A DNA stretch of 64,000 nucleotides. It comes from an uncultured delta proteobacterium. GTDB lineage: Bacteria; Desulfobacterota; WTBG01; CAIYCZ01. Each line of letters starts with the position of its first letter. The first letter of the stretch is position 1. The position numbers and the translations under genes are program-made. Under the pieces are notes generated by a model. That model was not told the DNA's origin, made no database searches, and saw nothing but the letters and a program-made list of their open reading frames with translations. Location of the stretch: assembly GCA_963803975.1 (NCBI GenBank), contig CAWDOY010000048.1:57642-121641 (forward strand). Direction: 5' to 3'. This document shows, in pieces, positions 1-64,000 of this stretch.

Positions 1-549
1 GGTGCCGAGCTGAACAAACTGCTCAACTTCAGACGCAGGGAGTTCATTAAACGGGTCATCTTTGTGGCGGTGCCGCATCGCGGCAGCAAGATGTCCAAGG
101 AGCTGATCGGCCGCATCGGCCGCAGCCTGGTGAAACTGCCGGCGCTGATCGTCCAGAATCTTAATCAACTCCGCAGCCGTCTGGAAAAGTTCATCGAGCC
201 GCAGTCGCTCACGGCCCTGGTGTCTCCGGAACAGCTGAACAGCATTCGCGGCCTCTCCCCGGATAGCGCCCCGATTCAGGCGCTCTCCAGGATTGCGATT
301 GACCGCGGGGTGAAGTTTCATTCGATTATCGGCACGGAAAGCAAGACCGAAGACGGCGAGCCCTTCGACGGCGTGGTGACGTACTCAAGCGCTCACCTGG
401 AGGGTGCCGTATCTGAGCTGACAGTGCCCTGCGATCACTCAGCGCACACTAATCCGCTGGTCATTCTCGAGATTGAGCGCATTCTCAGGCTGCATCTGCG
501 CGAATACGAGGCGCGCACAGGAAAGAATGGGGGAAAACCTTTATCTTAA
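1..549 (+). CDS. alpha/beta hydrolase (esterase/lipase-like), C-terminal part; 5' end outside window
   Basis: Motifs FVAVPHRGS, HSIIG, DGVV..SS, CDHSAH typical of a/b hydrolase C-termini. Confidence 0.7.
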   Translation, partial: GAELNKLLNFRRREFIKRVIFVAVPHRGSKMSKELIGRIGRSLVKLPALIVQNLNQLRSRLEKFIEPQSLTALVSPEQLNSIRGLSPDSAPIQALSRIAIDRGVKFHSIIGTESKTEDGEPFDGVVTYSSAHLEGAVSELTVPCDHSAHTNPLVILEIERILRLHLREYEARTGKNGGKPLS

Positions 550-628
550 TAAAGTGTCTTTCAACAACTATGAAATGTCAAAATAAAGACCCGTACTCCA
601 CTCGCCCGTAATATACTATCAGCCTAAC

Positions 629-665
629 AAAAAGAGCAGGGCCATTAACTCGACTCTGCTCTTTT
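629..665. terminator. bidirectional intrinsic terminator
   Basis: aaaagagcag...ctgctctttt inverted repeat between convergent genes. Confidence 0.7.
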
Positions 666-765
666 TGTCTATAAAAATGATTGTCGATATTATTGTGGTT
701 GCTGACAAGTCACAAAAATTACAGACTTCTACTATTTGCCGCTTTATTTACCCCGCCTCATTAAA

Positions 766-1065
766 TTATTTATTAAATATACTAAAGAACTTATCAAGCC
801 CGCTCTTTTCCAGTTTTGCCACAGTGTTAAGTTCTCCCGCATCAAGCCAGATCCCTTCACATTCAGAACACTCATCTATCTTTATTCCTTTATAATCAAT
901 CTCTATCAGTTCCATTCCGCACTTGGGACATTGCATATAATGAAGTTTTTTCAGCCTTTGCTTTTCTTCTTCTGCAAGTCTCTTGTGCTTTTCTTCCTCA
1001 ATCTTCTTCTTTTTTTCAAACTCCATTCTTGCAATATACTCGTCCTCTGTTTTAGTTGGTATCAT
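766..1065 (-). CDS. zf-TFIIB zinc-ribbon domain protein
   Basis: CPKC-x16-CSEC followed by GIWLDAGEL; AGGAGG RBS upstream. Confidence 0.8.
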   Translation of the reverse strand: MIPTKTEDEYIARMEFEKKKKIEEEKHKRLAEEEKQRLKKLHYMQCPKCGMELIEIDYKGIKIDECSECEGIWLDAGELNTVAKLEKSGLDKFFSIFNK

Positions 1066-1236
1066 TGATAGTACCTCCTTGTTTTGTTAAAAAGGGATTT
1101 CAGGATATATGATGCTTATTTATGACTGTACATTACATTATCGCTTTTCTTCATTGAGCAGAACTTTATACAGCAATGAAAGAAATGTCAATGCGCCTTT
1201 ACCTGTGCAGACATTGTGTGGGAGATTAAAGGAATA

Positions 1237-1303
1237 AAACTGCAGACTATGTATCAACACCCTGCGAAGTCGTTCAAGTTAACTCACTTCAGACTATAAC
1301 ATG
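1237..1303 (-). repeat. dispersed intergenic repeat, copy F (distal part only)
   Basis: aaactgcagactatgtatca...ttaactc...cagactataacatg aligns with 2648-2716 and with 12440-12460. Confidence 0.75.
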
Positions 1304-1415
1304 ATGTATTCTTTGGGTCTGCGGAAAATAACACGACGATTGTAAAAATATAAAAAACAGGGGTAAATAGAATGAGGGCCCCTGCTTTTAATTGGTTTTT
1401 ATGTTGAGAACGCAT

Positions 1416-2472
1416 TTAGCCTCCGCCATCTCCCTCCATCCATGCATCAAGCAGTTTGTGGGCAACAGCCAGAACCACCGGACCGACGAAAAGTCCGATC
1501 AGCCCGAAAGACATCAGCCCGCCGACTACACCGATAAAAATAAGCAGCAGCGGCAAATCGGCGCCTCTTTTGATGAGAATCGGCCTCAGGACGTTGTCCA
1601 GTGTCCCGACAATGAGGGTGTAAACCAGAAGGAATATCCCCATGCCCGTGCTGCCGCTCCAGAAAAGCCACAGCGTGGCCAGTCCAAGCACCGGCACCAC
1701 GCCGATTTGGGAAATGGAAAGTATTAACATCACCGCCGTAAGGATGGCGGCAAACGGCACGCCGGCAATCAGCAGGCCCAGACCTCCCAACACCGACTGG
1801 GCCAGGGCCGTAACAACAATGCCCAACGACACGCCGCGCACGGCCTGACCGGCAAGCCGGACCGCATTTTCACCGTGCAGCCCTGCCAGACGACGCCCAA
1901 AACATAAAACACGATCGGCAGCTGCCTCGCCGTTGGCATACAGGATAGCGGCTATCAGCACCGTGAGTAAAAATTCCACCAGCAGTTTACCGAACCCGCC
2001 CACCTGGGCCACAAACCACTTGATTAAATCGCCGGCATAGGGACCGATCGTGGCGGCAATCTCCTGGATTCCTTCCCGGGCAGTCTTCTCCCAGACAGCC
2101 ACCAACTTGTCCGCCGATAAACGGCAGCTTGGCCACCCATGCCGGATGAGGGGGAATTTTAAACGTTTCGAACGCTTTGACCCAAACAATGATTTCGTCG
2201 GTATTGGAAATGATCGTGCCGATGGCCATTGAGAGCGGTACGACCAGTACGCACAGCAGAACGATCGTCATGACCGCAACCGCCAATGAGCGTTTGTGCC
2301 ACAGCCGATTCTGAAGCGTGATCATCAGGGGCCACGTTGCCACCACAATGGTTGTCGCCCAGACCGTAGCCCCCAGAAACGGCCGCAGAATCCATAAGCA
2401 TGACCCGATAAGGGCCACGATAAAAATTACGCTCAGCAAACTTCGCGTCAAATCATTATGCGCTTCGGTCAT
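1416..2472 (-). CDS. AI-2E family transporter (YdiK-like), frameshifted
   Basis: Overlapping ORFs 1987..2472 and 1416..2189 give the N- and C-halves; DNVLRP and GLIGLFVGPVVLA motifs. Confidence 0.85.
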
Positions 2473-2511
2473 GTTGCCATACTCCGGGCCGCTTGATAGG
2501 AATTCATTTTT

Positions 2512-2716
2512 ATTGATAGGAACTCGCTTTCGGATGAAGGAACTATAGGCCGCTGACTTATTGTGTGTCAATAAAAATTCCGCAGCAAGATATGAAGAGG
2601 GGTTAACCGGACAAATACCAACATCTCGTGGTGGGCATTAACCGCTGAAACTGCCGACTATGTATCATTTCTGCGAGAAGTCATTAAACATTAACTCGAT
2701 TGCAGACTATACCATG
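2512..2716 (-). promoter_or_regulatory. promoter-bearing repeat, copy A (TTGACA-18-TATAGT plus conserved leader)
   Basis: -35 at 2566-2571 and -10 at 2542-2547 on the minus strand; homologous to copies B-F. Confidence 0.8.
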
Positions 2717-2844
2717 CATGCTTAATAAAAGTATGAATGGGTTGCACAGATCTGGTCATGACGCTTCACAGCAGAAGTATTCTGTTTTTGTGAAGAACCG
2801 GTAACCTCCCGGCCAGGAACGCACTGCCGTGTCAGCCAGTGCGC

Positions 2845-3174
2845 TCACTCGACGTCAACCAGCACGTATTCGGTACCTGAAATCATGTAGTATTCCCCGT
2901 CGCATTCCCACAGGGTGGTGTCTTCTATTATGACCGTCGTGCAGTCAGGAGGCAGCGTATCAACGTAAGTGGAAGTTTCGACAATGCTGCGTCTCGCCGT
3001 GCGCCGCGCCACCCCTGCAACGCTCACCGGCGTTCGAGGACGCCCCACTCTGGCCTCGGCAGACGAGATGAGGCCGTGTACGCCGGGGATCGGGCGCTGC
3101 TCTCCAAGTTCGAGTGCAAAAGCGCCGATGATCCCGGCCATCAAGAAGATCCCTAATCGCTTAGACAAAGTCAT
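2845..3174 (-). CDS. small exported hypothetical protein, partner of DUF2092
   Basis: Signal-like N-terminus; ARVGRPRTPVSVAGVARRTARR motif; overlaps the DUF2092 stop. Confidence 0.7.
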   Translation of the reverse strand: MTLSKRLGIFLMAGIIGAFALELGEQRPIPGVHGLISSAEARVGRPRTPVSVAGVARRTARRSIVETSTYVDTLPPDCTTVIIEDTTLWECDGEYYMISGTEYVLVDVE

Positions 3175-3941
3175 TTTCTACCTCCTACCGCAAAGATATT
3201 AGGCAATTCATCAATGTCGGGGAGATCTGTCAGATCCATCTTTTTGGCGTTTGTTGTATTCTTGAAGCTAAAATTCTCGGACCCAACCTCGTTGCCGGTT
3301 TTCCAATCCCTGACCGTGATGCTGTATTGCGGCGCCTGCGCAACCCTGGTGCTGGTGATGACATAGCGGCAAGGATAGGGACGGCTTCCCTGAGCAATCC
3401 AGATCTCCCAGTCAACTTCTTTCGTTCGAAAGGCGAGGTGATCGCATTCGACGCCGCCGATCACGCCGGAGCCGAGGTCCTTTACGTTGACTACGGTAGC
3501 CATGAGTTTGCCGTAGACATTCGACACCAGTAAATCTGCGCCAGGCACGGGCCTCCCCTTTTTCCGCAACTCGTCGATCAGATGATCGATCGTGCCGGGC
3601 ACTGCGAGCTGACCATAGACGTTTGCTGTCTTGCCGAGCAGCGTAATTGTTTTCCCATCAAAAAGAAACTCGACATCTGCAAACCCGCCGGTGCGCGTGG
3701 CGCGAAGCTTGTCAGGCCGATTGAGCGTGGCTTTTCCCGAACTCGCCAGCCCGAGCTTCTGATGGTCTTTGGTGACAATCTCGAGGATGGTATCGTATTG
3801 GAACGATATGGCCTTCTGCGCAGCCAGGTAATCAGACATGGCCTTGAACAGCTTCCTGGCGTCTGCCTCATCGGCTCGCGCGTCTGAGGGTGCGCCCAAG
3901 CCAACTATCATGCACAACACCACGGCGGATAGGTTCGCCAC
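3171..3941 (-). CDS. DUF2092 domain periplasmic protein; true start probably ATG 3984 with a frameshift
   Basis: RPDKLR, PGADLL, ECDHLAFR, DWEIWI motifs; AAGGAG RBS before 3984. Confidence 0.85.
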   Translation of the reverse strand: MANLSAVVLCMIVGLGAPSDARADEADARKLFKAMSDYLAAQKAISFQYDTILEIVTKDHQKLGLASSGKATLNRPDKLRATRTGGFADVEFLFDGKTITLLGKTANVYGQLAVPGTIDHLIDELRKKGRPVPGADLLVSNVYGKLMATVVNVKDLGSGVIGGVECDHLAFRTKEVDWEIWIAQGSRPYPCRYVITSTRVAQAPQYSITVRDWKTGNEVGSENFSFKNTTNAKKMDLTDLPDIDELPNIFAVGGRK

Positions 3942-4018
3942 AGGAGAACTTGAGAAATTTACGGGCTGTCTTCTTCATCTGCATGCTCCTTTTTTGAAGG
4001 AACTTTTATTGATATAAT

Positions 4019-4115
4019 ATTGAGAGGAACTCCCTTTAGGATGAGGCAAGCATAAGACTGGAGTGGTTGTGTGTCAATAAAAAATCGGCGCGCGGTATGG
4101 GCAGGGTTGTTGTCG
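4019..4115 (-). promoter_or_regulatory. promoter-bearing repeat, copy B (TTGACA-17-TATGCT)
   Basis: -35 at 4072-4077, -10 at 4049-4054; leader ATCCTAAAGGGAGTTCCTCTCAAT. Confidence 0.8.
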
Positions 4116-4297
4116 TGCACAGAAATCAAAAGCTTGTTGTGAAAGTGAAAAACAGAAAACTGCTTTCCTTTGACCTGCAACACAAAAGAAAAAATGAAAC
4201 ATTACCTGCTGATTAAGTCAAACCTTTATGCTATAAAAAGTTTCTTAAGAGCGATTTCAATCTTTTGACAAAACGCAACGCAATGAAAGGAGCTGTT

Positions 4298-5011
4298 ATG
4301 AAAAATGTATTCAAACTACTATCTGTTGCTTTAATCAGCCTGTGCCTGTTAATTGGCTGCGCCTCAACCGAGGTCACCAACCGCCAGCAGATTGTGACCG
4401 GGCAACTCCCAAAGCCCGCTAACATCTGGGTGTACGACTTTGCCGCCACGCCCGCCAATGTTCCGGCTGACTCCTCGCTTGCCGGCCAGTATTCTGCACC
4501 CCCAACCCCCCAAACAGCCGAGCAGATTGCTGCCGGCCGTAAGGTAGGCGCTGAAATTGCGGCGCAGCTGGTCGAGCAGATCCAGGGCATGGGACTGCCA
4601 GCAAAACGGGCTGCGATTCGAACGAAGCCGCAAATCAACGATATTGTGATCCGGGGCTATCTCCTCTCAGTTAATGAGGGCAGTGCCGGAAAGCGCGTCA
4701 CAATCGGATTTAGCACCGGGGCGTCCGAGTTGAAGACAGCGGTCGAAGGCTTTCAAATGACAAAGAAGGGACTGCGGAAACTTGGTTCCGGCACCGTGGA
4801 TACCGGCGGAAGTAAGGGCCCGGGTATGGCAGCACCTGCTGCCATCGCCATTGCGAGCGGCAATCCCGTTGGCCTTATCGTCAGCGGCGGGATGAAATTG
4901 TATGGAGAAAAAAGCGGCAGCAGTAAGATTGAGGGCAGAGTCAAACAGACGGTCAAGGAGATCACCGACCAGCTCAGACAGAGATTCGAGGAACAGGGCT
5001 GGATCAATTAA
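4298..5011 (+). CDS. DUF4410 domain lipoprotein
   Basis: Lipobox LIGC; VYDF and EGSAGKRVTIGF motifs. Confidence 0.75.
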   Translation: MKNVFKLLSVALISLCLLIGCASTEVTNRQQIVTGQLPKPANIWVYDFAATPANVPADSSLAGQYSAPPTPQTAEQIAAGRKVGAEIAAQLVEQIQGMGLPAKRAAIRTKPQINDIVIRGYLLSVNEGSAGKRVTIGFSTGASELKTAVEGFQMTKKGLRKLGSGTVDTGGSKGPGMAAPAAIAIASGNPVGLIVSGGMKLYGEKSGSSKIEGRVKQTVKEITDQLRQRFEEQGWIN

Positions 5012-5087
5012 TTCTTTTTTTGATATACTTTTATAAAGGAGAGCCAAATACCAACAGTTTGGGCGCTGAGCGCCTTTTGTAAGGTTC

Positions 5088-6178
5088 CTATCCGGTAGGA
5101 ATCGTTACGATGGGAGCAGTCCCTTTTTCTCCGGTCTCCACCAGGGTGAAGACAAACATCAAAAAGGAAAAGATTTTCTTGGACATCAAAGTCCCGGTCG
5201 TCGATCCAGAAATAGGAGTTTCGATAGGGGATCGAAACAAAGGCATCAGCGGGCTTTCCCGGTGAGCTGTGAATCGCGGATCAAGGGGCGGATTTTTTCA
5301 CCCGCAGCTGTTTCCGCGAAAGTAGGGGACACCCGTTTTTCCTTCACATCGGAGGCAGGGACTTCGATATCCGTTGACATATCGACGAGGACTTCCAGTA
5401 TCGACCGGGTCAGGATCGCGATCTCGGTATCATCCCGGGGAACGCTTCCATACACCACTTTAAACGCATCGGCCTCAGTGGCCAAACCCAGCGTCTTCCG
5501 AACCTTTATACCCAGCGCCTTTGTTTCCGGATCCCGCTTTCCCAGGATAATCGTCAAAGCTGTTTCTTCCTTGTCCACTTTTTTGAATCTCATCCCGATG
5601 CCCCCGGCCAGCTGGATCTTCCGCATGTTATCAAGCAGGGTATAAAATTCAGGGTCAGCGGACTGGGTCCTTGCTTCCCCGCCAAAGCGGTTCCGGATCC
5701 CGTTAACCTCATGGACCAGCAGCCGGAATACCATGTCCACCGGATAGCCGCCCTGGATAAGGCTGAGGATGGCGGAAGGAGGAATAGGGGACATCAGGCT
5801 GCGGGCAAATTTATCTCCGATGATGGGGGTGAACGTGATGGTCGGGCGGTCCACATATTGCCCGAATGCCCCCACGCTCTCGGAAGTGCTCCAGGGTTTG
5901 GTATTGATCGTTGAGCCCAGATTAACCTGTCCCGCAACCTGGTACTGGCTGATCACCGAAGAGACGTCCATGAAAACCGGGGCATCGCCATAGCGGATTT
6001 TGACCATGTTAAAGAGCATCTGGCGCTTCCACGAATCGGAAATGGCCTCCGTGTAATCGAACCGGTCACGCGATACGGTTTGCGGGCCGATGCCCGCGCA
6101 CCCTGCGAGCAAAAGAATCACGAGACCTGATAACAGATAAGCAAAGGTCTTCATGCCCTGTATCTGTACACGTGCCAT
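5088..6178 (-). CDS. conserved hypothetical lipoprotein, C-terminal frameshift near 5270
   Basis: Lipobox LAGC; DRFDY...RYGDAPVF..DRPTITFTP; another frame continues to ...PIVTIPTG* at 5088. Confidence 0.75.
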
Positions 6179-6203
6179 ATTCCCTCCCGTCTGTGCATGC
6201 TTT

Positions 6204-7394
6204 TTATAGAAACGCCCCGGCTAACAGACTCAGCAGCTCTCCCACCGGCATAACCAGGAAAATGAGCGGCAGGCCGGGCAGGGACGCGAAAACCGCAATC
6301 TGGATGATATTCTGATTGCTGAAGGGAAACACCTTCATATCGCGGATCATCCCGAAGCTGTTTCCCAGGTCAGCCAGGGACTGGATGTCGCCGCTTCCCA
6401 GGAGCGGTTCGTCCTGCGGCGCCTGCCCTGCAATCCACTTCTGCTCGAAGGCATGGTTATAGGTGTTCACCAGTATGCTGTACTTGCGCAGTCCTTCCCG
6501 CCGCGTCCGGGCAAGCAGCGGGGTAAAAATCAGCAGGGGCCCGAGGCAGACAAGCTCGCTCAGGATCAAAAAAACCGCGTACAGGACTTTGAAATTGTCG
6601 ATAGGCACCGCATCGAAATAGACCTGGAAGGCCACATTTCCACTTAGAACTGCGGCAAAGGCAAAGGAAAAAATCCCCAGGGAGATATGGGCATTACCAA
6701 GAAATCCGAGCCCGGCAGCCCGGTCCGCATGGGTGGCCACCAGATTCAGATTCAGGCGGGACATATCGCGGAGGAACAGGGTCCAGATAATCAGCCGCCA
6801 GAGCCATCGAAAAAGAAAGAATACCACGATCGGCACAGCGAAATAGTAGTACCAGATCCCTGCCAGAGTCAATCCGAATCCACCATTCAGTGCGGCGGTG
6901 CTCCAGGTTACCGCGGCATTCACTCCGGAAAGAGCTTCAATGTTAAAGTACCGCACAGCGAACAGGGCAATGACGAAGATGACCAGTTCAGGCAGAAGCG
7001 CTTCACGCAGCCGCCGGACACGCATGACAGCCGCGTCTACTGCGGGGATATCCTCCGTCCGTACGAGGTTTGCCCGGAGAAAATGAAGCCCAGCTGTCCT
7101 TAGCCGCGGGCCGACAATGACCTCTGCCAGGAAGAGCAGCGGTATAGCGATGAAAAAACGCGCGTACGTGGCGAAGTCAAGTAAAAATGACTCACGTGGT
7201 GTCGGCCCGAGTGCCCGGCCCTCGATCAGTGTTAACACCAGAAGCGGGACCCAGGTGATCAGCAAAAAACAGACTATACGTCTCCCAATGCAAGGATCAT
7301 CTTTCTTAACCAGACCGAGCCGCTGCATGAGACGGTATACGGGACCACCCATTTCGAACTGCAGCTCAGCTTCACGCGCAAGGATAGTATCCAT
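6204..7394 (-). CDS. conserved hypothetical multi-pass membrane protein
   Basis: Long ORF with several hydrophobic segments; HADRAAGLGF and DIQSLADL motifs. Confidence 0.8.
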   Translation of the reverse strand: MDTILAREAELQFEMGGPVYRLMQRLGLVKKDDPCIGRRIVCFLLITWVPLLVLTLIEGRALGPTPRESFLLDFATYARFFIAIPLLFLAEVIVGPRLRTAGLHFLRANLVRTEDIPAVDAAVMRVRRLREALLPELVIFVIALFAVRYFNIEALSGVNAAVTWSTAALNGGFGLTLAGIWYYYFAVPIVVFFLFRWLWRLIIWTLFLRDMSRLNLNLVATHADRAAGLGFLGNAHISLGIFSFAFAAVLSGNVAFQVYFDAVPIDNFKVLYAVFLILSELVCLGPLLIFTPLLARTRREGLRKYSILVNTYNHAFEQKWIAGQAPQDEPLLGSGDIQSLADLGNSFGMIRDMKVFPFSNQNIIQIAVFASLPGLPLIFLVMPVGELLSLLAGAFL

Positions 7395-7636
7395 ATTATC
7401 TCCTGAGAGCACCTTTCACTCGTAGTTTGATTAGAAATACTGTTTCTGTCTGCAGCGATTTACCCGTAGATTTAAACTCTATATTATTATTGTGCCCTGG
7501 TTCAAGGAATATTTTAAATTAAAATTGCCAAGAGTATATGGACGCTGATTAAGAGTCCGACGATATTTTTGGCTCAGTTCATTAAGCCAGACCCATGTAT
7601 TGATTTCATAAATTATGGGATACAGAGGCCATGTCT

Positions 7637-10415
7637 TCATCTCTTTGACTCCCCGGTTTCCGAGGTGCCATTCGGAGACGCAGTCTGTTCCCCGCCCACT
7701 TGCTCCCTGAAGAGCCGACTTTGAGTTTTCGTGCGTTCAGTCTCAAGCGAGGCATTTGGCGTCAACACGCCCGAAAAAGTCCAGCAGCGGGGCGATCAGG
7801 CCGGTCCACCCCGTCTGGTGGCTGGCCCCGAGCCCGGCGCCGTTGTCGCCGTGGAAGTACTCATAAAAGAGGATCAGGTCACGCCAGTGCGGATCTTCCT
7901 GGAACTTGGCCGTCCCCCCATAGACCGGCCGTCTGCCCCTTGGCAGTCGCGCAGGAACGTGCCCGCCAGCCGGCGGGTAATCTCCTGCGCCACTTCGAAC
8001 AGCGTCATGTACCGGCCGGAACCGGTCGGACACTGAACCTTGAATTCGTCGCCGTAAAAACGGTACAGGTTTACCAGCGCCCGGACGATCAGCGTATTGA
8101 CCGGCATCCACACCGGACCACGCCAGTTGGAGTTCCCGCCGAACATCCCGGTATTTGATTCGCCCGGCAGGTACTGCACCTTGTACTCCTCATGACCCAC
8201 CCGGAACAAGAACGGATGGTCCAGGTGAACCCGCGAGAGGGAGCGGATCCCGTGCGGCCCGAGGAACTCATTCTCGTCGAGCAGGTAGCCCGAGCACCCG
8301 CGTGAGCTTCTTCTTGTTGAGGATCGACAGCAGCCGCCGATCTTTATAGCCGATGAAACCCTCGTCGGTCGGGGCCACATGGGCGACCAGATCGGGATGG
8401 CGTTTCCGGAACAGGGCGATCATCTCCGCCAGTTTCGGATAGCGCGTGACGGAATCTGCCTCGAATACCGTGGATGCGCAGAGCGGCAGCAGTCCCACCA
8501 GCGACCGTACCTTCAACCGCATGGCCTGGCCGTCCGGCAGCCGCAGCAGGTCGTAGAAGAACCCGTCCTGCTCGTCCCACATCTCGTCGTGATGCTCGCC
8601 GATGCGGTCCATGGCGTAGGCAATCCACATGAAATGCTGGACGAACTTGAAGGCGACCTCCTCGTACATCGGGTCGTATTCAGTCAGAATCAGGGCCATT
8701 TCCAGCATGCACTGGCAGTAGAACGCCATCCAGGCTGTCCCGTCGGCCTGCTCCAGTGAACCGCCCGTCGGAAGCTGCGCGCTCCGGTCGAAGACGCCGA
8801 TGTTGTCCAGCCCCAGAAAGCCCCCGGCGAAGACGTTGCGGCCGGCAGGGTCCTTCCGGTTCACCCACCAGTTGAAGTTCAGCATCAACCCCTGAAATGA
8901 GCGTTCCAGGAAACGCAGGTCCGCCCGGCCCAGCGTCTGCTCCATTTTGAACAGGCGAAGCGTTGCCCATGCATGGACCGGCGGATTCACGTCGCTGAAA
9001 TTCCACTCGTAGGCGGGAATCTGGCCGTTGGGGTGGAAATAGAGACTGCGCAGCATCAGCAGCAGCTGCTCCTTGGCGAAATCAAAATCCACCAGTGCCA
9101 GCGCCTGTGTGTGGAAGGCCAGGTCCCAGGCCGCATACCACGGATACTCCCACTTGTCCGGCATGGAGATGATGTCGGCGTTCAGCATGTGGAACCACTC
9201 CATGTTCCGAATGCCGCGCGGGGCTGAGTCGAGCAATGGGTGGCTGTGATGCTCTTCGAGCCATTTCTCCAGGTCGAAGTAGTAATACTGCTTGCTCCAG
9301 AGCATTCCGGCCAGCGCCTGGCGGTGCACCCGGCGCTCGTCTTCGCTCAGAGATTTCGGCGTGATCCTCTGGTAGAATTCGTCCGCGTCGGCGATGCGGC
9401 TTTTGAATGTCCCCTCAAAGCCGCTGAAGGCATTCTCCATTGGGACGGCTGAGAGCCGCAGGCGGACTGTCTGGCTGCCGCCGCCGGGCACTTCGAGCAC
9501 GTAGTGGGCCGCGGCCTTGGTCCCCGTCCTGGCGGGATTCACTGCCGCGCCCTGTCCCGAGATGATGTAAGCGTGGAACGCATCCTTGACATAGGGAGAA
9601 GCATTAGGCTGGTTCCAGAGACGCTGCGCATTGCTCTCATTCTCGGTGAAGAGCAGCTCCGCAGCTCCATCGCAATACAGCCAGTACTCACCCAGTTCAT
9701 GGTGTGAGGCTTGAATGGCACCCGGCCCCTTCTCGCGCAGGGAAGGCTTTCGATCGTCCTCACCCCACGACCACGTGTTCCGGAACCACAGCGTCGGCAA
9801 CAGGCGAAGCCGTGCCGCTTCCGGCCCGCGATTGTGAACGGTGATGCGGATGAGTACGTCTTCAGGGCCTTCCTTGGCATATTCCACGAACACGTCGAAA
9901 TAGCGGTCGTCGTCAAACACGCCCGTATCGAGCAGCTCGTACTCGAACTCCTCCCGCGACCGTCCCCGATTCCTCTCGATCAGGTCGCAATAGGGAAACT
10001 CCCGCTGCGGGTATTTGTACAGATACTTCATGTAGGAGTGGGTGGGAGTGCTGTCAATGTAGAAGTAGTACTCCTTCACGTCCTCCCCATGGTTCGCCTC
10101 GCTGTTGGTGAGCCCGTACAGGCGCTCCTTGAGGATGGGGTCGCGTTCGTTCCACAGAGCGAGGGCAAAGCACAGCTGTTGCTTATCATCGGAGATTCCC
10201 CCCAGCCCGTCTTCTCCCCAGCGGTAGGCCCGTGAGCGAGCCTGGTCATGGGTGAAGTAATTCCACGCGTCGCCACCTTCGCTGTAGTCCTCGCGGACCG
10301 TGCCCCACTGCCGCTCGCTCAAATAGGGCCCCCATTTCTTCCAGGGGATTCCCGCCTCGCGCGCGTCATTCAACCGCTTCTGTTCTGTTACGTCGATGAT
10401 TTTCTTCTCAGCCAT
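7637..10415 (-). CDS. MGH1-like glycoside hydrolase (GH63 glucosidase), frameshifted
   Basis: [68 protein letters not shown] spread over several frames. Confidence 0.9.
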
Positions 10416-10481
10416 GGTCTTCCTCCCTTCTTTTCTCCTGAGTTTTGTTAAAATAAAAATTAATCAGATTGTTCTCGTCCT

Positions 10482-11144
10482 TCATCCCCCCAGTGCCATG
10501 GTGATGCCCACCAGCACGCTGCCGAGCACAACCATCGCGAGACCGGTCAGCCACGGGCGGTATTCCGCAACGCGCCCAAACGCATAGCCGGTCAGGAACA
10601 GCAGGACGATGGCGATGGCATTCGAGACGCGCATGGCCCGCGCGACGTCATTCATGAAGATGAAGGGGATCGCCACCGGGAACGTGGTGAGGAACACCCA
10701 CAGGAACACTGCGAGCGCCCCCAGCCACTCGTCTTGCGCAGCCGCGGGTGCGATCGGCGGCTCGGGCAATTGAACCAGCTTTTGGCGCACGGTCTCATAT
10801 TCGGCGGGGCCGAGCGTGGCGGCTACCATCGGCGGCAGCGCGTCGGCAATGACGCGGTGCGCCTCCTCCGGGGCCGCTGCTTTTCGCAAGGCCCGCAACG
10901 TGCGAATGCCGCGTCCCTGGTCGCTCAGGCAGCCCATGAGATACAGGACGCCGTCGATGATTCCCCAGGCAAGATTGCAGCCGAGGGCGCCGATGAGCAT
11001 GGTGCGGACTTCGGCCCGGTCCGCCTCGGCGACACTGAGCGAGCCGGTGAAGGTGAGGACCATGATCAGGCCAAAGAGCACTTCCGAGATGCGCTCATTC
11101 GGTTCGAGCACGCGCTTGGAGGATTTGATGGATTCGTTAGGCAT
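10482..11144 (-). CDS. VIT1/CCC1 family membrane protein
   Basis: SEVLFGLIMVLTFTG, GCNLAWGIIDG and C-terminal ALGG motifs. Confidence 0.8.
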   Translation of the reverse strand: MPNESIKSSKRVLEPNERISEVLFGLIMVLTFTGSLSVAEADRAEVRTMLIGALGCNLAWGIIDGVLYLMGCLSDQGRGIRTLRALRKAAAPEEAHRVIADALPPMVAATLGPAEYETVRQKLVQLPEPPIAPAAAQDEWLGALAVFLWVFLTTFPVAIPFIFMNDVARAMRVSNAIAIVLLFLTGYAFGRVAEYRPWLTGLAMVVLGSVLVGITMALGG

Positions 11145-11191
11145 GGGCGGCGAGAGCTTGGTTTTTAGCTGCGCTTGATGAGACTGCCATT

Positions 11192-12285
11192 TCACTGCGC
11201 TCGGGGCGGCAACAGGTAAAGCGTCATGGCGAAGATCAGATAGACCATCAGCACCAACACCCCGACGAACCACGCCGAGCGCCCGCTGTTCGTGACAAGC
11301 GACGCGGTGAGGGTGGCGATGAGAATCATCACCACCGCGCCCGGCCAGAATTGCAGGTCCATCGGCGTCGGGCCGAGGACGTAACTGAGCAGCACCAGCA
11401 CCGGGGCGACGAAGAGCGCAATCTGCGACGCGCTGCCCAGCGCGATGCCCACGCTCAGGTCCAGCCGGTTCTTGCGCGCGCCGGAAAACGCCGAGGCCAT
11501 CTCCGCCGCGCCGCCGACCAGCGCCACGACGATGAATCCCACGAAAGCGGGAGTCATCCCGAACGCCTCCGCCGCCTTCTGCACCGACTCGACAAAAATC
11601 TCGCTCACCAGCGCCACCAGCACCGTGACGCCGGCCAGCGTGGCCAGGGCCAGGCCGATGGGCCACGGCGCTTCGCCGGCCTCCCCGGTTCCGCGCTGGC
11701 AAACAGCTCGCGATGCGTTTTGAGCGAGAACAGCATGCCCAGTCCGTAGGTAACGATGAGCAGCACCGCCAGACCCACGCTCAACTTCTGGGTGAACGCC
11801 GCCCCCGCCGCGGAGTCGGCTTCTGAAACCGCCGAAGGAATCAACAGCGCAATCGTGGCCAGGAAGAGCAGGCCCGCTTGCACGCGGGCGCTGACCCGGT
11901 TGTATTCCTGCACGTGGTGCTTGAGTCCGCCGAGGAGAAACGATGCGCCCAGCATGAACAAGGTGTTGGTGACAATCGCGCCGGCAATGGACGCCTTCAC
12001 CAGCATGTATTGCCCGGCGCGCAAGGCGGTCAGCGCAATGACCAGTTCGGTCAGGTTTCCCAGCGTGGCATTGAGCAGGCCGCCGACCGCATCGCCCGTC
12101 TTGGCCGCCACCGATTCAGTGGCGTGACTCAGCAGCGCCGCCAGCGGCACGATGGCCAGCACGGACAGCAGGAAGAGCAGCGTGTGCGCTTCGGGCTTGA
12201 GCTGCTGCGCTGCGAACACCACGGGCACGAAAGCCAGCAGCCAGAGCAGCGGATTGTGACGAATTTCTTTGAGTAGCTGTTTCAT
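11192..12285 (-). CDS. cax: calcium/proton exchanger (CaCA family), one frameshift near 11690
   Basis: GGLLNATLGNLTEL and GGAAE...IALGSASQIALF alpha-repeats. Confidence 0.9.
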
Positions 12286-12300
12286 TGGTTTAGTTGAATT

Positions 12301-12460
12301 ATTGATGGGACTCGCTATTGAATGCGGTAAATATAGGCTGGAGATGATTGGGTGTCAATAAAAAATACGCCCCAGGATGTAGGCAGGGGTTGTCCAGACA
12401 AAAATGAGACATCTTATGATGAGTATTACCGGAAGGTTCAAACTGTCAGATTATGTATCA
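12301..12460 (-). promoter_or_regulatory. promoter-bearing repeat, copy C (TTGACA-17-TATATT)
   Basis: -35 at 12353-12358, -10 at 12330-12335; collinear with copy A over about 150 bp. Confidence 0.8.
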
Positions 12461-12547
12461 GCAGCGAGAGTAGAGCGAAAATCTGCGAAAGGTTTTGAGA
12501 TAAAACACGATCGCATATGAATTAGGAGCATCTCAATAGAACATACT

Positions 12548-12623
12548 TTGGGGCAGATTCATTATTGACATACAATCGCGCCACACCTATACTTCCTTCT
12601 TCTGAAAACAAGTTCTTATCAAT
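12548..12623 (+). promoter_or_regulatory. promoter-bearing repeat, copy D (TTGACA-17-TATACT), inverted relative to the other copies
   Basis: -35 at 12565-12570, -10 at 12588-12593; leader TTCTGAAAACAAGTTCTTATCAAT. Confidence 0.8.
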
Positions 12624-12650
12624 TCAATCAATAACAATGAAGAGAAGTTA

Positions 12651-13298
12651 ATGAATAAATACCAGATGGTATTGCCCGACACGATTAAGGAAGACAACAT
12701 TGGAACGATCCAGTTTTTCATTGGCCCATCGGCTTTGCCACGGTTTAATGAAATACTTCAACGGGGTTTTTTTGTGATAAATCCTGTCGGCATAAGCATA
12801 GAAGAGTTTCTCACAAAACAGATAGGTCTTTCCAGGCAATACATTGGTTATAAAATCAGCACCGTTTTACTTGATGGCAAAATCGTTCACGATATCGGAT
12901 CGGCACTGATCAAGAGAGGGTCGGTACTCGCCTTTTCCTCCGCCCTGCCGGGCTTTGTGGGTGCGAGCTTGAGAAGCGGAAGCATTAACCAGTCATTAGG
13001 TGAATCCAGCACCTCCAGAGAGATTAATTCTCCTGACAGCAAGGACAGGGGCGTTTTTTGCGTAAAGCTTTATAACCTTCCAATGCTCGAACTGGGACCT
13101 TATTTCATGAAGCGCGGCATTCTGCTTAGATCCGCCGGCCTTGAAGAATTCCTGAAAACACAGCCCGATGCCTTCTGGAGGGACTGTAGCAAAATTCTCC
13201 TGGATGGCAAACAAATTGACCCTGTTTCCTTAGGCGCAGAAAATATGTCCGGAACATATGAATGGCTGCGCCTTTCAATCCACCTGCCGGAAGAATGA
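12651..13298 (+). CDS. hypothetical protein
   Basis: 215-aa ORF directly after promoter copy D; STVLLDGK and SSALPGFVGASLR segments. Confidence 0.7.
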   Translation: MNKYQMVLPDTIKEDNIGTIQFFIGPSALPRFNEILQRGFFVINPVGISIEEFLTKQIGLSRQYIGYKISTVLLDGKIVHDIGSALIKRGSVLAFSSALPGFVGASLRSGSINQSLGESSTSREINSPDSKDRGVFCVKLYNLPMLELGPYFMKRGILLRSAGLEEFLKTQPDAFWRDCSKILLDGKQIDPVSLGAENMSGTYEWLRLSIHLPEE

Positions 13299-13307
13299 AA
13301 TCCTCCC

Positions 13308-13463
13308 TCAGATCATAACAACAATGCCAAACGGGCTTACCAACAGACCGACGGTCACAAACACCATGGGCGCGGTAATGGGCGAGCGCTCAGACAAACG
13401 GGAAAAGAGCCCGAAGCCAAAGGTTAAAAGAGCAGTGAAGATTATTATGGGAAACTCATGCAT
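13308..13463 (-). pseudogene. N-terminal fragment of a cation:proton antiporter (NhaP-like)
   Basis: Translates MHEFPIIIFTALLTFGFGLFSRLSERSPITAPMVFVTVGLLVSPFGIVVMI*. Confidence 0.55.
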
Positions 13464-13476
13464 GATCAGCTTCTCT

Positions 13477-13992
13477 TCACCTGCGCCACGACTTCAGCGC
13501 AAGTTCGGCAGCAGGGGGAACCTTTGAAGTAAACTCAATATCTTCAAGTGCAGTCAATACCGGCTGCAACTCTTTCCCCGGATCATCAGTAATCAGAGCG
13601 CGAAGTATGTGATGGGCACCGTCCCGCAGCAACACTGACGTTTCCTCTTTCACTTGTGTTAATGACTTCAGCAACGGTATGACTACCTGCGGCCCCAGAG
13701 CTACCAGGCCTTCTGCTGCCAGCCAGCGCACAGCAAATTCTTCATCAGTTAACGACAGTATCAAGCCATCTATGGCTGCCGGGTCTTTGATATCCGCCAG
13801 TGCTTTTGCCGCTTCCCAGCGAACCTGGTGCTTGCGATTTTTCAACAAAGGCAGCAGATACGGTACTGCAGGCTTGCCGATTGAAACCAGGGACATGCGG
13901 GCAGCTTCACGGGTCTGCCCTTGTTTGCTGGCCAGGTCAGTAATTAAAGCTGAAACACTATCTGCGGTACTGTTTTCCTTAACGTCTTTCAT
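13477..13992 (-). CDS. HEAT repeat (PBS lyase-like) protein
   Basis: VRWEAAKALADI and VRWLAAEGLVALG repeats. Confidence 0.85.
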   Translation of the reverse strand: MKDVKENSTADSVSALITDLASKQGQTREAARMSLVSIGKPAVPYLLPLLKNRKHQVRWEAAKALADIKDPAAIDGLILSLTDEEFAVRWLAAEGLVALGPQVVIPLLKSLTQVKEETSVLLRDGAHHILRALITDDPGKELQPVLTALEDIEFTSKVPPAAELALKSWRR

Positions 13993-14211
13993 AGTAACCC
14001 CGGGATTAATAATTGTATTGTATAAAAACTGATAGAGAGGTTTTTGAGCCAAAGCGTAGCATATATTAAAATCGCTTGCCCGTTGTATATATAAAAGGGA
14101 TACTGTTTGGGAAAAAAGAACGGGAGAGAGAGATTAAGGGGTCTCTTCTACACATTACACAATTATGAAGAGTGTAGACGCATCCTCATTATCCGACCCG
14201 GACGACAAGTC

Positions 14212-14838
14212 TCATTGCTTAGCAGAAACCTTGCGATACCTTCTCCACCTCTTTTTGGTAGACTTCCAGACAAGAACAAACCTATACACGGGAGTTATGA
14301 TGAACATCGCCAGTGTCACATATCTCGGAAATATTGTCCTTATTCGATCTTTATTGGACGGCACGACACGTAATTGCCATAACAAGTGCAATCTCACGTA
14401 GTCGATGAATTTGAAGAGGAAGAACAGTGGATTGTGTCTCTGTAAGCATGTCTCGAAGTCTATTAGAACTGGTTCGCCCCTATCTGTGATCAGTATATTG
14501 CTGGGATGAAGATTTCCGTGAGCAAATCCAAAGGCGTGAAGTTGACGAACAACATCCAGGACACGACGAAAGAGCTGTTCATCGAAGAATGGACGGAAGT
14601 GACGGCCGTTCAGGGATTTCCCCTCGATCTTCTCCATTGTAAAGCTATTATCAGTTGAGCTGATGAGTTTCGGGGCGTTCTTAAAACCCAGTTCAGCCAA
14701 CTTCAAAAGACCTTCTGCTTCATGCCTGCACCAAGTTCTTGTAAGTGACCCGAACGGAGTTCCAACTACTTTAATGACCTCCTTTTTGCCGTCGACCACG
14801 GTAATAGAATTATATTTGAGCAGATTCTTAGGTTGCAT
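14212..14838 (-). CDS. RIO/Kdo-kinase-like phosphotransferase
   Basis: VIK, HEA, MEKIEG, HGNLHPSNIL, IDFE kinase motifs. Confidence 0.75.
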   Translation of the reverse strand: MQPKNLLKYNSITVVDGKKEVIKVVGTPFGSLTRTWCRHEAEGLLKLAELGFKNAPKLISSTDNSFTMEKIEGKSLNGRHFRPFFDEQLFRRVLDVVRQLHAFGFAHGNLHPSNILITDRGEPVLIDFETCLQRHNPLFFLFKFIDYVRLHLLWQLRVVPSNKDRIRTIFPRYVTLAMFIITPVYRFVLVWKSTKKRWRRYRKVSAKQ

Positions 14839-14841
14839 TAG

Positions 14842-15372
14842 TCAGTTTTTCCTGTAGATCACTACGTCCCTGTAGTCGATCTTCAGCCACTTCATGATTC
14901 CGTTGTAGGAAGTCTTGGCTTCAATTTTTTCGTAGTTTCGATCACAAAGAGCAAATACCTCCAGATTTCTCTTTGTATTGTTTGTCTCGATGATCAGGAA
15001 GCCGCCTTCATTCAATAATGAATCAATTTTGCTGAATATATTTTGCGAGTCCCACTTCTTTATGTGTGCTATCACGGCCATCATTACGATGGTATCGAAT
15101 GTCTCGTTAGCACTGAAAGCCTCGAAGTCGTTAAATTCGTAATGCAGATTCGGGTGTCTCTTCTGAAGCTTGATATAGTATTTTTCGAAATGCCTATTGG
15201 GTTCGAGCAGGGTGTATTTCTTCGTCAGCGGATAGTATTTCTCAAAAAGAGCGCCCTTGTTTGGGCCCACTTCCAGGACATTCCTTCCGGTCAAATATTT
15301 CTTGAAGTCAAGAATATGGTTACGATACATGCAGAACAAGTAGCTCTGCCTTATGTAGTGGGTATGTTTCAT
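14842..15372 (-). CDS. class I SAM-dependent methyltransferase
   Basis: VLEVGPNKG, FDTIV, LNEGGFLII motifs. Confidence 0.8.
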   Translation of the reverse strand: MKHTHYIRQSYLFCMYRNHILDFKKYLTGRNVLEVGPNKGALFEKYYPLTKKYTLLEPNRHFEKYYIKLQKRHPNLHYEFNDFEAFSANETFDTIVMMAVIAHIKKWDSQNIFSKIDSLLNEGGFLIIETNNTKRNLEVFALCDRNYEKIEAKTSYNGIMKWLKIDYRDVVIYRKN

Positions 15373-15401
15373 ATATGGTTATTTTACCTCGCCGGCTATG
15401 A

Positions 15402-15478
15402 ATTGATAGGAACTCGCTTTCAGATGAAGTAAGTATAGACCGGGGATGATTGTGTGTCAATAATCAGTCTGTGCTCAA
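15402..15478 (-). promoter_or_regulatory. promoter-bearing repeat, copy E (TTGACA-17-TATACT)
   Basis: -35 at 15455-15460, -10 at 15432-15437; leader ATCTGAAAGCGAGTTCCTATCAAT. Confidence 0.8.
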
Positions 15479-15500
15479 CCAGCATCGAACTGCCTGCGGG

Positions 15501-16271
15501 TTACTTCATGCTCTGACGCACTTCCACCAGCACCTGATCGGCGGTATCGATCTGTACCAGCCCTAACCGGGGATACTCAAGGTCCAAAATGACGTATACG
15601 GTGATTGAAAGGATGGCGGCAAACACGAGCATGTGGATCCTGCTGCTGCTGCAAGCCATGCTGTAGCCGGCGAGCAGGGCGCTCAAAAGAGCGAGGAAAA
15701 TGAGCATTATAAAAATAATTGACGGCGGATGGTTCTGCATGGCGACCGAGCGGGTGGTGGTGATGTCAATCATCTGGTTGAGAGCGGGCAGAAGGAGCAT
15801 GGCCGCGGGCTGGGGAAATACCGCCCGGACAGCTGCAACCGACTCTGACCAGATCTCAGACTGAATTGCAGCCGAACGCGCAAGCGCGGCTTTCGTAGCT
15901 TCCCTGTCGGATACATCCCGGTATGCTGACAGACGTGAATCCACGTATATGCGAAACTTCTCCTTCAGCGACTTTTGCGCTTCAGCAGACAGCATATCGA
16001 GCCGCAGATAAGCAGTGCCGATGGCATTGGCCTCCTCAGTGATGAGGTGCCGCCGGGCTTCAAACCGGGAAGCTGCTCCTGAAAAAGTAAAAGCAATGAG
16101 CAGCCCCAGAAGACCATAAACTGCTGCATCAATTGCGCCGGCACCGGAGGCGGACTTTTTGGCCTCCTTCGCCCGCGCCGCACAGCCGATACGCCGGCCG
16201 ATTTCCAGGAAAAGCAGCACCGCGAGGAACAGGCCGCCAGCCAACAACAAGGTCATGATGGTAAAGTTCAT
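15501..16271 (-). CDS. DUF4239 (bestrophin-like) membrane protein
   Basis: GLLGLLIAFTFSGA, EANAIGTAYLR, LDLEYPRLG motifs. Confidence 0.8.
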   Translation of the reverse strand: MNFTIMTLLLAGGLFLAVLLFLEIGRRIGCAARAKEAKKSASGAGAIDAAVYGLLGLLIAFTFSGAASRFEARRHLITEEANAIGTAYLRLDMLSAEAQKSLKEKFRIYVDSRLSAYRDVSDREATKAALARSAAIQSEIWSESVAAVRAVFPQPAAMLLLPALNQMIDITTTRSVAMQNHPPSIIFIMLIFLALLSALLAGYSMACSSSRIHMLVFAAILSITVYVILDLEYPRLGLVQIDTADQVLVEVRQSMK

Positions 16272-16318
16272 TTCATTCCCCTATAAAGTATTAGCAGTGC
16301 CACATCTTCAATTGTCAT

Positions 16319-16475
16319 TAGCAGGCTGCTGAAAAACACCCATCTGCTTCGTTGCGCTCATCCTTCGTCATTGCGACGTACGGCAATGTACGACTCATTC
16401 CTCAGGATTTCGCGCGCCTTGCATCTGTATGTTTTTGACCAGCCTGGAAAAGATTACTTTTTCAACAACCTGTTA
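16319..16475. mobile_element. MITE-like non-autonomous element with IS1182/IS5-like ends
   Basis: TAGCAGGCTGCTGAAAAA (16319-16336) vs TTTTTCAACAACCTGTTA (16458-16475); extra inner end at 16432-16446; no coding capacity. Confidence 0.7.
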
Positions 16476-16531
16476 GATATCGCTGCTCAGTCCGGAGTGT
16501 GACGCTGAAAAAAATATCTGCTTTTATTTCT

Positions 16532-17882
16532 CTATTGGCCCACGAAGTAGAACAGACCCAGGACATACAGAGCTGCCATGACCAACTGGCATAGGGTCAG
16601 CGGCACACCGTAGCGCATGAATGTTACAAATGAAACCGGCTTGCCGTGCGCTGCGCAGATACCGGTGCTCACCACGTTGGCTGAAGCGCCGATCAGGGTT
16701 GCGTTGCCGCCCAACGTTGCCGAAAACATCATGGCCACAAACACCGGAATAACCGCGCGGGCCAGTCTGTAAAGGTCGGGTCTAACGCCAGGTCAGGCAC
16801 GAGCTCAGCCGTCACGAAGTACCCTTTGACCATAAGCAGCATTGCCGCGACTACCGGTATATTGGCAAGCAGGCTGGAAGCAAACCCCACACCAGCCATT
16901 ATGACCAGTGCAATCAGAACAAGGTTGGTGCCAAACCAGGCGTACAGATTCTGGGAAAAACTTTGCAGGATGCCGGTCTTGTTAAAGGCCTGAACCAGGC
17001 AGAATAGGCACATGAGGAAAATAAGCGTTCGCCAGTCAACGTCTTTCAGCACGTTGGTAATCGGCTCGACTTTTGCGGCATAGATTACCAGCAGTGCCAG
17101 GGTTGCGGCAATGATAGCCACACCCGGCGGGACAATCTGGGTCGGCGTTCTGTCCCCGAATATAAACAGGAGCACCATCACCACCAGCACCATGAGCGAA
17201 AACGCAGCAAACCAGGGCCGCTCCAACGGTTTGACCCGGAGATTGTCCGGCAATGTGCGCTGCACCTGCCATACATCTTTCATCAGCCACGGCATGAGGG
17301 GAATAATCACCAGCAGTGACAGCAACCCTCCCAGGCTCACCTTCTGCAGGTATTGACTGAAGGTCATCCCGATGGTACTGCCTACCAGAAACGTGGCCGG
17401 GTCACCGACCAGGGTGAGCATGCCGGCTGAATTGCTGATGATTGCGGTCAGCACCATGGGACCGACAAAATCAATTTCCAGGGCAATCGCAACCCGGATG
17501 ATTATCGGGGCAAGCAGTATCACGGTGGTGGCATTGGGCAGCACTGCGCAGAGAGGGGCAACGAGGATAATCAGTCCCAGCAGGAACCGCTTGCCGCTTC
17601 CTTTGGTTGCACGCAGATAGTAGGTGCCGAGCATACTCAAAAATACCGGTGGGAGCGAGCACCCGCGCCACGACCATGCCGCCAAACAGCAGGGCGATCG
17701 GACCACCGGCCGTCCGGTTAATGGCAACGACATCCTGCGAGGTAAAAACTCCCAGCTACGATCAGCGTGCTGACCCCCAGCAGACCGACAAGCAGCATGT
17801 CGATTACGTCGAAAGCGATCAGCAGAATGACAGCGGCAAAAACAATTAGGGTTGTGGTGGTAGTGAAATCAAAATCCGGCAT
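16532..17882 (-). CDS. ArsB/NhaD (SLC13-like) ion transporter, frameshifted
   Basis: LPNATTVILLAP, TLVGDPA, LANIP, LGGNATLIGASAN motifs across frames. Confidence 0.85.
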
Positions 17883-17909
17883 ATCTATTGTCTTACATTG
17901 AATAATGAA

Positions 17910-18969
17910 TTACTGAAACGGTGGCGCATATAGTAAGCCGCCCTGTTTCCATAAGCGGTTCAAGCCGCGCTCAATCTTCAAGCCGCTGGCGCTGCCGAAA
18001 TTGCGCTCATAGATTTCACCGTAGTTACCGACCGCGGCAATGACATCTGCAACCCAGTCAGGTTTCAGTCCGAGGGATTTTCCCGCGCTGCCCGCATTTA
18101 GTTAAGGAACCACCGGAGTTCCGGGTCAGTGGTTTCTTTCTGCAGGGTTCGCACATTGGCGCTGGTGACACCGCGTTCCTCTGCCTCAATGAGAGCAAAC
18201 AGCACCCACCTCACCAGCGTTAGCCATTCCTCGTCACCGCGCAGCACTGCCGGGGCAAGGGGTTCTTTGGAGATTTCCCCCGGCAGGATTTTAAACCGCT
18301 CTGTTCCGCCGGGTATCTCTGCCCGCAGTCCTGCAAGAACTGATCGCTCAGCAGTGCATGCCTGACATTGCCCGGCCAGAAAAGCGTTGCTCTAACTCTT
18401 GTTGGGAATCAACCTCAACGGGGGTATAGTGTATGCCCCGATCTTTAAAAGTATTTGCCATGTTTAATTGAAGGGTTGTTTTCTTCTCAACGCAGATCGT
18501 CGCACCGTTCAGATCTTCAAGCCGCTGGATGTTTTTTTTGTCGGCAGGCACCATGAAGGTCTGACCGTCATAAAAATAGATTCCGGGAAATTCAATGCCG
18601 ATCCCGGCTTCGCGTCCAAACGTCCATGTCACCGTATGGGCAAGCAGATCAATCCTGCCCGAAAGCAATACCGGAAAACGGTTCGGCGCAGCTTAACGGC
18701 GTGAAGCTCACTTTTTCAGCATCACCCAGCGCTGCAGCCGCTACCGCCCGGCAGAAATCAACATTGAATCCCTGCCAGCGGCCGCTTTGATCCTTGAAGG
18801 AAAATCCCAATAGCTGTTCAGTCACCCCGCAATGGACTTCATCGTTTGCGCGAACGCGCACCAGAGTCTGACCTGCCAGGGCCGACGATGTGCACAGCAC
18901 TGTTAGGGCTATCAACAGCCACGCAGCTATCCCTGTAAAGTTCGATCGTTTTATCAATGCACGCTTCAT
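17910..18969 (-). CDS. general L-amino acid ABC transporter substrate-binding protein (AapJ/BztA-like), several frameshifts
   Basis: GFNVDFCRAVAAA, TWTFGRE, YFYDGQTFMV, ISKEPLAP, GNYGEIYERN, LLYAPPFQ* pieces. Confidence 0.85.
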
Positions 18970-19157
18970 AACATCTCTTTCCATAATATTTACAGAGAAT
19001 TTAAGACAATAAATATAGTATCTTCGCCCTATTTTCAAGGACTATCATCTTGATAAATGAATTTAAAAGCAATCCGTTATTTGTGAAAAGAGCATGGATT
19101 TTTTATTGACATAAAACATCAACTATTTGATATAGTTTCAGCAAATCTGATACGCGT

Positions 19158-19207
19158 GTAGGAGCGGCCTCCGGCCGCGAATTCTTCGCGCATGAATGCG
19201 CTCCTAC
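19158..19207. repeat. GTAG-type REP doublet (REPIN), left of RAYT
   Basis: GTAGGAGCGGCCTCCGGCCGCGAA...TTCGCGCATGAATGCGCTCCTAC. Confidence 0.85.
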
Positions 19208-19219
19208 AGGGATGTTGAT

Positions 19220-19708
19220 ATGAATTCGTTGAATTATTCACCAACCTGTAAAACAACTCCCGGACACCGGGCATTGCGTCACGGGCGATATTCTGAACCA
19301 AACCGCCTCTATCTGTTAACCACGGTAACATACCGGCGGCAACAATTCTTTACAGATTTATTTACCGCACGGCTCGTGATAACTGAAATGCGCCGGGTTC
19401 ATGATGAGGGCCTTATTGAATCGCTGGCATGGGTGCTCATGCCCGATCATTTACACTGGCTGTTCGGATTAACTGAACACGCAGATTTAAAAAAAGTCAT
19501 GCATCTGGTAAAAGGCAGGTCTGCGCACTATATAAATGAACGGCTCAGCCGGAACGGCAAGGTCTGGGATAAAGCATACCATGATCATGCATTGCGCAAG
19601 GAAGAAGATGTTAAAAGGGTCGCCCGGTATATTGTAGCCAATCCGCTGCGCAAAAGATTGGTTAAAAAAATCACCGATTATCCGTTATGGGATGCTATTT
19701 GGGTGTGA
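19220..19708 (+). CDS. rayT: REP-associated tyrosine transposase (RAYT, Y1 HUH)
   Basis: LRHGRYS, YLLTTVT, WVLMPDHLH (HUH), WDKAYHDHALR, YIVANP. Confidence 0.92.
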   Translation: MNSLNYSPTCKTTPGHRALRHGRYSEPNRLYLLTTVTYRRQQFFTDLFTARLVITEMRRVHDEGLIESLAWVLMPDHLHWLFGLTEHADLKKVMHLVKGRSAHYINERLSRNGKVWDKAYHDHALRKEEDVKRVARYIVANPLRKRLVKKITDYPLWDAIWV

Positions 19709-19723
19709 TAAAATATTTGCATG

Positions 19724-19810
19724 GTAGGAGCGGCCTTCGGCCGCGAATGCTCTCGCGCATAAATGCGCTCCTACAACGCTCACGACAGGCGCGTAAAAAT
19801 GCGCCCCTAC
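19724..19810. repeat. GTAG-type REP doublet plus a further single REP, right of RAYT
   Basis: 19724-19774 is nearly identical to the left doublet; GCGTAAAAATGCGCCCCTAC ends at 19810. Confidence 0.85.
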
Positions 19811-19853
19811 AGCAGTCTCTTGTCATTTATTATAGTTCAGTTAAACGTCAGCT

Positions 19854-19891
19854 AAAAAAAGGGATTAGCCGCAATGACTAATCCCTTTTTT
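19854..19891. terminator. bidirectional terminator
   Basis: aaaaaaagggattag-loop-ctaatccctttttt between convergent RAYT and aqpZ. Confidence 0.8.
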
Positions 19892-19939
19892 AACGTATAG
19901 AACTGTTGGAAGCGAAGAAGAAGTTTTACCTTAGAGAAA

Positions 19940-20629
19940 TTACGCTTCCTTTGCGCCGATAAAGCGATAAACGACCGCACCCAGTAATGCGCCAATAATC
20001 GGCGCGATCCAGAACAGCCACAGCTGCGCAATTGCCCAGCCTCCAACATATAGCGCAACGCCGGTGCTTCGCGCAGGGTTAACAGAGGTGTTGGTTACCG
20101 GAATACTGATCAAGTGAATCAGGGTAAGGCAAAGGCCAATGGCAATCGGAGCAAAGCCTTGCGGCGCCCTCGGGTCAGTTGCTCCCAGAATGACGATCAA
20201 GAACATCATCGTCATGACAACTTCACAGACCAGTGCGGCGAGCAATGAGTACCCACCAGGAGAATGGGCACCATAGCCGTTGGAGGCAAAACCAGCGGTT
20301 ACATCGAACCCGGCTTTGCCACTGGCAATAATGTATAGAACGCCGCCTGCTGCAATCGCACCAAGGACCTGCGCTATAATGTATGGCAACAGTTTGCCTG
20401 CGGGGAAGCGACCACCTGCCCAGAGTCCGACGGATACTGCCGGATTAAGGTGGCAGCCCGAGATATGGCCGATCGCGAAGGCCATCGTCAGAACTGTCAA
20501 ACCAAATGCAAGGGATACGCCCAGCAGGCCAATGCCCACATTTGGGAATGCTGCGGCCAGCACCGCACTGCCGCAACCGCCCAACACCAGCCAAAACGTT
20601 CCAAAGAACTCTGCACCATACGGTTTCAT
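19940..20629 (-). CDS. aqpZ: aquaporin Z
   Basis: Two NPA motifs; [19 protein letters not shown]-terminus. Confidence 0.97.
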
Positions 20630-20686
20630 CTCGAGCCCTCCTGTGTTGTTGGTTGTTGTTGATACGCGATACGCCTGACTGTTCAG

Positions 20687-21172
20687 TTATTTGACGAGCG
20701 GTATGTTTGCCGCAAGCTCGAATTTCAGCACGGCACTTATCTTGTTTTCAAGCTGCAAATAGCGTGCGGTTTTTATATTGCCCAGCACCTTGCTGAATTT
20801 GGGCACATAAGACTGGAGAAGCTTTACCCGCGCGGTTTCAAGCGCCAGGTAGTCTTTGGTCAGGGCCTGGGCTTTCTGGTCGGTCATGGTTTCATAATTT
20901 GCCGCATAGTCTTCAATCAGCTTAAGAAGCTTTCCATTGTGGCTGGTGAGGTCCTTCTGAAAGCTCTCATACACCGGCCAGAACCCCTTGGCTTCCTTTT
21001 CCGTGAGTTCCATGTTTTCGGCGACAAACAGCTTCTTGTCGGCCTTGATTTTATCTTTGACCAGCTGCATGTTGTCGGCAGGTTTGTCCTCCGCCAGCAC
21101 CGGCACGGTTACCCCGGCCAGGAAAATTCCGATGGTAAGAGCGAGAATAATAACATTGACTTTTGCCTTCAT
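20687..21172 (-). CDS. exported helical hypothetical protein
   Basis: Signal peptide; MELTEKEAKGFWPVY and ARYLQLENKI motifs. Confidence 0.75.
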   Translation of the reverse strand: MKAKVNVIILALTIGIFLAGVTVPVLAEDKPADNMQLVKDKIKADKKLFVAENMELTEKEAKGFWPVYESFQKDLTSHNGKLLKLIEDYAANYETMTDQKAQALTKDYLALETARVKLLQSYVPKFSKVLGNIKTARYLQLENKISAVLKFELAANIPLVK

Positions 21173-21412
21173 GTGACCTCCATTTAAAAAGTGATTGTTT
21201 AGAACAGCATACCCTTGTTACTACTATAATCTGCAGATATCAAATAAAGCTGCAGAATACAGTAGACTCATATACCTCTACATAGCAAATAAAAAGAATT
21301 ATTTAAAGAAATTAATTGTATATAACTTTAGTCGCTCCTTGTGCACTTTACTGCAATGGTGATATACTTTAAATATAACAAAAGAGAGTTATCTGAATGA
21401 TTATATAGGAGC

Positions 21413-21511
21413 ATCTCCGAGCCTTGCAGCCTAAAAGGGTATCAGCTTCTCAGGGCAAAAGGCCACTGGGTTGTGCTGGAAACAGCAGAGCCTCCCGTGC
21501 GGAAAGGAGAT
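21413..21511 (+). ncRNA. Moco/Tuco (molybdenum/tungsten cofactor) riboswitch-like RNA motif
   Basis: P1 ATCTCC/GGAGAT; GAAA tetraloop stem TGCTG-GAAA-CAGCA; GCCTCCCGT...GAAAGGAG 3' signature; lies upstream of an AOR gene. Confidence 0.8.
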
Positions 21512-21549
21512 CGGATGAAATCTAACAGGACAAAGGTAAGGGAGGAATT

Positions 21550-23277
21550 ATGACAGAAAAAATCTATCGGGTAAACATGACGACACTCACGGCTGCGATT
21601 GAAGACGTGCCGGAGAAATGGAAGGTGCTTGGCGGCAGGGGCTTGACTTCAATCATTGTAGCCCAGGAAGTGAAACCCACCTGCAATCCGCTGGGCAAGT
21701 ACAATAAGCTTATCTTTGCTCCCGGCTTGCTTACCGGGACCATGTGCGCGAACTCAGGAAGGCTCTCGGCCGGCGCTAAAAGCCCGCTGACCGGCACCAT
21801 CAAGGAGAGCAACGCCGGGGGGACTGCGGCACAGTGTTTTGCCGATCTGGGCGTAAAGGCTCTTATTATTGAAGGCCTGCCGGAGAAAGACACCTGGTAT
21901 AATCTCCATGTTGACAAGAACGGGGTCGCGATACAGGAAGAAACCGAATTAGTCGGCAAGAAGAATTATGAAGTAATGCAAACGCTTAGCAAAAAGCATG
22001 GAGAAAAAATAGGGATTTTATCCATCGGCCCGGCAGGCGAGATGCGCATGGCAGCTGCCAATATCTCAGTAAAGGACCCTGATGGAAATATTCGCAGCCA
22101 CGGCCGCGGCGGTTTGGGCGCAGTCATGGGTTCAAAAAAGATAAAATATATCACCATTGATCCTGCCGGAGGCCCCGGCGTCGAGATTATCGATCAGGAA
22201 AAATTCAAGAAGACTGCCCGTGCGTTTGCAAAGGCGCTCCTGGAAAATCCCGTCAGCGGGCAGTCACTCAAAATGTACGGCACTGATGTTCTGGTGAATA
22301 TCCTGAATGAATCGGGGGGGCTTCCGACCAGAAATTTTCGCGAGGGCCAGTTTGCCGGAGCTGAGAAAATAAGCGGCGAGACCCTGCGCGAAACTATTAT
22401 AAAGCGCAACGGGAAACCGCATCACGCCTGTCATGCCGGGTGCGTCATTCAATGCTCGCAGGTATACAATGATAAGGATGGCAATTATGTGACCTCAGGT
22501 TTTGAGTATGAAACGATCTGGGGCTTTGGCGCCAACTGCTGTATAGACGATCTGGACATTATTGCCGAAGCAGACCACATGCTGGACGATATCGGGATTG
22601 ACTCGATTGAAACCGCGGTAGCCATGGGGGTTGCCATGGAAGCCGGGATTATTCCGTTTGGCGACGGTCCCGGCGCGCTCAAGCTGTTGAAGGAAATAGG
22701 TGAGGGCACGCCGCTGGGAAGGATTCTCGGCTCAGGGGCCGGAGCAGTCGGCAAGGCCTATGGTGTTACCAGGGTGCCGGTTGTTAAAAATCAGGGGCTT
22801 TCAGCCTATGACCCGAGGCCGGTAAAAGGTATGGGTATTACCTATGCGACGTCGACGATGGGCAGTGACCATACTGCAGGGTACTGTGTCCCGACCAATA
22901 TCCTGAGAATCGGCGGTTTTGTCGATCCCCTGAAGAAGGAAGGGGAGGTAGATCTGTCAAGAAAATTGCAGATAGGCACTGCATTGATCGACAGCACCGG
23001 TCTTTGTATTTTCGTTATATTCGCGATGCTGGATAAACCGGAAGTATTTTCCCTGGTGTTTGACATGATCAATGCCAAGTATGGTCTTGACATGACCGTA
23101 GATGACGGGCGTACCCTGGGCAGAAAAATACTGCGCACCGAGCATGAATTTAACCTGGCAGCCGGGTTCAGCAATAGAAATGACCGCCTCCCGGAATTTT
23201 TCGAGGAGCCGATACCGCCGCACAATGCGGTGTGGGATTTTACCACTGAAGAGATTGATTCATTCTGGGGTGTATAA
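21550..23277 (+). CDS. aor: aldehyde:ferredoxin oxidoreductase family protein (paralog 1)
   Basis: LGGRGL, KSPLTG, GRGGLGAVMGSK, FEYET, DDIGID, DSTGLC motifs. Confidence 0.93.
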   Translation: MTEKIYRVNMTTLTAAIEDVPEKWKVLGGRGLTSIIVAQEVKPTCNPLGKYNKLIFAPGLLTGTMCANSGRLSAGAKSPLTGTIKESNAGGTAAQCFADLGVKALIIEGLPEKDTWYNLHVDKNGVAIQEETELVGKKNYEVMQTLSKKHGEKIGILSIGPAGEMRMAAANISVKDPDGNIRSHGRGGLGAVMGSKKIKYITIDPAGGPGVEIIDQEKFKKTARAFAKALLENPVSGQSLKMYGTDVLVNILNESGGLPTRNFREGQFAGAEKISGETLRETIIKRNGKPHHACHAGCVIQCSQVYNDKDGNYVTSGFEYETIWGFGANCCIDDLDIIAEADHMLDDIGIDSIETAVAMGVAMEAGIIPFGDGPGALKLLKEIGEGTPLGRILGSGAGAVGKAYGVTRVPVVKNQGLSAYDPRPVKGMGITYATSTMGSDHTAGYCVPTNILRIGGFVDPLKKEGEVDLSRKLQIGTALIDSTGLCIFVIFAMLDKPEVFSLVFDMINAKYGLDMTVDDGRTLGRKILRTEHEFNLAAGFSNRNDRLPEFFEEPIPPHNAVWDFTTEEIDSFWGV

Positions 23278-23317
23278 GCTCTAACCAAAGATATTTGTAA
23301 TTTTGCAATCGCATGAG

Positions 23318-23396
23318 CGACCCCCTCTGACTCCCCCTTGGAATAAAGGGGGAGAACTATTCCCCTCCTTAATAAGGAGGGGTTAGGGGAGGTCGG
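23318..23396. repeat. GC-rich nested palindromic repeat (CCCCTC...GAGGGG REP-like class)
   Basis: ctcccccttg..aagggggag and cccctcctt..aaggagggg hairpins closed by gacc/ggtc. Confidence 0.6.
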
Positions 23397-23445
23397 ATGT
23401 AAAGCCAGTGTGATCTGAGAGTAAAATTCTCAGATTTGAATGAAT

Positions 23446-23480
23446 GTGAAGCTCCCCGCCCGCGGGGCGGGGCTTTCACG
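23446..23480. repeat. hairpin resembling an IS200/IS605 subterminal palindrome
   Basis: gtgaagctccccgcccgcggggcggggctttcac. Confidence 0.45.
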
Positions 23481-23499
23481 GCAGGATACCGGTAAACTC

Positions 23500-23545
23500 A
23501 AAAAAATAAAATAACCCCGCATAATTTTAGCGGGGTTATTTTTTT
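23500..23545. terminator. bidirectional terminator
   Basis: aaaataaccccgc-loop-gcggggttattttttt between convergent AOR genes. Confidence 0.8.
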
Positions 23546-23573
23546 AGTCAATCTATTTTTCAGAAATTGCCGG

Positions 23574-25430
23574 TTACAAACCCTTAGCAATGCTCTCCAG
23601 ACCTAATTCTTTGATCCTTGCTGAAGAAGGTTTGCCGGTTACCGTATCCCATCCCAACTTGCCAAGGTAGTCGCTTATGAGCGTTTTGGCGTCAATGGTT
23701 ATATTGCAAGCGGGCCGGCCTGAAGCGGCGGGCTTCCGATCATTCTCCCGGGAATTTTCCAGTCAGACAGTTTCACTCCCTCACGGATATTAAACAGCAT
23801 CCGCATGGTGCCGATTCTCTCTCCAATGGTTTGAAGCTGCTCCAGGGAACAGGGCTGACCGGTCGTGTATTCCAGAAACGGGGGTATCATGTCCGCGCCA
23901 TACACCATAAAGGCAAAGTAGCACATGCCTGAAGCATTGATGACATGGGAGAGGTTACTCATATACCGGTGCAGATCGCTTTTCCCGGTGTACTGGTATT
24001 TTTCAACCATCTCGAAGGGAATGCCGGGGATGAAAAATCCGCTCTCAAGAAATGCCGAGCCGCCCTGCATGTGACGCGCGGGGGTGGCGTCAGCGCAGTA
24101 GCTCGTGGCGTAGCCGGGTGTGCAGCGGGGGTCATGCATGGGAATTTCCTGCCCGCCCACATGCATGGCGAATTGTTCCGATCCTTTACCGATCTTCTGC
24201 GCAGCCACGCGGGTTCCATCAGCAAGAATTTCTCCAAAGCCTTCTCTGCGGGCTATTTTTTCGCTCAGCGCGACTATGGCCTGATGGTTTCCCCAGGTAA
24301 GCTCCAGGCCGTCGGCATCGTTCTTTGAGAGGATGCCCTGCTCGTAACATTCAATAGCAAAGGCGATCGTTGCCCCGAGGGAGATGGTGTCAATCCCGGC
24401 GCGGTCACAGATATCATTTATCTTTATGATGGATTCCAGGTTGTCATTGAGACACAGGCAGCCCAGCGCGCCCAGGGTTTCATATTCCGGCTTGTGGGTT
24501 GTGCAGGCATACGGCCCGCTCGCGACGGTCATTTCTCCGCCGCAGGCAATGGGACATCCCCAGCACGCATATTTTTTCTGCTGAAAGGCAAGCAGACTCT
24601 GATCGCTGATGGCGGCCGCGTTGGGAAAATCTATCGCGCCTACTCCTTTCCAGTTTTTAACGGGCGATTCGCCATTGGCGGCAAACATGGCAGTGACTCC
24701 GCAGGTGCCCAGATTGGAGAAGAGCTGAAACGTCGGGCTCTGCTGACCTGCAGCAATAAGTGTTTTGCGCAGGTTCTGGGCCATCTCTTCATTTGCCAGC
24801 GGGATTTTGCCGGTACCTTTAACGACGATAGCTTTCAGCTTTTTTGAGCCCATGAGCGCCCCTAAGCCGGAGCGCGCAGCCGCACGCCACTTGTCATTAA
24901 TAATACTGGCTATGAGGGAACGTTTTTCACCGGCCGGACCAATCGAGGCAACGCGGATATCAGCGCCATGTTCTTTTTTCAGCCGGTCTTCCAGTTCATT
25001 GGTATCTAAACCGACATACGGGGCAGCATCTCGCAGCTCAAGTTTTCCGTCCTCTATGAAGAGATTAACCCACGCATTGCTCGCACCTTTAAAAAAGATG
25101 GCGTCAAAACCTGCCCGCTTCAATGCAGGGCCGAAAAATCCTCCTGAATTAGCATCTCCCCAGGCCCCGGTGAGCGGGGATTTACCCATCACGGTATAAC
25201 GCGATGAACTTACTGCCGGCGTCCCGGTCAGCGGGCCCGGTTGCAAACCCCAGTATGTTTTCCGGGTCAAGCGGCTTTACCCCGGGCTTTTGCGCATCGC
25301 AAATCAGTTTTAAACCTATCCCATACCCGCCGAGATACTGTTCATAGAGAGCATTTCCCGGTTCAATGACCTCAATCCTGCCGTTTGAGAGATCTATCCA
25401 TGCTATTTTTCCAATAGTGCCGCCTCGCAT
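23574..25430 (-). CDS. aor: aldehyde:ferredoxin oxidoreductase family protein (paralog 2), frameshifts near 25240 and 23700
   Basis: MRGGTIGKIAWIDLS start after AGGAGG; RAAARSGLGALMGSK, PEYET, DRAGID; ends GLESIAKGL*. Confidence 0.9.
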
Positions 25431-25732
25431 TGTTAATCTCCTCCTTTTAACCAACCATGGTTTTTGTTATAAACAGTTTTATTATGAATACCAGCAATAA
25501 CTACACGAACTATAAAACGTTACCTTATAAAATACAATCGGAAAAACAATAAGGGAGCCTGTGAAAAACCACTTTTATTAACAACCTGACCGTGCGCGCA
25601 TGGCTCTATAAGGGACTGCTGGACGGGGAGGGGAATTAATGATAAATATAACAGAAATAAATTACGCAGCGCTGTGGCCGGGATATACGGTGCATAGCTG
25701 AAAGAATAAAAAATCTGCAGTTATTGATTACT

Positions 25733-26986
25733 ATGAAAACAAAAAAATCCTTACAGGGTGAAGTTGACGAAGCCGGGCGATTAATTCTTCCGGAAGAAGT
25801 GATTTTCCGCTACGGCTTACAGCCTGGCGCGAAGGTAAGCATCAGCGAGGAGGGGAGCGGAATTCACGTTCATCAGCCGGTTACGCATTTGCGCAAAGTG
25901 TATATCGAGCCTACCACGCAGTGTAATCTTAACTGCCGTATGTGCATTCGCAACACCTGGGAAGAGCCCTTGGGACAGATGACCGAAGCAACGTTTGACT
26001 GCATTCTAAAAAGTCTGCGAGCTTTCTCACCCCCGCCAACGGTCATATTTGGCGGCTTCGGTGAACCGCTGTCACACCCGCGTATTGCTGAAATGGTAGC
26101 AGCAGTGAAAGAGCTCAACGCGCCGGTTGAATTGATTACCAACGCAACCGTGCTTACAAAGGACCTCTCGCGGCATCTTATAGAAGCAGGGCTTGATGTG
26201 CTGTGGGTTTCACTCGACGCGGCAACAACAGAGGTTTACGGAGATGTTCGCCTCGGGGCCATACTGCCTCAGGTCATATCAAATGTGGCATGTTTTCGCG
26301 ATATGCAGCGGTCAACCAATCCAGCGCCCCTGCACTTAGGGATTGTTTTTGTGGCTATGAAGCGCAATATAGCTGATTTGCCAGCAGTGATGCGGCTGGG
26401 CAGGCAACTGGGCGCGGACCGCTTTATGCTTACTAATATCCTGCCATACTCGCAGGAGCTGACAGAGGAGGTATTATATGCCCGCAGCCTGAGTGAGCCG
26501 CCAACGCCGCCTTCTGCGATGGTACCGCATTTAAATTTATCCAGAATCGACATAAACGAGGAGACGCGCACGGCACTCTCTAAAATTCTGAGCAGCACGC
26601 GCGATGTACATTCTAACCAGAGCAGCGGCGCGGATATGAGCAACTCGTGTCCGTTTATTGAGAGCGGGTCAACTGCAGTGTGCTGGGATGGCAGCGTAAG
26701 CCCCTGTCTTCCTCTGCTGCACAGTCACACCGCCTTCATTCATGAGCGCAAGCGTTTTTCGCGACGTCATGTCATCGGCAATGTTAGTGAACATGATTTG
26801 CAGGAATTATGGAATACGCCGGAGTATATCGCGCTGCGCAAACGGGTCCAGGCATTTGATTTTTCGCCCTGTGTTTTTTGCGGCGGCTGTAATTTTTCAC
26901 AAACCAATGAAGAGGACTGCATCGGAAATCTCTTTCCGACCTGCGGCGGCTGCCTCTGGGCGCAGGGCGTTATTCAATGTCCCTGA
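25733..26986 (+). CDS. radical SAM/SPASM protein resembling tungsten-cofactor oxidoreductase maturases; N-terminal AbrB-like segment
   Basis: CNLNCRMC, GGFGEP, Cys-rich C-terminus (CPF...PC...CVFCGGC...C...CGGCLWA); divergent from AOR. Confidence 0.85.
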   Translation: MKTKKSLQGEVDEAGRLILPEEVIFRYGLQPGAKVSISEEGSGIHVHQPVTHLRKVYIEPTTQCNLNCRMCIRNTWEEPLGQMTEATFDCILKSLRAFSPPPTVIFGGFGEPLSHPRIAEMVAAVKELNAPVELITNATVLTKDLSRHLIEAGLDVLWVSLDAATTEVYGDVRLGAILPQVISNVACFRDMQRSTNPAPLHLGIVFVAMKRNIADLPAVMRLGRQLGADRFMLTNILPYSQELTEEVLYARSLSEPPTPPSAMVPHLNLSRIDINEETRTALSKILSSTRDVHSNQSSGADMSNSCPFIESGSTAVCWDGSVSPCLPLLHSHTAFIHERKRFSRRHVIGNVSEHDLQELWNTPEYIALRKRVQAFDFSPCVFCGGCNFSQTNEEDCIGNLFPTCGGCLWAQGVIQCP

Positions 26987-27083
26987 ACTCTTTCAAAAAA
27001 ACCGGCACGATGTGCCTGAGATTTATTACGGTTTAAAAAACCTTTGACGCTTTTATTATCTGACACAATGAAAGGGGGCCAGC

Positions 27084-27683
27084 ATGAGCAGCAGCAATGT
27101 TTTTTTGGCATACCTGAAAAAAATCTACGCAGACTATAAAAAATTCGAGCAGTTCCACAAGGTTCAGAGCAGAAATCCGACGGTGACCTTTGAGGAGGAC
27201 GTGCAGATACTGAACCGCAAAGCATTGGTGCTTGGCAAGCGGGTCTATATCAGCAAGGGTGTCGTGCTGCACTGCGGCGGCGGCTACTGGAGCAATTTCG
27301 GCGGGAAAATAACCATCGGCGATCATGCGTATATAGGCTCATACGCTCTTTTGCAGGGCGCCGGGGAGATCGAGATTGGAAAGAACTGCCAGATAGGCCC
27401 CAACTGCATGATTTTCTCGCTCGGGCCATCCATAAAGAAAATATTACTCGACAGAAGCGTGCTGGACCAGGACATGATGCCCCATGATTTTAAAAAGGTG
27501 ACCATCGAGGAAAACGCCATCGTCGGCGCAGGCACTGTCATCTTGCCGGGGGTTACCATCGGCCATGGCTCGCTCATCTGGCCGGGAAGCTTTATCCATA
27601 AGGATGTCGCGCCGGAAACCTATATCGTCACCAAGCAGAGCTCAAAGAATTTTAAGGCCCGCGCCGGCCTGTTTCGCGGATAG
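27084..27683 (+). CDS. hexapeptide-repeat acyltransferase
   Basis: ITIGDHAYIG, IEIGKNCQIG, VILPGVTIG left-handed beta-helix repeats. Confidence 0.85.
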   Translation: MSSSNVFLAYLKKIYADYKKFEQFHKVQSRNPTVTFEEDVQILNRKALVLGKRVYISKGVVLHCGGGYWSNFGGKITIGDHAYIGSYALLQGAGEIEIGKNCQIGPNCMIFSLGPSIKKILLDRSVLDQDMMPHDFKKVTIEENAIVGAGTVILPGVTIGHGSLIWPGSFIHKDVAPETYIVTKQSSKNFKARAGLFRG

Positions 27684-27787
27684 CATGTTTTCATGGATCA
27701 TATGAAAAACTCTCAGGACAGACGTGCCGCCCATGTCGACAAGCAGCTGCTCGGGCGGCTCGGCCTTTCCCGCAGGCCATTTGTATA

Positions 27788-27892
27788 AAACTTGTGCATG
27801 CATGGATAGAAATTCACCAGGATGAGCTAATGGCAGACTGGAGGCTGGCAATTCAAGGCGAGCCTATATTCAAGATTGATCCTTTAAAATAG
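27788..27892 (+). pseudogene. C-terminal fragment of a DUF4160 protein (putative toxin)
   Basis: KLVHAWIEIHQDELMADWRLAIQGEPIFKIDPLK* directly upstream of DUF2442; no recognisable N-terminal half. Confidence 0.7.
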
Positions 27893-27905
27893 GGAGCACA
27901 TACCT

Positions 27906-28193
27906 ATGAATCCAAGAATCAAAGGCGTAAAGCCAATGGACGATTATAAGCTTCGGCTTACATTTACCAATGGGCAGGTTAGAATTTTTGATGTGAAACC
28001 TTATTTATCTCAAGGGGTATTCAGGGAATTGAGGAATATTGTAATTTTTCAGTCAGTCAAACCAGTGCTTGGGAGTATTCAGTGGCAGAATGGGCAGGAT
28101 TTTTGTCCTGACACGTTGTATCTTGAAAGCAAGCGTTTGAGAAAGCTTCAGCAGAGAACAGTAAAAGGAAGACAACGGGGTCTGCATGCTTAG
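27906..28193 (+). CDS. DUF2442 domain protein (putative antitoxin)
   Basis: DYKLRLTFTNG...FDVKPYL...IQWQNGQDFCPDTLY. Confidence 0.85.
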   Translation: MNPRIKGVKPMDDYKLRLTFTNGQVRIFDVKPYLSQGVFRELRNIVIFQSVKPVLGSIQWQNGQDFCPDTLYLESKRLRKLQQRTVKGRQRGLHA

Positions 28194-28260
28194 CATATTA
28201 ATCTGTGGGGGTTAAAGGGCACTGTTGTCTCCTTTAACCCCGTATCTGCGAATCGAAGCA

Positions 28261-30003
28261 CTAAGGAGCAGAAGGTCCCTGCTGCTCGTTCAAAACACTA
28301 TGCTGCGAATCAGCCATTACTTTCTCAATTGTCGGAATTATTGATTCCAAAGAATTCCGTGCCAGATGCTTCAGCGCAGGATTTGCTTCGAGAAGCTTTG
28401 TGAGTTCCTCTCCCTGAGAGTAGTAAAGATGTATAAGCTGCCGTCCTTCTTCACTTCGCACTAAAAACTCGTCACGATACTTTCTCAGCACATTCAATCG
28501 CGGATCATCTTCACCCAGCAGTACGCTTGCAATACAGAGCCTTCCTTCCTTTAACGTCACTTTCTGTGCCGTAGAATTAGTGAGCCCACCGCTATCTCTT
28601 ATTTCCACACGTATCTCATAGGTGGTGATTGTTGCATAGGTATGGGTAGCAGTCTTTGCGGTGCTGAATTCAGTATCCCACGGGCCGTCACCTTCCCAGT
28701 CCCAGCGTACCTCAAGCACCCCGGCAGGATCCTGATTATCATAGCTTTCCGAAGCATCTACCGTAATTGTATTGCTGTTGTTACGGGTACCGGGGGTGAC
28801 GGTAAATTGTGCAATCGGGCTGGTGTTTACTGAAACAGAAATGGTCTGTGAAGCAGTACTTACCAGCATACCTTTATCCATCACCTCCAGCGTAACAGTA
28901 TAGGTGCCCTCAGTGGTATACTGAAAACTTGCTGTTTTAGCAGCACTGTACTCTGTATCCCATTTGCCGTCACCTTCCCAGTCCCACCTGACCAGCAAGT
29001 CATTCTTACCGTCCTCTACATCGCTGCTTGCCGAGGCATCAAAGCTGAAGGTCTCTGTGGTATAACCTGATGGTTTATTTACTAAAAATGAAGCTGTGGG
29101 AGGTATGTTTTTGTAGAAAATGATTTTCCCGCTGGCTCCAACAACAAAAACATCATTAGAGGGGCTGACCCATACGCCCTGAAGCGGATATGCAGTGCCA
29201 CTTTCTGTTTCTGACCACGTGCTTCCGTCATAGCGAAAGAGATTTCCTTCGTCCCCCACTGCAAACATATAGTCGTTATACGTTCCATTGATTGCCCAAA
29301 AGTCCTTAATGGTACCAACCGGCATTTTTGACCAGCCTGCTCCATTATAATGAAGGATGGTGCCGTTTGCCCCAGCAGCAAAAACATCGTTGGAAGCAAC
29401 TCCCCAGACAGAATAGAGATGTTCCTTACTGCTGTTTTGCATCTTTGTCCAATTAATGCCGTCATAATGGAGGATTATTCCATTTGCGCCAACGGCAAAT
29501 ATATCAGTGGATGAAGCTCCCCATATGGCGTTGAGTGGTAAAATAGTAGAACTCACCATGGGTGAACAATCCCTGTCATCACACTGCAGAATGGTGCCAT
29601 TCTCTCCAACGACAAAGCTTTCTGAAGCAGAACTGCTCCAGACCCCGGTGAGATTTTGATTAGAGCTGCTCCCGGTTGATAACCAGCTCGTGCCTTTATA
29701 GCGCAGAAAAGTTCCTGTAATACCAGCCGATACGGCACTATTTGAAGCATTGCCAGAGACTGCCTCCAGATTTGCCGTGGTTGCAGTTTCCATTTTTGTC
29801 CAGGTGGCCCCATCATAATGAAGAATTGCTCCATTAGACCCAACGGCAAACACATCATTGATTGCAGAACCCCAGACACTTTTGAGGTTATTGGTGACCC
29901 CGCTTGGCATGGAAACCCATTCTGCAAAAGCATCAGGTGCTATGCAGGCACCAGCAAACAACATAAAAATAATAACAGGATATTTAAAACTTTCTTTTCC
30001 CAT
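28261..30003 (-). CDS. secreted beta-propeller plus two PKD domains plus CFI-box-CTERM-like tail
   Basis: Repeats L.xVWG...DVFAVG.NG.ILHYDG..W; two RWDWEGDG.WD PKD domains; CIAS...LRKYRD.FL...GRQLIHLYY tail. Confidence 0.85.
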   Translation of the reverse strand: MGKESFKYPVIIFMLFAGACIAPDAFAEWVSMPSGVTNNLKSVWGSAINDVFAVGSNGAILHYDGATWTKMETATTANLEAVSGNASNSAVSAGITGTFLRYKGTSWLSTGSSSNQNLTGVWSSSASESFVVGENGTILQCDDRDCSPMVSSTILPLNAIWGASSTDIFAVGANGIILHYDGINWTKMQNSSKEHLYSVWGVASNDVFAAGANGTILHYNGAGWSKMPVGTIKDFWAINGTYNDYMFAVGDEGNLFRYDGSTWSETESGTAYPLQGVWVSPSNDVFVVGASGKIIFYKNIPPTASFLVNKPSGYTTETFSFDASASSDVEDGKNDLLVRWDWEGDGKWDTEYSAAKTASFQYTTEGTYTVTLEVMDKGMLVSTASQTISVSVNTSPIAQFTVTPGTRNNSNTITVDASESYDNQDPAGVLEVRWDWEGDGPWDTEFSTAKTATHTYATITTYEIRVEIRDSGGLTNSTAQKVTLKEGRLCIASVLLGEDDPRLNVLRKYRDEFLVRSEEGRQLIHLYYSQGEELTKLLEANPALKHLARNSLESIIPTIEKVMADSQHSVLNEQQGPSAP

Positions 30004-30435
30004 TGCTACACTCCCTTATCAATATTAGTATTAACCACCGGTAACGAAGAACAGCTCTGCGTTCTGTGGTTTTGTAATTTTAAGCTTTCGTCGAGAATCG
30101 TATTAAAAAATAAGCACAATATATGCCATTGAACATCCCATTATAATTTCTATGGGGCGGAAAGAATATTTTGCTTTTTATTTGGAGTTACCGTATAGAT
30201 TGTTTTGCAAAAATTACATGAAATTAATGGTAGATATGTAGCTCAAGCTGTTTGTAATACCTGTGCAGGAGATTTTTTCCCAGGCGTATCATGCCTATTG
30301 CTTGCATTTTTATATTGGCCGGGGTTTGTAACCATGATCGCAACGAATTAATTTTCTTGCATAGGGAAAGATTTTATAATTTTAATAATTTAATCTCCAA
30401 TAAATAAACAGGGATAGTATTATAAAGAAAGGGCT

Positions 30436-31224
30436 GTGATCGTTATGGCTATAGATAATTTACCCATGGAACCAAAACCATTCCTGCCATTTCCTAAACA
30501 GTCCTACGCACTTCCATACCAGGAGCTTTATAAAAACATAAACGGAGACGGTTCATCCTGTACTGAAAAATCTGAACATGCTGATACCTGGATGGCACAG
30601 GTACACTGTTGTCGCGGACCAGTTCTGGAGAAGGCAACGTACACTTTTCTCCATATTGTCAATGGCACCGTGGGCGGAAGCCCGGGAAGCATCAGCCGGT
30701 TTGAAAGCATAGCGTATCCTGCCAATCCCAGGATCCCGGCACTTTTTGTCATGGCCGATATAAATGAAACCGCAGAGATGGGGCGGTACCTTGTTTTTTA
30801 TCCTGACCTGATTATCCAGGACGGTCAGGCGCATAAACAGGAGAAGAATATTTTCTCAGCTGCTTTAAAAGCTGTTTGCGAAAAGCATAATCAGGATTTT
30901 GAGCAGCATAACAGCTTTATCATCGGTCGAGGTGTTTTTGGCGGCTGTGCTGGAGAGTGCGGTTTGATGGGTTTCTTTCAGGAATCTGACATCCCGTTTG
31001 TTGAGGAAATGCTTTCAGCTATTCCTTCGGTCTATTGCCAGTTGCTTTCAGATTGCAGCTATGAACCAGCGAATGATGCTGACTATAAAGCACTGTATGC
31101 AACGCGTGCACGGCTTATTGAATGGATGATTGCTGAAAGTTTAGGAACAAAAATTATGCGGGAAAACAGCATCCCTCTGTCTATAGTTGAGGCATCCAGT
31201 TTCCCGCCGGTGGTAAAGTATTAA
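30436..31224 (+). CDS. coproporphyrinogen III oxidase (HemF)-like protein, divergent
   Basis: RGPVLEKA, YPANPRIP and terminal FPPVVKY resemble HemF RG.VFEKA, HP.NP.VP and LPP.V.W. Confidence 0.5.
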   Translation: MIVMAIDNLPMEPKPFLPFPKQSYALPYQELYKNINGDGSSCTEKSEHADTWMAQVHCCRGPVLEKATYTFLHIVNGTVGGSPGSISRFESIAYPANPRIPALFVMADINETAEMGRYLVFYPDLIIQDGQAHKQEKNIFSAALKAVCEKHNQDFEQHNSFIIGRGVFGGCAGECGLMGFFQESDIPFVEEMLSAIPSVYCQLLSDCSYEPANDADYKALYATRARLIEWMIAESLGTKIMRENSIPLSIVEASSFPPVVKY

Positions 31225-31413
31225 AAGCAACTGGTGAATGGGTCAACAGGTGGAGAGATAAAGAGTGCAAAAGGATCAGGTATTAGGATGGAAACACCAT
31301 AGTAGTTTTTCTGCTTCTTTGGTCTCCTCGTCTTTTTGCGTTTTTAGGAGAGCAAAAACTCACAAAAAAATTCCTGATTTCTTGAGTTCCAGATTTTTAT
31401 TGTTTATTCCCGT

Positions 31414-31446
31414 AAAAAAAGGGCTGCAGGAAGGACCTGCAGCCCT
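31414..31446 (-). terminator. intrinsic terminator
   Basis: agggctgcagg-loop-cctgcagccct with a T-tract on the minus strand. Confidence 0.75.
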
Positions 31447-31517
31447 GAACAAATGTACACCTCGCCAGTGCGGAGATGTGGTTATTATACCGGTAACACG
31501 CTGGTTACCGGAAACTT

Positions 31518-31941
31518 TTACGCACTTACTTCATCTACATCTTCCTCTACTTCCACAAACTTTAAGGCATCGCTGGTGCACCATTTGACACAGGATGGAT
31601 CCGGCGGCTCACCGCACAAATCACATTTTAAAGGAACTTCGGTTCCCGGCTCAAAAAAGAACGGTTTTTCCGGACACGCTGCCCGGCATAGTGCGCACGT
31701 ATCATAGCGTCTCACCCTTAATCGTTATAACATTTCTTGACGTGCACTTTGCGTCAGTATACGGCCCGGATATTACTGGATAGTTATTGCCCTTTTCCAT
31801 ATCCACAAAAACTTTTATGCGGGATAAACGGGGGTTGACGGTATTTTCCTCAGTATGTGCCATGGCACACGCCGTCTCACAGTGTCGACAGCCGGTACAT
31901 TTATCAAAGTCTATAAAGATTTTTTTGACTGTCTGCTTCAT
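31518..31941 (-). CDS. BamC-like 4Fe-4S ferredoxin subunit, one frameshift near 31710
   Basis: DKCTGCRHCETAC...NPRLSRI...YDTCALCRAACP...PLKCDLC...CVKWC...DAL cysteine spacing resembles BamC. Confidence 0.75.
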
Positions 31942-32271
31942 AAGTACCTCCTGTTATATAAAGGTTAGCAATAGTATCCTTCGGTTACCCGTTCGCCATG
32001 GAGCAGAGACGACTCATTCTCAGCAATGCACCATGAGCCGGAAAATTCTTTCAGCAAACAGCTATAGCGTAGTAAAGCAAATTCCCCGGACATTAGTATT
32101 CTGCTCCGTCGGTTGTCAGTACTTGCTATTCGCTGCTATAGTAATGTCAGTCGTATTTAGTTGCTGCCGCAAAAGGAAGAGGAGGAGTGAAACCAGAAAC
32201 AGTATGCTACGGTTCAAAGAAAAATACAGTATGGTTTGTTTAACTCTTTATTAATTTATCGGTCGTTTATA

Positions 32272-34101
32272 TTATAACCCTAATTCTGCCAACTTGCCAG
32301 GGGAAGGAACACCGTCTGCGTTCCATCCTCGTAATTCATAATACTGGGGCAGCATTTCATCAAGTTTAGAAACGCGCCCCTTAGCAGGACCCTCAGGCAT
32401 AGGCTCTTTTAAAAACCGGGAGGGCAGGGTATCATCAGCTTTGGTAATGCCGGCCTTGAGATTAAATAACCGCTCCATGTTCCACATCCGCTCTCCGGCC
32501 AACAGCACATTTTCTGCTGGTATAGCCAGCGCCGGTACAAACCTCAAGCATGTCAACCATATCGTCAACGCTGAAACCCTCAGCAAGGCTGACAAACAGG
32601 CACAGCCCTGATGAATCAATGACACCGGTAAGATCCTGAAATGCTTTAATGACCGCTGGTTTGCCCTTGCTCATCGAACGGATCAAGCTTCTGATTTACT
32701 CCCAGTATCTCGACCGCAATGCCATAGCTGCGCACATGGCAGGCGCCCCTGTTTGACGTGGCATAGCTGAGGCCCATTGACTGGACGCCGCGCGGGTCAT
32801 AGGCAGGAAGCCCCTGCTTTTTTACCCCCATGAAGAGTTCCGGGTGGCCGTATTTTTCCGCTAATGCATAGCCTCCTTCAGCCATGACATCTCCAATGCC
32901 CTCGCGCAGCCCCATCATTGACGTCAGTTTAACCAGTGCCTCGCCGTTGCCAAAGTTTGCCTTAAAACCGATGTCTTTCTCAGGCAGGTATCCTTTTTCA
33001 AACAGCTCCATGAGGCAGGCTACTATATTTCCCACATCTATGGTATCCATGCCTAATTGGTTACAGAGATAATTGGCCTTGGTAACAGGGGCGAGATCGT
33101 TTATCCCGCAGGATGCTCCCATAAGGGCAACGGTTTCATATTCAGGCCCTTCTCCTTCTCCTTCATATTTTTTATCTTTAATCACCGTGGACCTGCCGCA
33201 GGCCATAGGACAGGCAAAGCAGCCCTTATTTCTCTTTAAAATGGTGTCCCTGATGTTCTCGCCACTGATTTTCATGGCATCCGGAAAGACGCCGGTTTGA
33301 AAGTTATTGGTGCACAGGATGCCGCTCTCATTTATGATATTGACCAGTACTGATGTGCCGAATATGGGCAGTGCCTGAGCAGTGACCTTCGCCACATCCG
33401 ATCTGTTTTTGGCAATGCTTGCCTTAATTATGTCTCTGAATTTGTTCCGGTCCGGAACAGGAATACCCTTGGTCCCCATCACAGCGATTGCTTTTAAATT
33501 TTTTGCGCCCATCACCGCGCCGACGCCGGAGCGCCCGGCTGCGCGCGATTTGTCGTTTATAATACAGGCGACCCGGCACAGCTTTTCTCCGGCCGGCCCG
33601 ATGCTTGCAATCCGGAACTCTCGGCCTTTCCACTGGCTGCCGATCTCAGCCCGGATCAGGTCTTCGGTCTCATCAGTCTGTTTCCCCCAAAGATCAGCTG
33701 CTGATTTAAATTCAATCACATCATCCTTGATCATCAGATAAACCGGTTCCGGGGCTTTGCCCTCAAAGAATAATCATATCGTATCCGGCATACTTCATTT
33801 CGGGCCCGAAATAACCGCCGGAATTGGAACAGGCAATGCAATTATTAAGCGGCGATTTTGTTACGACCATGTAGCGGGAGCTGGCAATCAATCCCGTTCC
33901 TGTCAGGGGGCCTGTTGCAAAGATCAGCTTGTTGTCCTCGCTGAGCGGGTCCACCGTTGGATCAACTTCATCGACAAGATATTTTTCCGCAAGCCCTCTT
34001 CCGCCCACATAATCTTTTGCCATATCAGGGTCCAGATCTTCAACAGCAAAGCTTGAATTGCTCAAATCAACTCTTAAAATTTTACCGATCCAGCCATTCA
34101 T
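32272..34101 (-). CDS. aor: tungsten aldehyde:ferredoxin oxidoreductase (paralog 3, canonical type), several frameshifts
   Basis: [62 protein letters not shown]. Confidence 0.92.
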
Positions 34102-34178
34102 AATGCGTGCTCCTTTCTGAGATAGGAACCTTTAAAGATTCTTTTTATTTTGAACTACCTTATAGCGTATATGTGCAG

Positions 34179-34255
34179 ATAGTATGCAGGAACATATTTT
34201 ATGTCAAGTATAAATATATTGTTTCTATCATGCTGATAAAACATATATTTTATCA
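34179..34255 (-). promoter_or_regulatory. sigma70 promoter of aor3 with upstream palindromic operator
   Basis: TTGACA (34202-34207)-17-TACTAT (34179-34184); TGATAAAA-N6-TTTTATCA at 34234-34255. Confidence 0.65.
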
Positions 34256-34294
34256 AGCAGCAAGCAGCGCTGCACACCATGCAGCGCGTGACGG

Positions 34295-35119
34295 TTAAAA
34301 CTCGGGCAGATTTTTCAGTGTCGCATAATCAAAGACCGGCCCATCCTTGCACACATAGAAATTGCCCACATTACACCTGCCGCATTTCCCGATGCCGCAC
34401 TTCATCCTGTTTTCCAGCGTAGTAAAAATCTGCTGTTCGGAAAAGCCCAGTTCAAGAAGGTTGTGTATCACATATTTAATCATTACCGGCGGGCCGCAGG
34501 TGATGGCAATGGTATTCTCGGGAGACGGCTTGATGCGCAGGACGTTGTTGGGCACAAAGCCGACAAACCGCTTCCAGTCCGGGTCTGCCATATCAATAGA
34601 CAGGTGCACCTTTAAGTCATTGCGTTTTTCCAGTTCAAACAGTTCAGTTTTATAGCACAGATCGCCGGCGCTGCGCGCGCCGTAAATAATATCAAACTGT
34701 TCAAAATCATCTCTGTTGTCCAGGATATACTGGACTATCGGCCGCAGCGGCGCCTGGCCAATGCCGCCGCCGATGGTTACAATGTTTTTGCCTTTCCATG
34801 CTGCAATGGGGAAGCCGTTGCCGTATGGTCCCCGGAGGGTTATCGTTTCACCTGCTTCACAGTCATGCAGGGCCGATGTCACCTTCCCCAGCTTCATGAT
34901 GCTGAATTCAAGATACTCGCTCTGCGTCGGGGAAGAGGCAATGGAAATCATGCTTTCACCCACCCGCAGAATGCCGACCATAGCACACTGGCCCGGTTTC
35001 TGATTTAATGCCTGGCCATTCTGCAGGGCCACTTTAAAGGTCCTGATGGGACGCGCGCCGTTGGTTTCCTGGCGTATTTCAACAATAGTAGCTTTCTCTG
35101 GAAGATACGGGTTCATCAT
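34295..35119 (-). CDS. flxA: FAD/NAD-binding FlxA/AsrB-like subunit
   Basis: PGQ, GESMISI, RGPYGNGF, GGGIGQAP, CGPP, MKCGIGKCGRC 2Fe-2S motif. Confidence 0.85.
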   Translation of the reverse strand: MMNPYLPEKATIVEIRQETNGARPIRTFKVALQNGQALNQKPGQCAMVGILRVGESMISIASSPTQSEYLEFSIMKLGKVTSALHDCEAGETITLRGPYGNGFPIAAWKGKNIVTIGGGIGQAPLRPIVQYILDNRDDFEQFDIIYGARSAGDLCYKTELFELEKRNDLKVHLSIDMADPDWKRFVGFVPNNVLRIKPSPENTIAITCGPPVMIKYVIHNLLELGFSEQQIFTTLENRMKCGIGKCGRCNVGNFYVCKDGPVFDYATLKNLPEF

Positions 35120-36139
35120 GCAGCGCCTTTAACCGCTAGCAGATTTTCAATGATGTCCTCATTGACCGGGCACAGGGTAATGCATCTGCCGCAGCCCACG
35201 CAGCCGAAGGTGCCGAAGGTATCAACATTGAATTTGAATTTATGATAGATTCTGTTTTTAAGCCGTTCCACCCGTGTCGGCCTTGGATTGTGGCCTGACG
35301 CGTGCAGGGTATATTCCTTGTACATACAGGAGTCCCACACCCTGACTCTTCTGCCTCTTTTTTTTGCCATGGGCTCATCCTGCATATCAAAGCAATAGCA
35401 GGTGGGACAGGTGTAGGTACAGATCCCGCAGCCAATGCACTTTAACGCCATTTTTTTCCAGACCGGGTGTTCAAATATTCTGCCCAGCGTATCGGTCACT
35501 CCCGCAAGGTCTATTGCCGCTTAATGCTGCGTTCGGCGTTCTGCGACAGCTCCTCGCCCTGTTTGATATCTTCTGCCGATGCGGCAATAAACAGAGAGGA
35601 TGTTTTATCTAATTATTTCTTTTCCTTTTTCTGAAAGCACTGCAACCAGATACCGGTCACCGAGATCGGTACACAGCAGGTCAAGCCCCTCCTGTCCGCA
35701 CGGGTTGCCTCCCACCGAGGTACAGAAGCAGTTTGCAAACGGCTCCGTACAGGCCATGCCAATCAGCATGGCTTTATTTCTGCGCGTCAAGATAATACGG
35801 ATCCGGGATATCGCCTTTAAAGACCGGGTCAAGCAGAGAAAAGCTGCGGGCATCACAGGGGCGAACGCCAAACAAAATGCTTTGTTTTATGTCCTGGGCA
35901 TCCGGCGCCTGTATCTGATCATTCTGATCATAGGAGTAAAGCGGCTCGGTTTGCGGGAAGATCGTATGCTTTATGATTTTTGCCTGATGGGCGAGGTCCG
36001 GCGAATTATTGCGGCAATCCAATAATGGTTGAAAAAGGGTGTCCCCGTCTTTTTCTATTGGTGCCCAGAGCAAGTAGTCAGTAGATAGAGAGGATAAAAA
36101 ATCTTTTATTGAATCTTTCTGCAGTACAAACACATCCAT
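35116..36139 (-). CDS. flxB: 4Fe-4S dicluster FlxB/AsrA-like subunit, frameshifted
   Basis: FGVRPCD, NCFCTSVGG, CIGCGICTYTCPTCYCF, CVGCGRCITLCP across three ORFs. Confidence 0.85.
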
Positions 36140-36149
36140 GCGCGAAACC

Positions 36150-37127
36150 TTATAAAATGAAACCCTGAGGATCTTCCGTGTGAAAGGTTGTCAGGAGCGA
36201 CTTTGCTTTTGGATCCTTGCCTGATTCATAGCCAAAAAGCTCTTTTGCATCTTTTTCCAGCTTGCGGTTAAGCTTCATCAGCGGAAGGTTCATGGGGCAC
36301 ACGCGCTCGCACTCCCCGCAGCCGATACATCTTCCGGCAAGGTGAAAGGTGCGGATAATCTGGAACATGAAATTTTCCGAGGTATCAACAGAACGACGCA
36401 GCCACTGGGGACTCAGGCTGTCCAGACTGCAGATGGTTGAATAGCAGAGCGGGCACACATTCCTGCAGGCATAACACCGGACGCACTTGGAGAACTGCTG
36501 CTGCCAGTAGGCAAGCCGTTCTTCTACGGGTAATGCTTCGAACGCCGCTATATCATCATAATGGGCCGGCCGGGCTGGGAGCTTGTCCCCGATCAGCTTA
36601 TCGTAGATGAGCGGCGTGGGATACTGGCATACCTTGCACAGCTCGGCAAGCAGTTCCTCTTTGGGCACGGTATGCGACTCTCCCTGAAAGGAGATGATAT
36701 AGTTCCCGTTTTCTTCAGTCACTTCTGCTGGTTCAGTCACCTGGGGAAAGCGGGCTTCAATCTTTCGCTGATCAATGACGCCCTTGCACGAAACACCAAT
36801 GATATACAGCTTATCCCGCGGCACACCCTTTTCTTCTATCAGCAGATTAATTGCCCGGGAATCACAGCCGCGCGCAACAATGGCTATTTTTGAAGGCTTC
36901 ATTGCCTGTTCCGTGAGACCGGGGAGGGTTTCTTCCATCATAACATATTTAACCAGGCTCATATTGCACAGAGGGGAAATAATGAGCTGGTCAATATCCT
37001 CCTTCGGCTCAATAAATGCGGGGGAGACTCTGAAGCCGTAGCTGCCTTTCTTATAGCCGATCAGATATTTTACGTCTTTGCGGCCAAGCGCCCGCGCTGC
37101 TTCATCTTTCAGCTTTTGCACACTCAT
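36150..37127 (-). CDS. flxC: 4Fe-4S dicluster FlxC/FdhB-like subunit
   Basis: RGCDSR, CVRCYACRNVCP, HLAGRCIGCGECERVCP. Confidence 0.85.
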   Translation of the reverse strand: MSVQKLKDEAARALGRKDVKYLIGYKKGSYGFRVSPAFIEPKEDIDQLIISPLCNMSLVKYVMMEETLPGLTEQAMKPSKIAIVARGCDSRAINLLIEEKGVPRDKLYIIGVSCKGVIDQRKIEARFPQVTEPAEVTEENGNYIISFQGESHTVPKEELLAELCKVCQYPTPLIYDKLIGDKLPARPAHYDDIAAFEALPVEERLAYWQQQFSKCVRCYACRNVCPLCYSTICSLDSLSPQWLRRSVDTSENFMFQIIRTFHLAGRCIGCGECERVCPMNLPLMKLNRKLEKDAKELFGYESGKDPKAKSLLTTFHTEDPQGFIL

Positions 37128-37546
37128 ACCGCTTCCCGTAGATAGGATTGCTGGGGACCTATTTCCTGTAATTCTTTGGTTATCTCAGTTATGACATCAG
37201 CAAACTTCTTTCCTTCTGACGCTGAAACCCAGCTCATGCGCAGCCGCAGCGGGTTAATGCCGCTGAACTCAAGGAGACTCCGCAGCATGGTAAACCTGCG
37301 CCGCGCAAGATAATTGCCACTCACATAGTGGCATTCGCCGGGGTGTCAGCCGGACACCAGTACGCCGTCCGCTCCCTCCCGCAGTGCCTGCACGACAAAC
37401 AGCGGGTTTACTCTGCCGGTGCACATGACGCGCACCACCTTCACATTGGGCGGGTAGTGCATGCGGGTCGTGCCGGTTAAATCTGCGCCGGCGTATGAAC
37501 ACCAGTTGCAGAGAAATGCGACGATGTTCGGTTCAAATTCACTCAT
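37124..37546 (-). CDS. mvhD: MvhD/FlxD hydrogenase iron-sulfur subunit with selenocysteine (UGA at 37346-37348)
   Basis: [18 protein letters not shown], then SG-UGA-HPGECHY continuing in frame to 37124 (141 codons including stop). Confidence 0.9.
37315..37348 (-). promoter_or_regulatory. candidate bacterial SECIS element
   Basis: 12 nt after the UGA: stem TGCCACT, loop ATGTG, stem AGTGGCA. Confidence 0.65.
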
Positions 37547-39515
37547 AGCGTTCTCCAAGAGCTGCAATAACTGAAAGCATTTGTTCGTCGGTAAATGATT
37601 TTTGCTGCATCGCGCCGCAGAGGCACGCAGCGACACATTGACCGCAGCCCTTACAAACAACTTCATTAACCGCTGCAATCTGCAGAAGGTGGCCATCGCG
37701 CTCAACTGTTTTTAACTCAATAGCCTCATAGGGACACACCTCGACACACAGCTCACAGCCGCGGCAGGTACGCTCATCAGCAAATGAAACAAGTGCCTCG
37801 GTTTTTACTTTTCCCTGAGCCAGCGGGGTGCAGGCTCGTGATGCTGCGCCACAGGCCTGCGCAACCGTATCAGGAATATCCTTTGGCCCCTGGCAGCACC
37901 CGGCCAGGAATATGCCGTCACTTGCGGTATCCATCGGGCGCAGCTTGGGATGTGCTTCATAGAAGAACTTGTCCGTTGATTGCGATAACTTTAACAACTT
38001 TGCAATCACCGGGCTGTCAGATCGCGGCACCATGCCGACGGCAAGCACCACGAGATCAGCTTCCACTTCAACGGGCTGACCCAGCAGGGTATCTTCCGCC
38101 CTGACGATGAGTTTATCGCCTCTTTTAAAGACATCGGAGACATTGCCCCGGCGGTACATAATGCCTTCTTCTTTTACCCGGTCATAAAACTCCTCAAAGC
38201 CTTTGCCAAATGCCCGCACGTCTATGTAAAATGCCGTGATGCGCGCGTCCGGTATCTTGTCTCTTACCAGATGCGCCTGTTTTGCGGTGTACATGCAGCA
38301 GACCCGCGAACAGTATTCATTGCCGATCGATTTATCACGTGAGCCCACGCACTGCACAAACACCACATCTTTGGGCTTCTTCCCGTCAATCATGATGTCC
38401 CCGAGGGTGGGGCCTGACGCAGAGGATAGCCGCTCAAACTCCAGTCCGGTTATCACATTCGGGTACAGCCCGTAGCCCAGTTCCGGCTTCAAGCGCGGAT
38501 CAAACGTATCAAACCCGGTTGCGACAACGATCGTGCCCACATCAACATCAATGAATTTTTCCTTTTGCTTGAGATCAATTGCCTTTAAATCTTTACATAC
38601 CGGCTCACATTGCTTGCACTCCCGTCTCAGGGTATACCGGCAATAGGCTGGATTGATAACGAAACGCGCCGGCACGGCCTGGGGGAAGGGAATGTACAGG
38701 CACTTGGTTTTAGAGAGGCTCAGGTTAAATTCATCGGGCATCTCTACCGGACAGTACGCGACACAGGTGCCGCAGGCATTACATTTATCTTCTACAATGT
38801 AGCGCGGTTTCTTTTTAATGGTGACCTTGAAATTTCCAACGTATCCTTTAACATCCGTCACTTCAGAGTAGGTGTGCATTTCAATATTGGGATGATTGCC
38901 GACATCCGACATTTTGGGCGTCAAAATACAGGCTGAGCAGTCAAGGGTGGGGAAGGTTTTGTCGAGCTGCATCATATGGCCGCCAATGCTGGGCTCTTTT
39001 TCCACCAGATAGACCTTGAACCCCTTGTCCGCAATTTCCAGTGCAGCCTGAATGCCGGCGATGCCGCCGCCTATGACCAGCGCGCTGGGGATAACATCAA
39101 CTTCTTTTTCTTCCAGCGGCTCAAGGAGGCCGGCTTTAGCTACTGATGCGGCAAGCAGCCCCCGGGCCTTTTGCGATGCTTTCGCCTTATCTTCATGGAC
39201 CCAGCTGCAATGTTCCCGGATATTGGCTATCTCGAGGCAATACGGATTAAGGTCGGCACTACGCAAGACCTTGCGAAACGTCATCTCATGCATGCGCGGT
39301 GAGCACGAAGCCACAACAATACGATTGAGCCCCAATTCCTTAATGTCTTTTTTGATCAGCTCCTGCCCGGGATCCGAACAAAGGTATATATAATTTTTAG
39401 CAATGGTGACGTGCGGAAGCGTAGCGGCAAACTGGGTAAGTTTTTCAACGTCGACCGTTGAGTTGATATTAATACCGCAATGACAGATATACACACCGAG
39501 CTTTACGTTTCCCAT
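37539..39515 (-). CDS. hdrA: heterodisulfide reductase subunit A
   Basis: [58 protein letters not shown]. Confidence 0.95.
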
Positions 39516-39523
39516 GCGCAGCG

Positions 39524-40657
39524 CTACTCCATTACCTGGGTTACCAGTTCCATAATATCACAGACTTTGATCCGGTCCTCAACGCCCGTGCTCTTTACCG
39601 CGTCCTCAAGAGTCAAGATGCAGAACGGGCATGCGGTCGCGAGTATCTCGGCGCCCCGCTCAAGCGCGTCCTGTACCCGGATGGTTGCCGTACGCTCCTT
39701 TGCTTCGTGGGCTTCTATCCACATTCTGCCGCCGCCTCCTTCACAGCACAGGGAACGTTCGCGCGCCCTGTCCAGCTCGACAAATTTAATGCCCGGAATA
39801 CTTTGCAGGATTGCCCGCGGCTCATCGTAAATCTGATTCTGTTTTCCCAGAAAACAGGGATCATGATAGGTAACCGTTTTTTCTAATTTCTTGCTGAACT
39901 TCAGCTTCTTTTTCTTGATCAGCTCTGCAACAACCTGGGTGTAATGCTTGACATCAACGGTGAGTTCAGGATATTCGTTTTTGAAGGTGTTATAGCAGTG
40001 GGGCGATGTGGTAATAATCTGCTTGATGGGAAACTGCTTGAACATTTCCAGGTTCATCTCTTTGAGCGCATCAAACGACCAGATGTCGCCCATGCGGCGG
40101 ATTTCATTGCCGCAGCACACTTCATCATTGCCCAGGGTGCCAAAATTGATTCCCGCTTTGGTGAGAACGGCGGCAAGGGCGATTGCTACTTTCTGCAGCC
40201 GGGAGTCGAAAGCCGGCGTGCAGCCCACATAGTAGAGAACCTCCGCATCGGCAATACTTTTAATCGTCAGGCCCTGGGCCCATTCCGAGCGCTTCTCCTG
40301 GCCGATGCCCCACGGGTTCCCCCGGACTGAAATGCTTTTCAAGACATCCCGGATTTTGGGAGGCAGCTGGCCGTCTTCCACCAGCACGCTGCGCATGCTG
40401 ATAATCATGTCAGTATGTTTTATGTCTTTCGGGCAGCGCTTAACACACGTCGAACAGGTACTGCAATCCCATAGCGTCTCTTTCTCATAGGCGATATGTT
40501 CTCCCTCGCTGTTCAGGGTATCATAGATAAGTTTGCGAACATTAAAATGAGGAGATACCGTGGATACGGGACAACCCCCGGTGCATTTACCGCATTGTAT
40601 GCAGGGGAACAGCGGCTTTCTTTCAATATGCGCTAAACGATCGATCTCAGATGACAT
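39524..40657 (-). CDS. HdrD/BamD-like Fe-S protein (two 4Fe-4S motifs plus two CCG domains)
   Basis: CIQCGKCTGGCP, CSTCSTCVKRCP, YVGC, CCG, YHDPC, CCEGGGG, TACPFC. Confidence 0.88.
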   Translation of the reverse strand: MSSEIDRLAHIERKPLFPCIQCGKCTGGCPVSTVSPHFNVRKLIYDTLNSEGEHIAYEKETLWDCSTCSTCVKRCPKDIKHTDMIISMRSVLVEDGQLPPKIRDVLKSISVRGNPWGIGQEKRSEWAQGLTIKSIADAEVLYYVGCTPAFDSRLQKVAIALAAVLTKAGINFGTLGNDEVCCGNEIRRMGDIWSFDALKEMNLEMFKQFPIKQIITTSPHCYNTFKNEYPELTVDVKHYTQVVAELIKKKKLKFSKKLEKTVTYHDPCFLGKQNQIYDEPRAILQSIPGIKFVELDRARERSLCCEGGGGRMWIEAHEAKERTATIRVQDALERGAEILATACPFCILTLEDAVKSTGVEDRIKVCDIMELVTQVME

Positions 40658-40808
40658 AGCTTAGCCTGTTGCCATATGTTGATATCAACCAATTTTTACG
40701 AGGTGATGAAGTGCTTTTTATTTTGCAGCAGCATTCACACTCAATGCACCATGTTCCGATTCCGTTTATGCTGAGACGCAGTATGGCAGGGCAAAAATGA
40801 CTGCGGTC

Positions 40809-40837
40809 ATATTACAGATCTAAATTCTTTATGTCAA
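40809..40837 (-). promoter_or_regulatory. sigma70 promoter of the hdr-flx operon
   Basis: TTGACA (40832-40837)-17-TAATAT (40809-40814). Confidence 0.6.
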
Positions 40838-41049
40838 GACGATTTTAACATCATGCTAAAAAAATTGCAACGGTTAATAAAGAGACGTGCGAATAACAGA
40901 CAGTGGAGCTATCAGCCCAGCCGGCGCGAAGGAAAGAACCTGCCGGATTTTAATTTTAAGATATTCCTTGTATGCTCTAATTTGATTATAGACTTATTCG
41001 CTGAATTCTATTACATATGAAACAATGTCTAATAAGAAAGGGCTCGATT

Positions 41050-44239
<3,190 letters not shown>

Positions 44240-44376
44240 AATGAGGGTGCTCTGTCGATGGCTATTTCCTCTCTATCTCACAATCACTCGACAGTCAACA
44301 TGAAACAACAGCACTTTTTCTCCATGGACATCTATTTATTTTCAGGTTATAAAGTTTTTTAAAACATGGAAACAAC

Positions 44377-45888
44377 ATGACAACAAAGACCTTACATAAA
44401 AGAGCAAGCGGTATCCTCCTGCATATAACCTCTCTGCCATCACCATTCGGCATAGGGGACATGGGGCCGGGAGCTTATCGTTTTGCTGATTTTCTGCACC
44501 GCGCAAAACAGAGCTACTGGCAGGTTCTGCCCCTGAACCCCACAGACCAGGCCTGCGGCAATTCTCCCTACAGCAGCATTTCGGCGCATGCAGGAAACAC
44601 GCTTCTCATAAGCCCGCAAATTCTGATCAATGAGGGATTATTAATTGCGGCAGATGTTGCAGACACAGCCGGCTTTCCCGTGGAGCGCTGCGACTACACG
44701 GAAGTCATACCTTATAAAGAACAAATCCTTGATCTTGCCTACGAGCGTTTTAAAAGAACCGATAACCAAAGAAGTGCTTACGAGCAATTCTGCTCGTTAC
44801 AGAAGGAGTGGCTGGATGATTATGCGCTTTTCGTGGTAATAAAAAAATACCACTCCGGTATTGCCTGGGGTGAGTGGGAAAAAAGTCTGCGTGAAAGACA
44901 GGCAAAAGGCCTTAAGAGAATAAATACTGATTTTCGCGATTCAGTAGAGCGGGAAAAATTCCTGCAATACCTCTTTTACAAACAGTGGCTTGATTTAAAA
45001 AAATATTGCAATGAACGGGACGTAGCGCTTATCGGGGATATCCCTATCTATGTAAGCTATGACAGCGCTGATGTCTGGACCAACCCCGATATTTTTAAGC
45101 TGACAGATGACCTGAAGCCGCAGTTTGTGGCGGGGGTGCCACCTGACTATTTCAGCCCGACCGGGCAGCTCTGGGGCAATCCGGTCTATTGCTGGGATGC
45201 GATTAAAAAATTAAAATTCAGATGGTGGCTGCAGCGTATCGCCCATAATCTGCAGCTGTTTGATGCACTGCGCATAGACCATTTCAGGGGATTTGTTGCC
45301 TACTGGGAAGTGCCGGCAACGGCAGAAACCGCGGTGAGCGGTACCTGGGTGGAAGCGCCCGCAGCAGAATTCTTTTCCAGCCTCAATAAGAAATTTCCGG
45401 GGGTGAACCTTATAGCCGAGGACCTGGGACTCATTACCCCTGAGGTGAAGCAGGTCATGCAGCAATTCGGTTTTCCGGGTATGCGGGTGCTGCAGTTTGC
45501 ATTCAGTGAAAACATGCCGGAGCATCCCTATCTGCCGCATAATTATACACAAGACTGCATCGCCTACACCGGAACGCATGATAATAATACCAGCAGGGGA
45601 TGGTTTGAGCATGAAGCAACCCCTGATGACAGGCAGCGTCTGTTCCGCTATATTGGAAGGGAGCTGTCAGGTGCTGATGTGCCGCGCGAGCTTATCCGTC
45701 TGGCAATGAGGTCCGTAGCCAATACCGTCATTACTCCGCTGCAGGATGTTCTGGGACTGGGCATAGAGGCGCGAATGAACCGCCCGTCAACAGCCCGGGG
45801 TAACTGGGAATGGCGGCTGCTGCCGGAACAGCCTGATCCTGCAGGAGATATGCTTCTGCAGTTTACCCATATCTATGGAAGGGAATAG
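44377..45888 (+). CDS. malQ: 4-alpha-glucanotransferase (amylomaltase)
   Basis: RASGILLHITSLP, AGVPPDYFS.TGQLWGNP, RIDHFRGF, AEDLG, YTGTHDN. Confidence 0.97.
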   Translation: MTTKTLHKRASGILLHITSLPSPFGIGDMGPGAYRFADFLHRAKQSYWQVLPLNPTDQACGNSPYSSISAHAGNTLLISPQILINEGLLIAADVADTAGFPVERCDYTEVIPYKEQILDLAYERFKRTDNQRSAYEQFCSLQKEWLDDYALFVVIKKYHSGIAWGEWEKSLRERQAKGLKRINTDFRDSVEREKFLQYLFYKQWLDLKKYCNERDVALIGDIPIYVSYDSADVWTNPDIFKLTDDLKPQFVAGVPPDYFSPTGQLWGNPVYCWDAIKKLKFRWWLQRIAHNLQLFDALRIDHFRGFVAYWEVPATAETAVSGTWVEAPAAEFFSSLNKKFPGVNLIAEDLGLITPEVKQVMQQFGFPGMRVLQFAFSENMPEHPYLPHNYTQDCIAYTGTHDNNTSRGWFEHEATPDDRQRLFRYIGRELSGADVPRELIRLAMRSVANTVITPLQDVLGLGIEARMNRPSTARGNWEWRLLPEQPDPAGDMLLQFTHIYGRE

Positions 45889-45932
45889 AATGGACTATAC
45901 ATAATGGCGCAGTCTTGACAAGATATCTATGG

Positions 45933-46107
45933 AACCACAGAGGACATAGAAGGGACGACTAGTAAGAGCTGGTAACGGAGTAGCGTAATTTTAAGAGAAA
46001 ATAAAAGAGGACACAGAATTACGAGTTGGAAGAGTTAAGGAGTTCGAGTGTGGAGTTTGTTAACTCCTGAACTCCTCGACTCAAACTATAAACTCGGTAC
46101 TCTGGTT
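45933..46107. repeat. short-period (8-9 nt) repeats arranged as an imperfect inverted repeat
   Basis: AACCACAGAGGACATAGA and AGAGGACACAGA; GAGTT run facing an AACTC run; closes with ACTCTGGTT. Confidence 0.55.
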
Positions 46108-46146
46108 AATTTTTAACAAAACCATAATAATCACAAGGAGGAAGCC

Positions 46147-46644
46147 ATGATTATAAGAAAAATTGCATTAGTTACTCTGCTGATATTTACCGTATATAGC
46201 GCAGACGCATTTTCTGCCGAGCTGAAAAAAGAATATTACAAGAATGGCAAATTAAAATCAGAGTGGCATGAAGCGAATGGTAAAAAAGAGGGCTTTAAAA
46301 AAGATTATTATTCAGATGGCACGTTAAGCAAGGAAGAGCACTATGTGAATGGCAGGCCGGAAGGATTGGCGCGAGATTTTAATCCCAAAGGCCAGGTAAG
46401 CTATGAAGCAAATTATAAGGCAGGTAAAAAGGATGGCGTGGTGCGGACATATTATGAAAGCGGCCAGATATTTTCCGAGGAGGAGTATAAAGCGGGCATA
46501 CTTGAAGGGACTTCAAAAAGATACTATACCGGAGGGACCGTCCAGTATCTGAACATCTTTAAAAACGGCCAGAAGATCAGCACCAAAGCATTTGAAAAGA
46601 ATGGTACCTTAAAATATGATAAAAGCTATCCCTATTCGGAGTAA
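46147..46644 (+). CDS. exported MORN-variant repeat protein (YwqK-like)
   Basis: Signal peptide; repeated YY.NG.L..E..Y..GK..G units. Confidence 0.85.
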   Translation: MIIRKIALVTLLIFTVYSADAFSAELKKEYYKNGKLKSEWHEANGKKEGFKKDYYSDGTLSKEEHYVNGRPEGLARDFNPKGQVSYEANYKAGKKDGVVRTYYESGQIFSEEEYKAGILEGTSKRYYTGGTVQYLNIFKNGQKISTKAFEKNGTLKYDKSYPYSE

Positions 46645-46679
46645 GCGTTTGCAGTGCAGGAGATTGCCTGCGGAGCATT

Positions 46680-47103
46680 TCAGGCAATCTCCTTAAGATA
46701 TCTGGTGAACTCTACTTCGTGGTCTTCCTCATCCGCAAGCACGCTTTTGAGGAGTGTTTGCACTTCAGGATGGTCCCTGAACTGCTCTATCTGTGACGCG
46801 TACCTCGCCTTTGCCGCCTGTTCAAGATCAATATCCTTTTTAATCATCTCCGCAATATTCCTGGCTCCGGTCAGTATCCCATTCGCCAAGCTGTATTGTG
46901 CCGCCGTATTTTGTAATAAGGTCAGAGAAAAACAGGATATGAGACATTTCATCAAGCGCTGCGGATTTGAATGATTCTGACAAAACAGTGTTATTTCCCC
47001 GGGCCAGAATGCGGTGACAGATGTATTGCAGCGTCGCGCGGAACTCTTCGTTCATATTTAGGTTGAGCGCTTCCAGCAGTTCCTGATGATGTGCAGAATT
47101 CAT
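46680..47103 (-). CDS. ferritin-like (bacterioferritin/rubrerythrin fold) protein, frameshifted
   Basis: EE..A.LQY, DEMSH, DLEQ.A..RY, DEEDH di-iron motifs over two ORFs. Confidence 0.75.
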
Positions 47104-47151
47104 AAATAATTTCCTTATTACTGTATTACTGGAACTAAGTTTATTATTTTA

Positions 47152-50144
47152 TCAGTTTCTGTATAAAAAATTTATTTCAGCCTTTGTGAGGGTGCGATTA
47201 AATGTAAAAAATGAGGCAACAGCACCATGCCATTGATTTAAGGTCCACTGCCGAGCCGCCAATCCATAAGCGGGTAGCCATGTCATGTGATGCTTCTTTT
47301 GCACAAGATAGCACTTCTTCGCTGTCAATGTAAAATCTTTGCTCCCCATTTTTCCAGGTAAATACATAATGATGCCAATTGGTATCTTTGATCGAAATAT
47401 TACTTTTACCGACTTCAGAATCATTATAATATACCGTAAATCCTCCGTCTGATCCGTTATGATCGATACTTATGATTTTATTTATGTTTTGTGAACGCAC
47501 TGCAATGAGGCAAGAATCTTTCTTTAGCGGGTCTTCTAAACGCGCCCATATTGAAAGCGATCCTTCCTGAGTATTTATTTCAAGGGGCGAACACTGCACC
47601 CGAGTATAAGCATAATCATCCTTGCCTGAAATCATCAATGCGTGTGATCCCTTTTTAGGTCCATCAACTAAAATGGCAGCACCCTGAATTTTTGCTTTCT
47701 GCCCCGTCAACCCTGATAGTGCATAGAGTACATCTTCTTTTTTGATAATCCTGGAAAAATCCATTGCCATTTGAATATTTGGTATGATGTTTAATAATAG
47801 CGCTCTGTCCTGCTGATTGTGAAGCGTGCCATGATTTAGGTCAGCCAGCATTGTTCTTTCAAGATCAACACGCCATTGTTCTGGTATTGCAACAGCAATT
47901 CCTAAATCCCTTGTATCATTGGAAACACCTGACAGCTTTGGATTCCATGTCCTGCTTACCTCAAAGGTAATGCTGGTAGATCCTTTTAGTTCTTCAGGAG
48001 TTACCAGCACTTTTTTCCATGCAGTATTGTTACATAGCTCTTCCTTGATAATTTTATTATCGCCGGTTATTTTAACTGTCACGGGGAACTGCTGTATGTT
48101 TGGATGTGCCGCGTGCAGGAAAAAACTGAAACCCCTGTCGGTATAATTTTCAATATCCATTGACGCCCGAAGCCCTGTCCAGCGAAATCTAACAGGGACA
48201 TTGTCCGGCCAATCAGAGGATGGTGGTGCGCCCCCGGTTTCCCAATTATAAAAACCGATTCCCTCTTTAGGCAATATATCAACCAAAAAAGAAACAGGGC
48301 TCATCATTATACCAAGTTCCCGGCTGTCATTATTTAAACCAATATCTTTAGGACAAAATGTTTTATCAACCCATGTTTTGATTATTATTTCTTTATTTGC
48401 GATACCAGGCACATAGCAATAAAATGCCTTTTCTTGAGGAGAATAAAAGTGATGTTCCAAAACCGGTATATCATTAATGAACAGTTTAAAAAACAGTCCG
48501 CTGTCATCTATGTTACCTCTGTGCGCAGACCCCTTTATCATCAACAAATTTGACCGGGCAACCCTTTGATTAGATGATTCCTTTGCTGTCCACATCATCA
48601 TTTGATCATTTACTTTTTCAAGCGGGTAATAACCGTAATGATTTTTTAGTGGCCACCAGCCAGCTTCCTGCCTTAACGTATAACCCTTTTCACCGAAAGC
48701 ATTATTGTATGATTCAAATGAAAATAAGGCCGTTATTAAAACGATAGGAACAGCATACCGCTTTATATTAAAGTGCTTGAAAGAAAACCCAAATTTAATA
48801 GCAGTAACAATAAGAAATGATAAATATATAACCATTATAAAAAGTACATCTGGAGCCATTATGTGAGGCCCTGTCATGTACAGTATCATCATGATGCTGA
48901 CTATTGAAAAACTGATACCAACTGCCCATCTTTCTTCTTTTGAACGGATATTTCTGTGTATGCCTATGATCATAAGTAACGGGAGAAGATGTAAAACAAG
49001 GTTCAGGTATGCACCAAGGAATCCTAAATCAGAGCTCATTTGCAGATATTGATTATTTGCATTATCAAAAAAGCTGAAAGGTTCTTTATAACGGTAATAT
49101 ATATTGCCCAAATTCCGCATAAATCCGCCGGGACCCCAACCTGCTATTGGTGATTCAATAGTTAATCTGCAGGCCTGCAGCCAATGATCAAGTCGTCCCG
49201 TTTTTTGAAACGCTTCTTGAATCATTCCTCCGATTCCAATTTTATCAAGGCTGGTCATATGATCATTAAACTTAGAAACGAGAGCAAATGATTGTAATGT
49301 TTTTATCTCTAACAATAGAAATGCTCCATAACATAGCAGTAAAAGAATTAATGTGTAGCTAAGAGAGAACAAAAGGGTTTTCTTAAATTTGAGTTCAGCA
49401 CTGTTAACCCACATCCAGATGCATGGAAAGATTAATAAAAATATTATTATGCCCAAAAGGGTAGTTTCCTGTCCTCTTATTAAAAGGCATAAAATTGTGA
49501 GCATAGCTGAAAATATGAATAAATATTTTTTGTTCAGTTCCTTATTTAAAACAAATCCTAAGACACATAATGGTAGAATGAGGAATAGTGAAATTCCAAA
49601 TGAACTGGCATCAAGGCTTAATCCACATATATAGTTTTTTTGTGAAATTAAAAAATCGGGGTTTATAAATTTTTGATAAAGTGCAACTAATGGTGAAGGC
49701 AAGAAAATAAAAGGAATATAAAGTAAAAATTGATATGGAGAGTGATTTCTAAAAAAGATTGAAATAGACAATATGTACAGGAGTGGAAATAGCAAATAGA
49801 TACTTGTCGTATTTTTTAATAAACCAATACCCCATGATGCTGTATTTGGTCCAACAGTAATAAAAGAATTTTGGTCGACAGTCAGGAGACCAAAATAATG
49901 AAATATAAAAGATATAATGATGAGTAGCGCATAATAACTATTAATAAACAGTATATTTTTTATGTATTTTAAATTTATAAAAGCTGAGCTTATGATTAAA
50001 ATAATGATAAAAAATATAAATATTAATATTTATAAATTTTAATGATAGTATAAAATATGCAGAAAATATTATAAATATTAATTTGTTGTTAATAAGCAAA
50101 TAATTTTTAATTTTATTTATTATGCTAAAATTAATTAAATTCAT
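47152..50144 (-). CDS. O-antigen ligase family protein with periplasmic extension and LamG-like C-terminus; ends frameshifted
   Basis: TM helices; R..HW..A..L....PIAGWGPGGF, DNANNQYLQ...DLG..G; two D.R.LG modules; WHHYVFTW...FYID. Confidence 0.75.
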
Positions 50145-50310
50145 GAGAGTATACGGTGAACGATCCGCTGGTGGCTTTTATCATTGATTTTTCTATATGG
50201 TTTCATTACAGTTACGGACATCATGCTCTCACTATGTGCTGCCTGCTGAGCAATGCACTTGATGCAGACAGGATGATTACACGCTCACCCAATACATTTG
50301 TCCGCTCATC

Positions 50311-51420
50311 ATGAATATGAATATATTATTCTTGTTTGATCACTATTATCCATATATTGGGGGGGCTGAGGTTGTTAATAAAAATATAGCAGAATATTTC
50401 AGTAAAAAACATAATGTTACCATTGTAACAAAAAAATTTAAAGGCGTAAAAGCCGGTATTGAGATATTACATGGCGTGAAAATTTGCCGTACACTCAATG
50501 TGCCGCGTCTGCTGCACAGTGTAGTTGCATATGCACGCGCACATAAATTTGCGGACAACGCTGATATAATAATTTCTGCAACGTATGCTTCCGGACTCGC
50601 GGGATACTGGCTGGCCAGGACCTTCAAAAAGAAATCGATTTTACTGGTACATGAGATTTTAGACGAGCATTGGAGATTCTTTAAGCTATTTCACTTCCTT
50701 TATAGATGGTATGAGCACTATATTGTTACCCGTTCCTTTGATCGGTATATAGTGTTCAGCAACTATACCAGGAAGAAATTAACAGAAAAGGGCATACCTG
50801 GAATCGCGCATTTCTGTTATTTATCACGGCGTAGATGACACGCTTTTTTACCCCCGGCCAATCGACAAATCTTTGCGCCGGTCCATTGCCGGCGACTGCC
50901 CGTTTGTGTATCTCTATTTCGGACGTCCGGGGGGCTCAAAGGGTCTCCCGTACCTTATTAACGCGGTACCACAAATATCAGAAGCGATTCCCGGCAGTAA
51001 GCTGGTAGTAATCTTAAGCCGGGAAACAAAGGCAGAATACCGTCTTGCAATGCGCCTCATAGATACGGTAAATAAGCATGGCAATATCAAGGTGCTTGAT
51101 CCGGTCCCCCTTGAACGCTTGCCGGATTATATAAATATCGCGGATACAATAGTCATACCCTCTCTCTCTGAAGGCTTTGGATTTTCAGCTGTCGAAAGCT
51201 GTATGATGGGTAAGCAGGTGGTCTTTACAGAAACAGGCTCGCTGCCTGAAGTCACTTTTGGTAAGCTGGTTACCGTAAAAAAGGCAGACTCTCATTCTAT
51301 AGCTAATGGAATAATTCGCATGTATAATGGCGATTATGAATACAGCGAGCCCAAAAAGTTCACATGGGAGCAAGCCTTTAAGAGATATGAGGAAGTTATT
51401 TTACAGCCTTGGCCGCATGA
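50311..51420 (+). CDS. GT4 glycosyltransferase, frameshift near 50800
   Basis: YYPYIGGAE, YFGRPGGSKG, PSLSEGFGFSAVE, GSLPEV. Confidence 0.85.
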
Positions 51421-51448
51421 GCCCGCTAAAAGAACAGAATTAAAAAGC

Positions 51449-52219
51449 ATGGTAAGCATTTCCTTAATAATTGAACTCGCGAAAAGAGATTATACGGAGC
51501 GTTTTGCCGGCAATGTGCTCGGATCTGTGTGGGCCTTGATCTGGCCGCTCGTGAATCTCTTTATTTATATAATTGTTTTTGGCAAGCTTATGGGAGGCAG
51601 GCTCCCCGGCAGCTCTGATATTTACTCCTATAGCATATATGTTACCGTCGGCCTTGTGCCCTGGATAGCATTTTCTAATTCCATTGCCCGTTCAACATCA
51701 GTTTTTTTAGACAAGAAACACCTGATATCTAAGATCAAAATGTCTCTTCCCTCCCTGCTCATATATATAATTCTTTCTGAAACCATTACCTTTATAATAT
51801 CCATGCTGTTGTTTTTCGTTTTTCTTTTTTTCAGCGGCTATCAATTCCATGCCAGCATCCTGTTAGTCCCGTTTATCTATTATCTCCAGCAGTTATTTGC
51901 TTTTGGCTTTGGGCTCCTTACCGCTACCTTGACCGTATTTATCAGAGACCTCAAGGAAGCAGTGGGGATTTTCCTGCAGCTCTGGTTCTGGTTTACCCCG
52001 ATTGTCTATGTGCAGGATATTCTTCCTGACGCCTTAAAAAAGATTATAGTTTATAATCCTGCCTATATCATAATTAACGCGTACCAGCGCATCTTTTTGT
52101 ATAATGAGTTTCCGGCATTTAATTCCCTGATAGTTCTTACGGTAATTACCCATAGTATTATTTTAATTGCCTATATGACATTCCGCAGTCTTGAGAAGGA
52201 TGTGAGAGATTTTTTATGA
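51449..52219 (+). CDS. wzm: ABC-2 polysaccharide export permease
   Basis: KRD...R..G.VLG..W..I.PL, VFIRD, WFWFTPIVY, NP. Confidence 0.9.
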   Translation: MVSISLIIELAKRDYTERFAGNVLGSVWALIWPLVNLFIYIIVFGKLMGGRLPGSSDIYSYSIYVTVGLVPWIAFSNSIARSTSVFLDKKHLISKIKMSLPSLLIYIILSETITFIISMLLFFVFLFFSGYQFHASILLVPFIYYLQQLFAFGFGLLTATLTVFIRDLKEAVGIFLQLWFWFTPIVYVQDILPDALKKIIVYNPAYIIINAYQRIFLYNEFPAFNSLIVLTVITHSIILIAYMTFRSLEKDVRDFL

Positions 52220-52371
52220 TTCAGGCGCTTGTTTTACTTATCTGGACAGCGTTATTTCTAATCACCGTGTATATATCGTGGATTAAAATATCCATACATA
52301 TAAAGGTCTACCTGCTGATTTTCTATAATGCGGTCTATTTGACCGGCGTTTTCCTGGTATTTCTTTATTAA
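52216..52371 (+). CDS. 51-aa small membrane protein, absent from the ORF track
   Basis: ATGA overlap with the wzm stop; MIQALVLLIWTALFLITVYISWIKISIHIKVYLLIFYNAVYLTGVFLVFLY*. Confidence 0.5.
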   Translation: MIQALVLLIWTALFLITVYISWIKISIHIKVYLLIFYNAVYLTGVFLVFLY

Positions 52372-52400
52372 AAAAACTGACCGAAGAAAAGCATGAATAT

Positions 52401-53589
52401 ATGAATATTATAGTTAATGCATTGCCGTTAACAGGACTGCTCACCGGCATATCGCGCTATGTGCGCTGCCTGTATACCCAATATGCAGCAGCTTCCAGAT
52501 GTCTCGGTATCATATTTTACCGGTTCTGATTGTCTATCTGAAATGCCGCAACAGGCTGAACCAGTTACCTGGTCCCGTGCCGCGAAAAAAATATGGCAGT
52601 TGCCGGATGCTTTTGTGCTTGGTCTCCGCACTCTCCACTGGCTTAATTTTGAGAGACTCATTCGCAGAACCTGTAAACAGGGGAAATGTAATTTGTATCA
52701 TGAAACTGCTTTCGTTCCAGCAGCTGTTGATAATATCCCGATTGTATACACTTTGCACGATCTCTCCCTTATCAACCATAGCGCCACCCACCCTCGGGAG
52801 CGGGTATGGTTTTTCAACCTTTTTTTTAAGCGCCGGATTTCATACGCGTCTCACATAATTACTGTTTCAGAATTTATGCGCAATGAAATCATTGAACAAC
52901 TCGGCATACATCCTGATACCATTACTGCTATCCATGAAGCCCCTGATGTTAACTTTTATCCCCGTTCAAAAACAGACATCGAAGCGGTACTTGAACGCTA
53001 TCGCTTGCCACGTGAATATGTGCTGTTTGTCGGCACTCTTGAGCCCCGCAAAAACATGTCACTCTTAATCAAAGCTCTCTCACGTACCCGCATGGACGTT
53101 CCGCTCATCCTCGCCGGCTGGAAAGGGTGGGGCGACAAGCAATGGTTAGATGATATAAAGCTCTTGGGCCTCGAGAAGAGAGTATTTTTTACAGATTATG
53201 TAGATGAAGAAACACTTGCCTGCCTTTACAGCGGCGCCAGCGCTTTTATATATCCAAGCCTTTATGAGGGATTTGGCCTTCCGGTGCTTGAAGCAATGGC
53301 ATGCGGCTGTCCGGTGATATGTTCGCATGTTGCAAGTTTGCCTGAAGTGGCGGGAGATGCAGCGCTGTTTATAGACCCGACAGATCCGGATGATCTTGCC
53401 CACAAAATAGATCAGGTGCTGGAAGATACTGTGTTGCGTACCATTCTTGTCGAGAAAGGGCTTCAAAGGGCTAAAGTTTTCAGCTGGCAAAAGACTGCTG
53501 CACAAACACTGGATGTCTTTAACAATGTCTTGGCAGCGCACAGCAGCGCCAGAAAGACCAGCAGCAGAAAAAACATCGGCATTAAATAA
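52401..53589 (+). CDS. GT4 glycosyltransferase (mannosyltransferase-like), frameshift near 52480
   Basis: [46 protein letters not shown]. Confidence 0.9.
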
Positions 53590-54798
53590 ATGATACGAGT
53601 TCATAATCTCACTAAAATATTTAAATTGTACAACTCGCCTGCAGATCGGCTGAAGGAGATTGTGTTAGGCAGGAAATACTACCGTGAATTTACTGCCCTT
53701 CAAGACATGAGCTTTACTGTTGCTGCTGGTGAGACCCTCGGCATTATCGGACAAAATGGTGCCGGTAAATCGACCCTCCTGAAACTGCTGATGGGAATAC
53801 TGATTCCTGATAATGGAGAGATTGCTATTGACGGAAAGATTTCCGGCCTGCTTGAATTAACCATCGGGTTTAACCCTGAATTTACCGGTATCCAGAACAT
53901 CTATATGAACGGAACACTGCGAGGCATGTCGAAGCAGGAAATAGACGCAAAACGTGAAAAGATAGTTGCATTCAGCGAACTGGAAGATTTTATCAATGAA
54001 CCAATTAAGACCTACTCAAGCGGCATGGTTATGCGTCTGGCCTTTGCCACGGCGATTCACGACGACCCTCAGGCATTTGTTGTCGATGAGGCGTTGTCAG
54101 TGGGAGACGCTTATTTCCAGCAAAAATGCACAAGAAAGCTTATGGAGTTTAAAGAAAAAGGCGTCTCTATCATTTTCGTTTCACATGATTTGAATTCAGT
54201 AAAATTACTCAGCGACAAAGCCTTGCTTTTAGATCACGGGCAGATTGTTGCTGAAGGCGAACCGGACAAGGTTATCAGTACGTATAATTATTTATTAGCG
54301 AAAAAGACAGAAGGGGTGGAACTGCGTTTGGCGACTGAATCAGGAAAATTAAAGTCTTATGGAAATTTTAAAGCAGAAATTTCTGCTGTTAAAATGCTCA
54401 ATAAACCTGGACAGGACTGTGAGGTATTTATCTCAGGCGAAAAATGTATTATCCAGCTCTTTCTTAAAGCCCAGGAGGACATAAGTGAAATTACGGCGGG
54501 CATATTAATCCAGGATAGATTTGGTCAGGATATCTTTGGCACAAACACCCATCATTTGGCGTTACCGCTATCCCTTAAACGTGGAGAGACCTGCACGGTC
54601 GAATATACAATCGAAGAGTTGAATATAGGGCCGGGTAAATATACACTTTCAACAGCACTTCATACCCTTGATACGCACGTCCATGAATGTTATCACTGGG
54701 CTGATTTTATTAAGTCATTTGAAGTCATTGGCCAAAAAGACTTTGGTTTTATTGGTATATCAAGGCTCAAACCGACCATCCAGATAAAGCCTGTGTAA
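53590..54798 (+). CDS. wzt: polysaccharide ABC transporter ATPase with C-terminal carbohydrate-binding domain
   Basis: GQNGAGKS, YSSGM, DEALSVGD.YFQ.KC; extended C-terminus with GQDIFGTNT. Confidence 0.92.
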   Translation: MIRVHNLTKIFKLYNSPADRLKEIVLGRKYYREFTALQDMSFTVAAGETLGIIGQNGAGKSTLLKLLMGILIPDNGEIAIDGKISGLLELTIGFNPEFTGIQNIYMNGTLRGMSKQEIDAKREKIVAFSELEDFINEPIKTYSSGMVMRLAFATAIHDDPQAFVVDEALSVGDAYFQQKCTRKLMEFKEKGVSIIFVSHDLNSVKLLSDKALLLDHGQIVAEGEPDKVISTYNYLLAKKTEGVELRLATESGKLKSYGNFKAEISAVKMLNKPGQDCEVFISGEKCIIQLFLKAQEDISEITAGILIQDRFGQDIFGTNTHHLALPLSLKRGETCTVEYTIEELNIGPGKYTLSTALHTLDTHVHECYHWADFIKSFEVIGQKDFGFIGISRLKPTIQIKPV

Positions 54799-54820
54799 CA
54801 ATTGGCAATATGGAGACGGT

Positions 54821-57050
54821 ATGAATAAAATGAATATGCCGAACATTACAACAGATGAAATAATTAAGAAAATAAAGGAGGAAATTCGTTTGAAAAAACT
54901 GGCTTCTGTTATTTCTGTTCAAGATAAAAACAGGAATGATGGCATCCTGTCAAATAACACTGCTGAAGAAAATGATTTTACTTCAAGAACTACTCACAAA
55001 AACCCTGGATAGCCTCTCAGACAATTCAATTCTTGGAGCAAAGAAAGCTTATAACATATCTGATTTTCTTAATTATCATGATGAAACATTTGTCAGAAAT
55101 ACGTATCGTTGCATTCTTGGAAGAGAACCTGATTTTCCCGGATTGGAGTTCTATCTTGAAAAACTTAGATCTGGCGAGTTTAGTAAAGTTGAAATACTTG
55201 GGCGCATCAGATATTCGCCTGAGGGGCGCAGCAAAAAAATAAAAATAAACAATATCTTACCATTGTTTGCCATCAACCGAATATATGCAATCCCCGTTAT
55301 GGGCTATATTGTACGCCTTATAACCGGTATTATTAACCTCCCGGTGATTATAAATAATTTAACCAAGTATGAAGTTTATACTCAGCGGCTTTTCTCACAA
55401 TCACGCACGTTCAATAATCAAATGTATCAAGTTGTTAAAGCACTGTCGAGATCAAAAGCTGATACAAAAAACCTAACTGATATTGAAGAGAGCGTAAAAC
55501 ATATAAGAGATGCAAAAGCAGGGCGGGAACAAGTAGAAGAGCTTCTCAGCACGGTGATGAAGCTTACAGAGACAAAAGCAAATAATGATGCGGTGTATCA
55601 GTTGCAGCAGCAATTGCATGGGATTAGTAATATAAAAGCAGATATGGATGAAATCAGCAACCTTAACAATAAATTCACTCAAATGCTTGAAGCCAAGGCT
55701 GACAATAAAATGGTTGCTGAGGTCACAGAGCAGTTAAGGGAGGTAATGGAGCTTGCAGAGTCAAAAGCCAACAATGATGCAGTGAATCAGTTGCAGCAGC
55801 AATTGCATGGGATTAGTAATATAAAAGCAGATATGGATGAAATCAGCAACCTTAACAATAAATTCACTCAAATGCTTGAAGCCAAAGCTGACAATAAAAT
55901 GGTTGCTGAGGTCACAGAGCAGTTAAGGGAGGTAATGGAGCTTGCAGAGACAAAAGCCAATAATGATGCGGTGAATCAGTTGCAGCAGCAATTGCATGGG
56001 ATTAGTAATATAAAAGCAGATATGGATGAAATCAGCAACCTTAACAATAAATTCACTCAAATGCTTGAAGCCAAAGCTGACAATAAAATGGTTGCTGAGG
56101 TCACAGAGCAGTTAAGGGAGGTAATGGAGCTTGCAGAGTCAAAAGCCAACAATGATGCAGTGAATCAATTGCAGCTGCAGCTCGCCCAATTTGAAAAAAC
56201 AAAAGCGCCCATAGATGCACTCCAGATGCAATTTAATGAAATTCAACTACAAATTCTTGACCATAAAAGAAATATTCTCGACCAGCAGCGACGCCTTGCA
56301 ATCCTGCTCAATGAATCCAAACAGTACTTTTCTAAAACCGTATCTGATAAAAAACCTTCTGCTATGATCTCTGAAGAAGAACATCTGCTTGATGCTCTAT
56401 ATGTAAAATTTGAAGATCTGTTTCGGGGAACTCGCGAGGATATAAAAAAGCGGCAGGCAATCTATCTCCCATTGATTCAAGCAGCAAAAGCTGGCACGAA
56501 AAGCTCACCGGTTATTGATGTCGGTTGTGGCCGTGGAGAATGGATAGAACTGCTTAAAGAAAACCAGCTTATCGCTTGTGGGGTGGATCACAATGCTGTG
56601 ATAATAAAGGAATGTCTTGAGCGCAAGCTTGATGTTATAGAAGCAGATATTATTCACTATCTGCAAAAATTAAAACCCAATTCTGTCGGGGCAATTACCT
56701 GTTTTCATGTAATTGAGCATCTGCCGTTGAACATTATGATACAGCTGTTTGATGAAACGTTTCGGCTGTTGAAGCCAGGAGGCGTCGCTATTTATGAAAC
56801 CCCAAATCCAGAGAACTTGATTGTAGGGGCATGTAATTTTTATCTTGATCCAACCCACCGTAATCCATTACCACCTGCCTTGACCGGCTTTTTACTTGAA
56901 TCAAGGGGGCTTTCCCGGATTGAAATTAAGCGTCTTAATCCCTTTCCTGATAACAATAGGATTATAGGCAAGGAACAGGAACTTTTAAACCGCTGCAATG
57001 AATTATTTTATGGATTTCAGGATTATGCAGTTATTTGCTATAAAAACTGA
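54821..57050 (+). CDS. DUF4214 + coiled coil + class I methyltransferase (candidate glycan terminator); frameshift near 55000
   Basis: YRCILGREPD..GL.FY; heptad repeats; FEDLFRG, DVGCGRGEW, FHVIEHL, ETPNP, YLDPTH. Confidence 0.85.
55553..56180 (+). repeat. 189-bp (63-aa) in-frame tandem repeat, three full units plus a partial
   Basis: CA(G/A)TTGCAG anchor at 55599, 55788, 55977 and 56166; units nearly identical. Confidence 0.95.
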
Positions 57051-57087
57051 AATAATTTTAAATTTTATACAAATCGAGAGCTAATTC

Positions 57088-58128
57088 ATGAGAATAATAG
57101 TAGCAACAGTGCAAGTCCCCTTTGTCAGGGGTGGAGCTGAAGTGCATGCAGAGGGGTTACGTGATGCTTTGCAGCGCGAAGGGCATGAAGCTGAAATTGT
57201 AGCAGTGCCCTTCAAGTGGTATCCCTCCAGCAGAATTCTTGACAGTATGCTGACATGTCGATTACTTGATCTAACAGAATCGGCAGGAAATAAAATAGAT
57301 CGTTTCATTGCCCTCAAATTCCCAGCTTATCTTATACCCCACCCGAATAAAATACTATGGATCCTCCATCAGCACCGTGCTGCGTATGATTTGTGGGACA
57401 ACAAGCTGGGTGACCTCTCACATTTCCCAGATGGAGCATTAGTACGTTCAGCAATTATGACTGCTGACAAAAATCTTATTCCCGAAGCACGAGCTATTTA
57501 TGCAAATTCCTGCAATGTCAGCGCGCGCCTTAAAAAATATTGCAATATTGATTCAACGCCATTATATCATCCGCCATTAAACGCGGAAAAATTTTATTGT
57601 GCTCAATCGGAAGATTATCTGTTTTTCCCAAGCAGGCTTAATCCCTCAAAACGACAATCACTTGTTTTAGAAGCGCTGGCAAAATCTTGTAAATCCATTA
57701 AAGTTTATTTTGCTGGAGTCGCAGAAAGTAAGGATTATGAACATGAACTCAGAAATATGGCCAACAGATTAGGTGTTGGGGGAAAAGTAAAATGGCTCGG
57801 TTTAATTACAGAAGAAGATAAAATTGATTTATATGCCAAATCAATTGGGGTTATTTATCCCCCTGTCGATGAGGATTATGGTTATGTTACTTTGGAGGCT
57901 ATGTTATCATCAAAGCCGATTATCACCTGCAGTGATTCAGGGGGTACCCTTGAGTTTGTGCGGAATCGAGAAAATGGCTTAATAGTTGAACCTGATGCTT
58001 ATGCTTTAGCAGAGGCTATGGATGAACTCTGGCAGAACAAAAATCTATCAAACGAATGGGGGAAGGCTGGCAGGGCTAATTATTGTGACTGGAATATTAC
58101 ATGGGAAAATGTAGTAGGAAATTGCTGA
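57088..58128 (+). CDS. GT4 glycosyltransferase
   Basis: PFVRGGAE, SRL...KRQ, EDYGYVTLEAM. Confidence 0.9.
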   Translation: MRIIVATVQVPFVRGGAEVHAEGLRDALQREGHEAEIVAVPFKWYPSSRILDSMLTCRLLDLTESAGNKIDRFIALKFPAYLIPHPNKILWILHQHRAAYDLWDNKLGDLSHFPDGALVRSAIMTADKNLIPEARAIYANSCNVSARLKKYCNIDSTPLYHPPLNAEKFYCAQSEDYLFFPSRLNPSKRQSLVLEALAKSCKSIKVYFAGVAESKDYEHELRNMANRLGVGGKVKWLGLITEEDKIDLYAKSIGVIYPPVDEDYGYVTLEAMLSSKPIITCSDSGGTLEFVRNRENGLIVEPDAYALAEAMDELWQNKNLSNEWGKAGRANYCDWNITWENVVGNC

Positions 58129-58129
58129 T

Positions 58130-59442
58130 ATGAAAATAAATTGGTTTACACCATTGCCTCCAGCAATGACAGATATTGGACACTACAGTCTGAGAATTCT
58201 GCCGCAATTGAGTAAATATGCCCAAATTGAGGTTTGGACTGAGAAAGAATTGGATCGCTCAATTGCTCTTCCGTGCCCTGTGAAGGACAGTAATGTTATA
58301 AAGTGGATAGATTTAAATAGCGGTAGTATAACTATATATAATATAGGAAATAATGCTCAGTACCATGCCAGGATTTGGGAAACAAGCACTCAACATCCTG
58401 GGATTGTGGTACTGCATGATTACCATCTGCATCATTTTTTTGCCGGTATTTTCGAGGGCAGGGTTGCGCGGAAAATCACTATTATAATATTATGCAGCGT
58501 TATTATGGCGTGGAGGGGAATCGAGCTGCACGGGATTTCTGGCATGGCAAGGTCCCGATAGATTATATGTCAGAGCATTTCCCTCTTGCAGAGTTTGCCT
58601 TGAAAAATGCCCTGGGTGCAATTGTCCATACTAATTATGCATTTGAGAAGATAGCGCAACATAATCGATGGCCTGTCACCTTAATTCCTCTGCCATATCC
58701 TTCTTCCATGATCATGCGACAGTTCAGTCAAATATTAATAAACGCATTAGTACGGTAAAATCAAACTGTCGTCTTGTATTGTTTGGCTATTTAGGATTGA
58801 ATCGCAGAGTAGAATCTATTTTAGATGCCCTTGCTCAATTACGCGATAGCTTCAACTACACTTGGATATTTATGGTGAACTGTTAGATAAAGGAGTCGTA
58901 GTAGAAAAGATAGCCTTATTGGGTCTGCAAGACAGGGTTCATATCCACGGCTTTGTATCGGAAGAAAAATTGGATAAAGCATTTCTGATGCACATCTTGC
59001 TCTAAATATGCGTTATCCGACGATGGGAGAAGCATCTGGAACACAACTTAGAATTTGGGATCATGCACTTCCAAGCCTTGTAACAAAAGTGGGATGGTAT
59101 GCTGAACTTCCCGATGATACGGTGCGGTTTGTACGACCCGAGCATGAAATCGAAGATATTAAACATGCCCTGAAAAAATTACCAGAAAACCCTGAATATT
59201 TTATAGGGATGGGTCAGAAGGGAAAACAATATCTTGAGCAATGGCACAACCCTGATATTTATGCTCAAGCAATAATCGGTTTTGCTGAAAGAGTTTGTTC
59301 CGCTCCCTCAACAGTAGTTGCTTTCAGACTTGCAGAACGAGTCGCGACGGAAACGAGTATTTGGATTAGTGCTAATAATATTAATCATTTTGATTGTTCA
59401 CCTGCGGCAACAGCTATTTGTAGGTTGTTAAAAAGGGTGTGA
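58130..59442 (+). CDS. GT4 glycosyltransferase, several frameshifts
   Basis: WFTPLPP..TDIG.YS, YNIGNN..YH, VVLHD, RYPTMGEASG across ORFs. Confidence 0.8.
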
Positions 59443-59524
59443 TACCATATATGCATCTCGAATCATGTCGGTTAGCAAAAGTCATAGATGACTAACGTGA
59501 GTTGACACAATAAAACAAGAGTGG

Positions 59525-60723
59525 TCATATTATTTCTATGATTTTATCTATAAATCTAAACTTTGGCTGGGTATTGGAAAACCAGCATACAAATTCATGG
59601 ACCATGTCAAATCTAAAAATAAATATTCCTTTAGTATTAATCCCATCAATGTCAGAAAATATTTTAATTGATTCCCCAGGGCTAACTTCACTGGGTAGAT
59701 CAATACGCCTGAAATCACGTTCAATTAAATTATTATTTGTATCCAGCAGCAGAATGCCCAACCTTGTTAAATCATTTGTTTTATTTTTCCATACATATTG
59801 TCCATGATTGGTGATTTTTAGCTCGACATGTATTTTGCTTCCTGCAGGAACAATGTTATCTAAATTTAAAACATCTATTTCAGCACAATGATAATCAGGC
59901 TGGTAATCAAAAAGCTCATCGGGATACTTAGTAGCAGTCTTCCCGGTTTTTATCCCCTTATAAAATATAGTTTGTCCTCGCAGGTGCTGTTCAACATTCA
60001 TACTGTCCAAAAAAGATTTTACTTTGGATGATATATCTGCCTTGTGATCATAAACATCCCTTGTTGTTAATAAGATTGAATCAAACCCGGAGGATTCGCC
60101 AAGTTTTTTTACCTCTTGCGGAACAAATTCTCTGTTGTGTCTCCCATATTCTCCATTAGATGAATAGGCTCCATAGGTATAGGGGGATTTACATTGAATT
60201 AAATTTTCAACGCTTTCATAACTTGCTATATTGGGAGTTGTTACTATGAAGATGCCCCCTTTTTTAAAACCCTATTTGCTTCTCTGAAAACAAAACAGGG
60301 ATCAAGCAGTAAATGCTCAATGAGTTCCATGCACAATACCGCATCAAAAAAATCATTCTCGTATGGCCACATATATTTTTCAACATTAAATTTTTTCATT
60401 TCAAAATGTAAAGCTTGAGTAGATGGATAATTTAAAGATTTTAAATTAATTATGTCTGGTGCTGAATAATCAACATTGTGTTCATGATTCTCCCTATACT
60501 GTGCCAAGTGCACCTCACCCTCAGGGAAGGTGTTTTTTAACATAATAGTGAATGCGAAAGGATGCGATGCGCCTAATTCAAGAATTCGAATTAATGCATG
60601 GTTTTTAAGTAGCTCTAAAGTTTCAAGATAGCGTTGAAAATGCGTTTTAATATAGGTAAAACCATCCCCACTATAACAGCCATATGTTTCAAAAAGAATA
60701 TTATATCTGGAATTATTAAGCAT
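59525..60723 (-). CDS. class I methyltransferase with C-terminal Ig-like domain, frameshift near 60250
   Basis: ILELGA, FDAVLCMELIEHL; RHNREF in the alternative frame; FDMVHE...WF tail. Confidence 0.75.
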
Positions 60724-60739
60724 ATATGCTCTTTATATT

Positions 60740-61747
60740 TTATGAATTATTAAATTGTATTAGAAAAGTATTTGAAACCTCACTATTATTTAAACCGGTC
60801 TTTCCCTTGCTATCCTCGATAACTTCTATGCATTGGCCCCCCAGCTGCTTTGCGATAGCAAATATTCTACTCTGGGGTAGCACATGAATTTCCATTGCAG
60901 GGTTTGCTATTTCATTTTGCAAGTATTTCTCAACTGAAAAATTGTAACCGAAATGATAAGTAGGAACTTGAAAATAGGCAATACCACCAGGGTTTAGAGC
61001 CTTAATAAATTCCTCAATAATCAAACTAATAATCGGTGGTGGATTGTGTTGAAGTACAATTAAAGAATAAACTACATCAACTTTAGGCAAATTTATAATG
61101 TCTACAAGGTTTTTTATGTGCCGTAGATCAACATTATAGATGCTCTTATGGGATAAGTATTCACCTGCCTTTTCCAAATGTGATAGTGATATGTCATAAC
61201 CAATAACGCTTTCAAAACGTTCGGACAACCAACGGGTAACTCGACCAAGCCCACATCCATACTCTAAACATTTCCGGTAGGAACTGTAATTCACGCCATT
61301 TCTTTCTAAAGTTTTAAAAAGATTTTCGACATCCTGCTTGCCAGACTCATAGAAGGTGTCTTTATGCTGTTCTATATTGCTCTGTAAAAATTTATCTGAA
61401 GTTAAAACAGACCAATATGGTTCAGTTTCACCCAAATATTGCCATGAGTTTTGAATATGATCAAAAATTCTTTGAAGGTCATGTTCTGAACAACTATGCT
61501 CAACATACATTTTTGGTTCATCACCATTTAAGGAAGGCTTATAAATTGACGGATTGTTTTTTTTAAATTCATCAGAATTCAAAAACTCCTGTCTTAATTC
61601 TCGTATACTTAAGCAACTTTTTAGCTTTTCATCCACTACTTTTACATGCTCTGGTTCCCTGTCGAGAAAAAGACGGTAGCCCCATTCAACTGAATCTCTC
61701 GTTAAAGGAATCGAATTAAGTAATTTATTTTTCTCTTCGCTTTTCAT
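60740..61747 (-). CDS. class I methyltransferase with short DUF4214-like N-terminus
   Basis: YRLFLDREPE; EPYWSVL; LEYGCGLGRV; IVLQHNPP; MEIH. Confidence 0.85.
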   Translation of the reverse strand: MKSEEKNKLLNSIPLTRDSVEWGYRLFLDREPEHVKVVDEKLKSCLSIRELRQEFLNSDEFKKNNPSIYKPSLNGDEPKMYVEHSCSEHDLQRIFDHIQNSWQYLGETEPYWSVLTSDKFLQSNIEQHKDTFYESGKQDVENLFKTLERNGVNYSSYRKCLEYGCGLGRVTRWLSERFESVIGYDISLSHLEKAGEYLSHKSIYNVDLRHIKNLVDIINLPKVDVVYSLIVLQHNPPPIISLIIEEFIKALNPGGIAYFQVPTYHFGYNFSVEKYLQNEIANPAMEIHVLPQSRIFAIAKQLGGQCIEVIEDSKGKTGLNNSEVSNTFLIQFNNS

Positions 61748-61881
61748 TGTGCACTCCCAGATTTAATATATTCCAAATAGCTTGATGAAACAAAATAATC
61801 AAATTAAACATAACGTTATGTTGCTTAAAATAGCGATGATTTATTGTGTGATTATATTAAGCTGGTTTAATAAAAATATAA

Positions 61882-62933
61882 GGGGGGTAGTCGGTTAGCT
61901 CCACCTGTGTTATGATTTCACGGCAACTTTATAACAAGGAGGAAGTGCCGTGGAGCCTCTACCGCTTGTTTCAGGACGTGACTACCCGAATACCTATCGT
62001 GAGTTTGTTGAAATGTTTCCTAACGACACAGCTTGTGCTACCTATCTGGCAAAATTGCGTTGGCCAGATGGCTTCGTCTGTCCAGCCTGCAAAGCAAAAT
62101 CGGTCCCGTGGCAAGCGAGCCGTGGCCGCATAGCTTGCCCGTTTTGCCGTCACCAAACTTCAGTCGGGACTGGAACGATCTTTGACAAAACACGGACACC
62201 TCTTACGACATGGTTCGAAGCTGCCTGGCATGTGAGCACAGCCAAAAACGGCATGTCAGCCAAGACGCTGGAGCGCACGCTAGGCACGAAATATCGGGTC
62301 GCATGGACAATGTTACAGCGCTTCCGAGTGGCTATGGTCGATGCCAAACGCAAGCAGCTTTCCGGCAACATCGAAGTCGACGAAACCTTCATCGGCGGCG
62401 TCAAACAGGGTGGCAAACGTGGCCGTGGAGCCGTTAAATGTATTGTAGCGATTGCCATCGAGATCAAGGAGCCAATAGGCTTTGGACGAGTGCGAATGCG
62501 GCACATACCCGATATTTCCGGTACCAGCTTGCTTCCGTTTGTATGCGATGTAGTCGCTCCAGGCTCTGTTGTGCACACCGATGGATGGGGTGGCTACAAC
62601 GGGTTATCAGCATACGGGTTCACTCGAAAGATCACGGTGCAATCATCTTCAGACGATCCCGCTCATGTGTCCATGCCGGGAGTCCATCGTGTATCAAGTT
62701 TGTTAAAACGCTGGATTCTCGGAACACATCAGGGTTCAGTAGTTCCTGAACACCTACAGTCTTATCTGGAGGAGTTCACTTTTAGATTCAACAGACGCAC
62801 GTCTCGGAGCCGTGGCCTTGTTTTCAGAAGATTACTTGAACGGTCAGTTGCAACGGGACCTGTTACCGAATACGACGTGACTAAAGGTTATAGCTGGGGA
62901 AATTAGCCAGGTGGAGCTAACCGACTACCCTTC
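61882..62933 (+). mobile_element. IS1595-family insertion sequence, intact
   Basis: Perfect 23-bp inverted repeat GGGTAGTCGGTTAGCTCCACCTG (61885-61907 and 62908-62930); 8-bp TSD AAATATAA (61874-61881 and 62934-62941). Confidence 0.93.
61950..62906 (+). CDS. IS1595-family DDE transposase
   Basis: RWPDGFVCPAC zinc ribbon, IEVDETFIGG, VHTDGW.GY, YLEEFTFRFNRR. Confidence 0.95.
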   Translation: MEPLPLVSGRDYPNTYREFVEMFPNDTACATYLAKLRWPDGFVCPACKAKSVPWQASRGRIACPFCRHQTSVGTGTIFDKTRTPLTTWFEAAWHVSTAKNGMSAKTLERTLGTKYRVAWTMLQRFRVAMVDAKRKQLSGNIEVDETFIGGVKQGGKRGRGAVKCIVAIAIEIKEPIGFGRVRMRHIPDISGTSLLPFVCDVVAPGSVVHTDGWGGYNGLSAYGFTRKITVQSSSDDPAHVSMPGVHRVSSLLKRWILGTHQGSVVPEHLQSYLEEFTFRFNRRTSRSRGLVFRRLLERSVATGPVTEYDVTKGYSWGN

Positions 62934-63110
62934 AAATATAATTATAAAGCTTTTTCACAAACTATCAATATTAAACTGTTCAAAAGCAGTAAAATCAAGC
63001 AGATGAAAGATATTGGTTTATTTAAAATAAAAAGGTACATAATTTTTATCATTATCACAGTCTCACAGCTCCTGATGAAGAGTTATTTCTGTAAATTGTA
63101 GAAAATTATA

Positions 63111-63148
63111 AGCACAGGCAGAGTTCATGATAGAGCTCTGCCTGTGCT
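63111..63148. terminator. hairpin, probable terminator of the DUF4214 gene
   Basis: agcacaggcagag-loop-ctctgcctgtgct. Confidence 0.55.
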
Positions 63149-63173
63149 CCTATGTGTTCCAATTAATTTTATT

Positions 63174-64000
63174 TTAAGGTAAGCACCCGGCCGCAATCAC
63201 GGCATCTACCCGCGTCTGAAATTCCGGGCTGGCGGTGAATGCCTGTAAGACCTGCACTCTGGTCATGCTGTCAAGATTATCTACCCAGGCAGTGAACCCA
63301 CCGCAGTCCGCGCCGCGCCGCAATATCGCATTGTACAGATCTTCTATATACCCCTCATTGGTGCGGCCTTTTGCCGTGTATTCACCACTCTGCACAAACG
63401 CAAGCGACTGCGCGTAACTTACATCCTCCACCGCCTGTGCGCTGGTGCACTGTGCTGTTTGCATCTGTGTGAGATAAGCATTAAAGCCGCCATTATCGGG
63501 AAACCGGTTCAGAAATCCCCGGTAAAAATCGTTCACCAGATTATTCTCCGGCCGGGTGGTGTCAGCGCCAAACTGAGTTGTCATGTATGCTTTGAACTCA
63601 TCACAGTACGCAAAGGTGGTAATCAGCATATCTCGCGTTAACCCTAGACTTAACTGCCCGACCCAATACGCAAGACCTCCTGCATCAGGCTCCCGCTGCA
63701 GAAACGTCTGGTACAGATCAGTCACAAATTCTTTTTTAGTCTTATTCTTGTCCTTATACTCTTGACAGGTGAAGAAGAACCGGGCTTCTGCCTGGAACCC
63801 TTCCCCGACATAGATGCCTAAGGACATTGTGCGTTTAATCTCACTCCTCCAGTAGTCCCAACCACCCTGGTCAGGTTCCCGGTCCAGTATGTCAAGATAG
63901 TATTCCCGCACCAGTGTTCGAATCGCCCACAGCTCCGTTGGATAGCCATACCACGGATTGGTAAAACCTGTGGCTCCGGCAAGATAGTAAACGGTGATGG
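63174..64000 (-). CDS. multi-DUF4214 protein (surface/S-layer-like), 5' end outside window
   Basis: Four repeats Y...L.R.PD.GG..YW with F....EY/F. Confidence 0.85.
   Translation of the reverse strand, partial: ITVYYLAGATGFTNPWYGYPTELWAIRTLVREYYLDILDREPDQGGWDYWRSEIKRTMSLGIYVGEGFQAEARFFFTCQEYKDKNKTKKEFVTDLYQTFLQREPDAGGLAYWVGQLSLGLTRDMLITTFAYCDEFKAYMTTQFGADTTRPENNLVNDFYRGFLNRFPDNGGFNAYLTQMQTAQCTSAQAVEDVSYAQSLAFVQSGEYTAKGRTNEGYIEDLYNAILRRGADCGGFTAWVDNLDSMTRVQVLQAFTASPEFQTRVDAVIAAGCLP

Follow-up and report, generated by a model that had tools for sequence, protein, structure and literature searches.

The eight genes at positions 31518-40657 of the window (the whole stretch of 64,000 nucleotides analysed here, from an uncultured sediment bacterium) form a conserved unit, and the chances are about even that this unit encodes a single Bam-like bifurcating complex of the HdrA type, which would connect NADH, an acid/aldehyde couple and a high-potential partner at HdrD. 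Pfam matches identify an HdrD-like protein, HdrA, MvhD, FlxC, FlxB, FlxA, an AOR and a small ferredoxin, all on the minus strand (Table 1). The original prediction was correct as to these eight genes and their strand; however, the assembled sequence has no intact reading frame for aor, flxB or fd. None of the eight proteins reached the cut-off of an NCBIfam model. The genes from hdrD through flxA lie no more than 10 nt apart or overlap, as do the flxC start and the mvhD stop (4 nt).

Table 1. Features of the locus in window coordinates.
Feature	Position	Strand	Description
promoter-like site 5' of hdrD	40809..40837	-	TTGACA-17-TAATAT; consensus match only
hdrD-like	39524..40657	-	377 aa; fused HdrC+HdrB, BamD-like architecture; two cubane [4Fe-4S] motifs and two CCG
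hdrA	37539..39515	-	658 aa, full-length canonical HdrA flavoprotein; Pfam Pyr_redox_2 and Fer4
mvhD/flxD	37124..37546	-	140 aa; in-frame TGA (Sec) at 37346-37348
flxC	36150..37127	-	325 aa FeS protein; Pfam Fer4 families and weak FrhB_FdhB_C match
flxB	35116..36139	-	three frame pieces as assembled; Pfam Fer4_22 3.8e-35 (last piece)
flxB indels	~35790 (+1), ~35609 (+1), ~35515 (-1)	-	alignment to G003
flxA	34295..35119	-	274 aa, NAD(P)H/FAD/[2Fe-2S] subunit; Pfam FAD_binding_6, NAD_binding_1, DHODB_Fe-S_bind
flxA-aor spacer	34102..34294	-	193 nt; inverted repeat directly after flxA stop
promoter-like site ahead of aor	34207-34179	-	TTGACA-17-TACTAT, within flxA-aor spacer
aor	32272..34101	-	canonical tungsten AOR, four frame pieces; Pfam AFOR_N and AFOR_C across pieces
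aor indels	~33770, ~32674, ~32516 (extra bases)	-	alignment to G003
BamC-like ferredoxin gene (fd)	31518..31941	-	~140 aa, three [4Fe-4S]; two frame pieces
fd indel	~31709 (extra base)	-	alignment to G003
terminator-like hairpin	31420..31446	-	11-bp stem, T run, ~70 nt past fd stop

The 330-nt gap between aor and fd and the promoter-like site ahead of aor had both been anticipated and were found. Due to this gap, and to the 193-nt spacer with its inverted repeat and promoter-like site, a single transcript is not assured. RNA-library contigs cover parts of the genes; they establish the presence of sequence from close relatives, not the structure or level of a transcript. The hairpin past fd is the strongest terminator-like site on the minus strand of 31000-41200. 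An Rfam scan of this interval at E <= 1 gave zero matches, and consequently no Moco/Tuco riboswitch or other known RNA lies in the spacers. The flxA-aor and aor-fd spacers have no second copy in the genome, which rules out a repeated mobile element for both. A comparison of flanking genes in six loci found no further conserved member of the set.

The frames of three genes are interrupted in the deposited sequence. Alignment to the orthologous region of a relative (G003) places seven single-base indels, six of them extra bases and one a missing base; after their correction in a script, the frames of the ferredoxin, AOR and FlxB run to 140, 608 and 340 aa, respectively, free of internal stops. 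These frameshifts are most likely assembly errors, because near-identical DNA and RNA contigs lack them and other, unrelated genes of the window are also split. Such contigs come from DNA runs X1, X2, X6, X7 and X8 (five studies) and from RNA-library runs X18-X20. The flxB indels are absent from contigs of X2, X6, X7 and X8, the extra base in fd is absent from those of X1, X2, X6, X7, X8 and X18, and one contig covers 32455-32739 with 0 mismatches and 2 gaps. Consequently, the organism itself probably has intact copies of aor, flxB and fd. It is very improbable that the cluster is decaying in the source strain, with seven real frameshifts and three pseudogenes. Redundancy among the roughly 25 AOR loci of the genome could permit such a loss, but no nonsense or larger lesions are left once the seven bases are set aside, and the near-identical contigs from five DNA studies lack every indel that they covered. 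Moreover, the intergenic spacer shows one-base differences of this kind (34159 and 34248-34262), and 6 of the genome's 25 AOR loci have split AFOR_N matches.

Comparison of the AOR with solved structures used the G003 ortholog, which is 90% identical to the pieces in the window. The strongest matches are 9mqx_D (2.4e-214), 1aor_A (1e-203) and 8c0z_A (7e-187), followed by the weaker 1b25 (7.5e-98), 6x1o (4e-73) and BamB 4z3w_A (1.5e-61, residues 6-419). The nearest solved relatives are WorL of AmWOR1 and then the AOR of P. furiosus. The tungstoenzyme had been predicted to be a true AOR and not BamB, and the AOR matches of about 1e-200, as against 1.5e-61 for BamB, bear this out. In the alignment to 1aor_A, CFACPMAC is paired with CYACPIGC, PEYET with PEYES, GACHV with GGCHI and SGLCLF with AGLCLF, and the CxxCxxxC, EYE, CH and GLCLF motifs are visible in the window's own AOR pieces too. 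The CxxCxxxC motif and the distal Cys presumably supply the [4Fe-4S] ligands, and EYE and CH are taken here to be active-site motifs of AOR. Intact AOR orthologs have 609-645 aa. BamB-like ring reduction as a function of the locus was set aside because its tungsten subunit is a canonical AOR.

The prediction of a BamC-like ferredoxin likewise agrees with the structural comparison: the G003 ortholog matches BamC (4z3w_E) at 3.3e-38 over its full length (query 2-134 to chain 7-141), and more weakly AorA (2.4e-14) and WorS (9mqx_E, 2.1e-9). Twelve cysteines are invariant across 58 sequences. The gene is the only BamC-like ferredoxin gene of such type in its own genome, and at E <= 1e-30 the family has 22 representatives among 1.84 billion proteins. 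A database search found no fusion of the ferredoxin to AOR, HdrA or HdrD among longer proteins, and there was no clear case among the best 150 representatives, which include one 326-aa and one 422-aa match. This lack of fusions in two database searches was counted against a one-complex reading. One locus (L117) holds a single in-frame AOR-Fd ORF. Public annotation already labels these small subunits 'BamC'; metagenome surveys may consequently report anaerobic reduction of aromatic rings too often, by counting loci with an ordinary AOR as catalytic subunit.

The HdrD-like protein matches Pfam CCG (1.2e-30) and Fer4 families and, among PDB entries, HdrC (1e-14) and HdrB (1e-4). The cubane cysteines (C19/22/25/29 and C65/68/71/75) and the CCG ligands (C146, C181, C182, H220, C221, C268, C304, C305, C343 and C346) are invariant in 12 orthologs. 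In the available part of a preprint on class II benzoyl-CoA reductase (BCRII; 10.64898/2026.04.10.717634), the CCG ligands of BamD are five Cys and one His and four Cys, and the HdrD-like domain content and the nine Cys and one His found here agree with BamD as compared by that description only. The Pfam content fits the earlier statement that one HdrD-like protein replaces HdrBC and that the NADH module is of the Flx type. HdrA is collinear with methanogen HdrA over residues 3-655 (8rvu_a 2.3e-241, 5odc_A 1.5e-239). With the TGA read through, MvhD matches Pfam FlpD/MvhD at 5.8e-55. Both the window and G003 have TGA at an aligned codon that encodes Cys in 11 other orthologs, a hairpin at 37333-37315 starts 13 nt past the TGA, and the genome encodes tRNA-Sec (C39:1717-1814); codon position, hairpin and tRNA all fit a selenoprotein. 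The single canonical HdrA of 658 aa and the MvhD of 140 aa were counted against a Bam-like reading. FlxC orthologs occupy the equivalent position in relatives, FlxB is one 340-aa ORF in G003 and resembles ShyB/HydB/AsrA, and FlxA resembles HydG and AsrB in NCBIfam, under the cut-offs.

The adjacency of aor and fd to hdr-flx is not unique to this genome, as a check of gene order proposed with the original prediction established. An AOR ortholog (at least 59% identity to the query piece) was found in 19 of the 40 relatives searched, and hdr-flx adjoins aor-fd in 12 of these 19. The window's gene order occurs in four of the 12 linked relatives; aor-fd stands at the front of hdrD-hdrA-mvhD-flxCBA in six (complete in four), and two have a variant with double HdrA. 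A search of genome contigs found Hdr/Flx genes on the AOR strand in 15 of 79 loci and divergent in one more (L071). By their database record labels, the linked loci include Desulfosarcina variabilis, Dehalococcoidales, Chloroflexota, NC10 and Acidobacteriota. ORFs of 1012-1026 aa (fused HdrA) occur only in distant clusters (L094, L117, L119, L069, L053, L085 and L078). All 25 linked AORs belong to one subclade of 38 rows (FastTree 99; IQ-TREE quick SH-aLRT 97), which also contains 9 unlinked and 3 undetermined rows, and the remaining 52 locus AORs are all unlinked. In four relatives of family f4 (G030, G036, G034 and G022), aor-fd occurs with no hdr-flx in its vicinity; consequently, the two modules can be unlinked. 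G030 and G034 carry hdrD-hdrA-mvhD-flxCBA as a six-gene unit of its own at another place in the genome.

The gene content was predicted to parallel Bam subunit by subunit, and the domain content agrees. Electron wiring was taken by analogy with the cryo-EM model of BCRII, as given in the available part of the preprint (10.64898/2026.04.10.717634). FlxA would oxidize NADH, and FlxB/FlxC and then the Sec-containing adaptor MvhD would relay the electrons as far as HdrA, at whose FAD bifurcation would take place. From there, one electron, at low potential, would reach the tungsten site of AOR by way of the three clusters in the BamC-like ferredoxin; this site may handle the acid/aldehyde couple at about -560 to -580 mV. 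The other, at high potential, would exit at the HdrD-like subunit towards an acceptor encoded outside the locus. The leading candidate for this acceptor is an electron-transferring flavoprotein (ETF). Two HdrD-like paralogs in the genome adjoin ETF genes, and DsrC (PF04358) has 0 matches in this genome (98% complete). The system may be reversible, in which case NADH would be formed from the joint input of aldehyde oxidation and a reduced high-potential carrier. Of the hybrid of NADH, ferredoxin and acid/aldehyde interconversion originally proposed, the Bam-parallel set with a true AOR is supported. Ferredoxin as its third partner is not supported, since the same part of the preprint suggests that the HdrD/BamD arm leads to a high-potential acceptor.

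The locus could instead encode two separate enzymes of a common pathway: a WorLS-type AOR with a small FeS subunit that uses free ferredoxin, and a stand-alone NADH oxidoreductase of the Flx-Hdr type. A role of both in alcohol/aldehyde metabolism would then account for their adjacency, as with adh and flx-hdr in Desulfovibrio vulgaris, whose Flx-Hdr is tied to ethanol oxidation and adjoins adh in the portion of PMC10084766 available. The f4 genomes with both modules at separate loci, the gaps and the promoter-like site ahead of aor in the window, and the absence of fusions from both database searches point the same way. However, the small subunit is BamC-like, of the type that bridges BamB to BamE in BCRII according to the sources as far as available, and not a four-cluster WorS/AorA. 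The eight-gene set also survives rearrangement and persists in distant lineages, 25 of 25 linked AORs fall in a subclade that has 9 unlinked and 3 undetermined rows among its 38, and the genome has no match to DsrC, which serves classical Flx-Hdr as acceptor. On balance, two separate enzymes are an unlikely explanation.

Wiring of one complex in the manner of the Bfu-type WOR1 would make the aldehyde the donor, with NAD+ (at Flx) and ferredoxin (at HdrA) reduced together and the HdrD-like protein serving as a structural or relay subunit. This would match the NADH/ferredoxin/aldehyde scheme of the original prediction; WorL of the bifurcating AmWOR1 (9mqx_D) is the best solved relative of the AOR, and Wor-Bfu ties aldehyde oxidation to the concurrent reduction of both NAD and Fd in the available parts of PMC9304861 and PMC13328260. 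Such wiring is nevertheless improbable. As far as the available sources go, HdrA-type enzymes admit the two-electron partner via MvhD, their inserted ferredoxin domain is the low-potential arm, and it is on this arm that BamC docks in BCRII (10.64898/2026.04.10.717634). In addition, no cluster ligand is lost from the CCG portion of the HdrD-like protein in any of 12 orthologs, which argues for a working redox exit. The Bam-like complex, with a proposed exit at HdrD, is the preferred reading.

To our knowledge, just two architectures that join tungsten enzymes to electron bifurcation have been described, the Bfu-type WOR1 and the Bam complex. In the portions of the literature searched, no description was found of an AOR with a BamC-like subunit on HdrD/HdrA/MvhD/Flx. 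It is tentatively proposed, as a possibility somewhat short of probable, that the locus represents a third, undescribed class of tungsten bifurcating enzymes, spread over several phyla: an HdrA/Flx-driven carboxylate reductase/aldehyde oxidase that, with NADH as donor and neither ATP nor reduced ferredoxin spent, would attain about -580 mV, hand its partner electron to ETF or some other carrier of high potential, and represent the ancestral scaffold of BCRII. The latter would then have arisen as AOR changed into BamB, two HdrA fused and BamGHI took the place of Flx. If true, the acid/aldehyde couple would come within the range of Hdr-type bifurcation through a canonical AOR seated on an HdrA/Flx scaffold; such an arrangement could explain acid reduction or the harvest of aldehyde electrons in anaerobes without ferredoxin loss, and would offer a simpler model for the mechanism and origin of Bam. 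The presence of the locus in the cultured Desulfosarcina variabilis (L094) makes the idea of a complex testable.

Three known systems are closest to the locus. WOR1 (WorABCSL) of Acetomicrobium mobile (PDB 9MQX), of the Class IV WORs, likewise has a large subunit of the AOR clade, which a small FeS subunit joins to an NAD(H)-using, flavin-based bifurcating module. However, this module is of the Bfu type (WorABC), whereas the present one is of the HdrA type and Bfu-type domains are absent from the locus; WorS carries four clusters and forms nanowires, whereas the ferredoxin here has 12 Cys and matches WorS only at about 2e-9. In the available part of the 2026 WOR classification (PMC13328260), 'Flx' and 'heterodisulfide' are absent and HdrA is named only in describing BCR. 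FlxABCD-HdrABC of Desulfovibrio vulgaris shares with the locus the order hdr...flxD-flxC-flxB-flxA, the FlxA/B/C/D domains, HdrA and a link to alcohol/aldehyde metabolism. It differs in having separate HdrB and HdrC in place of one fused 377-aa HdrD-like protein, in lacking the AOR and the BamC-like ferredoxin added to the set here, and in its proposed acceptor, DsrC. In BCRII of Geobacter metallireducens, Bam[(BC)2DEFGHI]2, the catalytic subunit is BamB and not a canonical AOR, BamE is a fused, permuted double HdrA (here a single 658-aa HdrA, with a fusion of about 1020 aa only in distant versions such as L094), and BamF is longer than the 140-aa MvhD. Its NADH module is BamGHI (NuoEFG/HydABC/Bfu-like), whereas the locus has no such domains and FlxABC (sulfhydrogenase/AsrAB-like) instead; consequently, a second, confurcating flavin site is not expected here. 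The two systems have in common an AOR-family tungsten subunit with a three-cluster ferredoxin of the BamC type, apparently, going by the description of BamD, an HdrD-like subunit that combines CCG domains with two cubane clusters, a bifurcating flavoprotein of the HdrA type, a Sec-containing MvhD-type adaptor, an NADH-oxidising module and a substrate couple below the potential of ferredoxin.

The interval 31518-40657 on the minus strand holds eight genes in one collinear run (see the table). As the original prediction stated, all eight are present where it had placed them and on that strand, but the frames of aor, flxB and the BamC-like ferredoxin gene (fd) are broken as assembled. From hdrD to flxA, neighbouring genes overlap or are separated by at most 10 nt, and the flxA-aor and aor-fd spacers measure 193 and 330 nt. 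In line with the caveat that aor has its own promoter and stands apart from fd, a promoter-like site and the gap are both present. An Rfam scan of the cluster region returned no match. The aor-fd spacer (31942-32271) is of variable length in related genomes: G003 has about 800 nt there, G004 and G023 about 45-55 nt. A contig of RNA-library run X18 links fd to the 3' end of aor, with 209 nt swapped for 26 other letters.

Features of the AOR-Hdr-Flx locus and its flanking signals
Feature	Coordinates	Strand	Remarks
hdrD-like	39524-40657	-	Fer4 + two CCG domains
hdrA	37539-39515	-	658 aa
mvhD	37124-37546	-	FlpD family; in-frame TGA 37346-37348
flxC	36150-37127	-	
flxB	35116-36139	-	three frame pieces
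flxA	34295-35119	-	FAD/NAD/[2Fe-2S]
aor	32272-34101	-	AFOR_N + AFOR_C; four frame pieces
fd, small 4Fe-4S protein gene	31518-31941	-	two frame pieces
promoter-like site before hdrD	40837-40809	-	
promoter-like site before aor	34207-34179	-	
terminator-like hairpin after fd	31446-31420	-	strongest of its strand in region

The frameshifts in aor, flxB and fd are very probably assembly errors; strain-private inactivation of the three genes is the possible alternative. Relative to the orthologous region of G003 (79% nucleotide identity), the coding sequence carries seven single-base indels, namely six extra bases and one missing base. Their removal by script yields an Fd of 140 aa, an AOR of 608 aa and a FlxB of 340 aa with zero internal stops. 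Near-identical contigs of public runs are free of the window's indels, and the DNA runs concerned come from five studies. No run was identified as the source of the assembly, the best word share being 0.54. The extra base at 31707/8 is absent from contigs of DNA runs X1, X2, X6, X7 and X8 and of X18, that at 33765-33768 from contigs of X8 and RNA-library runs X18, X19 and X20, that at 35609/10 from contigs of X1, X2, X6, X7 and X8, and that at 35789 from the X8 contig; the base missing at 35514/5 is present in contigs of X2, X6, X7 and X8. Across 32455-32739, the X1 and X2 contigs align with at most one mismatch and with two gaps each, and X19 is similar. Single-base differences of like kind also occur in the intergenic spacer, and at 6 of the 25 AOR loci of the window's own genome the AFOR_N match falls into two parts. 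Further window genes are split or run on: an AI-2E transporter, a second AOR (23699-25466), GT4/ABC2 (50263-52219) and PGI.

The AI-2E transporter is split within 1416-2571 (-), one ORF at 50263-52219 (+) covers both a glycosyltransferase C-domain and an ABC-2 permease, and the PGI ORF (41225-43153, +) overruns its domain by about 150 aa, reaching into the pyruvate kinase gene that is convergent with it. These anomalies look like more single-base assembly errors. At a distance of about 6-10 kb from the cluster are two more AOR genes and, beside them, a radical SAM/SPASM gene (21526-23277, +; 23699-25466, -; 25661-26986, +), the one at 23699-25466 being that split by a frameshift. Radical SAM/SPASM genes also occur near aor in G004 (L024:4566-5750) and G029 (L121:17386-18000). 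AFOR_N is matched 31 times in the own genome, at about 25 loci; for a genome of 4.25 Mb this AOR family is unusually large. Transposase genes of IS200-like (Y1_Tnp; 19196-19708, +) and IS1595-like (61935-62906, +) type are found in the window.

Intact G003 orthologs were used as stand-ins for the three broken genes; most pieces are 86-91% identical to them, and the first two FlxB pieces 62-80%. The best solved relatives of the AOR are 9mqx_D, the WorL of the bifurcating Acetomicrobium mobile WOR1 (2.4e-214), P. furiosus AOR (1e-203) and A. aromaticum AorB (7e-187), and the motifs of its cluster and active site can be aligned with those of 1aor. The match to BamB is far weaker (1.5e-61), in agreement with the earlier assignment as a true AOR. 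The ferredoxin was likewise correctly described as BamC-like: its best solved relative is BamC, matched over the full length (4z3w_E, 3.3e-38) and well above AorA (2.4e-14) and WorS (2.1e-9). It has 12 Cys that are invariant in 58 homologs, a number sufficient for three [4Fe-4S] clusters. The family is small: at E <= 1e-30 it counts 22 representatives in 1.84 billion proteins. Several members carry the JGI label 'BamC', and the own genome holds a single copy. In L117:10001-12178, from an uncultured 'delta proteobacterium' MAG, AOR and ferredoxin form one in-frame 726-aa ORF, which may have arisen by natural fusion or through an error; the close relative L119 has them as two separate, abutting genes.

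HdrA is collinear with methanogen HdrA (5odc_A, 1.5e-239). In the HdrD-like protein eight cubane Cys are invariant, and its CCG part has nine Cys and one His, the ligand count stated for BamD in the accessible part of the preprint on class II benzoyl-CoA reductase (BCRII; 10.64898/2026.04.10.717634), as compared by description. FlxA and FlxB resemble sulfhydrogenase gamma/beta and AsrB/AsrA, with scores under the NCBIfam cut-offs. The mvhD TGA is found in the window and G003 only and corresponds to Cys in 11 orthologs; a hairpin starts 13 nt past it, and the own genome encodes tRNA-Sec.

An AOR at least 59% identical to the query piece occurs in 19 of 40 relatives searched. The window's gene order recurs in four (complete in G003, G004 and G023; ending with the contig in G002). 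In six others aor-fd precedes hdrD-hdrA-mvhD-flxC-flxB-flxA, complete in G006, G029, G012 and G005 and running to the end of the stretch examined in G008 and G011. In G013 and G014, double-HdrA-like genes, mvhD and flxCBA come after aor-fd. The adjacency is accordingly kept in 12 of the 19, as well as in distant lineages, and so is not unique to this genome. Four relatives of family f4 have aor-fd without adjoining hdr-flx, G007 has aor alone within the 8 kb examined, and in two the AOR lies on contigs of 2.5-3.3 kb. Within f4, an hdrD ortholog (74-77% identical) lies at another locus in G030, G034 and G022, starting a separate six-gene hdrD-to-flxA unit in the first two. Among 79 AOR loci in genome_contigs, 15 have Hdr/Flx genes in the same orientation as the AOR and another has them divergent; the linked loci include, per their records, Desulfosarcina variabilis str. 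Montpellier, Dehalococcoidales, Chloroflexota, NC10 and Acidobacteriota. The Chloroflexota versions are seen at loci L053 and L085. In distant versions HdrA is a 1012-1026-aa ORF of two HdrA-like halves, the architecture given for BamE in the accessible part of 10.64898/2026.04.10.717634. Flanking genes vary between the six loci compared, so the set is self-contained. The locus of the cultured D. variabilis (L094, NZ_CP159846.1 3760225-3782021) reads hdrD, a 1022-aa double HdrA, mvhD, flxCBA, aor and fd; directly downstream on the opposite strand are two ETF genes, two UPF0261 genes, AMP-binding enzymes and a LysR regulator.

A FastTree phylogeny was built from 104 AORs, made up of 90 locus sequences, the window piece and 13 own paralogs; in it, every one of the 25 Hdr/Flx-linked rows belongs to a single 38-row clade (support 99). 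A quick IQ-TREE run (LG+G4) on 95 rows, omitting 9 of the 13 own paralogs, recovered the identical 38 rows (SH-aLRT 97). Both are quick methods, and kin among the rows are not independent. The 13 non-linked clade rows comprise one with a divergent Hdr/Flx neighbour (L071), three on contigs under 3.4 kb and nine unlinked. Outside the clade, the 52 remaining locus AORs all lack the linkage. On these sequence trees, AORs joined to Hdr/Flx are resolved as part of a dedicated AOR subclade.

According to the accessible part of the BCRII preprint (10.64898/2026.04.10.717634), electrons enter BCRII at the NADH module and travel through BamF to the FAD of BamE, where they bifurcate; the low-potential electron then passes via BamC to the tungsten site and the high-potential electron via BamD to an ETF. 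By one-to-one mapping, electrons would here pass from NADH through FlxABC and MvhD(Sec) to the HdrA FAD. The low-potential arm would run through the BamC-like ferredoxin to AOR, and the high-potential arm through the HdrD-like protein to an acceptor that the locus does not encode. We infer this whole scheme by analogy. The own genome has six ETF-alpha loci, two of which adjoin HdrD-like paralogs, and one further full-length HdrA paralog; no DsrC was found in it (98% complete). The acid/aldehyde couple lies at -560 mV (PMC9304861, accessible part). The reverse reaction, in which aldehyde and a reduced carrier would yield NADH, is equally allowed and, by arithmetic from standard potentials, would call for a carrier whose potential is about -60 mV or lower. 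In G023, the gene for EutB (ethanolamine ammonia-lyase large subunit; L028:16293-17999) follows fd at a distance of about 1.3 kb in the same orientation, a weak hint of the oxidative direction.

In the accessible parts of the literature searched, bifurcating tungsten enzymes follow two architectures, Bfu-type WorABCSL and BCRII (PMC13328260, PMC12318220, PMC9304861). An AOR on an HdrD/HdrA/MvhD/Flx scaffold is not described in the full-text literature searched, a scope outside which Ramos et al. 2015 falls. Apart from the frameshifts the original observation stands, and, taken part by part, the proposed parallel with Bam is real. The gene set is conserved, and the eight proteins may be regarded, by analogy with BCRII, as one putative Bam-like complex.
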